Virus record (IMG/VR): IMGVR_UViG_3300042569_003487
Location: 64,001 to 128,000 of that record
Length of the DNA: 64,000 nucleotides
Origin: a virus
Direction: 5' to 3' (one strand)
Part shown: positions 1 through 64,000 of the stretch, piece by piece
How positions within the stretch are numbered: the stretch's first letter is position 1
Layout: the number at the start of each line of letters is the position of its first letter
Position numbers and translations under genes: made by a program
The notes under the pieces: generated by a model
Seen by the model: the letters and a program-made list of their open reading frames with translations, nothing else
What the model was told of the DNA's origin: nothing
Database searches by the model: none

Positions 1-2
1 CG

Positions 3-239
3 ACCGTATACTCCGGCTAGTGTGGTATGAGTTGTCTCTTCGCCAGTTTCTGCATTAATGTATTGAGACACAAGGTCCTCTTCTACAATCGTAATATCGT
101 ATTTAATAAATGTTTTAGTACCATCAATTGAATAACGAAGAGTTTCAGCTGAGGTTTGGTGAACCTGACCAAAATCAATAGATTCTACATCAGTCGATGG
201 AATAATTAACCATCTGCGGTTTGGAAATTGTGTGCTCAT
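3..239 (-). CDS. Small conserved phage protein, runs off the window edge
   Basis: Not in the ORF track because it is truncated. ATG at 239 reads MSTQFPNRRWLIIPSTDVESIDFGQVHQTSAETLRYSIDGTKTFIKY... with no stop before the edge. AATAAATA box directly upstream. Confidence 0.75.
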   Translation of the reverse strand, partial: MSTQFPNRRWLIIPSTDVESIDFGQVHQTSAETLRYSIDGTKTFIKYDITIVEEDLVSQYINAETGEETTHTTLAGVYG

Positions 240-245
240 ATAAGT

Positions 246-253
246 TATTTATT
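246..253 (-). promoter_or_regulatory. Putative late promoter (AATAAATA)
   Basis: 7/8 match to the T4 late promoter TATAAATA, intergenic, 6 nt upstream of ATG 239. Confidence 0.5.
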
Positions 254-258
254 AATTT

Positions 259-1554
259 TTACAAATTGAATCTGGTTTTATAGTGACGATAATTTTGCTC
301 AATTTCAGAAGCAGTTAGTGCTCGGCTGTATATTTTAGCAATTGGCACTAAGCAAGGTAAGTGGGAATAGACTTGAGTTCCTCCGCCGTCTACCTGAGCT
401 TTATTAATTCCAATATTACCAGCAGTTGGAGTTAATCCTGGATTATACTCTTGAGTGGCAGTACCTGCTGATCCATTTAAGGACCCATTTGCATAAAGTT
501 TTATGGATCCGCTTGATGCGTCATTTACTAATACTAGATGGTGGTACCTGCCTGGAGTTAAGTCAAATGCGCCAGCTGTTCTATACGCGTCAGCTCCTCT
601 AATATATGCATAAATTGTACATGCTGTTCCATCACTATTTCCATACCAATATAAAGCTGTTCCACTATAGTATGTAGCACCTACCAATACTCCAGCTTTA
701 GTGGTGCTACCGTATCCATTAGGCGGAGCTGCTGCTGGGTATGCGTCAATCTTAACTGTACATTCTATAGTAAAATTTGAAAGAGCTGATAAAGTTGTTA
801 ACGGGATCCCAGTATCAAGAGTATCGTCAGTTCCATCAAAAGTCATTTGACCAGTTGAATTAAATGATACAGTGGATAAATTCACTGTCCTATTTCCAGT
901 TAAATCTAATAATCCCTGAGTTACACTTCGAGTTGTACCAAATGGGATAAATTGCCTAGGTCTCAAAACTTCTGGACCCTGAGTAAACATTACACCAGCA
1001 ATATCAATTGTATTATATGTTGCATACTCATACATATAAAAATAAAAATACATTGTAGTTGTTCCAGGCTGAGTTGTTAGATTTCCCCATGCATGATACC
1101 AACCATCTCCGAGGTGAGTGCGATTTCCATCATTGTGTAAACCGCCTTCTGTAATATAACCAGATGCACCATATTCATATCTGTACATAAAATTTGGATG
1201 AGTATAACCAGAAGAGCTTCTATAAATTATTGAATATGCATATTGAGTACTGCCAGAAACGCTGGATCCACCTAAACTCCAAGCCTGCTGACAGCAAACT
1301 CCAGAACCTCCTCCATAATCATTATATGTTTCGATTGTTTCAACTGTTCGTACGCCTAGGGTTGGAACAAAAACATCTCTTGAATAATATTGAGTTTTAA
1401 AAACTGAACTAGATTGATTACCATAAGTTCTACCATAAGAACTTAATAAATTGGTTTTTGGCGCACCCTTAAATGAGTTATCCATATCTCCGGTATCGTA
1501 ACTAAAAATTAGGTTATTAGTGGTTGTTTTTCCAAAGCCTTGTGCAATTGCCAT
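259..1554 (-). CDS. LamG/concanavalin-A-like domain virion protein with inserted carbohydrate-binding-like module
   Basis: N-terminal LIFSYDTGD..NSFKG. C-terminal LamG hallmarks FDGTDD, FTIECTVK, YHHLVLV, KLYANG, KIYSRALTASEIEQNY. Confidence 0.8.
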   Translation of the reverse strand: MAIAQGFGKTTTNNLIFSYDTGDMDNSFKGAPKTNLLSSYGRTYGNQSSSVFKTQYYSRDVFVPTLGVRTVETIETYNDYGGGSGVCCQQAWSLGGSSVSGSTQYAYSIIYRSSSGYTHPNFMYRYEYGASGYITEGGLHNDGNRTHLGDGWYHAWGNLTTQPGTTTMYFYFYMYEYATYNTIDIAGVMFTQGPEVLRPRQFIPFGTTRSVTQGLLDLTGNRTVNLSTVSFNSTGQMTFDGTDDTLDTGIPLTTLSALSNFTIECTVKIDAYPAAAPPNGYGSTTKAGVLVGATYYSGTALYWYGNSDGTACTIYAYIRGADAYRTAGAFDLTPGRYHHLVLVNDASSGSIKLYANGSLNGSAGTATQEYNPGLTPTAGNIGINKAQVDGGGTQVYSHLPCLVPIAKIYSRALTASEIEQNYRHYKTRFNL

Positions 1555-1555
1555 A

Positions 1556-2746
1556 TTACATATTAAATCTTGTTTTATATCCTAAGAAATTATTATAAAT
1601 TTCAGAAGGCAATAGCGGTCTATTATAAACTTTAGTAACTGGTATTTTTCCGTTTACTAATCTAGGATTTGCATTATTACCCTTTCCAACATATCTAATT
1701 TTAAGACCGGCATAATCACGATTCCATACTTGTGAAACATGATCACCGCCTTCCGCGATACCATTTAGATAAAATTGATATTTAGTTCCATCATTTGAGC
1801 AAGTTATTGTAACATGGTACCATCTATTAGGCTGTAGTGTAGTTGAGCCATATCTCCAATAGCCAGGTGAAACATTCCATAGAGCTAGTCTATTGTCCAA
1901 AACTGACCAATACCAACTATTATAGTCAATTCCCTCTGATCCGATAAAGTTTGCCGGAGAAGTTGTATTGTTATAACCACCTGCTACGCTATTATAGTAG
2001 ACAACTGATTCGACTGTCCACCCTCCAGTTGTTTTAAACGTAATATCTGAACCAAGTGAAAGAAAATCATCTGTGCCATCAAATACAATCTCTTGTGAAG
2101 AGTTAATAGTAACATTGGCTAAGTTAATTTGGTTAGCCCCTGTTAAATCCAGTAAGCCCTGGGTACTTGATCTAGAACTAGCGGTAAATCGGGTTGCATG
2201 GTCTTTCTTTTCTAATTGCGGATTGTACATATAAAGTACAAAATCAACATCCTGTGGATCTCCGCCGCCTCTGGCAAACCAATAAAAATAGAATGGAACT
2301 GAACTTGAAGTATTTGTTACACTTGCTTCAAGCTTTTGCCATGTACCAACTCGGCTAAGATCATAGTAAGCATTTTCTCCGCCTGATCCTCCGTGAGTTG
2401 CATTAACATTTGGAGTCCATGCAAATTTACCATTGGGTTCAATATAGAGTTCGCAAGATCTGGTAAAAATATCACCAACTGCACCAACTGCAGAAATTCC
2501 AGAATAGGCTCCAGTCCAGTTAGGATTATTGCCTGGGCTAAAAACATGGCATCGCAAACACGTGCGTCCTTGGAACTCGACGACTGATGTCGTAACCCAA
2601 CTCCAACCATATCCAGAAAAAGTTACTGGATTACTTGTTTCTAAATTGGTAGTAGGTTCGCCGATATACGAATTTATAATATCCCCGGTATCGTATCCAA
2701 AGATAAGACCAGATTCTGATTTATTTGGCCCTGTACTATTTGCCAT
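1556..2746 (-). CDS. LamG/concanavalin-A-like domain virion protein (paralogue of 259..1554)
   Basis: GLIFGYDTGD..NSYIGEPTTNL, FDGTDD, WYHVTIT, FYLNG, KVYNRPLLPSEIYNNF. Same C-terminus KTRFN as the neighbour. Confidence 0.8.
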   Translation of the reverse strand: MANSTGPNKSESGLIFGYDTGDIINSYIGEPTTNLETSNPVTFSGYGWSWVTTSVVEFQGRTCLRCHVFSPGNNPNWTGAYSGISAVGAVGDIFTRSCELYIEPNGKFAWTPNVNATHGGSGGENAYYDLSRVGTWQKLEASVTNTSSSVPFYFYWFARGGGDPQDVDFVLYMYNPQLEKKDHATRFTASSRSSTQGLLDLTGANQINLANVTINSSQEIVFDGTDDFLSLGSDITFKTTGGWTVESVVYYNSVAGGYNNTTSPANFIGSEGIDYNSWYWSVLDNRLALWNVSPGYWRYGSTTLQPNRWYHVTITCSNDGTKYQFYLNGIAEGGDHVSQVWNRDYAGLKIRYVGKGNNANPRLVNGKIPVTKVYNRPLLPSEIYNNFLGYKTRFNM

Positions 2747-2873
2747 TTTCTTCGATCCATTTTTCGCAGTCTTCTTGACTTAGAAAACACGCAAGCGGAG
2801 TTAGGTCAATTGCATCTTTAAATATGCAAAACTGACTTGGTAAATCTTTATACTTAATTTCTTTAATTACCAT
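2736..2873 (-). CDS. Small hypothetical protein (45 aa)
   Basis: ATG 2873 follows the upstream stop in the TAA-T-ATG junction used elsewhere in this operon and fills the gap exactly. MVIKEIKYKDLPSQFCIFKD... Confidence 0.55.
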   Translation of the reverse strand: MVIKEIKYKDLPSQFCIFKDAIDLTPLACFLSQEDCEKWIEENGK

Positions 2874-2874
2874 A

Positions 2875-3570
2875 TTATGATAAGCCATCATTTTGTAAGC
2901 CAGTTCGACTTGAAAGAGCCTGATAATTTTTAAGAATTTCAGAGTTTGAGAGAGGCCGATTATAAATCTTAACATTTTTGATTTTACCATTAAGATTAAA
3001 ATATCCACCTGCATAGGTTTCACGACCGATCATTGTATTACCGGCATCGCTTGTAAGAGGGCGATCATTTTGGCTACCAGTATAATCACCGCCGGTTTGA
3101 ACCCCATTAACAAAGAAATTGTTAACGCCCCTAGACCTTCTCCAAGTTACATAATACCATATACCAGTATTAAAGGTATAGGGCACAGATATGTATGGCC
3201 GCCTCATTTCAATAGAAGCATTATTTTGATTTATCGCAAATGCCCAATGTTCAACATTCCAGTTACCAGACGAAACTAGAGTTCCATGATAATTATCATG
3301 ATTGCCTCTTACTGAAAAAAGAACTTCCATTGTAAGATCATCTAAATCAGTAAAATTTCGTTCAACATTAATATAAGAGCCATAATCTGGCTCAAAATTG
3401 AAAACCTTACCATTCAGATAAGATTCACTCATATTAGAAGATAACGTATAACCATTTAGGGAAAGATCGTAAACGGTTTGGCCAGATCCTGGATAACAGC
3501 TAGGATCCGCTGCTTCGACATAAAGTTGAAGTCCGCTTAATTCAATTCTTGGATTATAGTGTAGTGCCAT
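2875..3570 (-). CDS. LamG/concanavalin-A-like domain protein, short form without insert
   Basis: GLQLYVEAADPSCYPGSGQTVYDLS, WYYVTW, FFVNG, LNGKIKNVKIYNRPLSNSEILKNY. Confidence 0.8.
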   Translation of the reverse strand: MALHYNPRIELSGLQLYVEAADPSCYPGSGQTVYDLSLNGYTLSSNMSESYLNGKVFNFEPDYGSYINVERNFTDLDDLTMEVLFSVRGNHDNYHGTLVSSGNWNVEHWAFAINQNNASIEMRRPYISVPYTFNTGIWYYVTWRRSRGVNNFFVNGVQTGGDYTGSQNDRPLTSDAGNTMIGRETYAGGYFNLNGKIKNVKIYNRPLSNSEILKNYQALSSRTGLQNDGLS

Positions 3571-3824
3571 TATGCTTGAGTTGCTGCTGCATTTTTTGCC
3601 TTATTATGAAATATTTGAGCATAGAACGCAAAATTATGGGTGATAAGACCAAATTCAGGCGAGCCTATATGAATAGCCCCTTCTTCGCGTTCACAAATAA
3701 AGAATATAGTTGAATTTACATCAATAATTCCTACAACTTTCATTCTTGAATTTGCTCCAATATTATAATAAGTGTCTAACTCATAGACAGCTTCTTCGAT
3801 TTGATATGATTGTAAATTTTGCAT
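3570..3824 (-). CDS. Hypothetical protein (84 aa)
   Basis: Coupled on both sides (TAATATG upstream, TAATG downstream). No recognisable motif. Confidence 0.7.
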   Translation of the reverse strand: MQNLQSYQIEEAVYELDTYYNIGANSRMKVVGIIDVNSTIFFICEREEGAIHIGSPEFGLITHNFAFYAQIFHNKAKNAAATQA

Positions 3825-3825
3825 A

Positions 3826-5145
3826 TTATACGATTCCTTCTTTTCTATTATGTGATACTACATCTTCAATTACATAAGTATGTGCTTGATCAACTTCAAT
3901 TTGAATAACCGGTAATTCTCCAAGTTCCTCAATTGATTCAATTTCCGCAATACCATCTATAGTTTGTACTTTTGCACCAACCCATAGTTCTGATAAGGCT
4001 ACAAATCCCATACTTTCAGTTAAAAATTTGTGATTACTTGATACCTTTAAAGTTTTTCCACCAATTACAGTTTGACTTACAATATTGGTTGCAGGGTTTG
4101 CTAGGGTCACCTGGTATGATCCCCATTCACCAGTATGCTCGTGTTTAGTGTAAACATAATCTCCAACTTTAAGATCTCCTGCCATCACCCAAGTGTTAGG
4201 GGCAATTAGGATTGGCATATCTGGGGTTGGACAGACTCCAGATCCACACACCTCGTTAAGGTTACCATATCCACCATATGCGATTTCAAATCCACAGAAA
4301 AGATATTCTCCCCAGCAACAAGCCCAACCTTCAACTCGGTTATTATTACAATCAGTACCTTGCCACCAACCGCTTCCATCTGAATAAAAGCTATAACAGT
4401 CTTCGGCTGGAGGAACATATCCGCATGATGCAGAATTACTCTCAATTAAAGTCGAATAGGTTCCATTACAGCCATCTGAATAAGTATAATAAAGATTGTA
4501 ACCTGAACAATATTGACTTAGGTATGTTCCGTATGATGGAGAACAACAACAGCCTCCGCATGCAGTGGTACAACCTTGGTTTGTATCGTAAGTTCCGCAG
4601 CTACCGTTTGCATATCGATAATAAAGAATACAGCCTGAACAGTATTGACTTAAGTAAGTTCCATAGGCTGGACAGCCGGCTCCAGTAGTTATACTAAGTT
4701 GATTTGAATATCCAGAATAACCATTAGTTGAAGTACAAGTTATACGTACTCTTATTAAATATGTTGTACTTGCAGAAAGTCCGCTAATTGTTTTGGTTCC
4801 TTCGCAGCCTCCAGTATTGTTACTCCAGCTGCTACCTCCATTTGAGCTATATTCAACGTGCATTGCTGTACAATTTGAATAACTTACATTAATTGTAATT
4901 GAACTTGATGTACTTGAATTACTTGAAATACTTGGTGCATTACAACAGGCAAATGTATGGTTATAACCTCGCCACTCAGACATTGCCGCAGAATTGGCTG
5001 AACTAGGTCTACTTGGCGAGCAACTGTTAATTGCAACATATCCGCCATCCTCAGCTGATCCTAAACTAATTGGCGCTGCTGCGTTTCTTCCTAACTCAGA
5101 ATTAATCTGACTCATTCGGATTGCACCGCTGCTCGGTAATGCCAT
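3826..5145 (-). CDS. Cys-rich fibre-associated adhesin-like protein with FN3 domain and C-terminal Hint domain
   Basis: N-terminus MALPSSGAIRMSQINSELG is typical of genes that follow phage fibre genes. FN3 (ISGLSASTTYLIRVR), two YGTYLSQYCSG repeats, Hint C305...SSNH...H432-N433. Confidence 0.8.
   Translation of the reverse strand: MALPSSGAIRMSQINSELGRNAAAPISLGSAEDGGYVAINSCSPSRPSSANSAAMSEWRGYNHTFACCNAPSISSNSSTSSSITINVSYSNCTAMHVEYSSNGGSSWSNNTGGCEGTKTISGLSASTTYLIRVRITCTSTNGYSGYSNQLSITTGAGCPAYGTYLSQYCSGCILYYRYANGSCGTYDTNQGCTTACGGCCCSPSYGTYLSQYCSGYNLYYTYSDGCNGTYSTLIESNSASCGYVPPAEDCYSFYSDGSGWWQGTDCNNNRVEGWACCWGEYLFCGFEIAYGGYGNLNEVCGSGVCPTPDMPILIAPNTWVMAGDLKVGDYVYTKHEHTGEWGSYQVTLANPATNIVSQTVIGGKTLKVSSNHKFLTESMGFVALSELWVGAKVQTIDGIAEIESIEELGELPVIQIEVDQAHTYVIEDVVSHNRKEGIV
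3847..4233 (-). other. Hint (intein-like/BIL-type) autoprocessing domain, about 129 aa, no endonuclease
   Basis: Block A CPTPDMPIL...AGDLKVGDYV, block B KVSSNHKF, block F/G VIQIEVDQAHTYVIEDVVSHN. The +1 residue is Arg. Confidence 0.85.
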
Positions 5146-5146
5146 A

Positions 5147-8100
5147 TTATGCTCCTCTTAATTTTTTAACTTCTGCTTTAAGCTCTTCAATTTGTACTTG
5201 TTGAGCTTTAATAGATTCAATAAGTAGGGAGACTGTGTTTCCGTAAGAAACTGAAAGCTCACCATTTGCATTTTCAGATACGGCTTCAGGCAGGGCTTCT
5301 CGCATTTCCTGTGCAATAACTCCAGTATATCTTTTAGTAGGATCGGCTAAGTCTGTACGTGTAAATGTTACACCTCTAACTTTGCTAAGTCTTTCCAATG
5401 GATTATCAATTACCTCTATATTTGCTTTTACCCTAGCATCCGAATACGCAATAATATCGCCAATACACCAAATTGTATCTGAAATTGCAGTCCAAGTTCT
5501 ACCTACATTTTGTACTAACATACCATGGTTAGTTAAGTTGGCAGCTTCTCCGCCAGCATTTGGGTGGGACCATGCTATACCGTAATGATTGGCACAACTT
5601 GTACCGTCAGCCGCTAGCTTATAGGCATCGCCCATCGCAAATACACCTTGGAATCTCGTTGAAGTATAAACTCCAACTACAGTATTACCATAGTTATCAT
5701 CGATATAAAAGTTACCATTTGCTCGGGTTGCTCGAGCTGCAGTAATTGACCAAGAACCCGATGCAACTCCACGAATAATATCGGCTGCAACCGTTGTTGT
5801 TGCAGATCTATGATAGCTATCACCATTTTTAATTACAAATCGAGTTATTCCACTTTCATCATTATCAGTTGTGTTAATATATTGGAATCTTCCATAACCG
5901 CCGGCTGGATAAATTTCAGCCGTACCTGATGAAGAGTATACGCTATTTCCGCTATGCCATAGAATTGGGTACCATGAGCCTGAACCATTTCCTGAGTTAA
6001 CGGTTACAGTTGATGCAATTGTTGCAGAACTCGCTGAACTTGCAGAACTTGCTGAACCAGCTGAGTCTGCATATGCAACCTGAACTCCACTTGGGTGGTT
6101 TGATGTTAATTGCCAGTAAGATCCTGTCCAGTTAGCTCTAACATAATAGTCAGTAGGGTGAGATTCTGCCCATAATTTAAGAGCACCGTCTGCTCGGCTA
6201 ACCGTTTGCGATCCAATATTACCTGAGTGAATCATTTCGACCCAACTTCTAGGCGTATCCCAAGCACTTCTCCAAAACCATCTGTTATTTGCCTCTTGTG
6301 AACAAACCATTTGCCAACCATGGAATCTAGAACCATCCGAATTGTTATAATGGAATGCTTGCATTCCAACATAATGAGAAGAGGCACCAGGACCATTAGC
6401 GGGTGTTGACCAGGTATCAAAAAACCCAGACCCCCAATAAGAACCTATAGTATTAAGATCATATTGACCCCAACCCATTGCTCCTGTTTGATAAAGAGCT
6501 CCTTGTGCTGCTCTAGTACTCCATGGAGAATTGCTCTGTTTAGAGTTTAAACTATGTCTGTTTAGAGTAGCATCACCAAATCTATAAAGATTAGATGTAC
6601 CATTAGGATCTAAATAATAACCAGTATCATCTGAATCGTAGAATATTGGAGATCGCATTGAACCTGCTGCTTCCATATAAACGTCTGAATAAACTCGACC
6701 GTCTTCGATTAAAAGTCTACGGTTACCGCCTCTCATAATACTTACGTTATGGCCAGTATAACTACCAATATAAACCTGATCTGGCGTATGCACATAAATT
6801 CCAGCTTGAATACCTGGAGTCCTCGCCTCTACTACAAATCGGGTATGCGGTGCATTACTAAACCATACTTGGGTACCCCATCCCCCTGGATCTGACCAGT
6901 TACTTCCAGAATCTCCAACATAAAGATTTCGGATTCGGGATGATCCGGCTGGATCTAGGTAAAATGCACTATTGTCATTATCATAAAATGCTGCAGCATA
7001 CATGCCGGCACCAGTTATCCAGTTTCCACTATCATCACACCAACTACCCCAACTACCACTTTGATTTAAGAATCCAATTCGGTTAGAGTTACAATGAATT
7101 TCGCGAGTTCCTTCATCTGAATCGTGCATAAAGATTGATGAAGCACCTACTCCCTGCCCAACCGTAAGATTTCCATAAAGAGTAGTACTTCTGGCACTGT
7201 CTGTTAACAGCGACCAGTTTCCAGCATTATTCAAGAATCCAATATTATTAGAAGTATCAGCATAAACATATCCGCGAATAGTGCTTTGGTGATTACTTCT
7301 AAACACAAGTTCAACTACTCCGCCACTACCGGTAACTGTCCATCCAGATCCATTGCTTGAATAGAAATGAGTTCCGGTTGCCTGGTTGTATACACCTTCA
7401 TTTGTATTATAATTTCTAAACCATCCATAATTGTATACATTGGTAAAGGTAACTGCGTCTGATGTTCTAACATATTGATTCATATTGGAAGGATACGGAT
7501 CGGCTGATGTATTTAACGCTCTAAACCAGCCAGACCAGTCGTCAGCGCCTCTCCTAAAATATAAGTTGTCATAGGCGTATGGAATATAAATTTGAGCGCC
7601 TCTAGTTCTATTACCAATACCCCAAAGACTTGCATTATATGCAGCATCAGGGCCACCGTAACCGTTTATTGGGCCATATCCATCTAAGTTAACGGTGTAT
7701 TGTCCATCTAGGTCATTTAAGTTACCAACATTAACTTGATAACCAAGATTTCTTGTATATCGGCCATCTGCTGTTGCTTGTGACATACCTCCGCTTGGAA
7801 TAGTTACAGAGTTACCGCCGCTAATCGTAAGCGTAGATCCGTTGATACTTAAGGTTTGTCCATCGCTATTAGTATCTGTATCAATATCATTAAATGCTGC
7901 AGTTAAAGTTGAGCCATCACCTAAAGTTAAGGTTAAAGTTTTGGTTGAACTTCCACTAAATGCAACTCCAGTTGGGCGTTTATTATATGCAGTATTCCAG
8001 TTTGAAGCTGAGCTAATATATGAATCGCTAATTGCAGTACCATTCCAAACTGCGTTAGATAAAGTAGCGCCGCCCCAGCTCATATTTCCAATAATAGAAA

Positions 8101-9901
8101 ATGCACTACCATTCCACATGATTCTTCCTTGATAATCAGTTGCGCTATTTACAAAATCAATATAGGCGCCGGCCGTTCCGTATAATTGCAATTGAGCATA
8201 ACCATCTGCTAAATTGAATCCCATACCAGGATTAGTTAAGTTATATCTAGATGAAGAGGTGCTTCTGTCACCTACATAAAATGGAAATTTAGCATCAACT
8301 GAATCGCTATTAATTGCTATTTTACTATCTGAAATTGTTATTGAATTTGCACCATATTTACCAATTTTAACTGTGCTATTTGCTAGCACTTCAATAATAG
8401 GTAAACCTGCAATAGTATTAACACTATAAATGGTGTCTAACACTGAATCAGTTACGGTAAATAATCGACCATTAACCCCGTCTACTGCTAGGACATCGGC
8501 TCCATCGGTTGAACCCTTTACATATACAGTCGCGGAAGGCAATGAATATGCATAATTGGCAACCCCAACTGCTAATCTATTTTCAAGATTTAAGTAACTA
8601 GTTATAGCAGATGTACCTGAATGCCATCTACCTAATCGATATACGCTAGCTCCTCCAGCAGATGCGGTAAATGTGATACCTCTAACATTAGAACCTCCAC
8701 TTTGCATAGTATTAATTAATAAATCATGGTGGCCGCTTACTGCACTAGTATACCATTGAGTATTACCGGCTCCAATCCAAAAATCCTGATGTCCTTGAAA
8801 ATGGACATTTGTAATTGTACCGTTTTGACCGTTTAGGGAACCACTATCCCAACCTGAACTTGCTCCAAAATAAGAATATCTTCCATTTACATAAATTTCA
8901 CCAAATGTTGGGTTTGCTCCAGTTTGAACGCTTTGGTTTAACCAACTAGAAAGCCAAGTACTTCTAGTTCCTAAATATAAATCGCCGCTTGCTCCAAAAT
9001 TACCGTTTGTCCATAATCCAGAGTTTGCTTGGTATAAGTAATATGATGTTTGACCCGATGGATAAATTCCGCCTGTCATTATTAAATTTCCGCCGTTATC
9101 TACATCAAGAATATTTGTTCCGTCTGATCTTCTAAAAAAGAAGTTTCCCCCGCCTCTATTTTGAAAATATAGATGGCTTGAGTGCCACTGTATTTTATTT
9201 TGTTCACCTGTCCAAGCTCCATGCGTTCCAACATATGCAGCACCTGCATCTAATGTAAGGCTACCTGACATTGAGTCTCCTGATGCATTTACAAATCTTG
9301 AATCAGATTCAGATTCAGTATAATATCTGTCATCATGACTATGGCTAATTGCAGCAAATCTTGAATCAGATTCCGATTCAGTATAGTATCGGTCATCGTG
9401 ATTATGTGAAGGAAGAGCTGTTAAGTAGCTTTGAGAAGTTACCCAGCTGCGAAGAGCTAGCGGTTCATTATCTACTGCAAATAGACCATCTGCTCGAACT
9501 CCAAATCGTTGAACGTGTCGATTTCCCCAATGAAATGTAATTGCAGGGGCATAGTTCCAATCACTTTGGTTAGATCCAACATATCCTTGTTCACGGATTT
9601 GAATCGCACCTTCATATACTCCAGTTCCAATAGAAGGTATGTAGAGTTGGCCAGTCATTGTACCACCAGATAGGGACAGTTTTCCAGCTAGAGAGTTTGT
9701 TAGTGTACTAGCAAAACTTGCATCATCTCCTAATGCAGCAGCCAATTCATCAAGGGTATTTAAAGCACCAGGTGCACCTGCAATTAAGTTATTAATTTGC
9801 GTAGTAACATAAGAGGTTGTTGCAATTGAGTGGTCTGCCATGTTACCGGCATGAATTGCAATATGTCCATTGATTGTGGTTCCGTGTATTAATTGTGCCA
9901 T
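5147..9901 (-). CDS. Long tail fibre with C-terminal peptidase S74 intramolecular chaperone
   Basis: GAPGALNTLDELAAALGDDASFA fibre motif, HxHDDRYYTESE repeats, YD.D...YLDP repeats, C-terminal YSDARVKANI...GVIAQE...VSYG plus coiled coil. Confidence 0.9.
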   Translation of the reverse strand: MAQLIHGTTINGHIAIHAGNMADHSIATTSYVTTQINNLIAGAPGALNTLDELAAALGDDASFASTLTNSLAGKLSLSGGTMTGQLYIPSIGTGVYEGAIQIREQGYVGSNQSDWNYAPAITFHWGNRHVQRFGVRADGLFAVDNEPLALRSWVTSQSYLTALPSHNHDDRYYTESESDSRFAAISHSHDDRYYTESESDSRFVNASGDSMSGSLTLDAGAAYVGTHGAWTGEQNKIQWHSSHLYFQNRGGGNFFFRRSDGTNILDVDNGGNLIMTGGIYPSGQTSYYLYQANSGLWTNGNFGASGDLYLGTRSTWLSSWLNQSVQTGANPTFGEIYVNGRYSYFGASSGWDSGSLNGQNGTITNVHFQGHQDFWIGAGNTQWYTSAVSGHHDLLINTMQSGGSNVRGITFTASAGGASVYRLGRWHSGTSAITSYLNLENRLAVGVANYAYSLPSATVYVKGSTDGADVLAVDGVNGRLFTVTDSVLDTIYSVNTIAGLPIIEVLANSTVKIGKYGANSITISDSKIAINSDSVDAKFPFYVGDRSTSSSRYNLTNPGMGFNLADGYAQLQLYGTAGAYIDFVNSATDYQGRIMWNGSAFSIIGNMSWGGATLSNAVWNGTAISDSYISSASNWNTAYNKRPTGVAFSGSSTKTLTLTLGDGSTLTAAFNDIDTDTNSDGQTLSINGSTLTISGGNSVTIPSGGMSQATADGRYTRNLGYQVNVGNLNDLDGQYTVNLDGYGPINGYGGPDAAYNASLWGIGNRTRGAQIYIPYAYDNLYFRRGADDWSGWFRALNTSADPYPSNMNQYVRTSDAVTFTNVYNYGWFRNYNTNEGVYNQATGTHFYSSNGSGWTVTGSGGVVELVFRSNHQSTIRGYVYADTSNNIGFLNNAGNWSLLTDSARSTTLYGNLTVGQGVGASSIFMHDSDEGTREIHCNSNRIGFLNQSGSWGSWCDDSGNWITGAGMYAAAFYDNDNSAFYLDPAGSSRIRNLYVGDSGSNWSDPGGWGTQVWFSNAPHTRFVVEARTPGIQAGIYVHTPDQVYIGSYTGHNVSIMRGGNRRLLIEDGRVYSDVYMEAAGSMRSPIFYDSDDTGYYLDPNGTSNLYRFGDATLNRHSLNSKQSNSPWSTRAAQGALYQTGAMGWGQYDLNTIGSYWGSGFFDTWSTPANGPGASSHYVGMQAFHYNNSDGSRFHGWQMVCSQEANNRWFWRSAWDTPRSWVEMIHSGNIGSQTVSRADGALKLWAESHPTDYYVRANWTGSYWQLTSNHPSGVQVAYADSAGSASSASSASSATIASTVTVNSGNGSGSWYPILWHSGNSVYSSSGTAEIYPAGGYGRFQYINTTDNDESGITRFVIKNGDSYHRSATTTVAADIIRGVASGSWSITAARATRANGNFYIDDNYGNTVVGVYTSTRFQGVFAMGDAYKLAADGTSCANHYGIAWSHPNAGGEAANLTNHGMLVQNVGRTWTAISDTIWCIGDIIAYSDARVKANIEVIDNPLERLSKVRGVTFTRTDLADPTKRYTGVIAQEMREALPEAVSENANGELSVSYGNTVSLLIESIKAQQVQIEELKAEVKKLRGA
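9284..9409 (-). repeat. Two tandem 63-bp (21-aa) repeats SHxHDDRYYTESESDSRF
   Basis: SHNHDDRYYTESESDSRFAAI / SHSHDDRYYTESESDSRFVNA, starts at 9409 and 9346. Confidence 0.9.
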
Positions 9902-9906
9902 ATTAG

Positions 9907-12900
9907 TTATCTATTTTCAAGATCGTCAATTCTCTTGGTTAAATTTTTTATAAGTTCTTGTTGTTCTTGAATAGTTTTAATCAAGATTGGTGCAATACGC
10001 GTATAGTTAATACCATCGACTTGACCAGCATCATCATATTTAATTAATTCAGGGTAGATTTCAGCAACCTCTTCTGCAATTAAACCAATTTCAGTTGAGC
10101 CAGTTCCACCAATTTTGGTATAGTAAACAGGTCTTAGTTGTAATACTTTGTCTAGTGCTGGAGTTAAGGACTCAACATTAGTTTTATATCTAATAGATGA
10201 TAATTCTACCAATCTATTTGAAAGAGTTAAGGTACCTCCAGTATCAAATGTCATTCTAACATTATTGTCTGGAACGTATACAAACTGTAAATTTCCAGTC
10301 TGGTTTGAATTATCATTTGGCGAATCACAAATAAACCAACTTTCCCATTGAATTCCTTCTCCAAATCCAGAATCTGACATTGTAATATGTCCAACTCCAT
10401 CTAAGTTATTATTGGAAAAATTAACTGTTCCAGTAATAGTTCCACCGCTTAGTGGTAGATAATAACCATCAATTACTTGACTTCTAAAGTGGGCTGGTGT
10501 AGATTTTCTTAGGTAGTTATCACTTGTATTTTGTGTCCAAATCTGACCAATCGTTGGGTTTTCTGAGTTACCATTAGATGCATTAAAATAGGTTCCTAAG
10601 ACATAGTTTGAATAGATATTTCCACTACTGTCTCTTCGTACAATTGTATTTACATTGGCAACAGTATCTGCATTATATCCATCCAATAAGTCAGCATCTA
10701 ATCCAGAACCTGCTCCATCATTTCCAGCGTGCCATATAGTATTGCCATTATATGTAAATCCAGTAAGATTTTCAAAATAAAGTGCTCTTGAGTTGTTAAT
10801 GTATATTCGACGAGCAATATCAGCATCAGCTGAACTCCTAGTATAAACTGCATAATCTGTATAGTATGCATTAGCTGTACTATATCCATCAAAACCGATT
10901 CGACCAACAATAGTTCCATCGGGCTTAGTTTGTTCAATCCATGAATTATCATCATTTGTTAATAATCTAAGGTTATTATAACTACCTGTGTTTCTGATCA
11001 CTAGATCACCTGTCATAGTGTCTCCACTTGTATTAACCCATACATCAGATACTCCAGTAATATAACCTTGAGAAGTTACCCATGATTGAGTTGCAAGTAA
11101 GTTACCTCCACCATACGGCACATTTCTAAAATATGCAACATTGGCAGATGTTATTTCAAGTGCAACTGAAGTAGGTTCATAAATATCACCGTACCCTAAT
11201 TTAAAGCTATCTGTGTTATTATTATTGGTCATTCCCATTGACCACATAGGCATTCCAGTATAATCCCATGCAACACCTTGTGAAACATTCATTCCAGTGG
11301 TAAACATTAAGGTTGCCTGATTTCCACTAGCCTCTCGATTAATGAATACTCTTGAAGTTCCAGTAGATGCGCTAACATATAATTCTGGGTTGGTTCCGAC
11401 CAATTGGATTTGTGCTGGATTGCTTGATGGATAAACATACAAGTTGCCACTCATTGAGTCTCCTGTTACATTAACATAGAGAGAATCGGCTGTTCCTTGT
11501 GAAATACCTCCAGTTGGAAGCGTAATTGAGTTACCTCCACTAATTGAAAGAGTACTTCCATTTAAAGTTAGGGTTTGAGCATCAGTATTTGTATCAGTAT
11601 CGATATCTGTCCAGCTTGCAGTCACAGTACCTCCATCTCTTTGAGTAAGAGTTAAGGTTTTAGTTGAGGTTCCGCTTACTGAGGCAGAAGTTATAGTATC
11701 ATTATATGCAGAGTACCAATTTGCAGATGTACCATGACTTGGAGTTGAAATACCACTTGCATTAATTGTAATTGGTGCAGAGAAAGGTCCTAATTTAACT
11801 GTATTATTTGCAAAGGCTTCTATTACTGGAAGACCTGCAATTGTATTTACAGAAAATAGGGAATTTGAAAGATCATCGGTAACCGTAAATAGTCGACCGT
11901 TAACTCCATTTACTGCAAATAATTCTTGTCCACTTGTTACTCCGCTAATTACTAAAGGTCCAGTCATTGAATCTCCAGTAATATTTACGTATAGAGGATC
12001 AGCTGCAGCTTGAGTTAACCAGCCACCATAATTTCCAAGCGAGCTTCTTACATGAGCAAGGGTAGATTTTCTTAACCAACCATCTCCATTTGATGTAAAG
12101 AAAGAATTAATACTTGGATTTTCGGTTTCACTAACATTAGTATTAATATAATTAGCATAAATATAACCGTTACCATCTCTAATAACTACAGTGTTTGCTC
12201 CAACTGAACCCGATGCATGATAACCATCTAATAAGTCTGCATCTAAGCCAGAACCTGATCCGTCATTTCCTGGATGCCATGGAGTATAACCTAGAGCAGT
12301 AGTAACATTTGCTGAAGTAATTCCAGTAATATAACCGGAACCATTTGTAAGCTGGTTATTATTTGTAATAGTATTTGTAATTGTAACCTGTTGGTTTGAA
12401 GTACTAACCGAAATACCTGCTCCGGCTACTGCGCTTAATAAACCAGTATTATTAATAGTAACCTGTTGATTTGATGTACTAACAGTAATACCTGTACCAG
12501 CGGCTGCACTTAATAAACCAGTATTATTAATAGTAAGGTTTTGGTTTGAAGTACTTACTGTGATACCTGTGCCTGCCGTTGCACTAAGTAGAGCAGTTGT
12601 ATTAATAGTAAGGTTTTGGTTTGATGTGCTTACTGTGATACCGGTTCCAGCCGTTGCCGATAGTAAGGCAGTTGTATTGATCGTAAGATTTTGATTGGAT
12701 GTACTTACGGTAATACCTGTTCCAGCGGTCGCAGACAATAATCCAGTATTTGTAACAGTAACTGCGCCGGTAGTCGAGTTTACTGAGATTCCGGTTCCGG
12801 CCGATACCGAAGAAACGCCAGCCGTAATTGTCCAAGATCGGTTTGCCGATAAGTCATAGGTTGTACCATTAATTGTAAGGGTACGGGAAGTAGGAACATA

Positions 12901-15900
12901 TCCAGATAAAGCAGCTGAAGTAATATAACCTGGACCATTTGTTAATTGATTTAAGTTAGTTAGGTTACCACTATGCCAAATTAGGTGTCTAACTGCTCCG
13001 AGTGACCATCCGCCCCATACTAAGTCATTTTCTACACCGCCTAATCCAAAATAACCGGCGTAATCCCCTTCAATGTGAAATGTAATATATGCATCTCTGC
13101 CTGCAGAGTCTTGTAATATCGTTAATCCTCTATCGCCAGCCGCAACCACGTCAACCGTTGTGCCTGAGGTTTGATAAAATCTTGTAGTTCTAGCCGTAGT
13201 ATCACCACGAGAAATTACACTATCAAGAGTATCGGTCTCAGTATAACCAGTAATATAACCTGGACCGTTTGTTAATTGGTTAAGGTTAGTTATTGTATTT
13301 GTAACCGTAACGTCTCCTGTAGTCGAGTTTACTGAGATTCCAGCGCCGGCCGATACTGAAGAAACTCCAGCTGTAATTGTCCAGCTTCTATTTGCTGATA
13401 AGTCGTAGGTTGTACCATTAATAGTAAGAGTACGAGAGGTTGGAACATATCCGGAAAGTGAGGCAGACGTAATATAACCTGGGCCATTTGTTAATTGATT
13501 TAAGTTAGTTAGGTTACCGGCATGCCATATAACATTATTGCCATATGTTAAATCACCTGGACCAGTTCTACCTAGCGCAGTATTGTCAGCTTCACCAAAT
13601 ACAATGTATGCTTCATTTGGGTCTTGTGCACCCTGAATTCTAAATGTATTAGCTAAGTTAATGTCTCCTATCCAAGCATCATCACCTATTCGAAAGTTTG
13701 TACCATTACCATTATTTGTTGTTATAACTGAATCGACAGTTATTTGAGCGGTTGAGGTTGCGCCTCTTCCAACTACACTTGCAAGGGTATCAGATTCCGC
13801 TGTTAAATATACGTTTGAATCTAGTGTCCACGTATTTGTTCCTGTTCTTTTTAAGAAACCAGTTGCGGTCAATCCAGCAATTGCAGTTAGGTCTCCGTCT
13901 AATGGTTGATATGTAGTAGAGGCAGTTCCAGTAGTTAAATAGGTATTTGAATCAACTGAACCATCTGCTTTTAAAAATTGACTTGATGTTCCTCCAACCT
14001 TAATAAAGGATCTGCCTGTAATATCGTTTGCAGCAAGATCTGCAAGTGCAAATGAAGCATGTGAAGTATCAATAAATGGAGAAGCATCTGGTTCTGGCGT
14101 ATATCCCTTAAAGAATTTCCAAGTATTATCAGTTGCATCTCTAAATAATCCGGCATGGGCATAAGAACCATCATTGTAACCAGCAGCAAATCCTAAATCT
14201 GGATTAGCATTTGATTTAGCTCTTGCAGTACCACCTGAACTATAGGATCCAGTTGCACTATTTGCAATTGTAAATGAGTTTGTTGAAACTCCAGTAATTA
14301 TTTGATTTGATAAGTTGTATGCAGTTGGACTTACACCAGTAATAGTAACTGACATTCCAATAACATAGTTATGGGTCTCTTGCGTTGTATAAACTACGCT
14401 TGAACCATTTCCTACTGCATTTGTAATTGTAGTAGCAATTCCATTGTTCAGATAAATCATGTTATCTGATACTGCTAGGTTTTGCGCATAAACTGTAGTC
14501 GTAGTACCTCCAATTATTAAGTTTCCTACTACATTAAGATCTCCACCAACATATAGATTCTTTGCAATACCTACACCGCCTGCTGTAACGATTGTTCCAG
14601 TTGAGGTTGATGTTGCTTGCGTTGTACCCGAAAAAGTTTTAATTCCTGCAATAGATTCATTACCTGTGGTATGGACAACATTTGCATCATTGGCTGGTGT
14701 AAATCCTAACCAGCCTGCAATTGTTTTATTAACCCATAAGGTTCCATCGTATCCTAAAATATGTCCATTAACTGGAACAGTTGTAATTAGGTCAACATCA
14801 TGAATTTCCTTTAGTTCAAATCCATTTTGAACTTTAACAAAGATCTCACCAGTATTTGCATTTTTTCTGGTAACAATACCGATAAAAACAAGATGTCTAG
14901 GCGCATATGGCTTATTAGGTAAACCATAAATTAAGTTTCCATTATCGCCTAACCAAACTGGATCACCTTCAGTTCCAGCTAGAGACGTATCTAATCCGGC
15001 TAAAAGACCCTCTGTTACAACATTGGCCATTCCATTGATTGCAACGGTTGCATCTAAGAGACCCATTGTTTTTGATGAAGTTGCTTCACTTCCATTTGAT
15101 GCAAGATCTACAATCATATTGGTTCCATCTGCACTTGTTACATAAACAGCTTGACCTTTATTAATTGCAACGGCTGCTTTTACACCATGTTGAACTCTTG
15201 ATACATAGCTAACCGTATCAATTGTCCAAGCCCTGTTTGCGCTTAGGTCATATGAAGTTCCATTAATAGAAAGGGTTCTAGAAGTTGGTACATAGTTTGG
15301 AGTCCAATTAACCCATTGAGATCCATTAAATTGTAATAATTGTCCAGTTGCGGCTAATGAAATTGTAACATCAGTTAGGCTATCTAAATTAGTAGGAATT
15401 GAAATATTTGTTGCAGATACTGCAGTAACCAAACCTTTGCCGTTAACTGTAATCACAGGAACTGCTGTTGCTGAACCAAATGTTCCAACGTTTGAGTTAA
15501 CTGTTGCTAAGGCTAGGCCAATATTTCCGTTTGAAGTTAAAGGAGAGTTTGCAATTACAAAATCAGAACCAGTAATTCCAACTGAAGTTAAGGGTGGAGT
15601 TACTGTATTGTAACCAATCGTCCACCAATAAGTTGTACCATCATAATAAACACCTAGAACATCTGTTGCATTTGCAGCAGAGCTTGCTGTATATGAACCT
15701 CCACCAACGATTGAACTTCCTCCAGGTAGAGTTAAGGTACGACCGCCGGCTGCATCTTGTTTAACTAAGATTAAACCAGTATCGCCGGCTTCCATATTGG
15801 CAATAACTAGAGTTCTTGCTCCAGCAATGGTTACCTTTGCATTAGCACCAGAATTAAAGTCCCAAGTAATAGCGGCGCCATCAGTTAGGGTCTGTTGAGC

Positions 15901-16077
15901 CATCGTAACTTTACCATTAACCTTAAGATTTCCACCAATTGTGAATTTTTTGGCAGACTGTAGGGTTAGGGTAAGATTACCGGCATTATCATGTTGTAGG
16001 ACTGGCTTATTAGCAACGTTATCGCCAATAAATTCTAGTAAGCCTGTTGCTGGGGTTATCTTGACCGTTTGCGCCAC
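9907..16077 (-). CDS. Very long tail fibre (2056 aa, GTG start) with internal repeats and C-terminal peptidase S74 chaperone
   Basis: WHxGNDGxGSGLDADLLDG twice, NLNQLTNGPGYIT repeats, C-terminal SSIRYKTNV...LRPVYY...GLIAEEV...INY plus coiled coil. Confidence 0.9.
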   Translation of the reverse strand: MAQTVKITPATGLLEFIGDNVANKPVLQHDNAGNLTLTLQSAKKFTIGGNLKVNGKVTMAQQTLTDGAAITWDFNSGANAKVTIAGARTLVIANMEAGDTGLILVKQDAAGGRTLTLPGGSSIVGGGSYTASSAANATDVLGVYYDGTTYWWTIGYNTVTPPLTSVGITGSDFVIANSPLTSNGNIGLALATVNSNVGTFGSATAVPVITVNGKGLVTAVSATNISIPTNLDSLTDVTISLAATGQLLQFNGSQWVNWTPNYVPTSRTLSINGTSYDLSANRAWTIDTVSYVSRVQHGVKAAVAINKGQAVYVTSADGTNMIVDLASNGSEATSSKTMGLLDATVAINGMANVVTEGLLAGLDTSLAGTEGDPVWLGDNGNLIYGLPNKPYAPRHLVFIGIVTRKNANTGEIFVKVQNGFELKEIHDVDLITTVPVNGHILGYDGTLWVNKTIAGWLGFTPANDANVVHTTGNESIAGIKTFSGTTQATSTSTGTIVTAGGVGIAKNLYVGGDLNVVGNLIIGGTTTTVYAQNLAVSDNMIYLNNGIATTITNAVGNGSSVVYTTQETHNYVIGMSVTITGVSPTAYNLSNQIITGVSTNSFTIANSATGSYSSGGTARAKSNANPDLGFAAGYNDGSYAHAGLFRDATDNTWKFFKGYTPEPDASPFIDTSHASFALADLAANDITGRSFIKVGGTSSQFLKADGSVDSNTYLTTGTASTTYQPLDGDLTAIAGLTATGFLKRTGTNTWTLDSNVYLTAESDTLASVVGRGATSTAQITVDSVITTNNGNGTNFRIGDDAWIGDINLANTFRIQGAQDPNEAYIVFGEADNTALGRTGPGDLTYGNNVIWHAGNLTNLNQLTNGPGYITSASLSGYVPTSRTLTINGTTYDLSANRSWTITAGVSSVSAGAGISVNSTTGDVTVTNTITNLNQLTNGPGYITGYTETDTLDSVISRGDTTARTTRFYQTSGTTVDVVAAGDRGLTILQDSAGRDAYITFHIEGDYAGYFGLGGVENDLVWGGWSLGAVRHLIWHSGNLTNLNQLTNGPGYITSAALSGYVPTSRTLTINGTTYDLSANRSWTITAGVSSVSAGTGISVNSTTGAVTVTNTGLLSATAGTGITVSTSNQNLTINTTALLSATAGTGITVSTSNQNLTINTTALLSATAGTGITVSTSNQNLTINNTGLLSAAAGTGITVSTSNQQVTINNTGLLSAVAGAGISVSTSNQQVTITNTITNNNQLTNGSGYITGITSANVTTALGYTPWHPGNDGSGSGLDADLLDGYHASGSVGANTVVIRDGNGYIYANYINTNVSETENPSINSFFTSNGDGWLRKSTLAHVRSSLGNYGGWLTQAAADPLYVNITGDSMTGPLVISGVTSGQELFAVNGVNGRLFTVTDDLSNSLFSVNTIAGLPVIEAFANNTVKLGPFSAPITINASGISTPSHGTSANWYSAYNDTITSASVSGTSTKTLTLTQRDGGTVTASWTDIDTDTNTDAQTLTLNGSTLSISGGNSITLPTGGISQGTADSLYVNVTGDSMSGNLYVYPSSNPAQIQLVGTNPELYVSASTGTSRVFINREASGNQATLMFTTGMNVSQGVAWDYTGMPMWSMGMTNNNNTDSFKLGYGDIYEPTSVALEITSANVAYFRNVPYGGGNLLATQSWVTSQGYITGVSDVWVNTSGDTMTGDLVIRNTGSYNNLRLLTNDDNSWIEQTKPDGTIVGRIGFDGYSTANAYYTDYAVYTRSSADADIARRIYINNSRALYFENLTGFTYNGNTIWHAGNDGAGSGLDADLLDGYNADTVANVNTIVRRDSSGNIYSNYVLGTYFNASNGNSENPTIGQIWTQNTSDNYLRKSTPAHFRSQVIDGYYLPLSGGTITGTVNFSNNNLDGVGHITMSDSGFGEGIQWESWFICDSPNDNSNQTGNLQFVYVPDNNVRMTFDTGGTLTLSNRLVELSSIRYKTNVESLTPALDKVLQLRPVYYTKIGGTGSTEIGLIAEEVAEIYPELIKYDDAGQVDGINYTRIAPILIKTIQEQQELIKNLTKRIDDLENR
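12367..12816 (-). repeat. Six tandem 75-bp (25-aa) repeats, LLSATAGTGITVSTSNQNLTINTTA-type
   Basis: Unit starts at 12816, 12741, 12666, 12591, 12516 and 12441 (75-bp period). Confidence 0.9.
12745..13527 (-). repeat. Dispersed duplication of an approximately 78-aa fibre segment, 549 bp apart
   Basis: WHxGNLTNLNQLTNGPGYITSAxLSGYVPTSRTLTINGTTYDLSANRSWTITAGVSSVSAG starts at 13527 and 12978. Partial third copy near 15220-15295. Confidence 0.9.
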
Positions 16078-16098
16078 GTATGTAATAGACTATTTGAA

Positions 16099-16527
16099 TT
16101 ATTTATTCATGTCTATCTCAATTTGCAATGGTTTAACATCTTTACGTTCAGCCTGAACTAAATAAAAGAATTGTGGTTTATGAGAGCCTGCTACTTCAAA
16201 ATAAGTATCAGTAATTGCCTTAATCCAAAGCGATTGAGATTTACCGAATGGTGTAATTGTAACTGTTATTGAGTCCTTATTTGCTAGGCTTGCCCAATAT
16301 TCTGGAAAAAAGATACGTTTTTCTTCACTTTTACCTCTAACATAGATTCCATGTTCAGGTCCCTCTAAGTTACCGTGAGCAAGCTTAAATCCTGGCTTAG
16401 TTGGATGATCGATTAAGAACTGCTTAGTTACAGCTGAAAAATTTCCATTATGATTAATATCTCCGGAAGATTCATTGTACGTCATGTGCGCACTAATATT
16501 AACTTGCTTTAATTTAACTTGAGCCAT
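16099..16527 (-). CDS. Stand-alone fibre C-terminal-type domain (K.F.IDHP...HG.LEGPE..Y.RG)
   Basis: FSAVTKQFLIDHPTKPGFKLAHGNLEGPEHGIYVRG...PEYW..L...ITVTITP...FFYLVQAERKD. I recognise this motif set from the C-termini of phage fibre proteins. Confidence 0.65.
   Translation of the reverse strand: MAQVKLKQVNISAHMTYNESSGDINHNGNFSAVTKQFLIDHPTKPGFKLAHGNLEGPEHGIYVRGKSEEKRIFFPEYWASLANKDSITVTITPFGKSQSLWIKAITDTYFEVAGSHKPQFFYLVQAERKDVKPLQIEIDMNK
16100..16107 (-). promoter_or_regulatory. Possible late promoter (AATAAATA) overlapping the end of the upstream gene
   Basis: 22 nt upstream of GTG 16077. Could be coincidental with the AAT AAA TAA codons. Confidence 0.35.
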
Positions 16528-16553
16528 TTATGAATTTGTATCTTTTCTATAGA

Positions 16554-16561
16554 TATTTATA
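16554..16561 (-). promoter_or_regulatory. Late promoter TATAAATA
   Basis: Exact T4 late consensus, just downstream of a terminator and 26 nt upstream of ATG 16527. Confidence 0.75.
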
Positions 16562-16585
16562 CTCCTAGTTTGGACTTTGGATAAT

Positions 16586-16609
16586 AAAAAAGCCTCCATA
16601 AAGGAGGCT
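16586..16609 (-). terminator. Rho-independent terminator
   Basis: AGCCTCC-5nt-GGAGGCT stem (16591-16609) followed by a T-run on the minus strand, downstream of CDS 16635..18110. Confidence 0.85.
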
Positions 16610-16634
16610 CTTATTTAAATAGTTAAAATATTAA

Positions 16635-18110
16635 TTATGCTTGTCTGTATGTAATTTCAATTTCGTCAGTTGTTTCAATTGCATACGGTATACTATATAG
16701 CGCAAGCTCATTACCTGCATCTAATTCCCATTGACTTACGAATTTTAAAGCAACTCCATTTATAGTAACTGAGAAAACTTCTGCCACTTGATTTGTTGTA
16801 GTAAGGTTTATTGTAGCATTAGCGGCAGCAGTTAATCCAGTAAATACCTGAAAATGTATAGGATTATTACTAACAGTTAGGGTAAGTGTATTGGTTGTAC
16901 CTGGAGCAGCAGACCCGGTTGCAGCAAAGGTTAAACCCGCACCGGTTGCAAAGTTTAGAGTATCTGTATCTAAATCAAAACTAGTTGCAGTAGCACCTTC
17001 AGCACTTATATTTAATTGACTTGCAGCACCGATTAATGTTTTAAGATTTGCAAATGTAATTTTTTGGTTAACTGCTCCAGATGAACTGATTGCAATAAAG
17101 TCTGCATCTGCGATTGTCGTAACTGTTGTTAATTCAGAAAGATCTAAGTTAATAGTTAAGGTTCCAGAGCTATATGCAGTATCAATTCCATTTGTTCCAC
17201 CCGCGATAGTTAGAGTTGAACCCAATGCAACTGTACCTGTTCCAGTATCTCCAGCAAATGTGTGCGTGCTATTTACAAGCATCGCATTAGTTACTCCGCC
17301 ATTTTTAATGTATAACGCGTCATTGATATCAATTCCAATTGAAGAGTTATCGAAGTTTACATTAAACTTGGTACCGACTCTAGTTAATCCAACTCCCGCT
17401 TCAGCGACTCCCGCTGCTGAGAACTGTGTAAATTGAATTTGAGCGTTTCCTGTAGGGTTTTCATCAAAGTGCCATAAACCAGAAGTTCCAGTCGCTGGAA
17501 TTGAACCATTTGGAAAACTTAGAACCCATCCGGTATCTCCATAAACTGTTCCTTGTTCAACAAAGGTAAACATACCACCTGAAACTTCTCCAGTTTCGAC
17601 TTGGTTATCTGAATCGGTTGCTCTAACTAGACGCTGAGCCTCAAATACATAAATACCATTTATTTTTTGTCTTCCAGCCTCTTCTGCTGCAATTAATACT
17701 CGATCTCCATCTGCAAGTGTAACACCATCTAACATAAGAGTTGCGATTGGAGTTCCATTATTCATCGTAGTAAATAGGTCTTGGTCAATAAACGACGAAC
17801 CATTCAATTCATTTTGTACTGAAATTGCAGGAGTTCCGCCTGATGCTGCAGTAGATGGTCGATAAATCGCAACTACTGATTTTTTTACGTCTAATCCAGT
17901 CGCAACTGAATCAACATAGGCTTTGTTTACAGCGTGGTTATCTGCACCCGGAGTTCCATTGATTTGGATATTTCCAACTGTTGCTGAAATTAAACCATTT
18001 AATATATTAAGAGTTCCTGTTGCAACACCGCTGCCACCAGTAGTTCCTCCGAATAATTTAGTTAGGTTAACTGAGTTGTTTTCCAGCTGTTTACCTTTAA
18101 TTAGTGCCAT
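16635..18110 (-). CDS. Fibre-like virion structural protein
   Basis: AVNKAYVDSVATGLDVKKSV, LDGVTLADGDRVLI, NGIYV, RATDSD, FTFVEQGT, FTQFS..AGVGL: motif set common in phage fibre proteins. Has its own promoter and terminator. Confidence 0.75.
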   Translation of the reverse strand: MALIKGKQLENNSVNLTKLFGGTTGGSGVATGTLNILNGLISATVGNIQINGTPGADNHAVNKAYVDSVATGLDVKKSVVAIYRPSTAASGGTPAISVQNELNGSSFIDQDLFTTMNNGTPIATLMLDGVTLADGDRVLIAAEEAGRQKINGIYVFEAQRLVRATDSDNQVETGEVSGGMFTFVEQGTVYGDTGWVLSFPNGSIPATGTSGLWHFDENPTGNAQIQFTQFSAAGVAEAGVGLTRVGTKFNVNFDNSSIGIDINDALYIKNGGVTNAMLVNSTHTFAGDTGTGTVALGSTLTIAGGTNGIDTAYSSGTLTINLDLSELTTVTTIADADFIAISSSGAVNQKITFANLKTLIGAASQLNISAEGATATSFDLDTDTLNFATGAGLTFAATGSAAPGTTNTLTLTVSNNPIHFQVFTGLTAAANATINLTTTNQVAEVFSVTINGVALKFVSQWELDAGNELALYSIPYAIETTDEIEITYRQA

Positions 18111-18136
18111 TGTTTATGGAGTCTTTTTATTTAAGT

Positions 18137-18144
18137 TATTTATT
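18137..18144 (-). promoter_or_regulatory. Putative late promoter (AATAAATA)
   Basis: Intergenic, 26 nt upstream of ATG 18110. Confidence 0.6.
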
Positions 18145-18150
18145 TGTTAG

Positions 18151-19440
18151 TTAGGGCGTAAATGTAAATCCCCAAGTTGAACCTATGACAACCTGTCCAG
18201 CTGTTAAAGTTTGTGGATCTGGTGTAACATAGACATCTGTCCATGCAAAACCTGGATTGGTTGGAGTAGTTGTGACAGTCCACGTCCCATAGTTAACAGT
18301 TGGATTATTTTTATCAAATCCTGTAATAGTTGTCCCAACTGGTAGGCTAGTTAATGTTGAGAGTATTGATGTTTGTGGATTTCCATTTACATCATCTGGA
18401 ATATTGTTTAATCCAAAGTAATGGGTTCCAAATGGTGCATTATATCCTCTAACAAACTCCCCTGGATTTGAACTACTGCCACCAGTCCAATAGTATGTAG
18501 CAGACGGCGCTGGCTGTGCCAGAGTAACAGTTCCTCCACTAAAATATTCAAGCAAAATAAGATCAGTTGTTTCTAATCCATGTTCTAAATATGCTGGGCG
18601 AACATATAGTGAATCGCCTGCTTCTACTTGAGCTAATAATAATTGATTACCTCCGCCAGTTCTGCTAAAGAAGAAAGGCGATGTATTGGAATCAGTTAGG
18701 AGTCGTCTTACTCCGTTTACGCTAATACAAACAGTTGAATCTACGTGAATAGACTTAGTAATTGGCGAGTTTGCAGCAAGAGAATAACTTCCAGTATTTG
18801 AAGTATATGCAACAAAATTTGCGTTTCCTTGTTCAGCACTAGGTGTAATTGGTGCAATCAGACTTGGAATAACTCGGATATGTCCTTTCATTACAGTCTG
18901 ATTAGCTGTACATACATAGAAAAGATCGTCTGGCGCATCAAATGGAACGGTCCATAAGATATAACCGCCGGTATTTTGAGTATTAGATCCAGTACCACTA
19001 GTTGGCATTCCAACCGAATACGAAGTTCCATCTGCACTTCGGATTTGAAGTGTGTGTCCTATACTTGCAGCAACTTTAAATTTGTAAATGTTTCCTCTAA
19101 AAACATAAATTGTAGGATTAGCATTATTACCACTATTAAAATCAGATGCCTCATTTACTAACCATGAAGTATTTTGAGGATGTGCAACAAAGGTTAAGAG
19201 ATTTGCATTAGTTGGTGAAAATTCAATAAGATCTGCATCTAGAACTCCATCTTTAAACCAATACATTTTATTATCGTCATTATCGACGATTCTAACCATC
19301 ATTGTAGGGAATCTAATAGCCTGTGGAATATTAGATAGCGCTTCAGTTGTAGTTGAATATGGACCAGAATAACCGTCCACTGGAACTGGATTAACTGGTG
19401 TAATACCATAAGGTAATTGAAGTCCTGGTGTAAAACTCAT
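18151..19440 (-). CDS. Virion structural protein with cupredoxin-like domain
   Basis: NPTIYVFRGNIYKF...GHTLQI...WTVPFDAPDDLFYVCTANQTVMKGHIRV. Confidence 0.6.
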   Translation of the reverse strand: MSFTPGLQLPYGITPVNPVPVDGYSGPYSTTTEALSNIPQAIRFPTMMVRIVDNDDNKMYWFKDGVLDADLIEFSPTNANLLTFVAHPQNTSWLVNEASDFNSGNNANPTIYVFRGNIYKFKVAASIGHTLQIRSADGTSYSVGMPTSGTGSNTQNTGGYILWTVPFDAPDDLFYVCTANQTVMKGHIRVIPSLIAPITPSAEQGNANFVAYTSNTGSYSLAANSPITKSIHVDSTVCISVNGVRRLLTDSNTSPFFFSRTGGGNQLLLAQVEAGDSLYVRPAYLEHGLETTDLILLEYFSGGTVTLAQPAPSATYYWTGGSSSNPGEFVRGYNAPFGTHYFGLNNIPDDVNGNPQTSILSTLTSLPVGTTITGFDKNNPTVNYGTWTVTTTPTNPGFAWTDVYVTPDPQTLTAGQVVIGSTWGFTFTP

Positions 19441-19442
19441 GG

Positions 19443-21674
19443 TTATGCGATAGTTATTTGGTGACGGTGATCAGCACTATAAGGAATAGCATTGGTCAAC
19501 GTGTATATTTTATATGCAACTGGAGTTCCTCCACCATCATTAACATTAAAGGTTGAAAGTACATAGTTTGCTGTGATATTTGCGTTTAGTGCATCTAAGT
19601 CTAATACTTCAGTTAGTGACATGGTTGCTGGTACTGCCACTGTAAATATAGTTTGAGCAGCTCCAGTATTTAAGATAAAGGTATTTCCAGCATCGGTAAA
19701 TCTCCTATTGGCTAGTGCTCTAACTCCAGCTGAATTTGTTGGTGCGCTTGCACTAGGTCCATAGAATACCACGTATTTGTAAGTTATGTTATATGACGCA
19801 GTTGCGGTTGTATAAGAATCTGTAACTGAAACTCGATAGGTTGCACTGGTTGCAGACGAAGTAATTGAAGTATCTGTAAAATTCGTAAAACTTCCTCCAG
19901 CATCAGCTAAGGTTCCAGCTGTTCCAATATTTGCATAGGCTCCACCATTAAATGAAACCGCATATTGATAACCGCTAATTGGGACATTAACTCTATTTCT
20001 AGAAGTTGATCCTTGTAAAACAGATGAAGTATTTCCACGCTCTCTAACCTGATTGCTTTCAATATTAAGAGCTAGGGTTGAAGCTGGTGCGCTAAATGAA
20101 ATGCTTGGAGATTGATATGATTGTGGTGTAATTGTCCAAGTGGCAGTCGCAGTTGCGCTAGCACTATCGGTTACAATATATTGATAGTTGAACGGTTGCG
20201 TATTAAATGCAGTATCAGTTAGGGAATGGGTATAGGTTGAAGCATTAACATCTGACATTAATGTTGTCCAAGCACCTGAGTTATTGCGCCTCCACTGTAA
20301 AACTGCAGTTGCCACATTTGCACCAAGCGTATTAATTGTTTTGGAAAAATTTAGGACATTTACAATTGGGAGTTGATTAAATAAGATACTTGTAGGGGAA
20401 CTTAGAGACACCGTAGGCGCAATTGGTTCTTGCGCAATAAGGTTAAACACCTCTTCAGCAGTTTTACCCGCAGCGGGAATCGTTTCGCCACTATTATATC
20501 GACCTACCGATTTACCAAATGGTAAACTTACAACAATATCTGCATCAAATGTAGGAGGAGCGATTGGTCTTACAAAAACTGTTACCTTATCACTAGATGG
20601 ATCGGCTACTGCTAAAATTGATGAACTTAGGTTAGATGGACCCTCTTTAAAATCGAGTTGTTCCATTTTAGTTAAGTTTGTAGCAGGATCAGTTGATGCA
20701 ATATCGGTTCCATCATTACTTACAGTAAATGCAGAAACTGAATTAAGCGCTTCGGAATCAATTGAGATTGAAATCTGCTTGGTCGCTGGATTAAAATTAA
20801 TATTAACTCCATCTTCTCCAGCAATTCTAACCGTATCATTAATTGAGGCAGCTTCAAATTGGATAGATCCGCTTGCACTTGCAATTTTAGAAAATCCTGG
20901 AGTTTGAACTGGCGAATTAATTGTTACCTTATTGGTTGCGTTATTAAATGAAACTGTAGTATCTCCAGTACCTTCAATTCTAAAAATACTTTCTGGACCG
21001 GCTGCTGTTAGTTGAACGTTACCTAGAGCATTTGCAATTTGACTAAATGAATTAGTATTAGCATTTGCTGAACTAATTATGACTCTCTTATTTACTGAGT
21101 CTAAAGTTACGGTAGTACCGCCCTGTCCTTCAAATCCTAAAGTATCAGTTGCATTACTTGCTCCAAATATTACGGTACCTTGCGCATTGGCAATTCCAGT
21201 AAATGCTGTTCCAACTGGACCAGATGCAGCTTGACCGCTGGAGAGCTTAACCCAACCGTTATCTTCAGTATAACCATAGAAACCTTCTCCGGCTGGAGCC
21301 GTATCGTTTGCATAAATTACATCTCCAATAATACCAGCCGCTGCAAGCTTTCCAGTATTATCTTGAAGTCTAAGTAAAGGTGTTTGAAATAGATTAGCAA
21401 GGGCAGATTGGGTTGTTAAAACACCATCTGCATCAACCTGCATTTTAATTGAACCATTCTGAACAACTCGTATCGTTGAATTTGCAACAATTGAAGTTGC
21501 ATTGATTTGATTTACCGAAATATTATTATTGGTTTCGTCAAATGAAATCGCCGATAAAAATGCCTGGATGGCTGCCTGTAAATTATCAAAATTCTGGTTA
21601 GACGTCGATATACTCGAGCTTAAGCTTGAATCAGATAAATCCGTAATGTTTGTTAAGTTAGAATAGACTCCCAT
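19443..21674 (-). CDS. Fibre/baseplate-associated structural protein with three approximately 50-aa repeats and Ig-like C-terminal region
   Basis: N-terminal NQNFDNL. Repeats FTGIANAQG.., FSQIANALG.., FSKIASASG.. at about 20760-21203. Confidence 0.65.
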   Translation of the reverse strand: MGVYSNLTNITDLSDSSLSSSISTSNQNFDNLQAAIQAFLSAISFDETNNNISVNQINATSIVANSTIRVVQNGSIKMQVDADGVLTTQSALANLFQTPLLRLQDNTGKLAAAGIIGDVIYANDTAPAGEGFYGYTEDNGWVKLSSGQAASGPVGTAFTGIANAQGTVIFGASNATDTLGFEGQGGTTVTLDSVNKRVIISSANANTNSFSQIANALGNVQLTAAGPESIFRIEGTGDTTVSFNNATNKVTINSPVQTPGFSKIASASGSIQFEAASINDTVRIAGEDGVNINFNPATKQISISIDSEALNSVSAFTVSNDGTDIASTDPATNLTKMEQLDFKEGPSNLSSSILAVADPSSDKVTVFVRPIAPPTFDADIVVSLPFGKSVGRYNSGETIPAAGKTAEEVFNLIAQEPIAPTVSLSSPTSILFNQLPIVNVLNFSKTINTLGANVATAVLQWRRNNSGAWTTLMSDVNASTYTHSLTDTAFNTQPFNYQYIVTDSASATATATWTITPQSYQSPSISFSAPASTLALNIESNQVRERGNTSSVLQGSTSRNRVNVPISGYQYAVSFNGGAYANIGTAGTLADAGGSFTNFTDTSITSSATSATYRVSVTDSYTTATASYNITYKYVVFYGPSASAPTNSAGVRALANRRFTDAGNTFILNTGAAQTIFTVAVPATMSLTEVLDLDALNANITANYVLSTFNVNDGGGTPVAYKIYTLTNAIPYSADHRHQITIA

Positions 21675-21695
21675 CTATGCCCAGTTTGTTTTTGT

Positions 21696-21703
21696 TATTT
21701 ATT
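21696..21703 (-). promoter_or_regulatory. Putative late promoter (AATAAATA) inside a 6-bp inverted repeat
   Basis: 21 nt upstream of ATG 21674, flanked by CCAGTT (21681-21686) and AACTGG (21710-21715). Confidence 0.6.
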
Positions 21704-21721
21704 AACCAGAACTGGCTTTGC

Positions 21722-23032
21722 TTAAAGAGCAATCTCAGTCTTAGAATCTTTAGTTGCATGGTATGCAAGAGGCGACCCTACGACTAGGCATTCAGTTAAA
21801 TTTGCAGAAACTTGCATGTCTGGACGACCCTTAATTGTTGATTGTTGAATCGTATTAACTCCAGATTGATTAAAATTACAATTAGAGAGATTTGAATATC
21901 TAATATCATTTTTATCAAAAATTGTACACTCTAATAATCTAGAGCTTCTAACTTTACAGTTAAGAATTGTACATTCAGAAAGTTCGGCTTGAATAGACGA
22001 GTTAATAAAAACAATATTTGAAAGATTAAATCCATTTTTAATTCGACCCTCTAAAACTTCAATTTGATTAGTTTCAGAATTATAGTTGACATTTCCTCTA
22101 ACAAGACCGCCGTATGTTACCAAATCAAAAAGTTTTTCTCTAACAAGATTAAATTTAGCTGATAAAATTTCTGGTCTAGGATCTAAATCCATTGTTAATT
22201 TTATCAGTGGATATTTAGTTTCAAATGTAGAATAGCTTTTTAGTCCGCTTAGGTGGGTTTTTTGTTCAGTTAAAATTTCTTTAATTTTTGCACGATCTGT
22301 ATCTGAATAAACTGAATTTGATTTTAGTGTTGAAAATAAGGATTCTATTACTAGATTTAAAAGTTCAACGGCTTGGGTTGATCTCTTTTCATAGTTCTTT
22401 CCGCCAATATACTTAACTGTCACAAAACCTTCGCTTATTCGGTCAAAGTTAACACCAAATTGTTTTGATCTTGGAAAGCTAAATTCCATTTGTGAAGAGT
22501 AACTTCCAGCCGGAACGGTTGCTTCAGCAATAAATTTATTTTTTGGGTATATTAGATTTATAGAATGCTTGAAAATTTTACTAGAGCGAATTTCTTGGGG
22601 CCACAACTCAAATGCTTTAGCTTCATTAAAATTAAGTAAAAATTTAAATTTATTTAGTTGAGGAATTCTTGCTCCCTCATTCATTTTTGAAAAGCCTAAA
22701 TCAATCTTAACTTTACATAATTCATTAGTATAACCATTTTCTTCAATAAACTTAAATGATTTAAGTAAAGCATTAACCCCTTCATAGTAATAAACTGGGC
22801 CAATTGTCATGCGCTTCATTTTAAAACCATTATTATAGAGATTAGTTAACCTTGCTCCATTTTCTTTTACTGGTTGCCAAGCATCCTTTGTTGCGCCAAC
22901 TTCTACTTCTCTATGTAAAGAAGACTGGGCCTTTTCTGCAAGCTGTTGAATTGATTTATTTGAAAAGAAATCCACAGTAAGTACAAACTGTGCAGATTCA
23001 ACCTGTTCTCTATTTTTAATGTCTAAAATCAT
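21722..23032 (-). CDS. Amidoligase-like (COOH-NH2 ligase type 2) protein, apparently catalytically degenerate, with beta-helix-like tail
   Basis: Scaffold motifs GP..Y.E....L....FIEENGYTNELC, FGVNF, Y.GGKNY are present. Expected ExE, E and ExR positions read TVD, RM and TVK. Confidence 0.5.
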   Translation of the reverse strand: MILDIKNREQVESAQFVLTVDFFSNKSIQQLAEKAQSSLHREVEVGATKDAWQPVKENGARLTNLYNNGFKMKRMTIGPVYYYEGVNALLKSFKFIEENGYTNELCKVKIDLGFSKMNEGARIPQLNKFKFLLNFNEAKAFELWPQEIRSSKIFKHSINLIYPKNKFIAEATVPAGSYSSQMEFSFPRSKQFGVNFDRISEGFVTVKYIGGKNYEKRSTQAVELLNLVIESLFSTLKSNSVYSDTDRAKIKEILTEQKTHLSGLKSYSTFETKYPLIKLTMDLDPRPEILSAKFNLVREKLFDLVTYGGLVRGNVNYNSETNQIEVLEGRIKNGFNLSNIVFINSSIQAELSECTILNCKVRSSRLLECTIFDKNDIRYSNLSNCNFNQSGVNTIQQSTIKGRPDMQVSANLTECLVVGSPLAYHATKDSKTEIAL

Positions 23033-23042
23033 AAAATATTTA

Positions 23043-25106
23043 TTATCTGTTTATACCAATATAAGGAATATTTAATCTTGGACGGCAGTTATCGATTATT
23101 CTTAGGATCGATTCATCCTTAATGAATAATTGGCTGATTACAAAATCATGGTCTTCCTCTTGAACCATTGTATTAAAAATTCTAATATTTGCAATATCAA
23201 TCGGTGAAGAAACTAATCTAAAGTTTTCATTAATTGAAAAATTAAATGAACTTGCTCCAGTTAGGGTCTTTGCTGAATTATGTAATTGCGTAATTTCATT
23301 AAAGTTATTTGCATTAGCTGGATCTTGAGTAAATCCATAAATTGTTAATGCGGCTTGATTAAATTGACTTGAAATTGGAACAAATATTGCATACCATTTA
23401 TCAATCTCTAACCTAACTTGATTAAATTGAGTTAGAGTTGAATTTATTTCAAGTCTAACTGTTACATTTTTATCGGTTGAATTATTAATAGTACTAATAC
23501 TTCCATCCAGTTTTAATCCCTTTGAATTATTATTATCGTAAGTATCAATAAAACTAATTGAATCAGTTAGCGAGTTTATTTTAAATAGCGCAAAGAACGT
23601 CATATTAGACTTGTCTTCTCCGAGTTTTCCAACTTCATTATAGACTACTCCATAATCTCTAGTTAAAATATGCACATGTCCATTTACATCTTCTTCAAAT
23701 GCTAATTGTCCAGGCGTAAAAAAGTTTGAATCATTATATCTGTCGATTTTAATATATCGACCTAATAATGGATCGTTTGAATTATACGGTCCTCTAATTT
23801 TAATTGGAGCACCATTACTTAAATCATAGGTTGTTAATTTATAACCCGCCCATAGAGCAAACAGCTCAGATTCTTCGTATGCGATTAGAGTGTATTTAGT
23901 AGCTGGATCTTCATATTTAACCGAGTATTTAGTAAAATTCGTTGAAACTGGATCCACTGTAATTGGTACGCTAGGTACGCTTTTACTTTCATAATAGTAT
24001 TGAATTAGCGGCGAATAATTATAGGTTAGGGCTAACTGTTTAATCTTAAGATCTGGATGAAGAGCCTTACGCGTTTCATCAAATCTAGTAGAAATTGTTT
24101 TAAATTGTTGAGGCATAGTTGCATCTTTAACCTCATCAATCATTTGATCTGCAAATAATTCGTCAGTACTTGTAATAATATTATCCAAGAACGTACGGTC
24201 CTCGGCCTTCATCATCATATCAATATTAGGTTGGAATTTAACTAATTGAATTTTCCAATAAACTGGTTCCTGCATAATTCCACGATATAAGTAGGTACCT
24301 TGAATTTCATACATACGATTAGTTAATGGAAAATAGAGGAAATCTTTTTTGCGAGGATGCGCCGCTGCACCAAAGATTGTTTGGAAATATTCGTGATCGA
24401 GATGGATTTCGAACGGCATTTCAAAATCAACACCAAATTCTGCGTATGTAGGCTTATTATCTGGAAATTTATTTCCGGGTACAAGGACCTTAATGCACTT
24501 TCGGCTAATAGTTTTGAATAGAGTCCACTCTTTGAAAACATAGTCTGCAGAGTCTCTATCTGGTTCTGTTTTAAAATAAACAACTTCATGTCCAAATAAT
24601 TTATTAGTATTAAAACTTAATTGTTTAAAAATATTTACTGCCTGGTCTGCCGCATAAGGATTAAACGACATTGTACCAGTTGAAATAAGAGCTGGACAAA
24701 CCTCATCACTGCAAGTAATACTTGGTGTAAATAGACTTGGCACAGAATCCGCTGCAACAATTTTAAACTTTATTTCATTTACAACAATTGGATTTGCAAG
24801 TTGGTCCCTAGTCGTATTATTATATTCATACTTTAATTCAACAAATAAATCCGAATTGTTAAAAGCAAGTGCTGTAATGTCCGCAATATCATACCAAAGT
24901 GACCAGTTTCCACGGTCTACTGAATATCTAAACTTTTTGCTTAAATAGTTTTGGTTATTACCGTTTAAGTCAACATCGTCAGTAAAACTTGTAATTGAAT
25001 ATGCTCCAGGCAAAGGATCCTTTGTTGAAAATAATCTATAGTTACTACTGAATGTCAGACTTGACTTAGAAGTCTCTGGAATAAGCTTTAGGGTAATTGT
25101 CTGCAT
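23043..25106 (-). CDS. Neck/head-completion protein (T4 gp14-like core) with extra domains
   Basis: FGHEVVYF...VFKE...FGVDFEMPFEIH...FQTIFG...PRKKDFLYFPLTNRMYEI resembles gp14. LamG-like C-terminus (WYAIFV, IANIRIFN). Confidence 0.6.
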   Translation of the reverse strand: MQTITLKLIPETSKSSLTFSSNYRLFSTKDPLPGAYSITSFTDDVDLNGNNQNYLSKKFRYSVDRGNWSLWYDIADITALAFNNSDLFVELKYEYNNTTRDQLANPIVVNEIKFKIVAADSVPSLFTPSITCSDEVCPALISTGTMSFNPYAADQAVNIFKQLSFNTNKLFGHEVVYFKTEPDRDSADYVFKEWTLFKTISRKCIKVLVPGNKFPDNKPTYAEFGVDFEMPFEIHLDHEYFQTIFGAAAHPRKKDFLYFPLTNRMYEIQGTYLYRGIMQEPVYWKIQLVKFQPNIDMMMKAEDRTFLDNIITSTDELFADQMIDEVKDATMPQQFKTISTRFDETRKALHPDLKIKQLALTYNYSPLIQYYYESKSVPSVPITVDPVSTNFTKYSVKYEDPATKYTLIAYEESELFALWAGYKLTTYDLSNGAPIKIRGPYNSNDPLLGRYIKIDRYNDSNFFTPGQLAFEEDVNGHVHILTRDYGVVYNEVGKLGEDKSNMTFFALFKINSLTDSISFIDTYDNNNSKGLKLDGSISTINNSTDKNVTVRLEINSTLTQFNQVRLEIDKWYAIFVPISSQFNQAALTIYGFTQDPANANNFNEITQLHNSAKTLTGASSFNFSINENFRLVSSPIDIANIRIFNTMVQEEDHDFVISQLFIKDESILRIIDNCRPRLNIPYIGINR

Positions 25107-25126
25107 TACAGATGGCGCTTTCTTTT

Positions 25127-25167
25127 TATTTATCCAAGTTTGGCCTGGCGGCTAACTTAAATAAATA
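25127..25167. promoter_or_regulatory. Back-to-back late promoters in a quasi-palindrome
   Basis: GATAAATA on minus (25127-25134) and AATAAATA on plus (25160-25167), 20 and 19 nt from their ATGs. Confidence 0.65.
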
Positions 25168-25186
25168 TCAATAAAGATCCGGCACC

Positions 25187-25987
25187 ATGAAGTCTAACTT
25201 GAATGTGCCAGTCCTGGATCCACTATGGCTGGCAAACTCTAAATATGTGGATCTCGAATACTATAATTATGTTTTGCTTGATGCTAAACAAAAGTATCTC
25301 GCAGATCTTAAGTCGGGATCTTTTTCTAGATTCCATGAAATCCTATTTCATTATCTGAATTTAAACACTGTAATTGTCGATAAGGGAGTATACGATTCTT
25401 CCTATAACTTTAAAAAGGACGATCGGCACGTTATGGAAATTATTGCCTCATTAACCAGAAGTAGAGAAGAATTTGGTGGAGAAATCCTAAGAATGGGGTC
25501 TACAATTCTCTCAGAAACCCTTACTGAATATTTAGATATTATGCTAGATAAACTGGCATACACTAGACTCTATTTTAACTCAGCTAAGCTCCATAAGTTA
25601 GATTCAATTTATGTTGCTACTACGCAAAATCGGGCTAAACTAAATCATATTTGGAAGATTGCTAAAGATAAAGACGTACCATTTATGATTAGTCATGAAC
25701 ATCAACTAGAAATTAATGAGTTTTCTTGTGAAGATGGAGAATTTGATGAACTGCTAAGTCAAGTTAAGCCTGAAATTAAGGACTTTTCTGCTAAGAAGAA
25801 TGTTATGGTAATATCGTCAGTTAAGAAAATAAAGGACGATCGGCTGTTTGATCTAGCATTGGCTACGATCGTTGCCAATAAGCTTCTGAATCACTCCAGT
25901 GGATTTAATTCCAATATCTTATTGGATATTAAGTCTACATTTGAAAGAGGCCAGGTGATCCCCTATAAGCTCAGATCTTTAACTTAG
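25187..25987 (+). CDS. Hypothetical protein, the only plus-strand gene in the virion module
   Basis: 266-aa ORF that fills the gap, has its own ATAAATA box and abuts the stop of the convergent gene. Confidence 0.8.
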   Translation: MKSNLNVPVLDPLWLANSKYVDLEYYNYVLLDAKQKYLADLKSGSFSRFHEILFHYLNLNTVIVDKGVYDSSYNFKKDDRHVMEIIASLTRSREEFGGEILRMGSTILSETLTEYLDIMLDKLAYTRLYFNSAKLHKLDSIYVATTQNRAKLNHIWKIAKDKDVPFMISHEHQLEINEFSCEDGEFDELLSQVKPEIKDFSAKKNVMVISSVKKIKDDRLFDLALATIVANKLLNHSSGFNSNILLDIKSTFERGQVIPYKLRSLT

Positions 25988-26599
25988 TTATCGATTAGTA
26001 TTAGCGAAAAAGTATCTATAATCTTGCTCCAAAACAATTGAGGCTGGAATAGATGCTTTTAAAGTTCGGTTTGGATATCTTATGATTCGGTCAATAATCT
26101 TAGAGTCAGTAGGATAGTCACGAGTTAATTCTACTAAGTATTCTCCTATTAGAGTTACGTCAGGTGAATTACGGCGGTCGACTAAAAACGAACCCTCAGA
26201 GGAGTCCTTTTTTAAAAATCCTATCTTTTTATGAGTAATCTGTGTTGGCTTAAAATCTAGCGAAGTTATTTCAGAAAATGAAATATCGTGAATTAACTGG
26301 CTTGACCATTGTACGTCAATTAAAATTGCACTAGTATTTAGGGCTAAGTCGTACATTAAATATAGATCTCTTTCGAGCTGAGCATTATCAACAGTATCTG
26401 ACAATAAAACCAGATCGACATCCCAAGTTGAATTAAAGTCATATAAAATTCCACCGGTTATATGCACAGAATATCGTTTAAGAATATCTGTATTGAATTG
26501 TAATTCCAATAAAAAGTTTTTAACACTTTCGTATGAGGGTCTATTCCACGGAATCGTCGTCGATACCTTACCAATTTGATAATAAAATGGGAGCCCCAT
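25988..26599 (-). CDS. Minimal Pol-beta-superfamily nucleotidyltransferase
   Basis: hG[G/S]-x9-DxD motif (ITGGILYDFNSTWDVDLVL) plus a third Asp in ILIDVQW. Start reassigned to ATG 26599 (TAATATG junction). Confidence 0.7.
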   Translation of the reverse strand: MGLPFYYQIGKVSTTIPWNRPSYESVKNFLLELQFNTDILKRYSVHITGGILYDFNSTWDVDLVLLSDTVDNAQLERDLYLMYDLALNTSAILIDVQWSSQLIHDISFSEITSLDFKPTQITHKKIGFLKKDSSEGSFLVDRRNSPDVTLIGEYLVELTRDYPTDSKIIDRIIRYPNRTLKASIPASIVLEQDYRYFFANTNR

Positions 26600-26600
26600 A

Positions 26601-27638
26601 TTACTGGAAGCTTTGATAGAAACCTCCACCGCTTGACATTCCACCACCGCCAGAATAACCACCTGAATAGTAAGTTTCACCACCAGAATAAGTAAAGGTT
26701 GAACTTGTAATTGGTGCAGTATAACTAAATACTAGATCAATTTCGGTAATCGTTTGATTTGATAATGCAGGGGTTGGGTTTGTACCTGATCCAATTAGTT
26801 CTTGATTAAATGGTATGCTTGTACTTTGTGAGCCGGTCGTCGGAGACTTTAACTGCCAATAAGAGAAAGAATAACCAGAAGGAAGCGACGAAGAAACTGA
26901 TACGTTAACATTTTGATTACTACTAAATGATCTAATAATTTGATTAGAGTTTCCAGATTGAGGAATACCTGCAAAACCATTTGATGTAATTGTAATGTAT
27001 GAAGATAGAGTACTTGATGAAATTGATGCTCCAGTTGTTCTAATTAAATTTACTTTAAAAATACCTCCATAAAAAGTTGCAGCAGTCGCAGATGCACCAA
27101 CGGCAGGGGCATAATTTGCAGAAATAATTCTCCAAGTATAAGTTTGAGGAGTAGCTAATCCTCTAGATGTACGTTGACACTGAACGGTTACCGAGTTAAT
27201 TGGAAGGTTTGCAACAGTTGTAATAGCAGCACTAGTTAAAGGAAGAGCCGATAAATTTATTACAGTTGTATCAGTATTACCTGATGTAAACTTAACTTCG
27301 ATTGGCGAACTTTTTTGATTAACTAAAACATAGGTCCTGTGCAAAACTTCTGCAGTAGGCGACGGTAGAACCATGCTAGTAATTGCGCTAGTCGATCCAG
27401 CGTATACAGCATAGTGTCCATTATTTAGTTCTAATGCTCCACTCTTGTCACTTCCAAAATAGGCGACCGACGGCAAACTTAATGATCCATTAAGCATAAA
27501 GTGTGAAGTTGGATTAGAAAGAACTGCATCCATGGTTGCATCTTCATAATAATTAAACTTACCAGCTGCCATTCTACCATCACGAGTAACGGTAAATTTA
27601 ATAGCTTTTAGTACGTTAGATAGACTTAATGTTTTCAT
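26601..27638 (-). CDS. Probable virion structural protein, Ser/Thr-rich, Gly/Tyr-rich C-terminal tail
   Basis: Operon context and beta-rich composition. Ends YSGGETYYSGGYSGGGGMSSGGGFYQSFQ. Confidence 0.6.
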   Translation of the reverse strand: MKTLSLSNVLKAIKFTVTRDGRMAAGKFNYYEDATMDAVLSNPTSHFMLNGSLSLPSVAYFGSDKSGALELNNGHYAVYAGSTSAITSMVLPSPTAEVLHRTYVLVNQKSSPIEVKFTSGNTDTTVINLSALPLTSAAITTVANLPINSVTVQCQRTSRGLATPQTYTWRIISANYAPAVGASATAATFYGGIFKVNLIRTTGASISSSTLSSYITITSNGFAGIPQSGNSNQIIRSFSSNQNVNVSVSSSLPSGYSFSYWQLKSPTTGSQSTSIPFNQELIGSGTNPTPALSNQTITEIDLVFSYTAPITSSTFTYSGGETYYSGGYSGGGGMSSGGGFYQSFQ

Positions 27639-27652
27639 TTGTTATGTGTATT

Positions 27653-29290
27653 TTATACTGACTCATTTAAATTTGTTGATGCTAAAGTTCCTACAAAGTC
27701 AACTAAAGCAGGATCGCTTGAATATGATAAGAAATGTAAACTACCATCTCTTGTTGTAATAAATGCAGATCCAGTTCCAATTGTTCCAGTTGGATTATCA
27801 TCGCGGTATGTAAAGTTCATATTACCATTATCATCAAAATAAGAATTAAATCCAACATAGCTTGCAAGTTGTGAGGCAATTGCAACATTAGCTGGAATAA
27901 GTTCGCCTTGACCGGTCAATAGAGTTTTGCGTGGCTTAAATAATTCAGTAAGACCAGAACCAGATGTAGGCAAACTGTTTTTTGTCATTGAACCAATATT
28001 AACTTGGTCAGCTAAATACCTAGTATCAGAAACACTATCAGTTGTACTCTTGGTTCCATATACAGTAACTGATGAATTTGGTGATCCACCAAAACCTACT
28101 GCAGTTGTTTTATCATTTAGGCCAAATCTTTTCGCAACAACCTTTTTAGTATCATTAAGTGTTGATCCAAATACTCCAATTGAAATATCACCAGATGCGC
28201 AAATATCAAATGCAGCCTTTGTAATAAGGTATGATATGTTTGAAGAATTTATACCTAGAGCTAATCTAGTCTTTGATGAAGCAGTTGCTCTTTCAATTAA
28301 TAATCCATTTAGATCAAATGTTGCATCATTATCAGCAAAGCTCTTAATTGCAGAAGAACCTCCAGTATAAAGAGTAACTCCATTATGTGCAGAACCATCC
28401 ATTTGAGATGCCCTAAACTTAAACGCTGAGGTTGCACCATTTACTGAATTTGTATATGAAGAATCTCCACCTGCATTAAATTCAGATAGGAAGTATGCAA
28501 CCGAAGGACTTGCTGTTGTGTTATTAATTAGAGCGTGCTTAATTCTAAGGTTATTTTCGGCAGCACTCATTTGATGTTGACCGTTTGGCAATTTATACAA
28601 AGATCCAAGTTGAATGTGGTATCTACTTGCAGATTCATCGGAAGTTGTTACAAAGTTAGAATAAATTGTAGTAATTGCTTTGCTAACATCTCCAATAAGA
28701 GCGTCGACACTGCTATTTGCAACAAAATTATTTTTGTAAACGTCTAAATCGAAGTTATTTAAAAATAAAGTTGAATTAGTATAAGTAGAAGAAGAACTTC
28801 CATAATTAATTCCGTCTGGGTTAACGTCGGCTAAGTCTGCACCAGCATTTTTAAGAAATCTAACAATTCCATAGTTCTTTTTCTTGGTGCTTGCAGTAAA
28901 GTTTGAGTCATTGTCACTAATTGTAAATAATTGCTTATTTAAGAAAAATTCAGTAGAGACTGCTAATAGGTCATTTATATTAAATATTTGTGACCAGGCA
29001 TTAGTAGTTTTTGTGTAGAATTTACCGCCAGTTGTAATAAAAATATCGTCGACTACCGCTGTAGTATTTGTGGTTTGATCGGCTCCACTAAATATTCTAG
29101 AACCCTTTACTCCCCTAGGTCCGATTGGGCCAGCTGGGCCAACTCCACCGGTTGCTCCGGCAGGACCGCTTGGACCGACTGCGCCTATTCCAAGCTCAAT
29201 TAACTTCGTAAAGTTAAAATTTAGTTTGTCTGCCAATACGGCTTGGTTATCTGTTGTAAAAACCTCTTTAAGATTTAATTGTACTGGCAT
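27653..29290 (-). CDS. Fibre/baseplate protein with short collagen-like (G-X-Y)n segment
   Basis: DKLNFNF N-terminal motif. GAVGPSGPAGATGGVGPAGPIGPRGVKG at about 29102-29185. Confidence 0.7.
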   Translation of the reverse strand: MPVQLNLKEVFTTDNQAVLADKLNFNFTKLIELGIGAVGPSGPAGATGGVGPAGPIGPRGVKGSRIFSGADQTTNTTAVVDDIFITTGGKFYTKTTNAWSQIFNINDLLAVSTEFFLNKQLFTISDNDSNFTASTKKKNYGIVRFLKNAGADLADVNPDGINYGSSSSTYTNSTLFLNNFDLDVYKNNFVANSSVDALIGDVSKAITTIYSNFVTTSDESASRYHIQLGSLYKLPNGQHQMSAAENNLRIKHALINNTTASPSVAYFLSEFNAGGDSSYTNSVNGATSAFKFRASQMDGSAHNGVTLYTGGSSAIKSFADNDATFDLNGLLIERATASSKTRLALGINSSNISYLITKAAFDICASGDISIGVFGSTLNDTKKVVAKRFGLNDKTTAVGFGGSPNSSVTVYGTKSTTDSVSDTRYLADQVNIGSMTKNSLPTSGSGLTELFKPRKTLLTGQGELIPANVAIASQLASYVGFNSYFDDNGNMNFTYRDDNPTGTIGTGSAFITTRDGSLHFLSYSSDPALVDFVGTLASTNLNESV

Positions 29291-29292
29291 TT

Positions 29293-32200
29293 TTAAATAA
29301 ATTTCATTTTTGGTTCAATAATTAAACTCAACTTACCGGTCGTTTTTAGAGGAACTCTTAACTGAACGGCTAGTCCGTTTTTAATATTTATTTGAACTCC
29401 TTCCAGCTTCTTATATCCTAACGCGTAGCGTTCGGCAGCAGTCTTAGTAACTATTTCTAGACCAGTAGGCTTGCCTTTATCTTCTACATACCAAATAGCT
29501 AATTGGTCTATTGCATAGGTTGGAAGAATATTTTCGATTGCATATTGTTTAACATATGAGGTAAAATCATAGGCACCTAATAATTCTGGGTTTCTAACAG
29601 TTGGGTCAATGTTAAAACTAGATAAAATTTTAGCTTCTAACCCAAGATCCATTACCTTTTTAGTAAAGACATTTGTTAAATTTATATCAAGTTGAGCATC
29701 CGTTGTATTTACTTTATACAAAACGTCAAAGTCTCTATTAATGTAATCAGTTGAAATTGAAGGAAACTCGGTAACTTCCTTTGAAGTAACTGTGTCTATC
29801 TCAATTGAAGTTGGTAATGAAGCAAGTTTTGCCATGAAATATGAGTCTTCTGCAATTCGTCTGGTACCAAATGCTGGAACAGATTCAGTTTTATTAATAT
29901 ATTCTAAATGGAATCCATAATCCCAGTTTGATGCCAATAAGTATAGATCTCCGCTTGAAATTGGGGTTTCCCCAATTAACTCAAACATTGGTTTATATTT
30001 GTCATTACCTTCAAGTTCCAAAATCTTCTTTTCTGAAACTTTAATATGTTCAAATCCTTTAACTTCAAAAAATCGGTTTGCAATTGGATTAAATTTACAA
30101 TTAGCGTCCTTAACCTCTTCTGAATTCAAGGTCGTATCTGGCATAAACGCGGTAATTTCTCTAAATATTGGAGAGTATGTCGATCCATGTCTTCTTAAAT
30201 ATATTGGATTTTGTAAATAGGACTCAGTTGCAGTATACCCAACTAAATTAGAAGCCTGTCTTTTACTTGTAGTATCAGCTTGTGTCAATTGAATATTAAC
30301 TGGAGAAACGGTTGGAATCTTTAATTTTTCAACAATAGTTGCTTCTTCTAACTCAATATAAAATTCATTTGTACTTACAGTTCCATTAGAATATGTAGTA
30401 TATGTAATGTTGGAACGGCTTCTTTCAATTGATCGCTTAAAGTCATTAAAACTTAGTCTTTTAAATAAGCCCTTATAATAAGAGTCGCCGCCTAATAAGA
30501 ACGCAAAATTAATTGATTCCCAATGGCTTGTATCTAAAGAAGGAATAGTAGACTCTCTCTTAATAATTTTATCAATGTTAAATGTAGTAGTTCCAGCTGA
30601 AGTTTTTGAAACAGGTAAGCCAGTAAATAGCATTTCCCCTATTCCAGCATTAGATGACATAACTATTCCATTTGGTAAGATTTCAGAAATGCCCGAGTAG
30701 TTATCTAGCCTATAGATAACTTGATCAATTATTCTAAGTAATCTTTTATTAGTATCTCCGGCATAAGGCAAAATATTAAATGTTGAATTTGTTTCGGATG
30801 CCAATAGCTGAGCGTTTGGATAAGTATATCCAGTTGCACCAGTTGAAGTATTCTTCAATTCTAAGATATCGATAACGTTTATTAGAGAAGAACTTGCAGA
30901 GGCTACTCTATTTTGAGTTGCAATCGCATGTTTAATTTCAGCTTGATAAAAATCTGCTGATGCAGCCGCTGCCTTTTGGAAAAATTTAATACCTACTGGA
31001 GAAGATGTTACTGTTGCATTAGCGGAAAGAGTTATCTTTGGCCTGGTTTGGCCGTTTGTATCAAGAACAGTATTATCAACTGCAACGATGTACGCCCCAG
31101 CTGGAATACCTGTACCTGTTACATAAACCTTATTGGATGCGTTGTAGTTTTGACCAGATGGATCTCCATATGAGGTCACATCTAAATTTATTCCGTCTAA
31201 TAAGTAAATATCTGGGCTACCCGAAGTTAATTCAGCAACTTGATTTTGCTTAGCAATATTGGATAAAATTGGTTTACTTATTGTTAAGGTAGTTCCACTA
31301 ATTGCAGTAACGGTTGTACCAAATTGAGTCCATCCGGTAATTCCAACCTCTGCTCCAATTAAAATTGGAGTTGCTGGAGTTGCGCTTAGTATAATGGTAG
31401 AAGAACCTGCTTCAACACTTGCTGTAAGAGGAGTTGGTGTAACGGCGCTTCCGGTTATAGCGATTTGATTAACAAACGAATACTTAATACTATTAGAAGT
31501 AACTAAACGATCTTTAATAAATGGATATAAACTTAAACCTGATGCCAAGTAGGAATTATTCTCAGTGGTGGTAATACCTTGGCTAGTTCCACCTGGGAGA
31601 GTAACTATATTAATTGCTTGACCCTGTCCGTTTGATCCTAATCCATTTGCGTCAATAGGGAATTCAATTGTATAATAATCAAATGCGGCTGTACCAAACA
31701 CTTTAGTTGAAGTGTTATCTTTAAATGATAACATACTGTTTTCATTAACTCGACTAATTTCATCTACGATTTGAATATCTGTGCCCTTATCGATTGAAAA
31801 TATAAATGGAAGACCTCTATCTCCATAATTAGTAGGTAATGATAGGTCAAAACTATTTACTAGATTTATACTACTAAAGCTGGCCGGTAAAGTATTATAC
31901 TTTTTGTTTTTAGCATAATACATAAATGCAAGGGTAATATCAGAAATTGGTTTATTTCCAGCTGGAGTAGGTGCTGAATTTATATTAATTTTGTAATCAG
32001 CAAAAGAGTTGTTTATATTATTAAATACATGGTCTTCGGTTGGAGCAAGTCCGCCCGTTTTAGTTACAATTAGGCTTTTAGGAGAATCGACTAAGCTAGA
32101 AACTTTTTTGTTTAATCTTAATTCAATTACCAATGTAATAAATTTAAAATCTCTAGATTCAATAAATTTAAATTGAATTGGGTTTTCTCCAGAATATGGA

Positions 32201-35200
32201 GTATCTTCAATTACCTTTAATATTGAAGTAAATCTATAGTCATTAAATCTATTTGATTCCCGAACATATTTAAGTGCACCAGACAGTTCCTTTTCTGTAG
32301 TATTTGGAACAACTTCTTTAAAAACAAATTTAATTCCTTTAAAAATAGTTTTAGCAAGTCCAGTCAATTTATCCTTTTTAACTTGAGAAAAACGATATTG
32401 TGTTCTGGCACAAGGAGTTAATACTGAATTATTTAAATAACTTGGAGTAAAAATAAAATAATCTTCAAAATATCCTTCTTGTGTTACTGCTAATGTTGGA
32501 TCAAATGGCGTATCAAAATATAATTTATTTTGAGAGGCGGCTGTTATGTCATGAACATAGTCATATAGTGATTCAATATAAAACCACTCATGTGTCATTA
32601 AACTTGAATCTGGTTCAGCCTTATTTGGTTCAGGCGAAAAATTATTTACACCAAATACTGTGTCAGCATTAAGTCGATATGGATTTGATCTAGAATCAAG
32701 TGAACCGTCTGCACCCCATTTACAAATGTATTTAACTAGACGGTTTTTTCCAGCGTTTTCCAATAAGAATCTTTCATAGTTGGAATCGTATTCAGATGAG
32801 ATTTTTCCACTAGTAAATCTATCTCGATAAATATATGCGTTTGTCTTAGTTGGACTCAATTCAGCATAATCAGATGTGATTGTAAAAAATCCTTTAAAAT
32901 CTAGAATATCTGGATTTTCCTCAGCCAACTCTACGTCATAGGTTGGAGTTAATGTAGATAAAGCTGGAATAACAAATGGATCGCCAGTTATTTTCGAAAA
33001 ACTAACAATGGTTGAAGTAGAGGTTTTTTCAATTAGATCACCGTCTTCATATACAGTTGATCCAATTTTAATAGTTCCATTTAGAACTCTATACGCAGAC
33101 TTTCCTAGATTAATCATATTTACACCCTCTGGTATAAATGCAGATTTCCAAACATCGCTTAATTGAACTGATGCATATTGACTATCAATGTGATCAAAGT
33201 CAAAGTCTTTAATTGGTATAATTGATAGAGCACTTACGTTAGGTTTAAACTTCTTTTTAAATTGGACTAATCCAAACTTTAATAAGGCTTCTGTGCCGGC
33301 TTCCGTTAAAATGTTTATATTATTGTCGTAATAATTAACTGCAAATATTTTATCAACCTCAGTGGTAAATGTATTTTCACTAACATAGTCGATGCTTTTT
33401 ACAATATTTTCTATTTCAACCCAACCTGATGGAGATTGAACTAAGATATCGGCTTTGTTTGCATGTAATTTTTCAAAATATTGTCCATCTACTGAAATAT
33501 GAGAAGATAAAGCTGAACCTGGCTCAAAATTTACAACCGGACAACCAATAACAATAGTTTGATCTAAATTACCGATGCCAAACGTTAATGTTTTAACTCC
33601 AGCGTCAGCGATTAAAGAACCTAACACATAATTAGTTTGGTTAACACTTGGCTGAGCTTCACCATAAACAATATAATCGCTTGCAGTTAGGTCGATTGTT
33701 GTACTATTATTTGTTCCTAATAACTCGGCAGCAGTTTTTCTAAATTCTGGAGAATCTGATATTAAAATCTTTGGCTCATCCGTTGATGGAATATATTGAG
33801 CAGCATATTCTAGAGAAACATTACCTTCAGTATTTACAACAATAAAAACTCTATTGTCTTGTGAGTATGCCTTAAATCCACTGTTTTGGATAGCATTAAT
33901 TGCTAAAGTTAAAGATTCTGCAATTTGATGTAAATTAGTTTCTAAATCCTCTTGTGAAACTACGTCAACACTATAGAAAAATTGATCTGGACCAAACTCG
34001 TTATAGACTGCAAGTGCATCTAAAACTGGAGAACCTCCATAAGAGAATCCTGAAACCGCACTAAGCGTTTCATATCTTTTAGAATTTTGGTTTGTTGATT
34101 TTCCATTAGGATAATATATTCTAATTTGATCTAGATGGTTTGGTATATCGTTAATAGTAATTTCAATAAATGAACGAATTCCGCCCTTAGTGTAGTCGGC
34201 CGAATCTTCCATAAAAGTCTCAGTCGGTCCATGTAATAGAGATAAGTCAATAGATTTACTTGAAATCTTTAATTTAGAATTTGCAATATCTACTTGTGAA
34301 ATTTTATGTAAATTTCCAGACTTATCTTCAATTGAAAGAATACCGGCTCCGCCTAATTCAGTTAATGCAGCAGAAACTGATTGTGGAATAGAATGAAATT
34401 TTAGGTCTAACCCAGCAGAGTTAGTTTGAATAAATTGAAGTTGAGCATATTCATAAGCATTTGGATTAGTTATACCTGGAGTATTTAATCCCAATGCCGC
34501 ATGATCACTTAAATCAAAGTCTAATTCAGCTAAATCGACAGTATTACAATACATTCCAAAATATCTGTTAAATTCAAAGTCATCTGAAGAATCTTCAAAT
34601 AAAAACTCTAAATTTAAAATATATGGATAAATTATTGAATTCCTTTCATATCCAAGAGTTACGTATTCTTCAAAATCAGTAAGGGTTTTTCCTCCAATAA
34701 TTAATTCTTGTAAATTCTCAAACTTTTCAGTATAACATCCAACTTTATATGCTATACCTGAATAAGAAGACAATAATCCTCGGTTAAATGGAAAATTTAA
34801 AGTATTTTCTGGAAAAAGCTGATTACTCTGCATTTTTTTAATATACTTTCCTATGTTAGAATCTACTCCAAGATCAAAGGTTTTAATAATCTGCGCTGTA
34901 TTTAATAAACTTGCAAGGTGCGTAGTTTTATTATATGGATAGCTATCTTTTGTTTCGGAGATTGGCAAATTACTTGCACCAGGTATTTTAAATATTACAA
35001 ATTTTTCTGGAATTTCTTTATTTAGATAAATTGGTGCAAAGTATTTAAATTTCTCAGAATAATTTTTAGAAATGCAATATCTTGCACCAGAAAAATATTC
35101 AGAAAAATCGTATTGGTCTGCAAAATTAGCAGATGTTGCATTTAATGAAACATTGGTTTTTACATCAAACACAATAGACTCTGGTGTATTACCATTACTA

Positions 35201-35418
35201 AAAAATCTATATAAGTTCGAATCATGATGAGAAGTTGGGTCAATTGGATAAGCTTTATACTTATCTTTAGCCAATTCCGTATTTGCATCAATTGATTCAA
35301 AAAATAAATTTTGACCAGAATCTATTACTAACTTAACATTTCCGGTAAGTTTAGGGTTTGTTCTGACCAATCCAAATGATGTGTCAAAGGGTGTAATCTT
35401 TTTATAAGATAATGCCAC
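29293..35418 (-). CDS. Large probable baseplate/tail structural protein (2041 aa, GTG start)
   Basis: Operon context. Internal fibre-like repeats (VTGTGIPAGAYIVAV..ITLSANAT) near 31.0-31.4 kb. Specific function not recognised. Confidence 0.6.
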   Translation of the reverse strand: MALSYKKITPFDTSFGLVRTNPKLTGNVKLVIDSGQNLFFESIDANTELAKDKYKAYPIDPTSHHDSNLYRFFSNGNTPESIVFDVKTNVSLNATSANFADQYDFSEYFSGARYCISKNYSEKFKYFAPIYLNKEIPEKFVIFKIPGASNLPISETKDSYPYNKTTHLASLLNTAQIIKTFDLGVDSNIGKYIKKMQSNQLFPENTLNFPFNRGLLSSYSGIAYKVGCYTEKFENLQELIIGGKTLTDFEEYVTLGYERNSIIYPYILNLEFLFEDSSDDFEFNRYFGMYCNTVDLAELDFDLSDHAALGLNTPGITNPNAYEYAQLQFIQTNSAGLDLKFHSIPQSVSAALTELGGAGILSIEDKSGNLHKISQVDIANSKLKISSKSIDLSLLHGPTETFMEDSADYTKGGIRSFIEITINDIPNHLDQIRIYYPNGKSTNQNSKRYETLSAVSGFSYGGSPVLDALAVYNEFGPDQFFYSVDVVSQEDLETNLHQIAESLTLAINAIQNSGFKAYSQDNRVFIVVNTEGNVSLEYAAQYIPSTDEPKILISDSPEFRKTAAELLGTNNSTTIDLTASDYIVYGEAQPSVNQTNYVLGSLIADAGVKTLTFGIGNLDQTIVIGCPVVNFEPGSALSSHISVDGQYFEKLHANKADILVQSPSGWVEIENIVKSIDYVSENTFTTEVDKIFAVNYYDNNINILTEAGTEALLKFGLVQFKKKFKPNVSALSIIPIKDFDFDHIDSQYASVQLSDVWKSAFIPEGVNMINLGKSAYRVLNGTIKIGSTVYEDGDLIEKTSTSTIVSFSKITGDPFVIPALSTLTPTYDVELAEENPDILDFKGFFTITSDYAELSPTKTNAYIYRDRFTSGKISSEYDSNYERFLLENAGKNRLVKYICKWGADGSLDSRSNPYRLNADTVFGVNNFSPEPNKAEPDSSLMTHEWFYIESLYDYVHDITAASQNKLYFDTPFDPTLAVTQEGYFEDYFIFTPSYLNNSVLTPCARTQYRFSQVKKDKLTGLAKTIFKGIKFVFKEVVPNTTEKELSGALKYVRESNRFNDYRFTSILKVIEDTPYSGENPIQFKFIESRDFKFITLVIELRLNKKVSSLVDSPKSLIVTKTGGLAPTEDHVFNNINNSFADYKININSAPTPAGNKPISDITLAFMYYAKNKKYNTLPASFSSINLVNSFDLSLPTNYGDRGLPFIFSIDKGTDIQIVDEISRVNENSMLSFKDNTSTKVFGTAAFDYYTIEFPIDANGLGSNGQGQAINIVTLPGGTSQGITTTENNSYLASGLSLYPFIKDRLVTSNSIKYSFVNQIAITGSAVTPTPLTASVEAGSSTIILSATPATPILIGAEVGITGWTQFGTTVTAISGTTLTISKPILSNIAKQNQVAELTSGSPDIYLLDGINLDVTSYGDPSGQNYNASNKVYVTGTGIPAGAYIVAVDNTVLDTNGQTRPKITLSANATVTSSPVGIKFFQKAAAASADFYQAEIKHAIATQNRVASASSSLINVIDILELKNTSTGATGYTYPNAQLLASETNSTFNILPYAGDTNKRLLRIIDQVIYRLDNYSGISEILPNGIVMSSNAGIGEMLFTGLPVSKTSAGTTTFNIDKIIKRESTIPSLDTSHWESINFAFLLGGDSYYKGLFKRLSFNDFKRSIERSRSNITYTTYSNGTVSTNEFYIELEEATIVEKLKIPTVSPVNIQLTQADTTSKRQASNLVGYTATESYLQNPIYLRRHGSTYSPIFREITAFMPDTTLNSEEVKDANCKFNPIANRFFEVKGFEHIKVSEKKILELEGNDKYKPMFELIGETPISSGDLYLLASNWDYGFHLEYINKTESVPAFGTRRIAEDSYFMAKLASLPTSIEIDTVTSKEVTEFPSISTDYINRDFDVLYKVNTTDAQLDINLTNVFTKKVMDLGLEAKILSSFNIDPTVRNPELLGAYDFTSYVKQYAIENILPTYAIDQLAIWYVEDKGKPTGLEIVTKTAAERYALGYKKLEGVQINIKNGLAVQLRVPLKTTGKLSLIIEPKMKFI

Positions 35419-35440
35419 GTGATTCTACTTAATTTTTATA

Positions 35441-38400
35441 TTACATAAAATTAGTGATAGAAGAATTCATGGATAAATCAAATGCTGAGTTTTTAAGAAT
35501 ATCAGTTAAATCTGATATGTAAACTCCGCCACCGCCTCCGCCACCAGATGAAACTGGCGTAAATATAGTTGGCGATGTAATAATTGTATCACGCTGATGC
35601 TTACCACTAACTTGAATATCAAATTCAAACAATCCACTTTTTGTGTAAATGTCCAATCCGATAATTTTTGTATATGTAATGTTGGTTAATTTTTGACCGG
35701 TTGACCAGCCTCCAATTTCACCGATTTTATCAGTTGTTCTAAATTGAAAAACTACTGGCACTGTTATTGAAGCAGCCGATCCAGCCATAACTGTACGTTT
35801 AGATGATCTAGCGTTTGAACCATCTACTGAAATTGATGCATAAGATTGTGGCATCATAAACAAATATGCACCACAGGTCTTTTTACCAATTAAGTAATCA
35901 TCGCCAGTACCAAATCCCAACTTAATTGGAAAAGTATTTAGGGCAGTATATAGCGCTCCGCCATATGCAGATGGCGAAACTGGTGTAACTCTTTCCGCTT
36001 GAGCATAATATGGTACGCCAAATTCGTTTGTTCCAGCTTCGACGCTTGTATTAAAGTGAATAGCTTGAGAAAACGGTAAATACTTTTGAGCAGTACTTGT
36101 TATAGTATTATTAGAAAATTCGTAAATAGAATTTGTAGTTAATCCTAAGAAAATATTGTTAATTGTTGCAGTAGACGGAGATGCAACTGTACCTAATACA
36201 GAAAAATACGGGTGGTCTTTATGAATACAAAACTCAGTATAGGTTCCATTTCCTTGACCTACACCATTTGTTACGGAACCGTTCCAAACTTCAATTGCAG
36301 ATCCTCCAGATGGAATTGATGGTAAGTAGTGTCCTCCCATATAATTAGGCTTTCCAGAAACTGCGTTTGCTGATTGACTAAACGCATAGTTTTGGTTTGT
36401 AAAATATGAAGAAGGATTGGTGTTAGATCCAAATGCTGATGTATCTAATAGGTCACCATAATACAATCTCTTTCCATTATCTGAGTTATAATATCTAGCA
36501 TAGACGTATTGGCTTTTTACTTGAGCAGATTGATATCCTGTTCTTTGAGTAAATGCCGCAAATCCTGCGCTAGCAACTCCATTTAAGTTTAATGGAATCT
36601 TATCATATCTTAGATATGCATTGTATTGAGTATCTGTGTTTGCTCCTGGGAAAGAAGTTGGTGCAGCAACTCCAATACCTCCACCTAGAGTTGAAACTAG
36701 TTCAAGTGGAGTTTGTGAAGCATTTCTAATCTTTACTTGATATTCCTTTGATACAATTTTTCCCTTATCTAATGCGCCATCTGCTAATTTAGCAGAGTCT
36801 ACATAATATCCGGCGAATAGATCAACCATTTGACCATTTGTAACCTGAACTTCACTTCCTTCTGGTGTAACAATACTAACAATAAGTTCAGCAGTTGCAG
36901 TTGAAAGAGATGATTGAATTGCAGAAAGAGAATCAGCAATTTCCTTTAATTTATCATATAAAGAAATTGCAGTACCGTCTGCTAAGAAAAATCCAGATGC
37001 AATTGCATCAGTTGTATGTGAATAGTATTTGTCTTTACTACTAAACGCGGTTGATAGGTGAAGGTCTAACCCTCTAGCATTAAGTTCTTCTTGTAAAGCA
37101 ATTCGACTTTCATCTGCCATTGCCTGTTGAGCAATCAAAGTATTTTCTTCAGACGATTGAATATTTGCTGGAAAATCTATAGTAATAGATTCTGACCAAT
37201 CCGATTCAACTGGATTATCAGGAAAACCTGCTTCAGATAAAGATTTAATTTTAATTTCTACAGATTCCCCTTTTCTAATTGCAATTTCTAATTGGTTAAT
37301 GTTAACCGAATTTGGATCAGCTACATTTTCCTCTGTCCATTCATATAGGCCAGTTGTTGAATTATAAACCTTTTGTTTAGATTTAGTTAAAACTTCTGTC
37401 CATGGAGAAAAATATCCAGTACGTTGAGTTCCAGTAGAATCAGTAAATGTAATAGGATCAGCTGCGGATGCATCTTTATTTGAACTTAAATATCGGTAAG
37501 CAATCTTAAACTGCACAGTTTTCTGTAAGCCATATGGCGAATTAATATCTGCTGGAATTTCCCAAAAACCTCTAACTCTATATTTAGGTGAAATGCTAAA
37601 CTCAGGAGAAGTTTTTACATTTAATGAAAGTTCTTTAACTACAGTTGATAGCTGAGAAAAGGCTTGTGCTCTAGCTGAAGTTTTATTGTTTAAATCAGAC
37701 TGAGCTTTTAAACGAATTGCATCGTTTTGGTTACCCGAAGAATTAATAGTTTTCTTAAGAGTATCAATCGATTTATCAAGCTCTCTTAGATTAGAGTTAA
37801 TTGACTCTTTTTGCGAAACTAGATTTTTAACAGTTGATGCAGAATCAGTATTTGTTACATGAGAATCAATTTGTAAAACTTTAAAATTTTCAGCATTTAA
37901 TGCTGGGGCATTCGGTTGAAATCCTAATGAGTTAGGAAGTTTCTTTTCTTTAGCAAATGATAAAAATAGTAAACCAAAATCTGCTACAAAGTTATTATAG
38001 TATTCGTTTAGGGTTAAGTTTTGACCAGTTTGTAGAGTAATTTGAAGTTCATTTGTATAAATTCCAAAACCACTAGAAATAAAATCTACAGTTAAGTCCA
38101 TTTTTGAACTAATTGGTTTGATGAAAATTACTTCTCTTTCATTATAACCAATATTTACTGCAAGAATAGGTGAACGGTATATTTCCGGTTTAATTCTTAG
38201 GTTTTCAAATAAAACAATACCATCTGAACCAAATACGCGTTTTAAAATAACTGACTTGTCTTTAGTATCAACTGATTCAACTAAATATTCTGAATTTTCT
38301 TCAGTAATTAATCTTGAGCCAACTGATAATTCTCGGCGCTGTGCCGCTGGAGTAGATCCAGTAACATCAGTATAGTCTAATCTATCTAAAACATACTTTA

Positions 38401-39136
38401 TTTTGCTATAACTTAGGATTTCTCCGTTAATTGTTTCAGGAACGGTGATTTCCGATATAGTTTGGACTTTAAAGGTTCCTCTATATCTGTTAATTGCACC
38501 AGGTAAATCAACGATATTAGTATCTTCAAAATAAGAGATTCCATTATTTACTAAATCATTTAGTAAAGTAGTATAGTTGATTGTATTTTTTCCATTATAA
38601 TTATTATTAAAATACGTAATTAAGTCAGTATCTTCTCCAACATTAACAATTACTCGACGAACTTCAAACTTAGAAATATCATCAGCCATATAATTGGTTA
38701 CATCGATTGGAACATATAATAGTGGGCTAAGGAAACTTTCAAAAAACCAGTTGTTTTTGGTTTTAAATCTAGTCGGTAGGCTAAGCGACGCATCCCCAAT
38801 TTTCTCTAAATCAGAGATAGTTTGAGTAATATCATTAAGCTCGAATCTTTTAACATTTCCTTGATCGTCTTTAATTCCAATGGTATTTCCATTTGCATTT
38901 ATTAAAGTCTTAAATTTAGCATCAATTTCCTCAATGCGACCATTCATATAACCAATTGAAGGAATTGGAATAGTCGTACTTGTAGTAGGATCGTCTGTGT
39001 TAATTTGAGTAACTTCAACTTGGCTAGAATTTGTAGTCAGAGCTTGATTCATTTTTGAAATAAGCTCTTGTGCGTTTGCTGACTGTACGCCAAGTGAACC
39101 TAGGATCTCTGATAAAGAGTTTGTTTCTTCAGCCAT
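35441..39136 (-). CDS. Large probable baseplate/tail structural protein with coiled coil (1231 aa)
   Basis: Operon context, heptad segment KNLVSQKESINSNLRELDKSIDTLKK, FN3-like IKIKSLSEAG...SDWS. Confidence 0.6.
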   Translation of the reverse strand: MAEETNSLSEILGSLGVQSANAQELISKMNQALTTNSSQVEVTQINTDDPTTSTTIPIPSIGYMNGRIEEIDAKFKTLINANGNTIGIKDDQGNVKRFELNDITQTISDLEKIGDASLSLPTRFKTKNNWFFESFLSPLLYVPIDVTNYMADDISKFEVRRVIVNVGEDTDLITYFNNNYNGKNTINYTTLLNDLVNNGISYFEDTNIVDLPGAINRYRGTFKVQTISEITVPETINGEILSYSKIKYVLDRLDYTDVTGSTPAAQRRELSVGSRLITEENSEYLVESVDTKDKSVILKRVFGSDGIVLFENLRIKPEIYRSPILAVNIGYNEREVIFIKPISSKMDLTVDFISSGFGIYTNELQITLQTGQNLTLNEYYNNFVADFGLLFLSFAKEKKLPNSLGFQPNAPALNAENFKVLQIDSHVTNTDSASTVKNLVSQKESINSNLRELDKSIDTLKKTINSSGNQNDAIRLKAQSDLNNKTSARAQAFSQLSTVVKELSLNVKTSPEFSISPKYRVRGFWEIPADINSPYGLQKTVQFKIAYRYLSSNKDASAADPITFTDSTGTQRTGYFSPWTEVLTKSKQKVYNSTTGLYEWTEENVADPNSVNINQLEIAIRKGESVEIKIKSLSEAGFPDNPVESDWSESITIDFPANIQSSEENTLIAQQAMADESRIALQEELNARGLDLHLSTAFSSKDKYYSHTTDAIASGFFLADGTAISLYDKLKEIADSLSAIQSSLSTATAELIVSIVTPEGSEVQVTNGQMVDLFAGYYVDSAKLADGALDKGKIVSKEYQVKIRNASQTPLELVSTLGGGIGVAAPTSFPGANTDTQYNAYLRYDKIPLNLNGVASAGFAAFTQRTGYQSAQVKSQYVYARYYNSDNGKRLYYGDLLDTSAFGSNTNPSSYFTNQNYAFSQSANAVSGKPNYMGGHYLPSIPSGGSAIEVWNGSVTNGVGQGNGTYTEFCIHKDHPYFSVLGTVASPSTATINNIFLGLTTNSIYEFSNNTITSTAQKYLPFSQAIHFNTSVEAGTNEFGVPYYAQAERVTPVSPSAYGGALYTALNTFPIKLGFGTGDDYLIGKKTCGAYLFMMPQSYASISVDGSNARSSKRTVMAGSAASITVPVVFQFRTTDKIGEIGGWSTGQKLTNITYTKIIGLDIYTKSGLFEFDIQVSGKHQRDTIITSPTIFTPVSSGGGGGGGVYISDLTDILKNSAFDLSMNSSITNFM

Positions 39137-41265
39137 TATCGTATTCTATCTATTTTAAAGTCCAAGTTTAAAGAATCTGTACAGATTATTTCAAAAATAG
39201 GGCGATTATCGCTGGACCAGCCGTAATCTGTTAAAACTCCTATTCTTGTATTATATGCTTGAGTAACATTAGAAAAATCTAAATTTGTTGATCTTGCAAG
39301 AGCATCTGTTGAAAGTGTGATAGTATAACCATTTAGGATAACTGGATCGGCAAACACTAAACGTAGAACTTGACCCTTTTTCCATTGGGTTAGGGTATCA
39401 TTAACTTTAAGTGTAATGTTTCCAGTAAGAGTGTGCGAATTTCCAGATTTTTCGTGTCTATAGTAATTAGTAAACGGTACTAACGCAATTGACTGCGCAA
39501 GCGAAATATCAAATATTGGAGTAATTTCAAAGTTATAATCTGGGGTTTCATTATTAATACTTACCTGATTATTAACTGAGCGACTAACCCCGATTCCGGT
39601 TCCACTCTTTACTACATCGGTATTATATGCAACCTCTAATGAAGTTTTACCCTGTACAAAATTAGAAAGTTGACCTTCTACATTTGTAATTTTTTCAATA
39701 ACGTTTTTAGTATTTAAGAATAGTGCGCTATTTGCTAGAAGAGCCTTTTCTAAGCTAGATAATCTAGCCTCAATATCAGAAGTTTTACTAGTAGTCAATA
39801 GACTGGCTTTGGCTTTTTCCCAATCTGTTTGTAGAGCTGCATATTTTGCAAGCCTATCCTCTTGATTAACCGCAATTGTTTGAAATCTATTCATTAAGTC
39901 AACAAATAAATCTAAGCTAAATCCAGCGTTTGCATTAATGTTTTTAACTGGCTCAATTGCAACATCTTCAATTGAAGTATCAAATTTAACATTTAATTTA
40001 AATGCATATGAGTTTCCATTAATTTTGCTTAATGGATCTGGTTTGTATTTAGTTAATCTTGGAATTTCAAATTCAAGACCATTTGATTGAATCTTATTTA
40101 GGAACAAGACTCCATATAGATTTTTTGCTTTTAATACTTTTGTTACTGGATCAATCACGTCATAATAAACTAAAACTGTGTTAAAGTCAAAGTTTTTATT
40201 TTGTACGTTAATATCGTTTAGCGCAGAAAATGATGTTACTGCATTTTGGGTTGCAACTAAATAGTCAGAAAGTTTAAAATCAATACAAACTCCATCTAGT
40301 GTAGATCTGGTGTAACTTATTGTAGTTGATACGCCACTAGTAACCTTAGTCTTTTTAATCTTTTTATTTACAGCAGTATTATATTTCCAAGCAGTAAGCT
40401 GTGTATTATAAGTACCATCTGTATAGTATGAATTATTAAGGGTTCCTTGAAACCAGTTTTGCGTAGTATATGTGCTACCGCCATATGCGGCTTGTTCTAA
40501 TGTGACGGTCGAATCATCTAAATCATAGAATGCATTTAGACTTAATCCTTGCGGGTGAACGTCTGTATAGTGACGACCAACAATTGTTTCTCTATCTTCC
40601 GGTAACTCTGGCGTATGAGTAATCGTCATATTTGGTCTATAATTAGCATCCTCAACCGAGTTAAACAATATGTATGGAGTTGATCCAGCATTGTTTGGAA
40701 CATGCAAGTATAATTCGCTATATGAGTTTTCTTTACCTTTATATGAATTTACAATATCAATTTCTCCAATATATTGGACAACTTTGGAATATGAAGAGCC
40801 TACTGTCATATTTTCTTCTGCAAATATTCCAGTTTGAGATGTTTCTAGTGTATTTGCATCTCTCCAGCGAATTGCACCAGATTCCTTTAACCATTTCCAA
40901 AAAACTCTCTCTGATACATTGAGAGGAAGGTCTCTACTATATGAAGTTTGAGAAATTAAAAGAGCTTCTAAATTTAACGCGTAGTTTTGAAAGCTTTGTG
41001 CTAAATTGTAATTTTGGTTGCTTTGATTATAAAGACCTGGGTCGGTCATTAAAGTTTCACCTTGAGCTTTAAAAAATAGCTTGTTATCTGAAGGAGTTCC
41101 GTCTGGAGTTCCAACATTAGGTAAATTTAAAAGCACAAAGTTAGAAAACTTAAATTGATTACCACTATTGTTAAATGATAGAGTTAAGTCTTCTAACGAA
41201 CTTTGAAAGGTGTAAAATATACCCTTTCTAGTTGTAATAGGTTTTATAATAGGAGCAACTGCCAT
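39136..41265 (-). CDS. Probable tail/baseplate structural protein (709 aa)
   Basis: Long ORF, TAATG-coupled to the next gene, with a coiled-coil segment. Confidence 0.6.
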   Translation of the reverse strand: MAVAPIIKPITTRKGIFYTFQSSLEDLTLSFNNSGNQFKFSNFVLLNLPNVGTPDGTPSDNKLFFKAQGETLMTDPGLYNQSNQNYNLAQSFQNYALNLEALLISQTSYSRDLPLNVSERVFWKWLKESGAIRWRDANTLETSQTGIFAEENMTVGSSYSKVVQYIGEIDIVNSYKGKENSYSELYLHVPNNAGSTPYILFNSVEDANYRPNMTITHTPELPEDRETIVGRHYTDVHPQGLSLNAFYDLDDSTVTLEQAAYGGSTYTTQNWFQGTLNNSYYTDGTYNTQLTAWKYNTAVNKKIKKTKVTSGVSTTISYTRSTLDGVCIDFKLSDYLVATQNAVTSFSALNDINVQNKNFDFNTVLVYYDVIDPVTKVLKAKNLYGVLFLNKIQSNGLEFEIPRLTKYKPDPLSKINGNSYAFKLNVKFDTSIEDVAIEPVKNINANAGFSLDLFVDLMNRFQTIAVNQEDRLAKYAALQTDWEKAKASLLTTSKTSDIEARLSSLEKALLANSALFLNTKNVIEKITNVEGQLSNFVQGKTSLEVAYNTDVVKSGTGIGVSRSVNNQVSINNETPDYNFEITPIFDISLAQSIALVPFTNYYRHEKSGNSHTLTGNITLKVNDTLTQWKKGQVLRLVFADPVILNGYTITLSTDALARSTNLDFSNVTQAYNTRIGVLTDYGWSSDNRPIFEIICTDSLNLDFKIDRIR

Positions 41266-41286
41266 TTTGCGCTCTGGGTTTTATTT

Positions 41287-42309
41287 TTAGATGTTATAAA
41301 CTGCGTTTGAATCTCCAGTTACAACAAGTCTTGCTTGGTTAGTTCCCCAAGTTGAAGGTAAGTTTGCACTGTTTTTAACAGTACCTACATTCATTAGAGT
41401 AACAGATGAATTAAATAGATTTGTGCTTAATCCAACTGCCCATTGTGAAGCAAGCGTAGTATGAGTCGAATCTAGTCCTACTGCATCTTGATCCATTATT
41501 GCAAAATCTTGTCCTATAATTCTAATTTTATGCGTAGCTGAGTTTGCCGCAGCAAAAGTTTCATAAGTTCCGCTTACGTGAGTTGTGGTACCACCAGTAG
41601 TATAGGTAATTGCTCGTACCATAATTTTAAATTCTTGACCTGGTCTTATTGGAGAGTTTGTATCGTTTATTAGAACAATATCAATACCATCTGTAATGGT
41701 GCTCTGGAAAGCACTTCCACTATAAAATGAGCTAGCGTCTAGAGTTAATATAATTAAGGATTTGCTTGTTGCAGTTAGAGTAACTTCGGCTTTTGCACGG
41801 TTTGCACCAGATACCGCGACTAGATTTTTTGTAACGTCTTCCTTACTATTAGAGAAGCTTCCAGTAATATTAACTGAACCAGCTAAGTTAGATTGACCGT
41901 TTGCTGTAATTGCTCCGGTAAAAGTTGATGTACCAGAGATAGCAAGGCCAGCTGAAGTAATTGAAGAGTTAGCGACTAAGGTTCCGGTTGTAATTTTACC
42001 TACAAGAGCACTGTTAACAGTTTCAGTTTCAAATTTAATTAAATCTGCAGTACCATTTACATTTTTAAAATATAACTGTCCGTTTTGAATAGTTAATACC
42101 CTTGTTTTTAACTCAGTTAGTGGAGTTAGGGTAGAATCTGGGTCAACTCCGATCTTTTTATCAGAAAGATCAATTTTTAAGTTGTTAATTAGATCTTCTA
42201 GTTTACTCTTAAGCAATCCAACATTGCTATTTGAGATAATACGCATATCTGAAACATACGTGGTTTCTAGAATTTCTTGTGTTGATAGTGATAGTGCAAC
42301 AAAAGCCAT
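41287..42309 (-). CDS. Probable fibre-like structural protein
   Basis: Beta-rich Thr/Ser/Gly composition. First gene after a late box. Confidence 0.6.
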   Translation of the reverse strand: MAFVALSLSTQEILETTYVSDMRIISNSNVGLLKSKLEDLINNLKIDLSDKKIGVDPDSTLTPLTELKTRVLTIQNGQLYFKNVNGTADLIKFETETVNSALVGKITTGTLVANSSITSAGLAISGTSTFTGAITANGQSNLAGSVNITGSFSNSKEDVTKNLVAVSGANRAKAEVTLTATSKSLIILTLDASSFYSGSAFQSTITDGIDIVLINDTNSPIRPGQEFKIMVRAITYTTGGTTTHVSGTYETFAAANSATHKIRIIGQDFAIMDQDAVGLDSTHTTLASQWAVGLSTNLFNSSVTLMNVGTVKNSANLPSTWGTNQARLVVTGDSNAVYNI

Positions 42310-42315
42310 TTGTTT

Positions 42316-42397
42316 TTTCTATTTTTTGTTATTTATTAGTAGAGTGTCGCCTCACAAATAATGGACGACTAGCCTTCTTGTACTCAAAAAATAGAAA
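42316..42397 (-). promoter_or_regulatory. Late promoter (AATAAATA 42330-42337) enclosed by a perfect 13-bp inverted repeat covering the translation start region
   Basis: TTTCTATTTTTTG (42316-42328) and CAAAAAATAGAAA (42385-42397). ATG at 42309. Confidence 0.7.
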
Positions 42398-42402
42398 CTG
42401 GC

Positions 42403-43227
42403 TTACGGATTACTTAAATTTATTGTAGAGCCGTCATTTCGATTAATTATCGTACCATCTGATAGGATTTCATAATCGTTGAAGTTAATATCTATCATCT
42501 GAGAATCGGCATTTAGTGTATTTTTTGCTAAACTTGAAGTAATTTCTCTTGAATTTAAACTGTTTTCGATATAATCTATGTAGGCTTCTTTAGATAGAAC
42601 CTTTACGAATTGACTAGATGGCAGCGGGTGTTCATTGCCCCAAAGATCAATTACTGTACCAGATATTTCATATTCGCCAATTTTATCGAATCTCCAAATA
42701 AAGGTCCAGCCTGCTTCAACCTCAATTATGGTTTTTGGAGCAGACCCTGCAGTTATATCAGTTAATTTCCAAAAAACTTTAGCTTTTCCCATAACCTCCC
42801 TGGCTGAGATAAACACAGGAAGATGTGTTGGAACAGTCAATCGATCAGTCGCAATTTTTAATTCTGATACGTCTAAGGAATTTTTGGTAAAAAATGATGG
42901 AATAAATCCAACCTGTTTTCCATCTTTATATGAAATAAAACCTCGGTTTTTCCAGTATTCTGGCTCAGAAACTTTTCTAGTTACCTCGACTCCATTTTCA
43001 ATAAATTTTCTTCCATATATTTGATCGTTAAGTGGTGCATATACCATAAGATTCTCAACATCAAACTCTGGAATAACTCCATATAATTTTAGTTGTTCAA
43101 GGTTTCCCATTTGTTCCTTTGAATAAGTATCAACTGGTTCATAATAAGAGTACTTATTTGCAGAAGTAAATGTAACATTTGCACTAGGTAATCCAATTGT
43201 CGATATATTAATATAAGTTATTGGCAT
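42403..43227 (-). CDS. Hypothetical structural protein with PKD/Ig-like C-terminal region
   Basis: VFWKLTD...FIWRFDKIGEYEISGTVIDLWGN resembles a PKD-type pattern. Confidence 0.55.
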   Translation of the reverse strand: MPITYINISTIGLPSANVTFTSANKYSYYEPVDTYSKEQMGNLEQLKLYGVIPEFDVENLMVYAPLNDQIYGRKFIENGVEVTRKVSEPEYWKNRGFISYKDGKQVGFIPSFFTKNSLDVSELKIATDRLTVPTHLPVFISAREVMGKAKVFWKLTDITAGSAPKTIIEVEAGWTFIWRFDKIGEYEISGTVIDLWGNEHPLPSSQFVKVLSKEAYIDYIENSLNSREITSSLAKNTLNADSQMIDINFNDYEILSDGTIINRNDGSTINLSNP

Positions 43228-45992
43228 TAATTGTGATCAATTTTTAATTTAGCAGATCTTACTCCAATACTAGACGGTTGAACTCTAATCTTAACGCTGT
43301 ACGTATTTCCAGGAGTAATTGTAATATTATTAATAATTGCAACAACGTTTTCAGTTTGACCTGATCCAAGAACTAATTTAAATTCATCTCCATCCTGATC
43401 TATTGATATTGAGGCAATTTCAAGATTTGTACCAGTTGAGGTATTTGTAATTGGAACAGTTAAATCTCTATCGGCACCGACCTCTGTTGAATTAAATACA
43501 ATTGTTTCGTTTGCGGTTCCAACATTAAAACTTGGGGCACTAACTAGAGTTGAGACATTAATTGTATTAGATACTACGGCATTTGGGCCTTTTACTCTAA
43601 TTGCGAAAAGATCAGTTCCTGTATAATTTGAAGTTGGAATATATCTAATTCCGTAATTTAGGATAGACAAAGTTCCTTGACTAGGCTGTGTAACTATTTC
43701 AAACCCATTAAATGAGGATCCATTTAGATTAACATACGGTAAGGTATTAATATCAACATAAGTATTTCTTGATACTATTTGTTGTGGAATTTGTGCTAAT
43801 ATTGGAGAAGGCGGTTGAACGGTTAGGGTAGCTGTAACCGTTGAGGTTTGTGCAGTTGGCATATTATCATTAACCGCAGTCGCTGTAATCGTATAGGTAC
43901 CAGTCGGTACAGTTGTATATGTGACTGGGCTATCTGGCGAGCCTGTTCCTAATGAAGAACTGATTGTATAGGTTTTAGCATATTGAGTAGATACATTGAT
44001 TGTTACATTACTACCGCTTGTTACTGGCGATGAAAATATTCCAGGATTACTAAAAGAAACCGTTGGAAATGGTGCAAGTACCTCTACTTGAAATTGTTTA
44101 GAAAAACTATTTGATAGCGATGTGTTTTTAAATGGTGACGTATAATTAATAGTTAGAGTGGGGGTAATACTCTCATATGCTGGATTTACTCCCCAAAGAG
44201 CAGTAAACGATCTGGTTGAGTTATTTACGTTAATCAATGGAATAACAGTCGATCCAGTTTGAGTTACGGTAATACCATACAAAGAATCTTCAGAAAATTC
44301 TGGAATCCACTCTGGATAAGTTGAGGTGGCTCCAACTTGGATTGTTCCTGAAATACCCTGTCTTAATAGTTGATTTGCGATATAAGTATCACTAATCGGT
44401 TCGCCTACTACAACTTCTTCGTATACTTGAAATCCAACTGAATTCTCAAATGCGCCCTTAAGACCAAACCTATAATAACCAGGTACTCTTGGTCTAAAAG
44501 ATACTGAGATTAATCCCTGTCCATATTGATAATATGAAAATCCTGGAATTTCTGGTAAAGAATTTAAGTCGGTATTTGTAGTTACCTCTGCAACATTTTG
44601 CCAATCAGTTTCACCTGGGCTGGTTTTTTGTTGAATTGTCCAAAAAAGAGTTGCAGCGTTTACTTGTTGTAAATTTGCAGAAATCTTATAGACTCCTGGA
44701 ATAGGATCATCTGGCGACTGTTCAATAATAGAAACGTAAGTTCTATCTTGGTTTGCAGCTGATGCTGTAATATATGAATAAGATTGAGATGTTCCAACAC
44801 TACCGGAGATGGCCTCGGCTGCAATACTAAGAGACGCTAGGTTTTGACCCTGTGGAACACTACTAGTTGTAAAAGTTACAAAGCTTGAATATAAGTAAGA
44901 GCCGTCTGATCCCTGAAGATAGGCTTTTAAATAGTATGGACGATTTGCAGTTAACCCTGAAAGTTGGGTAACTAAATTAGATGGACTGACTCCTGAATTA
45001 AATGGGCCAGACTCAAATCTAACTACGCCAGGCTGTCCTATTTCTAAGTTTGTAGAATTATCTAGTTTGTAAATAACACCATACCTAACGTAAGCATCGC
45101 CTCCACTATTAGTAAAAGTTGAAGTACTGATTGCACTAGTTTGTGTAATAGCACTTATGGTTGGGGTAGTAATTGTACTTGCTCCAACCGTACTAAAACT
45201 TCCAGTAGGTGATGTCCCTACTCCAGTTGAGTTTGTTGCAGCTGCAGTTAATGTATACGCAGATCCGGCAATCAATCCATTAAATTGAACAGATATTCCA
45301 AGAGAAAAATCAGTAAGGGTTTGGGTTCCAACTTGCGTACCATTTTTAAACAATTTAAATTGAACACTAGTTACAGTACTACCGCCGTTATTTGAAATTG
45401 TGGTTGTTGCAATTACTGAGGTTGCTGTAATTGAACTAAAAGTCGGTGTTGTTAGCGTTGCAACCGTACCGGTTTGAGGTGGAGTACATGCTTGATATCG
45501 AACAGTTTCTCCTATACACTCTCCGCCATTTGAGGCTGGGGTAACAACGTATCTGGTTTGTTGCTCTTGATAAGATCCATTAATTAATCGGCATGGGCCC
45601 CAAGCTCCAACTACAAATGACTCTTGAGTTTCTCCATAACCCCAATCGCTTAATACACAATTGACTGGGCTTCCTCCAACTACACATTCGTTATGATCAA
45701 AACATGAAGTAAATCCTCCAGAAACTGTTATGTCATATTGACCAGGATCAAACACATAGTCGCCGTATACCCTAATTAAAGGTTGTGAGGTTGAACATAC
45801 TGCTAAAGTTACAATTGACCCATTTTGACTTTGAAACCAGTTTGAAGCTTGTACAATAGTCGACTGGTTACTAGAAAAATCAGTATATTGAAACTCAACT
45901 GCATTAATTGGAGTTTGATTAGTATCAATGTCAATTTGATAACAAAATGGACTTCCATTTACTTCTTCCGGTTGGTCTATGAATGCTGGCAT
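43227..45992 (-). CDS. Multidomain adhesin-like protein: TSP1-like, 2x FN3, Ig-like, cadherin-like (Big_9), ASH/choice-of-anchor-D-like
   Basis: PVNCVLSDW..WGPC..QTRYVVTPASNGGEC..C; GLIAGSAYTL and SGLTANRPYYLKAY; IVTQPSQGTL...YIPTSNYTGTDLF; FNSTEVG...ITNT...ITPG...VQPSSIGVRSAKLKI. Confidence 0.75.
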   Translation of the reverse strand: MPAFIDQPEEVNGSPFCYQIDIDTNQTPINAVEFQYTDFSSNQSTIVQASNWFQSQNGSIVTLAVCSTSQPLIRVYGDYVFDPGQYDITVSGGFTSCFDHNECVVGGSPVNCVLSDWGYGETQESFVVGAWGPCRLINGSYQEQQTRYVVTPASNGGECIGETVRYQACTPPQTGTVATLTTPTFSSITATSVIATTTISNNGGSTVTSVQFKLFKNGTQVGTQTLTDFSLGISVQFNGLIAGSAYTLTAAATNSTGVGTSPTGSFSTVGASTITTPTISAITQTSAISTSTFTNSGGDAYVRYGVIYKLDNSTNLEIGQPGVVRFESGPFNSGVSPSNLVTQLSGLTANRPYYLKAYLQGSDGSYLYSSFVTFTTSSVPQGQNLASLSIAAEAISGSVGTSQSYSYITASAANQDRTYVSIIEQSPDDPIPGVYKISANLQQVNAATLFWTIQQKTSPGETDWQNVAEVTTNTDLNSLPEIPGFSYYQYGQGLISVSFRPRVPGYYRFGLKGAFENSVGFQVYEEVVVGEPISDTYIANQLLRQGISGTIQVGATSTYPEWIPEFSEDSLYGITVTQTGSTVIPLINVNNSTRSFTALWGVNPAYESITPTLTINYTSPFKNTSLSNSFSKQFQVEVLAPFPTVSFSNPGIFSSPVTSGSNVTINVSTQYAKTYTISSSLGTGSPDSPVTYTTVPTGTYTITATAVNDNMPTAQTSTVTATLTVQPPSPILAQIPQQIVSRNTYVDINTLPYVNLNGSSFNGFEIVTQPSQGTLSILNYGIRYIPTSNYTGTDLFAIRVKGPNAVVSNTINVSTLVSAPSFNVGTANETIVFNSTEVGADRDLTVPITNTSTGTNLEIASISIDQDGDEFKLVLGSGQTENVVAIINNITITPGNTYSVKIRVQPSSIGVRSAKLKIDHN

Positions 45993-45993
45993 A

Positions 45994-48558
45994 TTAGTTT
46001 TGAGTTACTTTTACTGTAAAATTATTTGTATTTGAACTTTCTTTAGCAGTAGCATATACTTTATTATTTACAACTTTATATCTAAATTTAGAAATAGCAC
46101 TATGTGTTGACGCATTTAATTGAGTAACTAAATTATCGATATTTGAATAGGTTGGAACTGTGTATGGATCGTGTAAACCTAATCTTATTTTATGACCGAC
46201 GGTTGGTGCATCAATTGAAAATCCTTGTAAGAAATCTGATTGATACGATAATTGATAGAATTTAGTATGGAAGAGATCTCCAATTTTTGCATTAGAAATA
46301 TCACTCACTCTAGGCTTAACCGAATTGTCTCCAAGTCCCCAAGAATACGCATAATCTGAAACTAGGGTTGGATCGCTAACGACCTTAAATTCACCAGTTA
46401 GCTTGTCTTTTATTTTTGCTTGAGTCGGTGCTGTATTATTACTAAAGTTATTTGCGTAATATGACCAATCGAATAGTTCTTTTTCTAAATCAATTGATCC
46501 TATTTTTTGGGTGAATGAAGGAATTGTTACATTTGGGTTAAACATGTAACTTCCTCCCATATCTCCGACTGTAACATTAGTTAAGTCTTTAAACTGATAT
46601 GAAAACTTATCTGATGTTCTGGTAAAACCAACTGTAGTTGAAATAGTTGGATTTACTTTAAATTTAATAAAATCTACAGATATTCCAGCAAATTGATCGT
46701 ATACTCTTGCTTCAATTAAATATTCTCCAATATATGGTAAAACATGTGCAATCTTATTGAAATCATAAATGTTTCCTCTATAACTCCACTTATATGCGTT
46801 TGGTGAGTTTGGTTCCGGATTCTTTGTAATTATCCATTCAATATCAACTAAATTTAGATATACTGCAATATCTCTTAGTCTTACTCCTTCAGTTTCTAAA
46901 TCGCTAAATGTTATTCCATCATAGTCTAACATTTGATACAGTGGAAGATTTGCTTTTAAAATAATAGGGCAGCCTATTTGTGATTGTTCATTAACTTCGC
47001 CATTCGACCAATAGTAAGATCTTCCGTGCTTTCTCCATTCTTCAATTGAAACCTGTTCATAAAATGTGGTTATTGCTAATATTAGAGCTTTTTGTTGAGC
47101 TGCTGAATAGGTTTGACCTCCGTCATATGGATTTACAATTGCAGAAAAGACTGGGGTCATATCAATCTGCGGTTGAAGTAGCCCTGGTAAAATATTAGGT
47201 ACACCCTTTCCGGTATTAAATGAATATTTAGGAAACCCTTCTAAAATTTTAGTTGGATTACCTATTTCAGCCTTGTCTGAATAGAATAATGGTCTAATAT
47301 CTCTAATGTATGGAACGGCAATTTCAGATGAAGGTGAATGGACGCTTGCTTTGATTTTAGTGTTAATATTAACACTTTTAATCTCTGTGTCATCTGTCCA
47401 ATATCTAAGATTAAATTTTTCAAAAAATATAAATTCACCAATAATATCCCTAACTACAACGTTTATAGGTAGAATTTCGCGCTTTAACTTTTTAGCAAGA
47501 CCGTCTAATTTATAAAAAATCTCGGCTGGAGTAAAATCCGTAGTTTCAACTACTTCAGGTAAACCGTCATCGTCGTAATTATCAGTTGCTTTGGTAAATT
47601 GATAGCACAGTGCTAAAAATGAAGTTTTCTTAAATTGAGCAGAATCTGTTAAGGCTCCACCAGTAGAAACACTAACCATATTATCAATTTTGCCATCATC
47701 TAACATATCTGTAATGTTAACTAGTGCAAATGTATTTAAATATTGAGAGGTTGAGTTTGAGTTTTTCCAAAATTCTTTAGCTTCAAGAACATCTTTATAT
47801 CCAAACAGATTGATAAAATTAACTAAACCTTTATAGGTACCGACATATGGAAAAACCTGATCGCGATTTACTAAAATTTCCTTTCTTGCCTGGTTAATCT
47901 GTTCCCAATCTGGTAAACCTTCTTTAATGTTATAATCTTTTAATAGTTGAGCATCTTCAATGTGAAACGATATTCCAAAATTTTCCATCCAATTACGATA
48001 TCTAGAATCCTCGTCTACACCTTCTCCATAATAGTCTATTTCAAGTATTTTGGTTGAAGTAATATTTCCATTTGATACAATTTCGTGATATGCAAGTAGC
48101 TTTCTGGTATAAATTTTTTCTTCAGTTGGAGAAAAGGCAATATTTACCTGCATTGGATATTTAATGTAAAGTTGCGAAGAAGACCCGTTTGAAAAATCTG
48201 AATGATTTAACGTGATTGAATCGGCTTTTTCAATAAAGGGTAAGTCTGTATCACTATTACCACTTATATCCTGTTTTATATTATAGAAAAAGAAGCTATT
48301 TGTAGGGTCAGATGTTTCCCATTTAAAAACAATTCTCTCGTTTTGGTTAAGTGTTGGAAAAAGATACTCTGGGTTAGAGTATTCCAAGATAAAGATTTGT
48401 CGACTATCAAATAAGCCTAATGATACTGGTTTAATATACTCTCGACCATACTGCCAGGCAATAGAGTCACTTTTACTAGTTTCAGCATTATACTTAGTAA
48501 ACTGGAAGTTATAGTTTTCACCAAACTTATCAAAAAATATGAGGTTAGACAGTTGCAT
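45994..48558 (-). CDS. Probable baseplate wedge protein
   Basis: YVGTYKGLVNFINLFGY resembles the KGT..G...hh..hG motif of wedge/tail-protein-I-like proteins. PKD-like YIGEYLIEARVYD. ATG 48558 preferred over TTG 48561. Confidence 0.55.
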   Translation of the reverse strand: MQLSNLIFFDKFGENYNFQFTKYNAETSKSDSIAWQYGREYIKPVSLGLFDSRQIFILEYSNPEYLFPTLNQNERIVFKWETSDPTNSFFFYNIKQDISGNSDTDLPFIEKADSITLNHSDFSNGSSSQLYIKYPMQVNIAFSPTEEKIYTRKLLAYHEIVSNGNITSTKILEIDYYGEGVDEDSRYRNWMENFGISFHIEDAQLLKDYNIKEGLPDWEQINQARKEILVNRDQVFPYVGTYKGLVNFINLFGYKDVLEAKEFWKNSNSTSQYLNTFALVNITDMLDDGKIDNMVSVSTGGALTDSAQFKKTSFLALCYQFTKATDNYDDDGLPEVVETTDFTPAEIFYKLDGLAKKLKREILPINVVVRDIIGEFIFFEKFNLRYWTDDTEIKSVNINTKIKASVHSPSSEIAVPYIRDIRPLFYSDKAEIGNPTKILEGFPKYSFNTGKGVPNILPGLLQPQIDMTPVFSAIVNPYDGGQTYSAAQQKALILAITTFYEQVSIEEWRKHGRSYYWSNGEVNEQSQIGCPIILKANLPLYQMLDYDGITFSDLETEGVRLRDIAVYLNLVDIEWIITKNPEPNSPNAYKWSYRGNIYDFNKIAHVLPYIGEYLIEARVYDQFAGISVDFIKFKVNPTISTTVGFTRTSDKFSYQFKDLTNVTVGDMGGSYMFNPNVTIPSFTQKIGSIDLEKELFDWSYYANNFSNNTAPTQAKIKDKLTGEFKVVSDPTLVSDYAYSWGLGDNSVKPRVSDISNAKIGDLFHTKFYQLSYQSDFLQGFSIDAPTVGHKIRLGLHDPYTVPTYSNIDNLVTQLNASTHSAISKFRYKVVNNKVYATAKESSNTNNFTVKVTQN

Positions 48559-48574
48559 CAACTTGGCTTTTTGT

Positions 48575-48582
48575 TATTTATT
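48575..48582 (-). promoter_or_regulatory. Putative late promoter (AATAAATA) in the loop of a TGGCT/AGCCA inverted repeat
   Basis: 16 nt upstream of ATG 48558. Arms at 48564-48568 and 48583-48587. Confidence 0.6.
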
Positions 48583-48599
48583 AGCCAGGAATTGGCAAG

Positions 48600-49019
48600 T
48601 TAGATAGTGTAGATTTCGCTCTCGCCAGAATGACTTAGTGAGATAGTTACGATCTTTTCACCCTTTCCTATATGTTTATAGATCTTCTTGTATTCCTTGG
48701 CATATCCATTTTTTGCAATTTGGGTAAAATACGCAAATGCATTATTGGATTTTTCTTCATTAAAGTTCCTCCAATATCGTAAAAGATCTAAAAGAGCTGA
48801 TTGAATACAGTCTTCCCTGTCTAGTGGATTTTGGAATTTTAATTTTTGAATAGCACGATTTGCTAAAAGGATAAAATAGTCGATTGCTTTTGGGGAAAGT
48901 TCGCCTTTTGTATGCTGATAACCAGTTTCTTCATTTAAGAGACCGTGTTTACAACGGATAATTTCATTTGTGAAGTCTCTATTATTAATATAATACTTCG
49001 GGTCTTTAATTCTTGCCAT
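48600..49019 (-). CDS. T4 gp55-like late-transcription sigma factor
   Basis: YYINNRDF...REDCIQSA...NFNEEKSNNAFAYFTQIAKN, characteristic gp55 motifs. Matches the TATAAATA-like boxes in the window. Confidence 0.85.
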   Translation of the reverse strand: MARIKDPKYYINNRDFTNEIIRCKHGLLNEETGYQHTKGELSPKAIDYFILLANRAIQKLKFQNPLDREDCIQSALLDLLRYWRNFNEEKSNNAFAYFTQIAKNGYAKEYKKIYKHIGKGEKIVTISLSHSGESEIYTI

Positions 49020-49681
49020 TAGTTTAGGGCCTGGTAAATTTTTAATACACTTAAATAAGAATCGACTAGGTCTGGAAATGGTGATTTAATTTCAGAAGCT
49101 GTGACTAGTTCTGTACTATATTTATTTAAGCATTGAGCTAGGGCAGAGTTTCGTGCTGCCTCTATTTTAGGGTCTTCTATAAATTGATTAAAGACATCAA
49201 ACTTATTAGCGTTACCCTTTGCTCCTATTGCATTTTTTAATTCTGATGGAGAAAATATGAATAACCCAGCTAAGTTATTATCAAGTAATCTATCAGTAAT
49301 AGTTTTTTTAAGAATTCCTGTAGTTTGGACAATATCAACTAGTGAATTACCCTTTGCTCCATAAGCAAAGCCTTCAATTCCAACAATAATAGGTTTTTGT
49401 GAAACTTTAGTTAAGACAGTATCAATTAAAGTATTAACTAAAAGTAATTGATTTTGCAGTTTCTTTCTTTCAGTATCGGAATAACTTAAGCCTTTATTAT
49501 TCTTTTCACCTAAATTAACAATATGAATATCTGGAAACTCTAAATTGATTCCTTCTAAGAAGTGAAGGTAAGACTTACTTAATTTAGTATTGGTGACAGC
49601 AACCCATTTAAAGGTCTTGAAATCATGACTGATACAAGCCGCTGGGAAGTTAATAGAGAAGTCAAATCCTATAATAGTCAC
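49019..49681 (-). CDS. RuvC-like (RNase H fold) nuclease / Holliday junction resolvase
   Basis: IIGFDFS, GIEGFAYG, SPSELK...GNANK, DLVDSY acidic motifs. GTG start. Confidence 0.7.
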   Translation of the reverse strand: MTIIGFDFSINFPAACISHDFKTFKWVAVTNTKLSKSYLHFLEGINLEFPDIHIVNLGEKNNKGLSYSDTERKKLQNQLLLVNTLIDTVLTKVSQKPIIVGIEGFAYGAKGNSLVDIVQTTGILKKTITDRLLDNNLAGLFIFSPSELKNAIGAKGNANKFDVFNQFIEDPKIEAARNSALAQCLNKYSTELVTASEIKSPFPDLVDSYLSVLKIYQALN

Positions 49682-49701
49682 GCATAGTTAAGTAATTTGT
49701 A

Positions 49702-49732
49702 ATACTTTACTGAAAAATTTATAAAAGGTTTC
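49702..49732 (-). promoter_or_regulatory. Putative early/middle promoter GAAACCT-N14-AGTAAAGTAT
   Basis: Same spacing as the copies at 50616, 56562 and 62478. Lies upstream of the RuvC-like/gp55 operon. Confidence 0.45.
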
Positions 49733-49782
49733 TAAAACCTTCTTCAAAAGCACTATAAAATAAGGGAAAGGTTTGGGAGGGT

Positions 49783-49865
49783 GTCAGACTGATAATCAGA
49801 CTGATACTTATCGACTCTATTCTCTTTATTTTTTTAAAAATAAAGAATTAGAGACTCAGTCTGAC
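49783..49865. repeat. Nested inverted and direct repeats at the strand switch
   Basis: GTCAGACTGA (49783-92) / TCAGTCTGAC (49856-65); inner TCTTTATTTTT (49823-33) / AAAAATAAAGA (49836-46); direct repeat TCAGACTGATA at 49784 and 49796. Confidence 0.85.
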
Positions 49866-49910
49866 CAAAACTTAAGACTCTTTAGTATATTGTTTCTAAA
49901 TTATTAGGCA

Positions 49911-50660
49911 ATGTTTACACCACAACAAATTTCTAAGATGGTCTTTTTTGATATTGAGACCTCTACTACTACACAGGATGCTGGTTCCTTGAGCCCCGCA
50001 CTACAGAATCAATGGCACAAACGTGCTGAATACCTTCGTGATACTCTTTCACAAAAATATCCAGATAATAAGACCCTAAGTGATGAAGACCTTTTTACCC
50101 AAAAGGCTGCACTTCAAGCAGAGTTCGGCAGAATAGTCTGTATTAGTTTTGGTCGTATTGTTTATAAAGACGGCGAACCTACATTTACAGTTGCTGCTAT
50201 TTCAGGAGAAAACGAAGAAGAACTCTTAACTAAAGCCCAAAAATCTATTTCTAAAATATTTGCAACTGGAGGAACCCTAGTTGGTCATAATATTAAAAGA
50301 TTTGATATTCCTTATCTATGTAAGAGATTATTAATTAATGGTTTGGCTATTCCAGACGAACTCCATTTTCATAACAAGAAACCTTGGGAAATTCCAATGC
50401 AAGATACAATGGACGTTTGGTCATTTGGAGCTTGGCAAGAAGGCTTTGCTTCACTAGATCTTATTTGTGGAGTTCTTGATATTCCATCACCTAAAGGAGC
50501 AATGCGAGGTGAAGAAGTTCCGGCTGCGTTTTGGGAAGGTCGTCTTCAAGAAATTGCTCAATATAATATGGAAGATGTCATTGCACTCGGGCGTATTATA
50601 TTAAAGGTCTCAGGACTAAACTTGTTTGAAGAAGAGAGTATAACAAGAAATACGCTATAA
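49911..50660 (+). CDS. PolB-type DEDD 3'-5' exonuclease
   Basis: FFDIET (ExoI), AEFGRIVCIS, GHNIKRFDIPYL (ExoII), KPWE..DTM..W, YNMEDV (ExoIII). Confidence 0.85.
   Translation: MFTPQQISKMVFFDIETSTTTQDAGSLSPALQNQWHKRAEYLRDTLSQKYPDNKTLSDEDLFTQKAALQAEFGRIVCISFGRIVYKDGEPTFTVAAISGENEEELLTKAQKSISKIFATGGTLVGHNIKRFDIPYLCKRLLINGLAIPDELHFHNKKPWEIPMQDTMDVWSFGAWQEGFASLDLICGVLDIPSPKGAMRGEEVPAAFWEGRLQEIAQYNMEDVIALGRIILKVSGLNLFEEESITRNTL
50616..50646 (+). promoter_or_regulatory. Putative early/middle promoter CTAAACT-N14-AGTATAACAA
   Basis: Bipartite motif 32 nt upstream of the groEL ATG, within the end of the exonuclease gene. Confidence 0.4.
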
Positions 50661-50678
50661 AAATATTTAAAAAGATAA

Positions 50679-52271
50679 ATGTCAAAGACTATAATTTTTG
50701 ATGCTGATGCAAGAAACCGACTTAAAGTTGGTGTTGATACATTAGCAAATTCAGTAAAAGTAACAATGGGTCCAGGTGGACGTAATGTTGTTATTGCAAG
50801 AGACGGTGGATTAGCTGTCACAAAAGATGGAGTTTCTGTTGCTAGAGAAGTTGAACTGTCAGATAATATTGCTGATGTTGGTGCACAAATGGTAAAACAA
50901 GTTGCGCATAAAGTAGCACAATTAGCTGGTGACGGAACTACAACTGCAACTGTATTAACTCAAGAAATTTTTAATCGTGGACTTAAAGCAGTTGCGACTG
51001 GTGCAAATCCAATTGAATTAAAAAGAGGAATGGATGCAGCTTTATCTGAAGTAGTTGAGGCATTATCGAATTCTTCAATTCCAGTTAAAGATCTTACGCA
51101 CATTCACCAAGTTGCAACAATTTCTGCCAATAACGATGAGTCAATGGGTGCCCTAATTACCCAATGTATGGAGGCAGTTGGTTTTGATGGAATTATTACA
51201 GTTGAACAAAGTAAGTCTGCTGAAACTTATGTTGATATTGTAGAAGGAATGCAATTTAAGTCTGGTTACCTATCACCATATTTTATTAATTCTAATGAGA
51301 AACCTCAAGTTGAATTTGAAAACGCTTTAGTTCTACTTGTTGATGGTAAAGTATCAGTCTTAAATGATATTGTTCAATTTTTAGAATATTCAAATCAAAA
51401 AGGTCGACCACTTTTAGTTATTTCTGAAAGTGTAGATGGAGATGCTCTAAATACAATGGTACTTAATAAATTAAGAGGCACAATTAAAGCAGCGGCTGTA
51501 CGTGCACCAGGTTTTGGTGAATTACGTAAAGAAAATCTTGATGATATTGCAATTTTAACAGGGGCAAAAACTGTTTCTGAACGTGAAGGTTATACGCTAA
51601 GCGAAACGGTTGCATCTGAAGTATTAGGTTCAGCTAATAAAGTTATTATTACTGCAGAATCTACTACAATAATTGGAGGAGACGGCGAGGCTGAATCAAT
51701 TAAAGAAAGAATTACTGATATTAATGCTCAAATTGAAAATAGTACCAGTGAATCTGCTTCGTTAATACTTAAAGAGCGTCTTGCTAGATTAGATGGAGGA
51801 GTTGCAATTATTAAAGTTGGAGCCCACTCTGAAATTGAAATGCGCGAAAAAATAGATCGTATTGATGATGCAATTGGAGCCACTAGAGCCGCTGTTGAAG
51901 AAGGTATTGTTGTAGGCGGTGGAGTTGCTCTTTGTAAAATTGCAGAATCACTTAAACCAACTATTGATACTACGCCAAACTTTGAACATAGACTCGGTCG
52001 TACAATCTTATTGGAATCATGTTTAGCGCCATTTCAAGTAATTTTAAATAATGCTGGAGAATCACCAGATGCAGTTCTTGCACAAATGAAAAATCTTGGT
52101 AAAGAATATAACGTTAAGGCTAGAGAATACTGTGACTTTATTGAATCTGGTATCATTGATCCTGTGAAAGTTACTAGGGTTGCACTAGAAAATGCAGTTT
52201 CAATTGCTTCTATGATGCTAACCACCGAGTGCCTAATGGTTCAGGATAAAACTACAGAAACTAAGGCTTAA
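50679..52271 (+). CDS. groEL: Group I chaperonin GroEL
   Basis: VTMGPGGRNV, TKDGVSVA, AGDGTTTATVL, GYLSPYF, APGFG, ATRAAVEEGIVVGGG, GIIDPVKVTR. No GGM tail. Confidence 0.97.
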   Translation: MSKTIIFDADARNRLKVGVDTLANSVKVTMGPGGRNVVIARDGGLAVTKDGVSVAREVELSDNIADVGAQMVKQVAHKVAQLAGDGTTTATVLTQEIFNRGLKAVATGANPIELKRGMDAALSEVVEALSNSSIPVKDLTHIHQVATISANNDESMGALITQCMEAVGFDGIITVEQSKSAETYVDIVEGMQFKSGYLSPYFINSNEKPQVEFENALVLLVDGKVSVLNDIVQFLEYSNQKGRPLLVISESVDGDALNTMVLNKLRGTIKAAAVRAPGFGELRKENLDDIAILTGAKTVSEREGYTLSETVASEVLGSANKVIITAESTTIIGGDGEAESIKERITDINAQIENSTSESASLILKERLARLDGGVAIIKVGAHSEIEMREKIDRIDDAIGATRAAVEEGIVVGGGVALCKIAESLKPTIDTTPNFEHRLGRTILLESCLAPFQVILNNAGESPDAVLAQMKNLGKEYNVKAREYCDFIESGIIDPVKVTRVALENAVSIASMMLTTECLMVQDKTTETKA

Positions 52272-52284
52272 TTATATTTTGCCT

Positions 52285-52315
52285 AAGTCTTCGTTAAATA
52301 AAAAAAAGAAGACTT
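52285..52315 (+). promoter_or_regulatory. Late-like box (GTTAAATA 52293-52300) in the loop of a perfect 8-bp inverted repeat just before the TTG start
   Basis: AAGTCTTC (52285-92) / GAAGACTT (52308-15). Start at 52319. Confidence 0.6.
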
Positions 52316-52318
52316 GCT

Positions 52319-55300
52319 TTGTCAGAAATCGACAGTCTTATTGAACAAATTAAATGCGAGCTAAGAGAAAACCCCTTCTTTTCTGAAGGGGATCTTGCTG
52401 CTTTAGATGCATGTTTACCTAGCTCAGATGAATTAGAAAATGCTCAAATTGAAGCTATTGAAGAAATAGTTGCGGAAAATCCCTGTGCTAAAAAATCAAT
52501 TGATGCAATAAATTCAGAGCTAGAAAAAAACGATGCAAAATTAAAGGCTGCAGTCAAAGCAAAATACGTAATATCTAGATTACAAGAACTTAGAGACCTT
52601 CTTTACCCAGCTGAATATTTTTATAAAACCAGATCAGAATTTTTTAATAAGATTATCAAAGACCTAGATAATAGGTTTACTGTAGCTGGTGCAAACTACA
52701 ATACAGAATTTACTAATATTTTAAATAAGTATGAACTAAATTCATATAAATTTAATGCAGTTGCAACAACAACAACAATATCAGCAATTGATCAATTAAA
52801 CAAAGATATTAAGTCTCAAATTGAAGATTATTTTAGTAAAAGAACCTTTGCTGTTACTAATACTGATCCAATTAAATATTCATATAATTCAGATAATCCA
52901 ACATTTTCTATAAGTCTTCCTGGAAAGGATGGATTTTCTATTAAGTCTTCTGAAAATCAAAAAACAGGAAAGGTTGATTCTTTTGGTAATTCTGAAACCA
53001 AGCAAGTTGAAGTTAATGTTAAAATTTTACCAGAAGATTCAATTTATGAAACTAAAGATAAAGTTTTTCAAAAACGTACCCTTAATTTAGTTAACATCTC
53101 TTCACAAAGGTATACAGATAAATCTGCAACTGATTCACTATATCCATTTTCTGGACATCTTGCAAATTTCTATAAGAAAATTGAAGACCCTCTTACTCTT
53201 TTCACACTAGAAGAAAAAGGATTAACCACTGATTCTGTAAAAACTGATAAAAATCTTACCAAAGAAAAATTAGATGGAATTGTTAAAGAGCAAAGAGCAG
53301 ATGGAAGAGAAGAACAATTTTATATTGAAAATACAGAAACCTATCAAAAATTTTATGAAAATCTTGAACCTAAGATTGAGGAAAGAATTGAGGCTGAACG
53401 TACTAAATTTAGAAAAGGTCTAATTGAAACAGGTAAGCTAATAAAATTATCAAATCTTGCTAAAAAACAGGTATTTGATTTAGTTAACAATAGTCAGTTA
53501 ATATCTACTCCAACTGAAAAGCTTATCGTTAATGGTAAAGAGATTAAACCTAGCGAATACGGCCAACAGATTAGAGATAAAATTCAAAAGAGCGCCGACG
53601 AAATTTCTAAATTAGTTAAAGACATTGAAGCTCGTATTGCCGCTATTAAAAAAGCAAACACGCCAAATCCAGATGATTTAGCAAGCGCTCTTTCTGCAAC
53701 CGGATGTCTTCCCCCAACTGAACCTCCATGTAAATCTTTACCTAAAGCTGGATCTGACCCATTGGGTTATAAATCAATGACTATTCCAGCAACAATGGCT
53801 CAACCAGATTATACTTGTAATTGTTATTGGAAAGAAGTTACTAAACACCTAAATAAATTAAATCTACTTCCAATTCCAGATATAATGCGATTGCCGGCAC
53901 TTAGATATTGGCCAGTAGGAATCTTAATTCCTTTGCCTGTTCCAATTAGAATTCCGCTTCCTCAAATTTGGAAACATATTATAACATTAAATTTACCATT
54001 TGGTACACTTGTTGTTTGGTATATTCAATGCGGAATAGTACCATCTCCAATTGTTATGTACATCGGGCCAGATGGAAAAAAGATTATTCTATTAGGATTT
54101 AGAGCGCTTCAAGGTCAATTTGATCCAGTTGGCTATACAATTAACGAAAGCCCTAAACAACCAGCTCCGCTTGGAGTTACCCTTAGTGAAATTGGAAAAC
54201 CTACTGGAACTTCAATTAAAACTCTAACGTTTGGCACGATTTTACCAGATTCAGTCATGGAAAAAACTGCGAAAGTTATAGCTAAGGCTCAAGTAATTAC
54301 AGAACTTGTTACTGAAGGTAGACTAATGCCAAATGGCTTTAATATTCCATTTAAGCTTGGCGAAAAACCTAATTTTAATACCGGTGACGCTGACCTACTT
54401 AGTCAAGTTGCAGATGGAGTTGAGGATTTTCAGTTATTTGTTGAAAATCTTAGTCGACGTATTTGTAGGAAAATTGATGAAATTGGAGATATCGATTTAC
54501 CTAATTTTACTCTAGCTCTAGTTGATGCTGAACAAGCTGCTAAAGATAGAGCTCAAATATTAAGCGGCCTACCATATAATTTTGATTCAGCTTGGTTAAA
54601 TTGTGATCCAGCTAACCTATCAAATAATATACCAGCTGATGTTATTACAAGTGCAAATACTGATGCTGGCACGCAATGTAAAGAAGTTATTCTATCACTT
54701 TCATTAGATTTAGATAGTTTTTTAGATAAACTCAAACTAGGAACATATAAATTTCCAAAAAAGAAAGGAAAACAAATTAAACCACAAGCATTTTTAGATG
54801 AAATTGTTGATAATTTAATTGAATACTTATCTGATACAAACTTTGGAAAAAGCAGAAATATTAATTTAAATAAAAGATTTAGAAAAGCTATGCAAGATCT
54901 AGACTTGGATGCAGAAATTGATGCAATCCAAGCTAGCGTTGATCTTAGTAAAAATGAAGACTTAATTGCATTTAAGAAAACCCTAAAGAAATACGTAGAT
55001 GAAATTTGTGATGTAATGTCTGGTAAAAATATAAAGGTTGATAAAACTAAGCCAGCCTTTAAGCGAAGAGTCAATAATGAAAGAAAGCGCAGAATCCGAT
55101 TTAATTTAATAAATGGAATCAATATTAAAGATATGGTTGGGTCTACTCCAAATAAAGACGATAAAGATTTGTTAATAGACATGTTTAAACAACAAATTGC
55201 AAAATCGAACATTGATCCAACTGCTATTACTGACTCGGAATTATTTAATATTATAGAAACTTCTCCAAAGATTAATGATGATTATAAGAAAAGCCATGTT

Positions 55301-56560
55301 AAACAGGAGCAAATTACTAGAGACTACACGAAAAAAGCTCTAAAGCGAAAGGGCGGATCCTTTGATAAATTATCATTCGATAGCGAGGCAGATTACATGG
55401 ATAGTAAAATGACAATAAAGGAAAATAAAGTAAGTCAATTTATCTATGATGCGGAAGTGCGTAAACGTGAAAGAATTTCCGAGATATTAGGTCAAACTAT
55501 ATTGGGATTAACCAAAGATATTCAAAAAAATTTAGGACAAATTACCCAAATTGTTAAGCCTAAATGCTGCCCAGATCAATTAGAACTGCCTCAATTTATA
55601 GACCCATTAGTGTTAGCGTTAGTTATGTCATTTAAGCAACTTGCTCATACTGCAATTGATGCATTAACTACTGAAATATTAGGTCAAATTTTTGGTCAAG
55701 TTTTTCAATTAACAAAAGATACAGTTAAAGCAGTTGTTGATCTAGTAGCAAAAAACATTCCGGATATAGATCTACCACTAAATGGTGCAGCCTTTATTAA
55801 ATTAATCATAAACGCTCTTAAACCGTTTTTACCGTTACTTAGAATTCCATTAGGGCCTCTTCCTAGAACGCTTGGAGTTCCTCAGCTAACCCTTAACCTA
55901 GATTCGATTGTTAAACCTCTACTCAAAAGTGCAATCCAAATTTTATTAGACAAGCTACTAAGCTATTTTCCATTTAAGGTTTGTGATTTGCCGTTTACCA
56001 CAATTTCATCAAACATACTTAACGCAATTGTTAGAGGAATAAAGTCTGCCCTTAAACGAGCTATTATGGAATTAATTTCAGTAATATTAGATCCACTTCA
56101 ATCAATATTTAAACTTTTAAATTTAATAAAAAGTGTTAAAGGTGCATTTACTTCACTATTTGATATGACCAATCCATTTCTTAAAATTTATAAAATGATT
56201 AAAGAAATGTTAGAAAGAGAACTGCCAACCGCCGCGTTTATTAAATCAATAAACTCTCTATTACTATTAGCACAATTAGAAGCACTTAAAGTTTTAGATA
56301 AAGCTTCTAAAAATTTACCAGATATTGCTGTGTATCTTCCAATTGCAGCGGGGTCTTCATTGGGGCTTGGCCCAATCCTAAGGTCAGCAGTCCACCCCAT
56401 TCTAAATCAAGATGACCTTCCTACTTGGGATAGACTTAGTCTAAAGAATCCATTATACGTAATGTTTTTAGATGATTTAGCACATAAAGCAAAAGCCTCA
56501 ACTGGTTCAATTCTGGGACAAGATTTTCTTGGTACACCAGTCTATATTCCGACACCTTAA
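52319..56560 (+). CDS. Large hypothetical protein (1413 aa), possibly virion-associated
   Basis: Long ORF with TTG start, helical/coiled-coil N-terminal third, Pro/Cys-rich hydrophobic segment and amphipathic C-terminal third. No family recognised. Confidence 0.75.
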   Translation: MSEIDSLIEQIKCELRENPFFSEGDLAALDACLPSSDELENAQIEAIEEIVAENPCAKKSIDAINSELEKNDAKLKAAVKAKYVISRLQELRDLLYPAEYFYKTRSEFFNKIIKDLDNRFTVAGANYNTEFTNILNKYELNSYKFNAVATTTTISAIDQLNKDIKSQIEDYFSKRTFAVTNTDPIKYSYNSDNPTFSISLPGKDGFSIKSSENQKTGKVDSFGNSETKQVEVNVKILPEDSIYETKDKVFQKRTLNLVNISSQRYTDKSATDSLYPFSGHLANFYKKIEDPLTLFTLEEKGLTTDSVKTDKNLTKEKLDGIVKEQRADGREEQFYIENTETYQKFYENLEPKIEERIEAERTKFRKGLIETGKLIKLSNLAKKQVFDLVNNSQLISTPTEKLIVNGKEIKPSEYGQQIRDKIQKSADEISKLVKDIEARIAAIKKANTPNPDDLASALSATGCLPPTEPPCKSLPKAGSDPLGYKSMTIPATMAQPDYTCNCYWKEVTKHLNKLNLLPIPDIMRLPALRYWPVGILIPLPVPIRIPLPQIWKHIITLNLPFGTLVVWYIQCGIVPSPIVMYIGPDGKKIILLGFRALQGQFDPVGYTINESPKQPAPLGVTLSEIGKPTGTSIKTLTFGTILPDSVMEKTAKVIAKAQVITELVTEGRLMPNGFNIPFKLGEKPNFNTGDADLLSQVADGVEDFQLFVENLSRRICRKIDEIGDIDLPNFTLALVDAEQAAKDRAQILSGLPYNFDSAWLNCDPANLSNNIPADVITSANTDAGTQCKEVILSLSLDLDSFLDKLKLGTYKFPKKKGKQIKPQAFLDEIVDNLIEYLSDTNFGKSRNINLNKRFRKAMQDLDLDAEIDAIQASVDLSKNEDLIAFKKTLKKYVDEICDVMSGKNIKVDKTKPAFKRRVNNERKRRIRFNLINGINIKDMVGSTPNKDDKDLLIDMFKQQIAKSNIDPTAITDSELFNIIETSPKINDDYKKSHVKQEQITRDYTKKALKRKGGSFDKLSFDSEADYMDSKMTIKENKVSQFIYDAEVRKRERISEILGQTILGLTKDIQKNLGQITQIVKPKCCPDQLELPQFIDPLVLALVMSFKQLAHTAIDALTTEILGQIFGQVFQLTKDTVKAVVDLVAKNIPDIDLPLNGAAFIKLIINALKPFLPLLRIPLGPLPRTLGVPQLTLNLDSIVKPLLKSAIQILLDKLLSYFPFKVCDLPFTTISSNILNAIVRGIKSALKRAIMELISVILDPLQSIFKLLNLIKSVKGAFTSLFDMTNPFLKIYKMIKEMLERELPTAAFIKSINSLLLLAQLEALKVLDKASKNLPDIAVYLPIAAGSSLGLGPILRSAVHPILNQDDLPTWDRLSLKNPLYVMFLDDLAHKAKASTGSILGQDFLGTPVYIPTP

Positions 56561-56561
56561 T

Positions 56562-56592
56562 TAAAACTACTAGTACTTTATCGGTATAATAT
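56562..56592 (+). promoter_or_regulatory. Putative early/middle promoter TAAAACT-N14-GGTATAATAT
   Basis: Intergenic, contains TATAAT, near-identical to the copy at 62478. Confidence 0.6.
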
Positions 56593-56616
56593 TTTAGATT
56601 ATTCAAATTTAAAAAT

Positions 56617-57795
56617 ATGACTTATACCAACGAAGAACTTGAATTTATTTTTGCACAAGGAAACGCGAAAGTAAACAAAGCTGTTAAATTGACTGCTGCT
56701 GATAAAAAAGCCGGTGTTAAAATTTTCTGTAAAGAACCGTACGCTCAAGAGATGTACGATCGTTATTTTAGCTCTGAAGCAGGCCATCCAATGCCAGCTG
56801 GAAATAAAGATATTCCAGTAGGAGAAATTAGAACTGTTAGCATTAAGAAAATTGACTTTGCAATGTCAATGGTAGAAATGGAAGATGCGTCGACTATGAC
56901 TAGTATCTTTGTTCCATTTAGAGAATTTTCACAAGAACCTTCTTTAAGTCTTTTAAATGAAGATAAAGATCGTAAATACAAAGTTATGATCTATAAATCA
57001 AATATGAGCGAGATTCTAGGTTCAGAAAAACGTTGTGCTGCTCTTACTCTTAGAGAAGACGTTGAATACTTTGCTAAAAATAATAAGTGGTTCTACGTTA
57101 AAGTGGTTGAACTTATTAAAGGCGGTTACCTTGCAATCTATAAAAACCAAATCAAATGTTTCCTTCCAGGATCTCATGCTGCAGCAAACGTAATTAGAGA
57201 CTTCTCTGAATACTTGCACAAAGAAATTCCAGTTATGGTTGAAAACTTTGATTCAGTTAATAACTTATTCATTGTTTCATACAAGAAATACATTAAGGAA
57301 ACTCTTCCTCAAAAAGTATCTGATCTTTCATTTGGTCAGAAATATACAGGGACTCTTACCAATAATCCATACGATTTTGGAGTCTTTGTTGAATTCCAAA
57401 ACTACTATACAGGACTTATACACAAGTCAGATTTTGAAAATGACGCTGCCTTTAGAGAATTTAGTAAAGGCTTACGTTCAGGCGATCAAATTGACTTCTG
57501 GGTTAAAGACGTTGTACAGAAGAAAGGAGATTATCGAATTATACTTACAGTAAATCCGGAATCAATCGATCCAGTTAAGAAAAGCTGGCAAAGCCTTAAA
57601 GATGGCATCGAGGGTCAAACATTAGATTACTCTTATGAAAAGGGTTCTATGAAAATGACTCTACCAGATGAACAAACCATCTCTGTTTCAGTTTCATCTC
57701 AAGTAATGCAAGGTCGTTCAGCAGAAGGCCAGGTATTAATTCAAAAAGTTGATGTTTTGAAGCAAAATTTAGGGTTCGAGATACTAGGTAATTAA
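56617..57795 (+). CDS. Ribosomal protein S1-like multi-S1-domain protein
   Basis: VKVVELIKGGY...CFLPGSHA, NLFIVSYKK, GQKYTGTLTN..DFGVFVEF..YTGLIHKSD: OB-fold repeats like bS1 domains. Confidence 0.8.
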   Translation: MTYTNEELEFIFAQGNAKVNKAVKLTAADKKAGVKIFCKEPYAQEMYDRYFSSEAGHPMPAGNKDIPVGEIRTVSIKKIDFAMSMVEMEDASTMTSIFVPFREFSQEPSLSLLNEDKDRKYKVMIYKSNMSEILGSEKRCAALTLREDVEYFAKNNKWFYVKVVELIKGGYLAIYKNQIKCFLPGSHAAANVIRDFSEYLHKEIPVMVENFDSVNNLFIVSYKKYIKETLPQKVSDLSFGQKYTGTLTNNPYDFGVFVEFQNYYTGLIHKSDFENDAAFREFSKGLRSGDQIDFWVKDVVQKKGDYRIILTVNPESIDPVKKSWQSLKDGIEGQTLDYSYEKGSMKMTLPDEQTISVSVSSQVMQGRSAEGQVLIQKVDVLKQNLGFEILGN

Positions 57796-57804
57796 GTATA
57801 TTAA

Positions 57805-57812
57805 GATAAATA
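57805..57812 (+). promoter_or_regulatory. Putative late promoter (GATAAATA)
   Basis: Intergenic, inside AAGAT/ATCTT, 7 nt before a small ORF. Confidence 0.45.
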
Positions 57813-57819
57813 TCTTTAT

Positions 57820-57960
57820 ATGACACACGGCAAAATTACACCAGATGTTACGTTGAAAGCACGTCAAATTACAGAGAACAGCGCAGCTTATCACAAATCA
57901 ACATCCATTTTTAAAGCCCAACCGAGTCAAACTTTATTCACCTTTAAAAAATTAAATTAA
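57820..57960 (+). CDS. Possible 46-aa small protein/uORF upstream of nrdB
   Basis: MTHGKITPDVTLKARQITENSAAYHKSTSIFKAQPSQTLFTFKKLN. Fills the gap and stops 6 nt before the nrdB ATG. Confidence 0.35.
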   Translation: MTHGKITPDVTLKARQITENSAAYHKSTSIFKAQPSQTLFTFKKLN

Positions 57961-57966
57961 AAAAAA

Positions 57967-58929
57967 ATGGAACCGATTCTAACTGAGAATCCGAACAGGT
58001 TTGTCATCTTCCCTATCCAGCACCATGACCTTTGGGACTTCTACAAAAAGTCTGAAGCGTCTTTCTGGACAGCAGAGGAAATTGACTTAGCCGCGGATCT
58101 AACTGACTGGAGAACTAAACTTAACGACGAAGAGCGTTATTTTATTAAAAATGTTTTAGCTTTCTTTGCCGCATCTGACGGTATTGTAAATGAGAACCTA
58201 GCTGAGAATTTTGTGAGAGAGGTACAATACCCTGAAGCTAAATTTTTCTATGGCTTTCAAATTATGATGGAGAATATCCATTCTGAAACATATTCTCTTC
58301 TTATTGATACTTATATTAATGACGAAGAAGAAAAAGCAAAATTATTTAACGCAATTGATACAATCGATGCCGTTAAGAAAAAAGCGCAATGGGCGCTAAA
58401 ATGGATTAAGAGCGATTCTTTTGCAGAGCGCCTAATTGCATTTGCCGCAGTTGAAGGTATTTTCTTTTCTGGTTCTTTTTGTTCAATCTTTTGGTTAAAG
58501 AAACGTGGTCTTATGCCAGGTCTAAGCTTCTCAAACGAGCTTATTTCAAGAGACGAAGGTATGCATACAGACTTTGCCGTACACTTACATAATAATCATA
58601 TTGTAAATAAAGTTTCTGAAGCAAAAATTAAAGAAATTATTCTTTCTGCTTTGGAAATCGAAAAAGAATTCATTACTGAGTCTCTTCCAGTTAGACTCAT
58701 CGGTATGAATGCTGATCTAATGAAGCAGTATCTAGAATTTGTTACTGATAGATTGCTTCTTGACTTAGGTTGCAGTAAAGAGTTTAATGTTCAAAATCCA
58801 TTTGACTTTATGACTAACATTGCACTTAAAGGAAAAACTAACTTCTTTGAAAAAAGAGTTGGTGAATACCAAAAGGCCGGCGTAAAATCTGCGATTGTGC
58901 AAGATTTTTCTACCGATGAAGATTTTTAA
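57967..58929 (+). CDS. nrdB: Ribonucleotide reductase class Ia beta subunit
   Basis: [59 protein letters not shown]. Confidence 0.97.
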
Positions 58930-58950
58930 AAAATAGAGACACAGAAAAAA

Positions 58951-61359
58951 ATGAAGGTTACAAAAAGAGATGGCTCATTAGAGACACTAAAACTAGATAA
59001 GATCACCAACCGTATTAAAAAACAAACATACGGTTTAAATTTAGATTTCGTAGATGCCCTAGAAGTTGCAACTAAAGTTGTAGCAGGTATCTATGATGGA
59101 ATTACTACAGTTGAACTGGATAATTTAGCAGCTGAAACATCAGCTTCTTTAAATCACGTACATCCAGATTATTCATATCTTGCAGCTAGAGTTGCAATTA
59201 CCAGATTGCACAAAACAGTTAGCAAGAAATTTTCAGAAGTAATTGAGGCTTTATATTCATATACTGATCCAAAAACTGGTCTTCCAGCTGGATTAATTAA
59301 TGATGATGTAATTAAAGCAGTTCGCAAACACGCCGATATTTTAAATGAATCTATCTTACATGATAGAGATTTTAATTTTGATTACTTTGGATTTAAGACT
59401 CTAGAAAAGAGTTACCTACTTAAGATCAATGGTCAGACAGCTGAAGCTCCTCAACATATGTACATGAGAGTTGCAGTTGGTATTTGGGGAGATGATATTC
59501 AAAATGTTCTAAAGACATACGAACTATTATCTACTCATAAAATGACCCATGCTACGCCTACTCTATTTAATGCTGGAACAAAAAGACCTCAATTATCTTC
59601 TTGTTTCTTATTAACTATGCAGGAAGATTCTATTCAAGGAATTTACAAAACCCTATCTGACGTTGCTGCAATTTCACAAAATGCAGGCGGTATTGGATTA
59701 GCTATTCATAATGTTAGAGCAACCGGTTCTTATATTAAAGGAACCAATGGTACTTCTAATGGAATTGTTCCAATGCTTAAAGTATTTAACGAAACTGCTA
59801 GATACGTTGATCAAGGCGGTGGAAAACGCAAAGGTTCATTTGCAATTTATCTTGAACCTTGGCACGCTGACGTTGAAGATTGGTTAGACCTTCGTAAAAA
59901 CCATGGTAAAGAAGAGCGCAGAGCTAGAGATCTTTTCTTAGCTCTATGGACTCCAGATTTATTTATGGAAAGAGTTGAAGCCGATGCAGATTGGACTCTA
60001 TTTTGTCCGGCCGAAATTGGTGTTGAACTTTGGGAAATGCATGGTCAAGAATTTAGAGATAATTACGAAAGACTTGAACGTGAAGGTAAAGGTCGCCGTA
60101 CAATAAAAGCAAGAGCTCTTTGGCAAAAAGTATTAGAATCTCAAATTGAAACCGGAACACCTTATATTCTTTATAAAGATGCGGCCAATGAGAAATCTAA
60201 CCAAAAAAATCTAGGTACAATTAAGTCTTCTAACTTATGTACTGAGATTATGGAATACACAAGCAAAGACGAACAGGCTGTTTGTAACTTAGCTTCAATT
60301 GCAGTTAATCAATTTATTAAGTTTCCAGAAAAGAGATCTTTAAAACAGCGTAGAGCCCATGCAGAATATGATCACCAAGCCCTATACGATGTTACATATC
60401 AAACTACCTTAAATCTTAATAAAGTAATTGATATTAATTTCTATCCAACTCCAGAGACTAAAGCTTCTAATATGAAGCATCGTCCAATTGGAATCGGTAT
60501 TCAGGGAATGGCAGATACTTTTGCAATTTTAGGTTTACCTTTTACATCAGATGAAGCTAAGAAATTAAATGAAGATATTTTTGAAACAATTTATTTTGCT
60601 TCAATGAAAGCTTCAGCTGATCTTTCTAAAAAACTTGGAGCGTACGAATCATTTGAAGGAAGCCCATTAAGTGAAGGTAAATTCCAATTTAATCTTTGGG
60701 GTTTCGAAGATTCTCAACTTTCAGGCAGATGGGATTGGTCAGCCCTTAGAAAACAAGTTATGAAAACTGGTGCTCGTAATTCTTTATTGTTAGCTCCAAT
60801 GCCGACTGCATCAACCGCTCAAATCATGGGTAATAATGAAGCGTTTGAAGCATTTACCTCAAACTTGTATACTAGAAGAACACTTTCTGGAGAATTTGTT
60901 ATTGTTAACAAACATCTAGTAAGAGACCTAGTTGAATTAGATTTATGGTCAGATAATTTAAAAAATAAAATTATTACTGAAAAGGGGTCAATTCAAAATA
61001 TTGCAGAAATCCCAGTTGAAATTAGAGAAATCTATAAAACTGTATGGGAATTAAAGCAAAGAGAAGTAATTGATATGTCAGCAGATCGTGGTAAATTTAT
61101 TTGTCAATCACAATCGCTTAACCTTTTTATTAAGGACGCAAATGCTGCAAAATTAACTTCTGCTCATTTCCATTCTTGGAGAAAGGGCCTTAAAACTGGA
61201 ATGTATTATTTAAGAACAGAATCTGCAGTTGATGCTATTGCTGGTCTTGGAGTAGACTCTGCTGCACTAAAGCAGTCAACTCTATCTGCTGAACAAATCC
61301 AAAGCGATCTAGTTTGTTCGCTTGATAATCCAGACGATTGTATTGCCTGTTCTTCTTAA
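58951..61359 (+). CDS. nrdA: Ribonucleotide reductase class Ia alpha subunit with ATP cone
   Basis: VTKRDG ATP cone, ATPTLFNAG, QLSSCF, SNLCTEI, AVCNLAS, APMPTAST, LKTGMYYLR, C-terminal CxxC. Confidence 0.97.
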   Translation: MKVTKRDGSLETLKLDKITNRIKKQTYGLNLDFVDALEVATKVVAGIYDGITTVELDNLAAETSASLNHVHPDYSYLAARVAITRLHKTVSKKFSEVIEALYSYTDPKTGLPAGLINDDVIKAVRKHADILNESILHDRDFNFDYFGFKTLEKSYLLKINGQTAEAPQHMYMRVAVGIWGDDIQNVLKTYELLSTHKMTHATPTLFNAGTKRPQLSSCFLLTMQEDSIQGIYKTLSDVAAISQNAGGIGLAIHNVRATGSYIKGTNGTSNGIVPMLKVFNETARYVDQGGGKRKGSFAIYLEPWHADVEDWLDLRKNHGKEERRARDLFLALWTPDLFMERVEADADWTLFCPAEIGVELWEMHGQEFRDNYERLEREGKGRRTIKARALWQKVLESQIETGTPYILYKDAANEKSNQKNLGTIKSSNLCTEIMEYTSKDEQAVCNLASIAVNQFIKFPEKRSLKQRRAHAEYDHQALYDVTYQTTLNLNKVIDINFYPTPETKASNMKHRPIGIGIQGMADTFAILGLPFTSDEAKKLNEDIFETIYFASMKASADLSKKLGAYESFEGSPLSEGKFQFNLWGFEDSQLSGRWDWSALRKQVMKTGARNSLLLAPMPTASTAQIMGNNEAFEAFTSNLYTRRTLSGEFVIVNKHLVRDLVELDLWSDNLKNKIITEKGSIQNIAEIPVEIREIYKTVWELKQREVIDMSADRGKFICQSQSLNLFIKDANAAKLTSAHFHSWRKGLKTGMYYLRTESAVDAIAGLGVDSAALKQSTLSAEQIQSDLVCSLDNPDDCIACSS

Positions 61360-61365
61360 TAAATA
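61358..61365 (+). promoter_or_regulatory. Putative late promoter (AATAAATA)
   Basis: Overlaps the nrdA stop, 18 nt upstream of ATG 61384. Confidence 0.5.
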
Positions 61366-61383
61366 GAATAAAGACCAATTATT

Positions 61384-61818
61384 ATGCTTAAGAACTTTAC
61401 TTCCTGGTTAACTGAACAAGCCGATCCAATGGCACCAGATGCAGCAATGCCTGTTCCAGGTGAAGCCGGAGCCCCAGCTGCAGCACCGGGTGAAAAGTCT
61501 CAAATTAGAGCAATTTTAATATCTAATCCAATTGGATCAGTCGATAAACCTGGCGACATGACAACTAAACAATATAATGAATATGTTTTAGACATGGACC
61601 GAGTTAAAGAATGGATTGAAAAGAATGCAAAAGATTCTTCTCAAGATATATTAGACTATTTAAATGGAAAGGACGTTGATATTAAAGATTCACATAAGAA
61701 ATTTACAGCAGCAGTTCAAGCAAATGAGTTTGGAAAGCCTCAAACTGTAATTGATGTAGATTTTACAAAAGATGGAGAACCAACAACAAAAGATATTAAT
61801 TTAATATTTTTAGCATAA
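61384..61818 (+). CDS. Hypothetical protein, possible internal head protein
   Basis: N-terminal LKNFTSWLTEQ followed by a Pro/Ala linker. Late box upstream. Confidence 0.6.
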   Translation: MLKNFTSWLTEQADPMAPDAAMPVPGEAGAPAAAPGEKSQIRAILISNPIGSVDKPGDMTTKQYNEYVLDMDRVKEWIEKNAKDSSQDILDYLNGKDVDIKDSHKKFTAAVQANEFGKPQTVIDVDFTKDGEPTTKDINLIFLA

Positions 61819-62480
61819 TGGAGCTTAGTGAAATTTCTCAAAATGTAACGGACGATATCCTTCGATTAATTCAGAAAAATTCTGGAAAGATCGGAAGATA
61901 TCGTTCTTTTACTTTAGAATATACGAAGCCTCTTTATTTTGAATTAACTGTAAATATTAAAGTTACCGAAACTCTATTTGGATCAAGAGATTTATATTTT
62001 AAGAATATTCCATCTGAAGTTTTAAAATTTGAAAGATTTGGCCATGCAATAGACGGGGACTCCTTTGGTGGAGACTCAGAAGATGGGGCCGAAATTGAAA
62101 TTTCAGTTGCAGTTGATCCAACTCAAATAACTTCACAAAAATTAAAGTCTAGACTACTTGATGTAGTTAGACATGAACTTGAACATATTGTTCAGCGAGG
62201 CCCAAATTTTTCAGCTGATCATAAAGTTAAAATACCTAGACCAATTACTAGAGAATCTGCAAAGTCAGATTATCGCTATTTTATCTTAAGCGATGAAATA
62301 CCTGCACAAGTTAGAGGACTCGCTGAAGAAGCTCAGCACTCTGGCCAAACAGTTAAAGAATGTGCAATTGAATACTTAACCCCATTCCTAGAACTAGGAT
62401 TTATTACCCAGGAGCAAATCAATATTGTTCTCAACACCTGGAAAAACTGGGCAATCCAACATAATATTAAATTCGAGTAA
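61818..62480 (+). CDS. HExxH zinc-metallopeptidase-like protein
   Basis: VVRHELEHIVQ plus downstream Y...DEIPA (candidate third ligand Glu). Confidence 0.6.
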   Translation: MELSEISQNVTDDILRLIQKNSGKIGRYRSFTLEYTKPLYFELTVNIKVTETLFGSRDLYFKNIPSEVLKFERFGHAIDGDSFGGDSEDGAEIEISVAVDPTQITSQKLKSRLLDVVRHELEHIVQRGPNFSADHKVKIPRPITRESAKSDYRYFILSDEIPAQVRGLAEEAQHSGQTVKECAIEYLTPFLELGFITQEQINIVLNTWKNWAIQHNIKFE

Positions 62481-62508
62481 AACTTTGGCAGTTTATTGGG
62501 TAAAATAT
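62478..62508 (+). promoter_or_regulatory. Putative early/middle promoter TAAAACT-N14-GGTAAAATAT
   Basis: Upstream of the SSB gene. 16 of 17 motif positions identical to the 56562 copy. Confidence 0.6.
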
Positions 62509-62538
62509 CTATAATAAACTTAAAAAACCAAAGTAACA

Positions 62539-63564
62539 ATGGATTTATTCAATTTAAACACCGACGACTTTACCGCGCCAAAAGCAGGCACCGCACGCAA
62601 AGTAGATGAAAACCTCTACAATCCTGGACCAGATCAAGCTCAAAATGGAGTTTATCGTTCAGTAATCAGATTTATTCCTTGGATCGGGGATCCAGCTAAG
62701 AGTAAGTACAAAAAGTACTACGCTCGAATGACAAACCCTTTGACTGGTGAAAGATTTACAATCGATTGCCCTTCTTCATTAGGAAAATCTTCAATCTTAT
62801 GGACTCTTGATCTAGAGCTTCGTAAATTAGCAAACGAAGAACCAGAAATTGTAAAAGAGATTCAAAAGAATTTCATGAGAGCTTACAATTATTACTCTCT
62901 TGTTTACATTAAGAAAGACCCTCAGTTTCCACAGCTTGAAGGAAAAATTAAAGTGTATAGCTTTGGCTACAACATTGATAATTTGATCCAGCAAGAATTG
63001 AGTCCAGAAGCAGAATTGATGAATATTAAGAAAATCAATCCTTACTCAATGTTGGAAGGAAAGGACATGGTACTTGTAGTAAAACGTAAAACTAAGAGCT
63101 GGAGAGATTATTCTTCTTCTAAATTTATGTCAGAAACAAGCCCGCTAATCCTAAAATTAGATGACGGTCGTGAACTTCCAGTAAATGGAGAAGAAAAAGT
63201 TCAAACCTATGTAAAAGGATTCTTGGAGAAAAATTCTCCAGATCTAGGTCAATACTTCTACAAAGAGTGGTCTGACTCAGATTATGAAAAGGTTGCAGAA
63301 TTTATTAAAGCAATTATTCCTCACAAATCTATTCTTGATGCAGTATTAGCAAACACAAGAGATGAGAAAATCAAACCTTACTTCTCTGCAATTAAATCTG
63401 CTCAACCAGTAAACCGAGTAGTAGCAGACGATTTAGATTTTGCTACACCATCTAAACCAATTTCAACTAATGCATTTGATGATTTTGATTCAGCTCCAGC
63501 ACCAGCTGCTCCGGCTAAGTCTACACCATCTAATGATTTTGATGACTTATTGGCAGATCTTTAA
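62539..63564 (+). CDS. T4 gp32-like single-stranded DNA-binding protein
   Basis: SVIRFIP, DCPSSLG, YIKKDPQFPQLEGKIKVYSFG, EGKD, DYSSSKF, acidic tail DFDDLLADL. Confidence 0.85.
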   Translation: MDLFNLNTDDFTAPKAGTARKVDENLYNPGPDQAQNGVYRSVIRFIPWIGDPAKSKYKKYYARMTNPLTGERFTIDCPSSLGKSSILWTLDLELRKLANEEPEIVKEIQKNFMRAYNYYSLVYIKKDPQFPQLEGKIKVYSFGYNIDNLIQQELSPEAELMNIKKINPYSMLEGKDMVLVVKRKTKSWRDYSSSKFMSETSPLILKLDDGRELPVNGEEKVQTYVKGFLEKNSPDLGQYFYKEWSDSDYEKVAEFIKAIIPHKSILDAVLANTRDEKIKPYFSAIKSAQPVNRVVADDLDFATPSKPISTNAFDDFDSAPAPAAPAKSTPSNDFDDLLADL

Positions 63565-63585
63565 TCTTTAAAATAATTTAAATAC

Positions 63586-63900
63586 ATGTCACAAGAACAA
63601 GTAAATGCTGAGGCAACTCCTCAACCAGAATTACAGAAGACATATTTGTTATCTACCATTTCTTACACAGATAAGGCAGATTATGATAAGTTTTTAGAAA
63701 ATTTGTCTCCTGAACATGCACTAATAGTGTTAATTTCAGCAGCAAATCATGGACAACTTAAAGGAGCATATAATTTGGATGAAGCTGAACTTATTGCAAA
63801 AGCAATTCGTAAAATTACTCCATCTGCTGCTCAAGAAGAACAACCCGCAGAAGAGGAAGCTCCTAAGAAAGCAAAAACTACTGCTAAAAAAGCTAAATAA
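63586..63900 (+). CDS. Hypothetical protein (104 aa)
   Basis: ORF between the SSB and RNase H-like genes, TAATG-coupled, Lys/Ala-rich tail. Confidence 0.75.
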   Translation: MSQEQVNAEATPQPELQKTYLLSTISYTDKADYDKFLENLSPEHALIVLISAANHGQLKGAYNLDEAELIAKAIRKITPSAAQEEQPAEEEAPKKAKTTAKKAK

Positions 63901-64000
63901 TGAATATAGTAATTGATGGAAATGCTTTTCTTAACGTATCCGCTTCTATTGTCAAAAATATGTTACATAATGACAAAAGAATTGGTGAAAAGTACTTTGT
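63900..64000 (+). CDS. Start of T4 RNase H-like 5'-3' exonuclease (truncated by window)
   Basis: MNIVIDGNAFL..., the hhhDGN motif of FEN/PIN-like 5' nucleases, in the usual position near gp32. Only 33 codons visible. Confidence 0.5.
   Translation, partial: MNIVIDGNAFLNVSASIVKNMLHNDKRIGEKYF

What the first reader, a model, noticed from the sequence alone, without database searches (positions are those of the whole stretch)
3826..5145. Fibre-tip adhesin candidate ending in a non-splicing Hint domain: a self-processing or self-ligating virion protein
Seen: directly downstream of an S74 tail fibre, a 439-aa protein carries a fibre-associated N-terminus, FN3 and Cys-rich repeats. A linker (GSGV) leads into a compact Hint domain: C305, SxxH block B, H432-N433, then only RKEGIV. 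Known: splicing needs Cys/Ser/Thr at +1. Hedgehog and BIL Hint domains that lack it cleave, or transfer the N-terminal part via a thioester to an outside nucleophile. Inference: this is a domesticated processing module rather than a selfish intein. It could activate the adhesin C-terminus (Val304 thioester) for covalent coupling to another virion protein, a small molecule or a host surface, or act as a cleavable folding aid. This is my strongest candidate for an undescribed system here.
Basis: partly seen in the sequence, partly recalled or inferred. Interest (0 to 1): 0.78.

Follow-up and report, generated by a model that had tools for sequence, protein, structure and literature searches.

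The report
Self-removing Hint cap on phage fibre-associated protein
A tail-fibre-associated protein of an uncultured jumbo phage ends in a real, catalytically intact intein-like (Hint) domain of the bacterial-intein-like type. It is optional: close relatives lack it at the same spot, so it most likely cuts itself out after translation and is not an essential new virion chemistry.

Summary
Window 3826-5145 encodes a 439-aa protein with an N-terminal module, an FN3 domain, a Cys-rich region, the linker GSGV, and a 129-aa Hint domain (C305, S369-x-x-H372, H432-N433) followed only by RKEGIV.

The predicted fold and the sequence both match the Clostridium thermocellum type-A bacterial intein-like (BIL) domain best (PDB 2lwy).

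Three results are new here:
- **Hint-less orthologues exist.** They sit in the same gene order and carry a homologous short tail (…CG|KKGGGGIV against …CGSGV|Hint|RKEGIV).
- **The cassette caps other tail genes.** The same Hint family caps two other tail-module genes in related phages, while this phage's copies lack it.
- **The Hint is a conserved island.** It is under purifying selection and is the nucleotide-identity peak of a mosaic, hypervariable locus.

A lysine follows His-Asn at +1 or +2 in 115 of 121 related domains.

Best reading: a self-excising, optional BIL-type cassette that cleaves, and may re-join its tail through an amine. It is not a fixed domesticated module. No biochemistry exists.

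This scan has met the same fibre-capping, lysine-flanked Hint family on other DNA many times. I found no paper on it and no close relative in deposited phage genomes.

The parts
5147..9901 (-). Upstream 1584-aa tail fibre with a C-terminal Peptidase_S74 intramolecular chaperone domain (context)
   Evidence: Pfam PF13884 E 3e-12 at residues 1487-1541. Many PHROG tail-fibre families match. Its stop lies 1 nt before the next start.
3826..5145 (-). Whole 439-aa ORF (P0001), including the stop codon at 3826-3828
4948..5145 (-). N-terminal module, residues 1-66 (M-A-L-P-S-S-G…I-N-x-E-L-G-R), shared with many otherwise unrelated phage proteins
   Evidence: Dozens of IMG/VR loci match only residues 1-64..1-90, at 44-70% identity. 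Model confidence is low here.
4675..4947 (-). FN3 domain, residues about 67-157
   Evidence: VIA-align Z 14.3, rmsd 2.3 A over 94 residues to NCAM FN3. Pfam fn3 is only weak (E 0.04).
4246..4674 (-). Cys-rich beta region, residues 158-300. It holds two repeats of about 44 aa and ends at the conserved C300.
   Evidence: 18 Cys in residues 156-304. Block-mean pLDDT is mostly 82-95, lower (69-73) between the repeats. The fold is not assigned.
4234..4245 (-). Linker G301-S302-G303-V304. V304 is the -1 residue of the predicted scissile bond.
3847..4233 (-). Hint domain C305-N433 (129 aa, mini, no endonuclease insert), with C305, S369/H372, H422 and H432-N433
3829..3846 (-). Six-residue C-extein R434-K435-E-G-I-V439. 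K435 is invariant in all 41 copies of this Hint lineage.
3570..3824 (-). Conserved 84-aa ORF directly downstream. It is present in both Hint-bearing and Hint-less loci and matches no family.

Best explanation
The last 135 residues are a lysine-flanked, type-A-BIL-like Hint cassette sitting in the short flexible C-terminal tail of a fibre-operon protein (N-terminal module, FN3, Cys-rich region).

Inferred chemistry, by homology with published BIL and intein reactions:
1. C305 attacks the V304 carbonyl, giving a thioester (N-S acyl shift helped by S369/H372).
2. N433 cyclises with help from H432/H422 and breaks the N433-R434 bond.
3. With no +1 Cys/Ser/Thr, the thioester is resolved in one of two ways. 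Water can attack, leaving a mature protein that ends at V304. Or an amine of the released tail can attack (the alpha-amine of R434 or the epsilon-amine of the invariant K435), which re-joins the tail RKEGIV.

Either way the product is close to what Hint-less alleles encode directly.

What is shown:
- the fold
- the intact catalytic set
- purifying selection on the Hint
- presence/absence of the Hint among orthologues at one site
- the same cassette on other tail genes
- the lysine rule

What is inferred:
- that cleavage happens
- which nucleophile resolves the thioester
- that the cassette is dispensable or neutral for the host protein rather than an assembly aid
For: - **Fold and closest relatives are BIL domains.** 2lwy comes first by sequence (E 1.1e-6) and by structure (TM 0.84). 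Tetrahymena BIL2 (6y75) comes next.
- **The catalytic set is conserved.** C305, S369, H372, H422, H432, N433 and K435 are invariant in 41 copies. The Hint is the most conserved part of the protein: 84% mean pairwise identity against 68-76% for the other regions.
- **Selection is purifying.** dN/dS of the Hint is 0.02-0.21.
- **A natural Hint-less orthologue exists.** L002 has the same order: fibre end, 307-aa gene, 84-aa gene, then a further gene. It reads …PCG|KKGGGGIV* where the window reads …VCGSGV|C305…N433|RKEGIV*. This is a clean in-frame presence/absence. That protein's N-domain is 83% identical to a Hint-bearing one, but at most 66% identical to any other Hint-less one.
- **A different Hint lineage occupies the same site.** P0048 and P0055 carry it (CLLGD…THN|KK), also downstream of an S74 fibre.
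- **The cassette caps other genes.** Orthologues of window ORF 26601-27638 carry the same Hint family (50% identity) near their C-terminus, and the window copy does not. A 730-aa relative of window ORF 27653-29290 carries it too.
- **Family survey.** A profile search found 655 cluster representatives at E<=1e-10. Among 121 CPxP-type domains, K is at +1 in 72 and at +2 in 43, and only 2 have Ser/Thr at +1. Tails are 30 aa or shorter in 54.
- **The published chemistry fits.** Type-A BILs have His-Asn and no +1 nucleophile, mostly cleave, and can splice by aminolysis (PMC4031507). BIL2 forms a Lys epsilon-NH2 isopeptide (PMC8616854).
Against: - There is no biochemical or proteomic evidence of any cleavage.
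- Pfam PT-HINT and Intein_splicing both score below their cut-offs.
- A cassette that is merely tolerated would not obviously be the best-conserved part of the protein. That level of conservation could mean it benefits the phage, for example as a folding, timing or capping aid.
- Topology tests do not reject a single Hint-bearing clade (p-AU 0.25 and 0.73). The number and direction of gains and losses are therefore open.
- No endonuclease or other mobility function is visible near the element.
- The role of K435 is pure inference.
Confidence: 0.6

Rival explanations
1. Cleavable assembly or folding aid. Like the S74 chaperone on the neighbouring fibres, the Hint would keep the Cys-rich protein soluble or unassembled until it docks, then cut itself off. 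In this reading it is beneficial, not merely tolerated.
For: - The Hint is the most conserved segment and is under purifying selection.
- It sits in an operon whose two fibres both use a self-cleaving C-terminal S74 module.
- The family is often found at the extreme C-terminus: the tail is 30 aa or shorter in 54 of 121 domains.
Against: - Orthologues with an 83% identical N-domain do without it.
- The same cassette sits on unrelated host proteins, and is internal or in tandem in many others. That is not what a chaperone tuned to one client would look like.
Confidence: 0.17
2. Thioester-driven conjugation. The V304 thioester would be attacked by an outside nucleophile: a lysine of another virion protein, a host-surface group or a small molecule. 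The protein's C-terminus would become covalently attached.
For: - Hedgehog and Tetrahymena BIL2 show that Hint thioesters can be passed to outside nucleophiles (PMC7664689; PMC8616854).
- BIL2 is the second-best structural match.
- There is no +1 nucleophile to compete.
Against: - Hint-less alleles encode the same protein with a free tail, so attachment cannot be required.
- There is no adduct-recognition region after the Hint, only six residues.
- The conserved lysine lies within the element's own flank, which favours a reaction in cis.
- No conserved partner gene distinguishes Hint-bearing from Hint-less loci.
Confidence: 0.12
3. Conserved recombination handle or selfish cassette. The Hint DNA would persist because it is a block of near-identical sequence inside a hypervariable locus. 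It would spread, or promote the swapping of the neighbouring receptor-binding modules, by homologous recombination between co-infecting phages. The protein chemistry would only make it harmless.
For: - The Hint is the nucleotide-identity peak of the locus (0.91-0.99 against the three closest loci). The fibre end and the LamG genes fall to 0.3-0.6 in two of those three.
- In the closest pairs, Hint dS is below both flanks, e.g. 0.26 against 1.05 and 0.98.
- BIL domains are described as lying in hypervariable regions and as contributing to rearrangements (PMC7765530).
Against: - dS rests on about 129 codons and a simple estimator.
- Each host gene has its own Hint lineage (about 50% identity between genes), so recent gene-to-gene transfer is not seen.
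- No endonuclease is present.
- Low dS could also come from constraint on the sequence.
Confidence: 0.08
4. Inactive structural domain that stays on the protein in the virion.
For: No cleavage has been shown for any member of this clade.
Against: - Every catalytic residue is invariant in 41 copies and is kept across hundreds of distant relatives.
- The Hint holds no cysteine other than C305.
Confidence: 0.03

Closest known systems
Type-A bacterial intein-like (BIL) domains, e.g. Clostridium thermocellum BIL (PDB 2lwy; Amitai 2003, Dassa 2004 and Aranko 2013, as cited in PMC4031507)
   Same: - Best match by sequence and by structure.
- Cys1, block B His and a C-terminal His-Asn.
- No +1 Cys/Ser/Thr.
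- Block F reads HTY, as in 2lwy.
- Lies in a hypervariable, non-conserved protein.
- Expected to cleave at both ends, and perhaps to ligate by aminolysis.
   Different: - Found in a phage structural protein, at the extreme C-terminus with a 6-aa tail.
- Belongs to a clade with its own start motif (CPxP).
- A lysine is almost invariant at +1 or +2.
- Activity is untested.
Tetrahymena thermophila BUBL BIL2 (PDB 6y75/6tmm)
   Same: - Second-best structural match.
- A BIL whose thioester is passed to a lysine epsilon-amine, giving an isopeptide. This is a precedent for a role of K435.
   Different: - BIL2 is eukaryotic and flanked by ubiquitin-like domains that it conjugates to targets.
- Here the flanks are a Cys-rich domain and a hexapeptide.
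- Sequence identity is only 17%.
Pfam PT-HINT (PF07591), the pre-toxin Hint of polymorphic toxins
   Same: - Best Pfam hit.
- Some clade members pass its cut-off (P0130 30.5 bits, P0144 28.3 bits).
- A self-cleaving Hint that releases whatever follows it.
   Different: - This protein scores 23.1 bits, below the 27.7 cut-off.
- No toxin or other domain follows the Hint.
Class 1 mini-inteins (gp41-1, Npu/Ssp DnaB, Mtu RecA)
   Same: - Same fold (TM 0.75-0.85).
- Same Cys1 and His-Asn.
- Present or absent among alleles at one site.
   Different: - No +1 nucleophile.
- Not located in a conserved site of a replication or repair enzyme.
- The C-extein is only six residues.
Peptidase_S74 intramolecular chaperone of tail fibres and endosialidases
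   Same: - A C-terminal, self-removing module on phage fibre proteins.
- It is present on both neighbouring fibres.
   Different: - Unrelated fold and chemistry (Ser-Lys dyad protease in a trimer).
- S74 is needed for folding, whereas this Hint is optional.

Membership tests
HINT superfamily (fold) | Horseshoe-like all-beta Hint fold | tested here: met
   Foldseek against PDB: 2lwy TM 0.84, rmsd 2.3, E 6.8e-8, followed by dozens of inteins. Model block-mean pLDDT is about 78-90 over most of the Hint.
Type-A BIL domain | N-terminal Cys/Ser nucleophile and block B (T/S)xxH | tested here: met
   C305, S369 and H372 are invariant in 41 copies.
Type-A BIL domain | C-terminal His-Asn | tested here: met
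   H432-N433 are invariant.
Type-A BIL domain | No Cys/Ser/Thr at +1 | tested here: met
   R434 in this protein. In the relatives the first two tail residues are RK 31, GK 6, KK 4, VK 3, KI 2, and TK, AK, IK, KV 1 each. Only 2 of 121 clade domains have S/T at +1.
Type-A BIL domain | Sits in a hypervariable region of a non-conserved protein | tested here: met
   The locus is mosaic. The fibre end and LamG genes fall to 0.3-0.6 nucleotide identity between relatives.
Type-A BIL domain | Autocatalytic N- and C-terminal cleavage, with minor splicing | not testable with these tools
   Needs expression of the wild type and of C305A and N433A mutants, followed by mass spectrometry.
Pfam PT-HINT (PF07591) | Score at or above the gathering cut-off | tested here: not met
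   23.1 bits against 27.7.
Pfam PT-HINT (PF07591) | A toxin or other cargo domain downstream of the Hint | tested here: not met
   Only six residues follow N433.
Canonical (class 1) intein | Cys/Ser/Thr at +1 for transesterification | tested here: not met
   R434.
Canonical (class 1) intein | Sporadic presence/absence at one insertion point among orthologues | tested here: met
   Syntenic Hint-less allele L002. 42 Hint-less against 43 Hint-bearing relatives. The direction of change is unresolved.
Canonical (class 1) intein | Homing endonuclease domain, or a nearby free-standing one | tested here: not met
   The Hint is a 129-aa mini domain. The neighbouring ORFs match no endonuclease family.
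Hedgehog/Hog autoprocessing domain | Adduct (sterol) recognition region after the Hint | tested here: not met
   The protein ends six residues after the Hint.

The most novel reading that the evidence does not exclude
The unit is 'Hint plus one lysine': a self-excising cassette that re-joins its flanks, or cross-links to a neighbour, through the lysine epsilon-amine. That would be isopeptide splicing without any Cys/Ser/Thr. The cassette would move among phage tail-protein tails without an endonuclease, and it would double as a conserved recombination handle in hypervariable receptor-binding loci.
Probability: 0.2. Interest if true: 0.75.

Novelty: new variant of a known kind. Interest (0 to 1): 0.5.

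Why it matters
Inteins and BIL domains are known mainly from replication enzymes and secreted bacterial proteins. A large, lysine-flanked Hint clade that caps phage tail proteins is not in the papers I could search. It has no close relative among 50,697 deposited phage genomes.

This locus is a good test bed for three reasons:
- Nature supplies the control, a Hint-less orthologue with a homologous tail.
- The three possible outcomes (cleaved at V304, tail re-joined by a peptide bond, tail re-joined by an isopeptide bond) give distinct mass-spectrometry signatures.
- The domain is only 129 aa and has a single cysteine.

If the lysine proves to be the acceptor, this would be a natural nucleophile-free ligation module of practical interest for protein engineering. 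If the domain only cleaves, it is one more self-removing cap on phage fibres, which is ordinary.

Tried and rejected
- **GenBank phages.** tblastn of the whole protein against 50,697 records found no match. The Hint alone hit only canonical terminase inteins, at 23-28% identity.
- **GTDB species genomes.** A pattern scan gave two weak partial hits. The pattern method is narrow, so this does not show the clade is absent from bacteria.
- **Family libraries.** NCBIfam gave nothing useful. PHROGs gave only a weak FN3-region hit.
- **Second copy in this record.** There is none in the 141,925-bp record.
- **Tree-based claim of repeated gain or loss.** The quick tree needed at least 3-4 changes. The AU tests did not reject one Hint-bearing clade (p 0.25). 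Holding the 26 closest Hint-bearing rows together without the Hint-less P0045 gave a better likelihood than the free search. I therefore rest the presence/absence argument on synteny, pairwise identity and tail homology, and not on topology.
- **Remnant Hint downstream of ORF 26601-27638.** I looked for one in the space there; the 231-aa overlapping ORF shows no similarity to the Hint.
- **Fold of the Cys-rich region.** It is unassigned, because the FN3 domain filled the structural hit list.
- **Canonical intein, Hedgehog-type and pre-toxin readings.** All three were rejected on the +1 residue and the six-residue tail.

Full report
**What is there**

The window is bases 64001-128000 of a 141,925-bp IMG/VR virus record that CheckV estimates as 55% complete. 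It is a jumbo-phage fragment. It encodes a GroEL-like chaperonin, a ribonucleotide reductase and a long run of very large structural genes.

The finding's ORF is on the minus strand at 3826-5145 and is 439 aa long. It is packed into an operon with 1-nt gaps, in this order:
- a 2056-aa fibre with a C-terminal Peptidase_S74 domain
- a 1584-aa fibre, also with Peptidase_S74
- this protein
- a conserved 84-aa ORF
- three LamG-type proteins

**Anatomy of the protein**

- Residues 1-66 form a module that dozens of other phage proteins share as their only similarity to this one.
- Residues about 67-157 are an FN3 domain (Z 14.3, rmsd 2.3 A over 94 residues).
- Residues 158-300 are a Cys-rich beta region with two repeats of about 44 aa (18 Cys in residues 156-304).
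- After the conserved C300 comes the linker GSGV.
- C305 to N433 form a 129-aa Hint domain.
- The chain ends with RKEGIV.

**The Hint domain is real and of BIL type**

- The sequence search of solved structures puts the C. thermocellum bacterial intein-like domain 2lwy first, at E 1.1e-6. RecA and gp41-1 mini-inteins follow at E 0.01-0.03.
- The AlphaFold2 model (mean pLDDT 78; block means about 78-90 over most of the Hint) superposes on 2lwy at TM 0.84. Tetrahymena BIL2 comes next, then mini-inteins.
- Pfam alone would not have called it: PT-HINT scores 23.1 bits against a cut-off of 27.7.
- In 41 full-length copies of this Hint lineage, C305, S369, H372, H422, H432, N433 and K435 are invariant.
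- The Hint is the best-conserved part of the protein, at 84% mean pairwise identity against 68-76% for the other regions.
- Its dN/dS is 0.02-0.21.
- It contains no cysteine other than C305.

**The Hint is optional**

The homologue search returned two length classes: about 438 aa with the Hint, and about 300-316 aa without it. The short proteins end 2-12 residues after the cysteine that aligns with C300. The Hint therefore sits inside a short terminal tail.

One Hint-less protein, P0045, lies on a contig with the same gene order: fibre end, the gene itself, the 84-aa gene, and a further gene.
- Nucleotide alignment with the window breaks just before the Hint and resumes at the stop codon.
- The two alleles read …PCG|KKGGGGIV* and …VCGSGV|C305…N433|RKEGIV*.
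- Its N-domain is 83% identical to that of a Hint-bearing protein, but at most 66% identical to any other Hint-less one.

A second, clearly different Hint lineage (CLLGD…THN|KKLEEIM) occupies the same site in P0048 and P0055. These again lie downstream of an S74 fibre.

A quick tree of the N-domains needs at least 3-4 changes of Hint state. However, AU tests do not reject a single Hint-bearing clade, and the gene is visibly mosaic. I therefore do not claim a number or direction of gains and losses.

**The same cassette caps other tail genes**

- Window ORF 26601-27638 (345 aa, no Hint) is 72% identical to residues 1-312 of P0100.
- P0100 lies in a syntenic contig. It continues into a Hint that is 50% identical to this one and ends …SHN|KVSSYQAVV.
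- The window copy ends in a Gly/Ser-rich tail without any lysine.
- A 730-aa protein whose N-terminus resembles window ORF 27653-29290 carries the cassette too.

**Family survey**

A four-sequence profile found 6614 cluster representatives at E<=1e-3 and 655 at E<=1e-10. Among the best 149:
- Nearly all domains start with Cys and end in His-Asn.
- Many sit at the very end of the protein. Others are internal or in head-to-tail arrays.
- Of 121 CPxP-type domains, 72 have Lys at +1, 43 have Lys at +2, and 6 have neither.
- Only two have Ser/Thr at +1 and none has Cys.

The lysine tracks the Hint and not the host protein. Few Hint-less tails of the two host genes have one, and those that do (P0045, P0059) have it right at the junction.

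**Conserved island**

- Against the three closest loci, the Hint shows 0.91-0.99 nucleotide identity. The N-domain shows 0.63-0.89. The fibre end and the LamG genes fall to 0.3-0.6 in two of the three.
- In several pairs, Hint dS is below both flanks. For window against L090 it is 0.26, against 1.05 for the Cys-rich region and 0.98 for the 84-aa gene.
- The number of sites is small and the estimator is simple. I treat this as suggestive of separate, more recent ancestry or of sequence constraint.

**How it most likely works**

Published knowledge:
- Type-A BILs have His-Asn and no +1 nucleophile, mostly cleave at both junctions, and can splice when the amine freed by Asn cyclisation attacks the thioester (PMC4031507; PMC7664689).
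- BILs sit in hypervariable regions of non-conserved proteins (PMC7765530).
- Tetrahymena BIL2 forms a Lys epsilon-NH2 isopeptide (PMC8616854).

By homology, I expect the following here:
1. A V304-C305 thioester forms.
2. N433 cyclises.
3. The thioester is resolved by water, or by the R434 alpha-amine or the K435 epsilon-amine.

The product would match what Hint-less alleles encode. Because orthologues work without the cassette, an obligatory ligation or activation role is unlikely. The cassette's strong conservation leaves room for a benefit, such as a folding or timing aid or a recombination handle.

**Comparison and novelty**

- It works like, and passes every testable criterion of, a type-A BIL domain.
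- It fails the criteria for a canonical intein (+1 residue), a pre-toxin Hint (no cargo, below cut-off) and a Hedgehog-type domain (no adduct-recognition region).
- What differs from published BILs is the setting (phage tail proteins, extreme C-terminus), the CPxP start and the near-invariant flanking lysine.
- I found no paper on this and no close relative in deposited phages.
- Earlier stages of this scan have met the same fibre-capping family in more than 50 genomes and had already noted the lysine.
- This report adds the natural Hint-less orthologue with a homologous tail, the second and third host genes in one phage lineage, and the selection and identity profiles.

**Verdict**

This is a new variant of a known kind and is of moderate interest. 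Nothing here called for a referred step.

Noticed in passing
window 26601-27638 (-), with L004:8001-9377: This phage's 345-aa tail-module protein lacks a Hint. Its 72%-identical orthologues P0100 and P0097 end in the same Hint family, followed by K or IK and a short tail. This is a second presence/absence case in one phage lineage.
   Followed up: yes
window 25988-26683 (-): A 231-aa GTG-start ORF overlaps the end of the 345-aa gene by 83 nt. It fills the space that the Hint coding sequence occupies in the related contig L004. It shows no similarity to the Hint, Pfam or PHROGs, and it may not be a real gene.
   Followed up: partly
proteins P0196, P0154, P0155, P0181, P0172: Head-to-tail arrays of 3-4 or more PT-HINT-like domains (CFLxGT…VHN). 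Each is separated from the next only by K-G-G, inside proteins of about 850-1300 aa.
   Followed up: no
window 3570-3824 (-): An 84-aa ORF is strictly conserved downstream of this gene in every related locus, whether Hint-bearing or not. It matches no family and could be a fibre assembly factor.
   Followed up: partly
window 4948-5145 (-), residues 1-66: An N-terminal module (…S-x-I-N-x-E-L-G-R…S-E-W-x-x-Y-N-H) is shared at 44-70% identity by dozens of otherwise unrelated phage proteins in IMG/VR. It is probably a common docking adaptor.
   Followed up: partly
L003:15490-17039: The contig that carries the second Hint lineage (P0048) encodes CrAss_Ring_1 and CrAss_Ring_2 domain proteins near the fibre module. 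This fibre/adhesin cassette is therefore shared with a crAss-like lineage.
   Followed up: no
protein P0029: One of the 41 Hint copies has Thr at +1 (SHN|TKEGIY). It could in principle splice canonically, which makes it a natural variant worth testing next to the Arg+1 form.
   Followed up: no
window 9907-16077 and 5147-9901 (-): Two giant fibres in tandem (2056 and 1584 aa) both end in Peptidase_S74. Their C-terminal parts are among the most variable stretches of the locus between relatives.
   Followed up: partly
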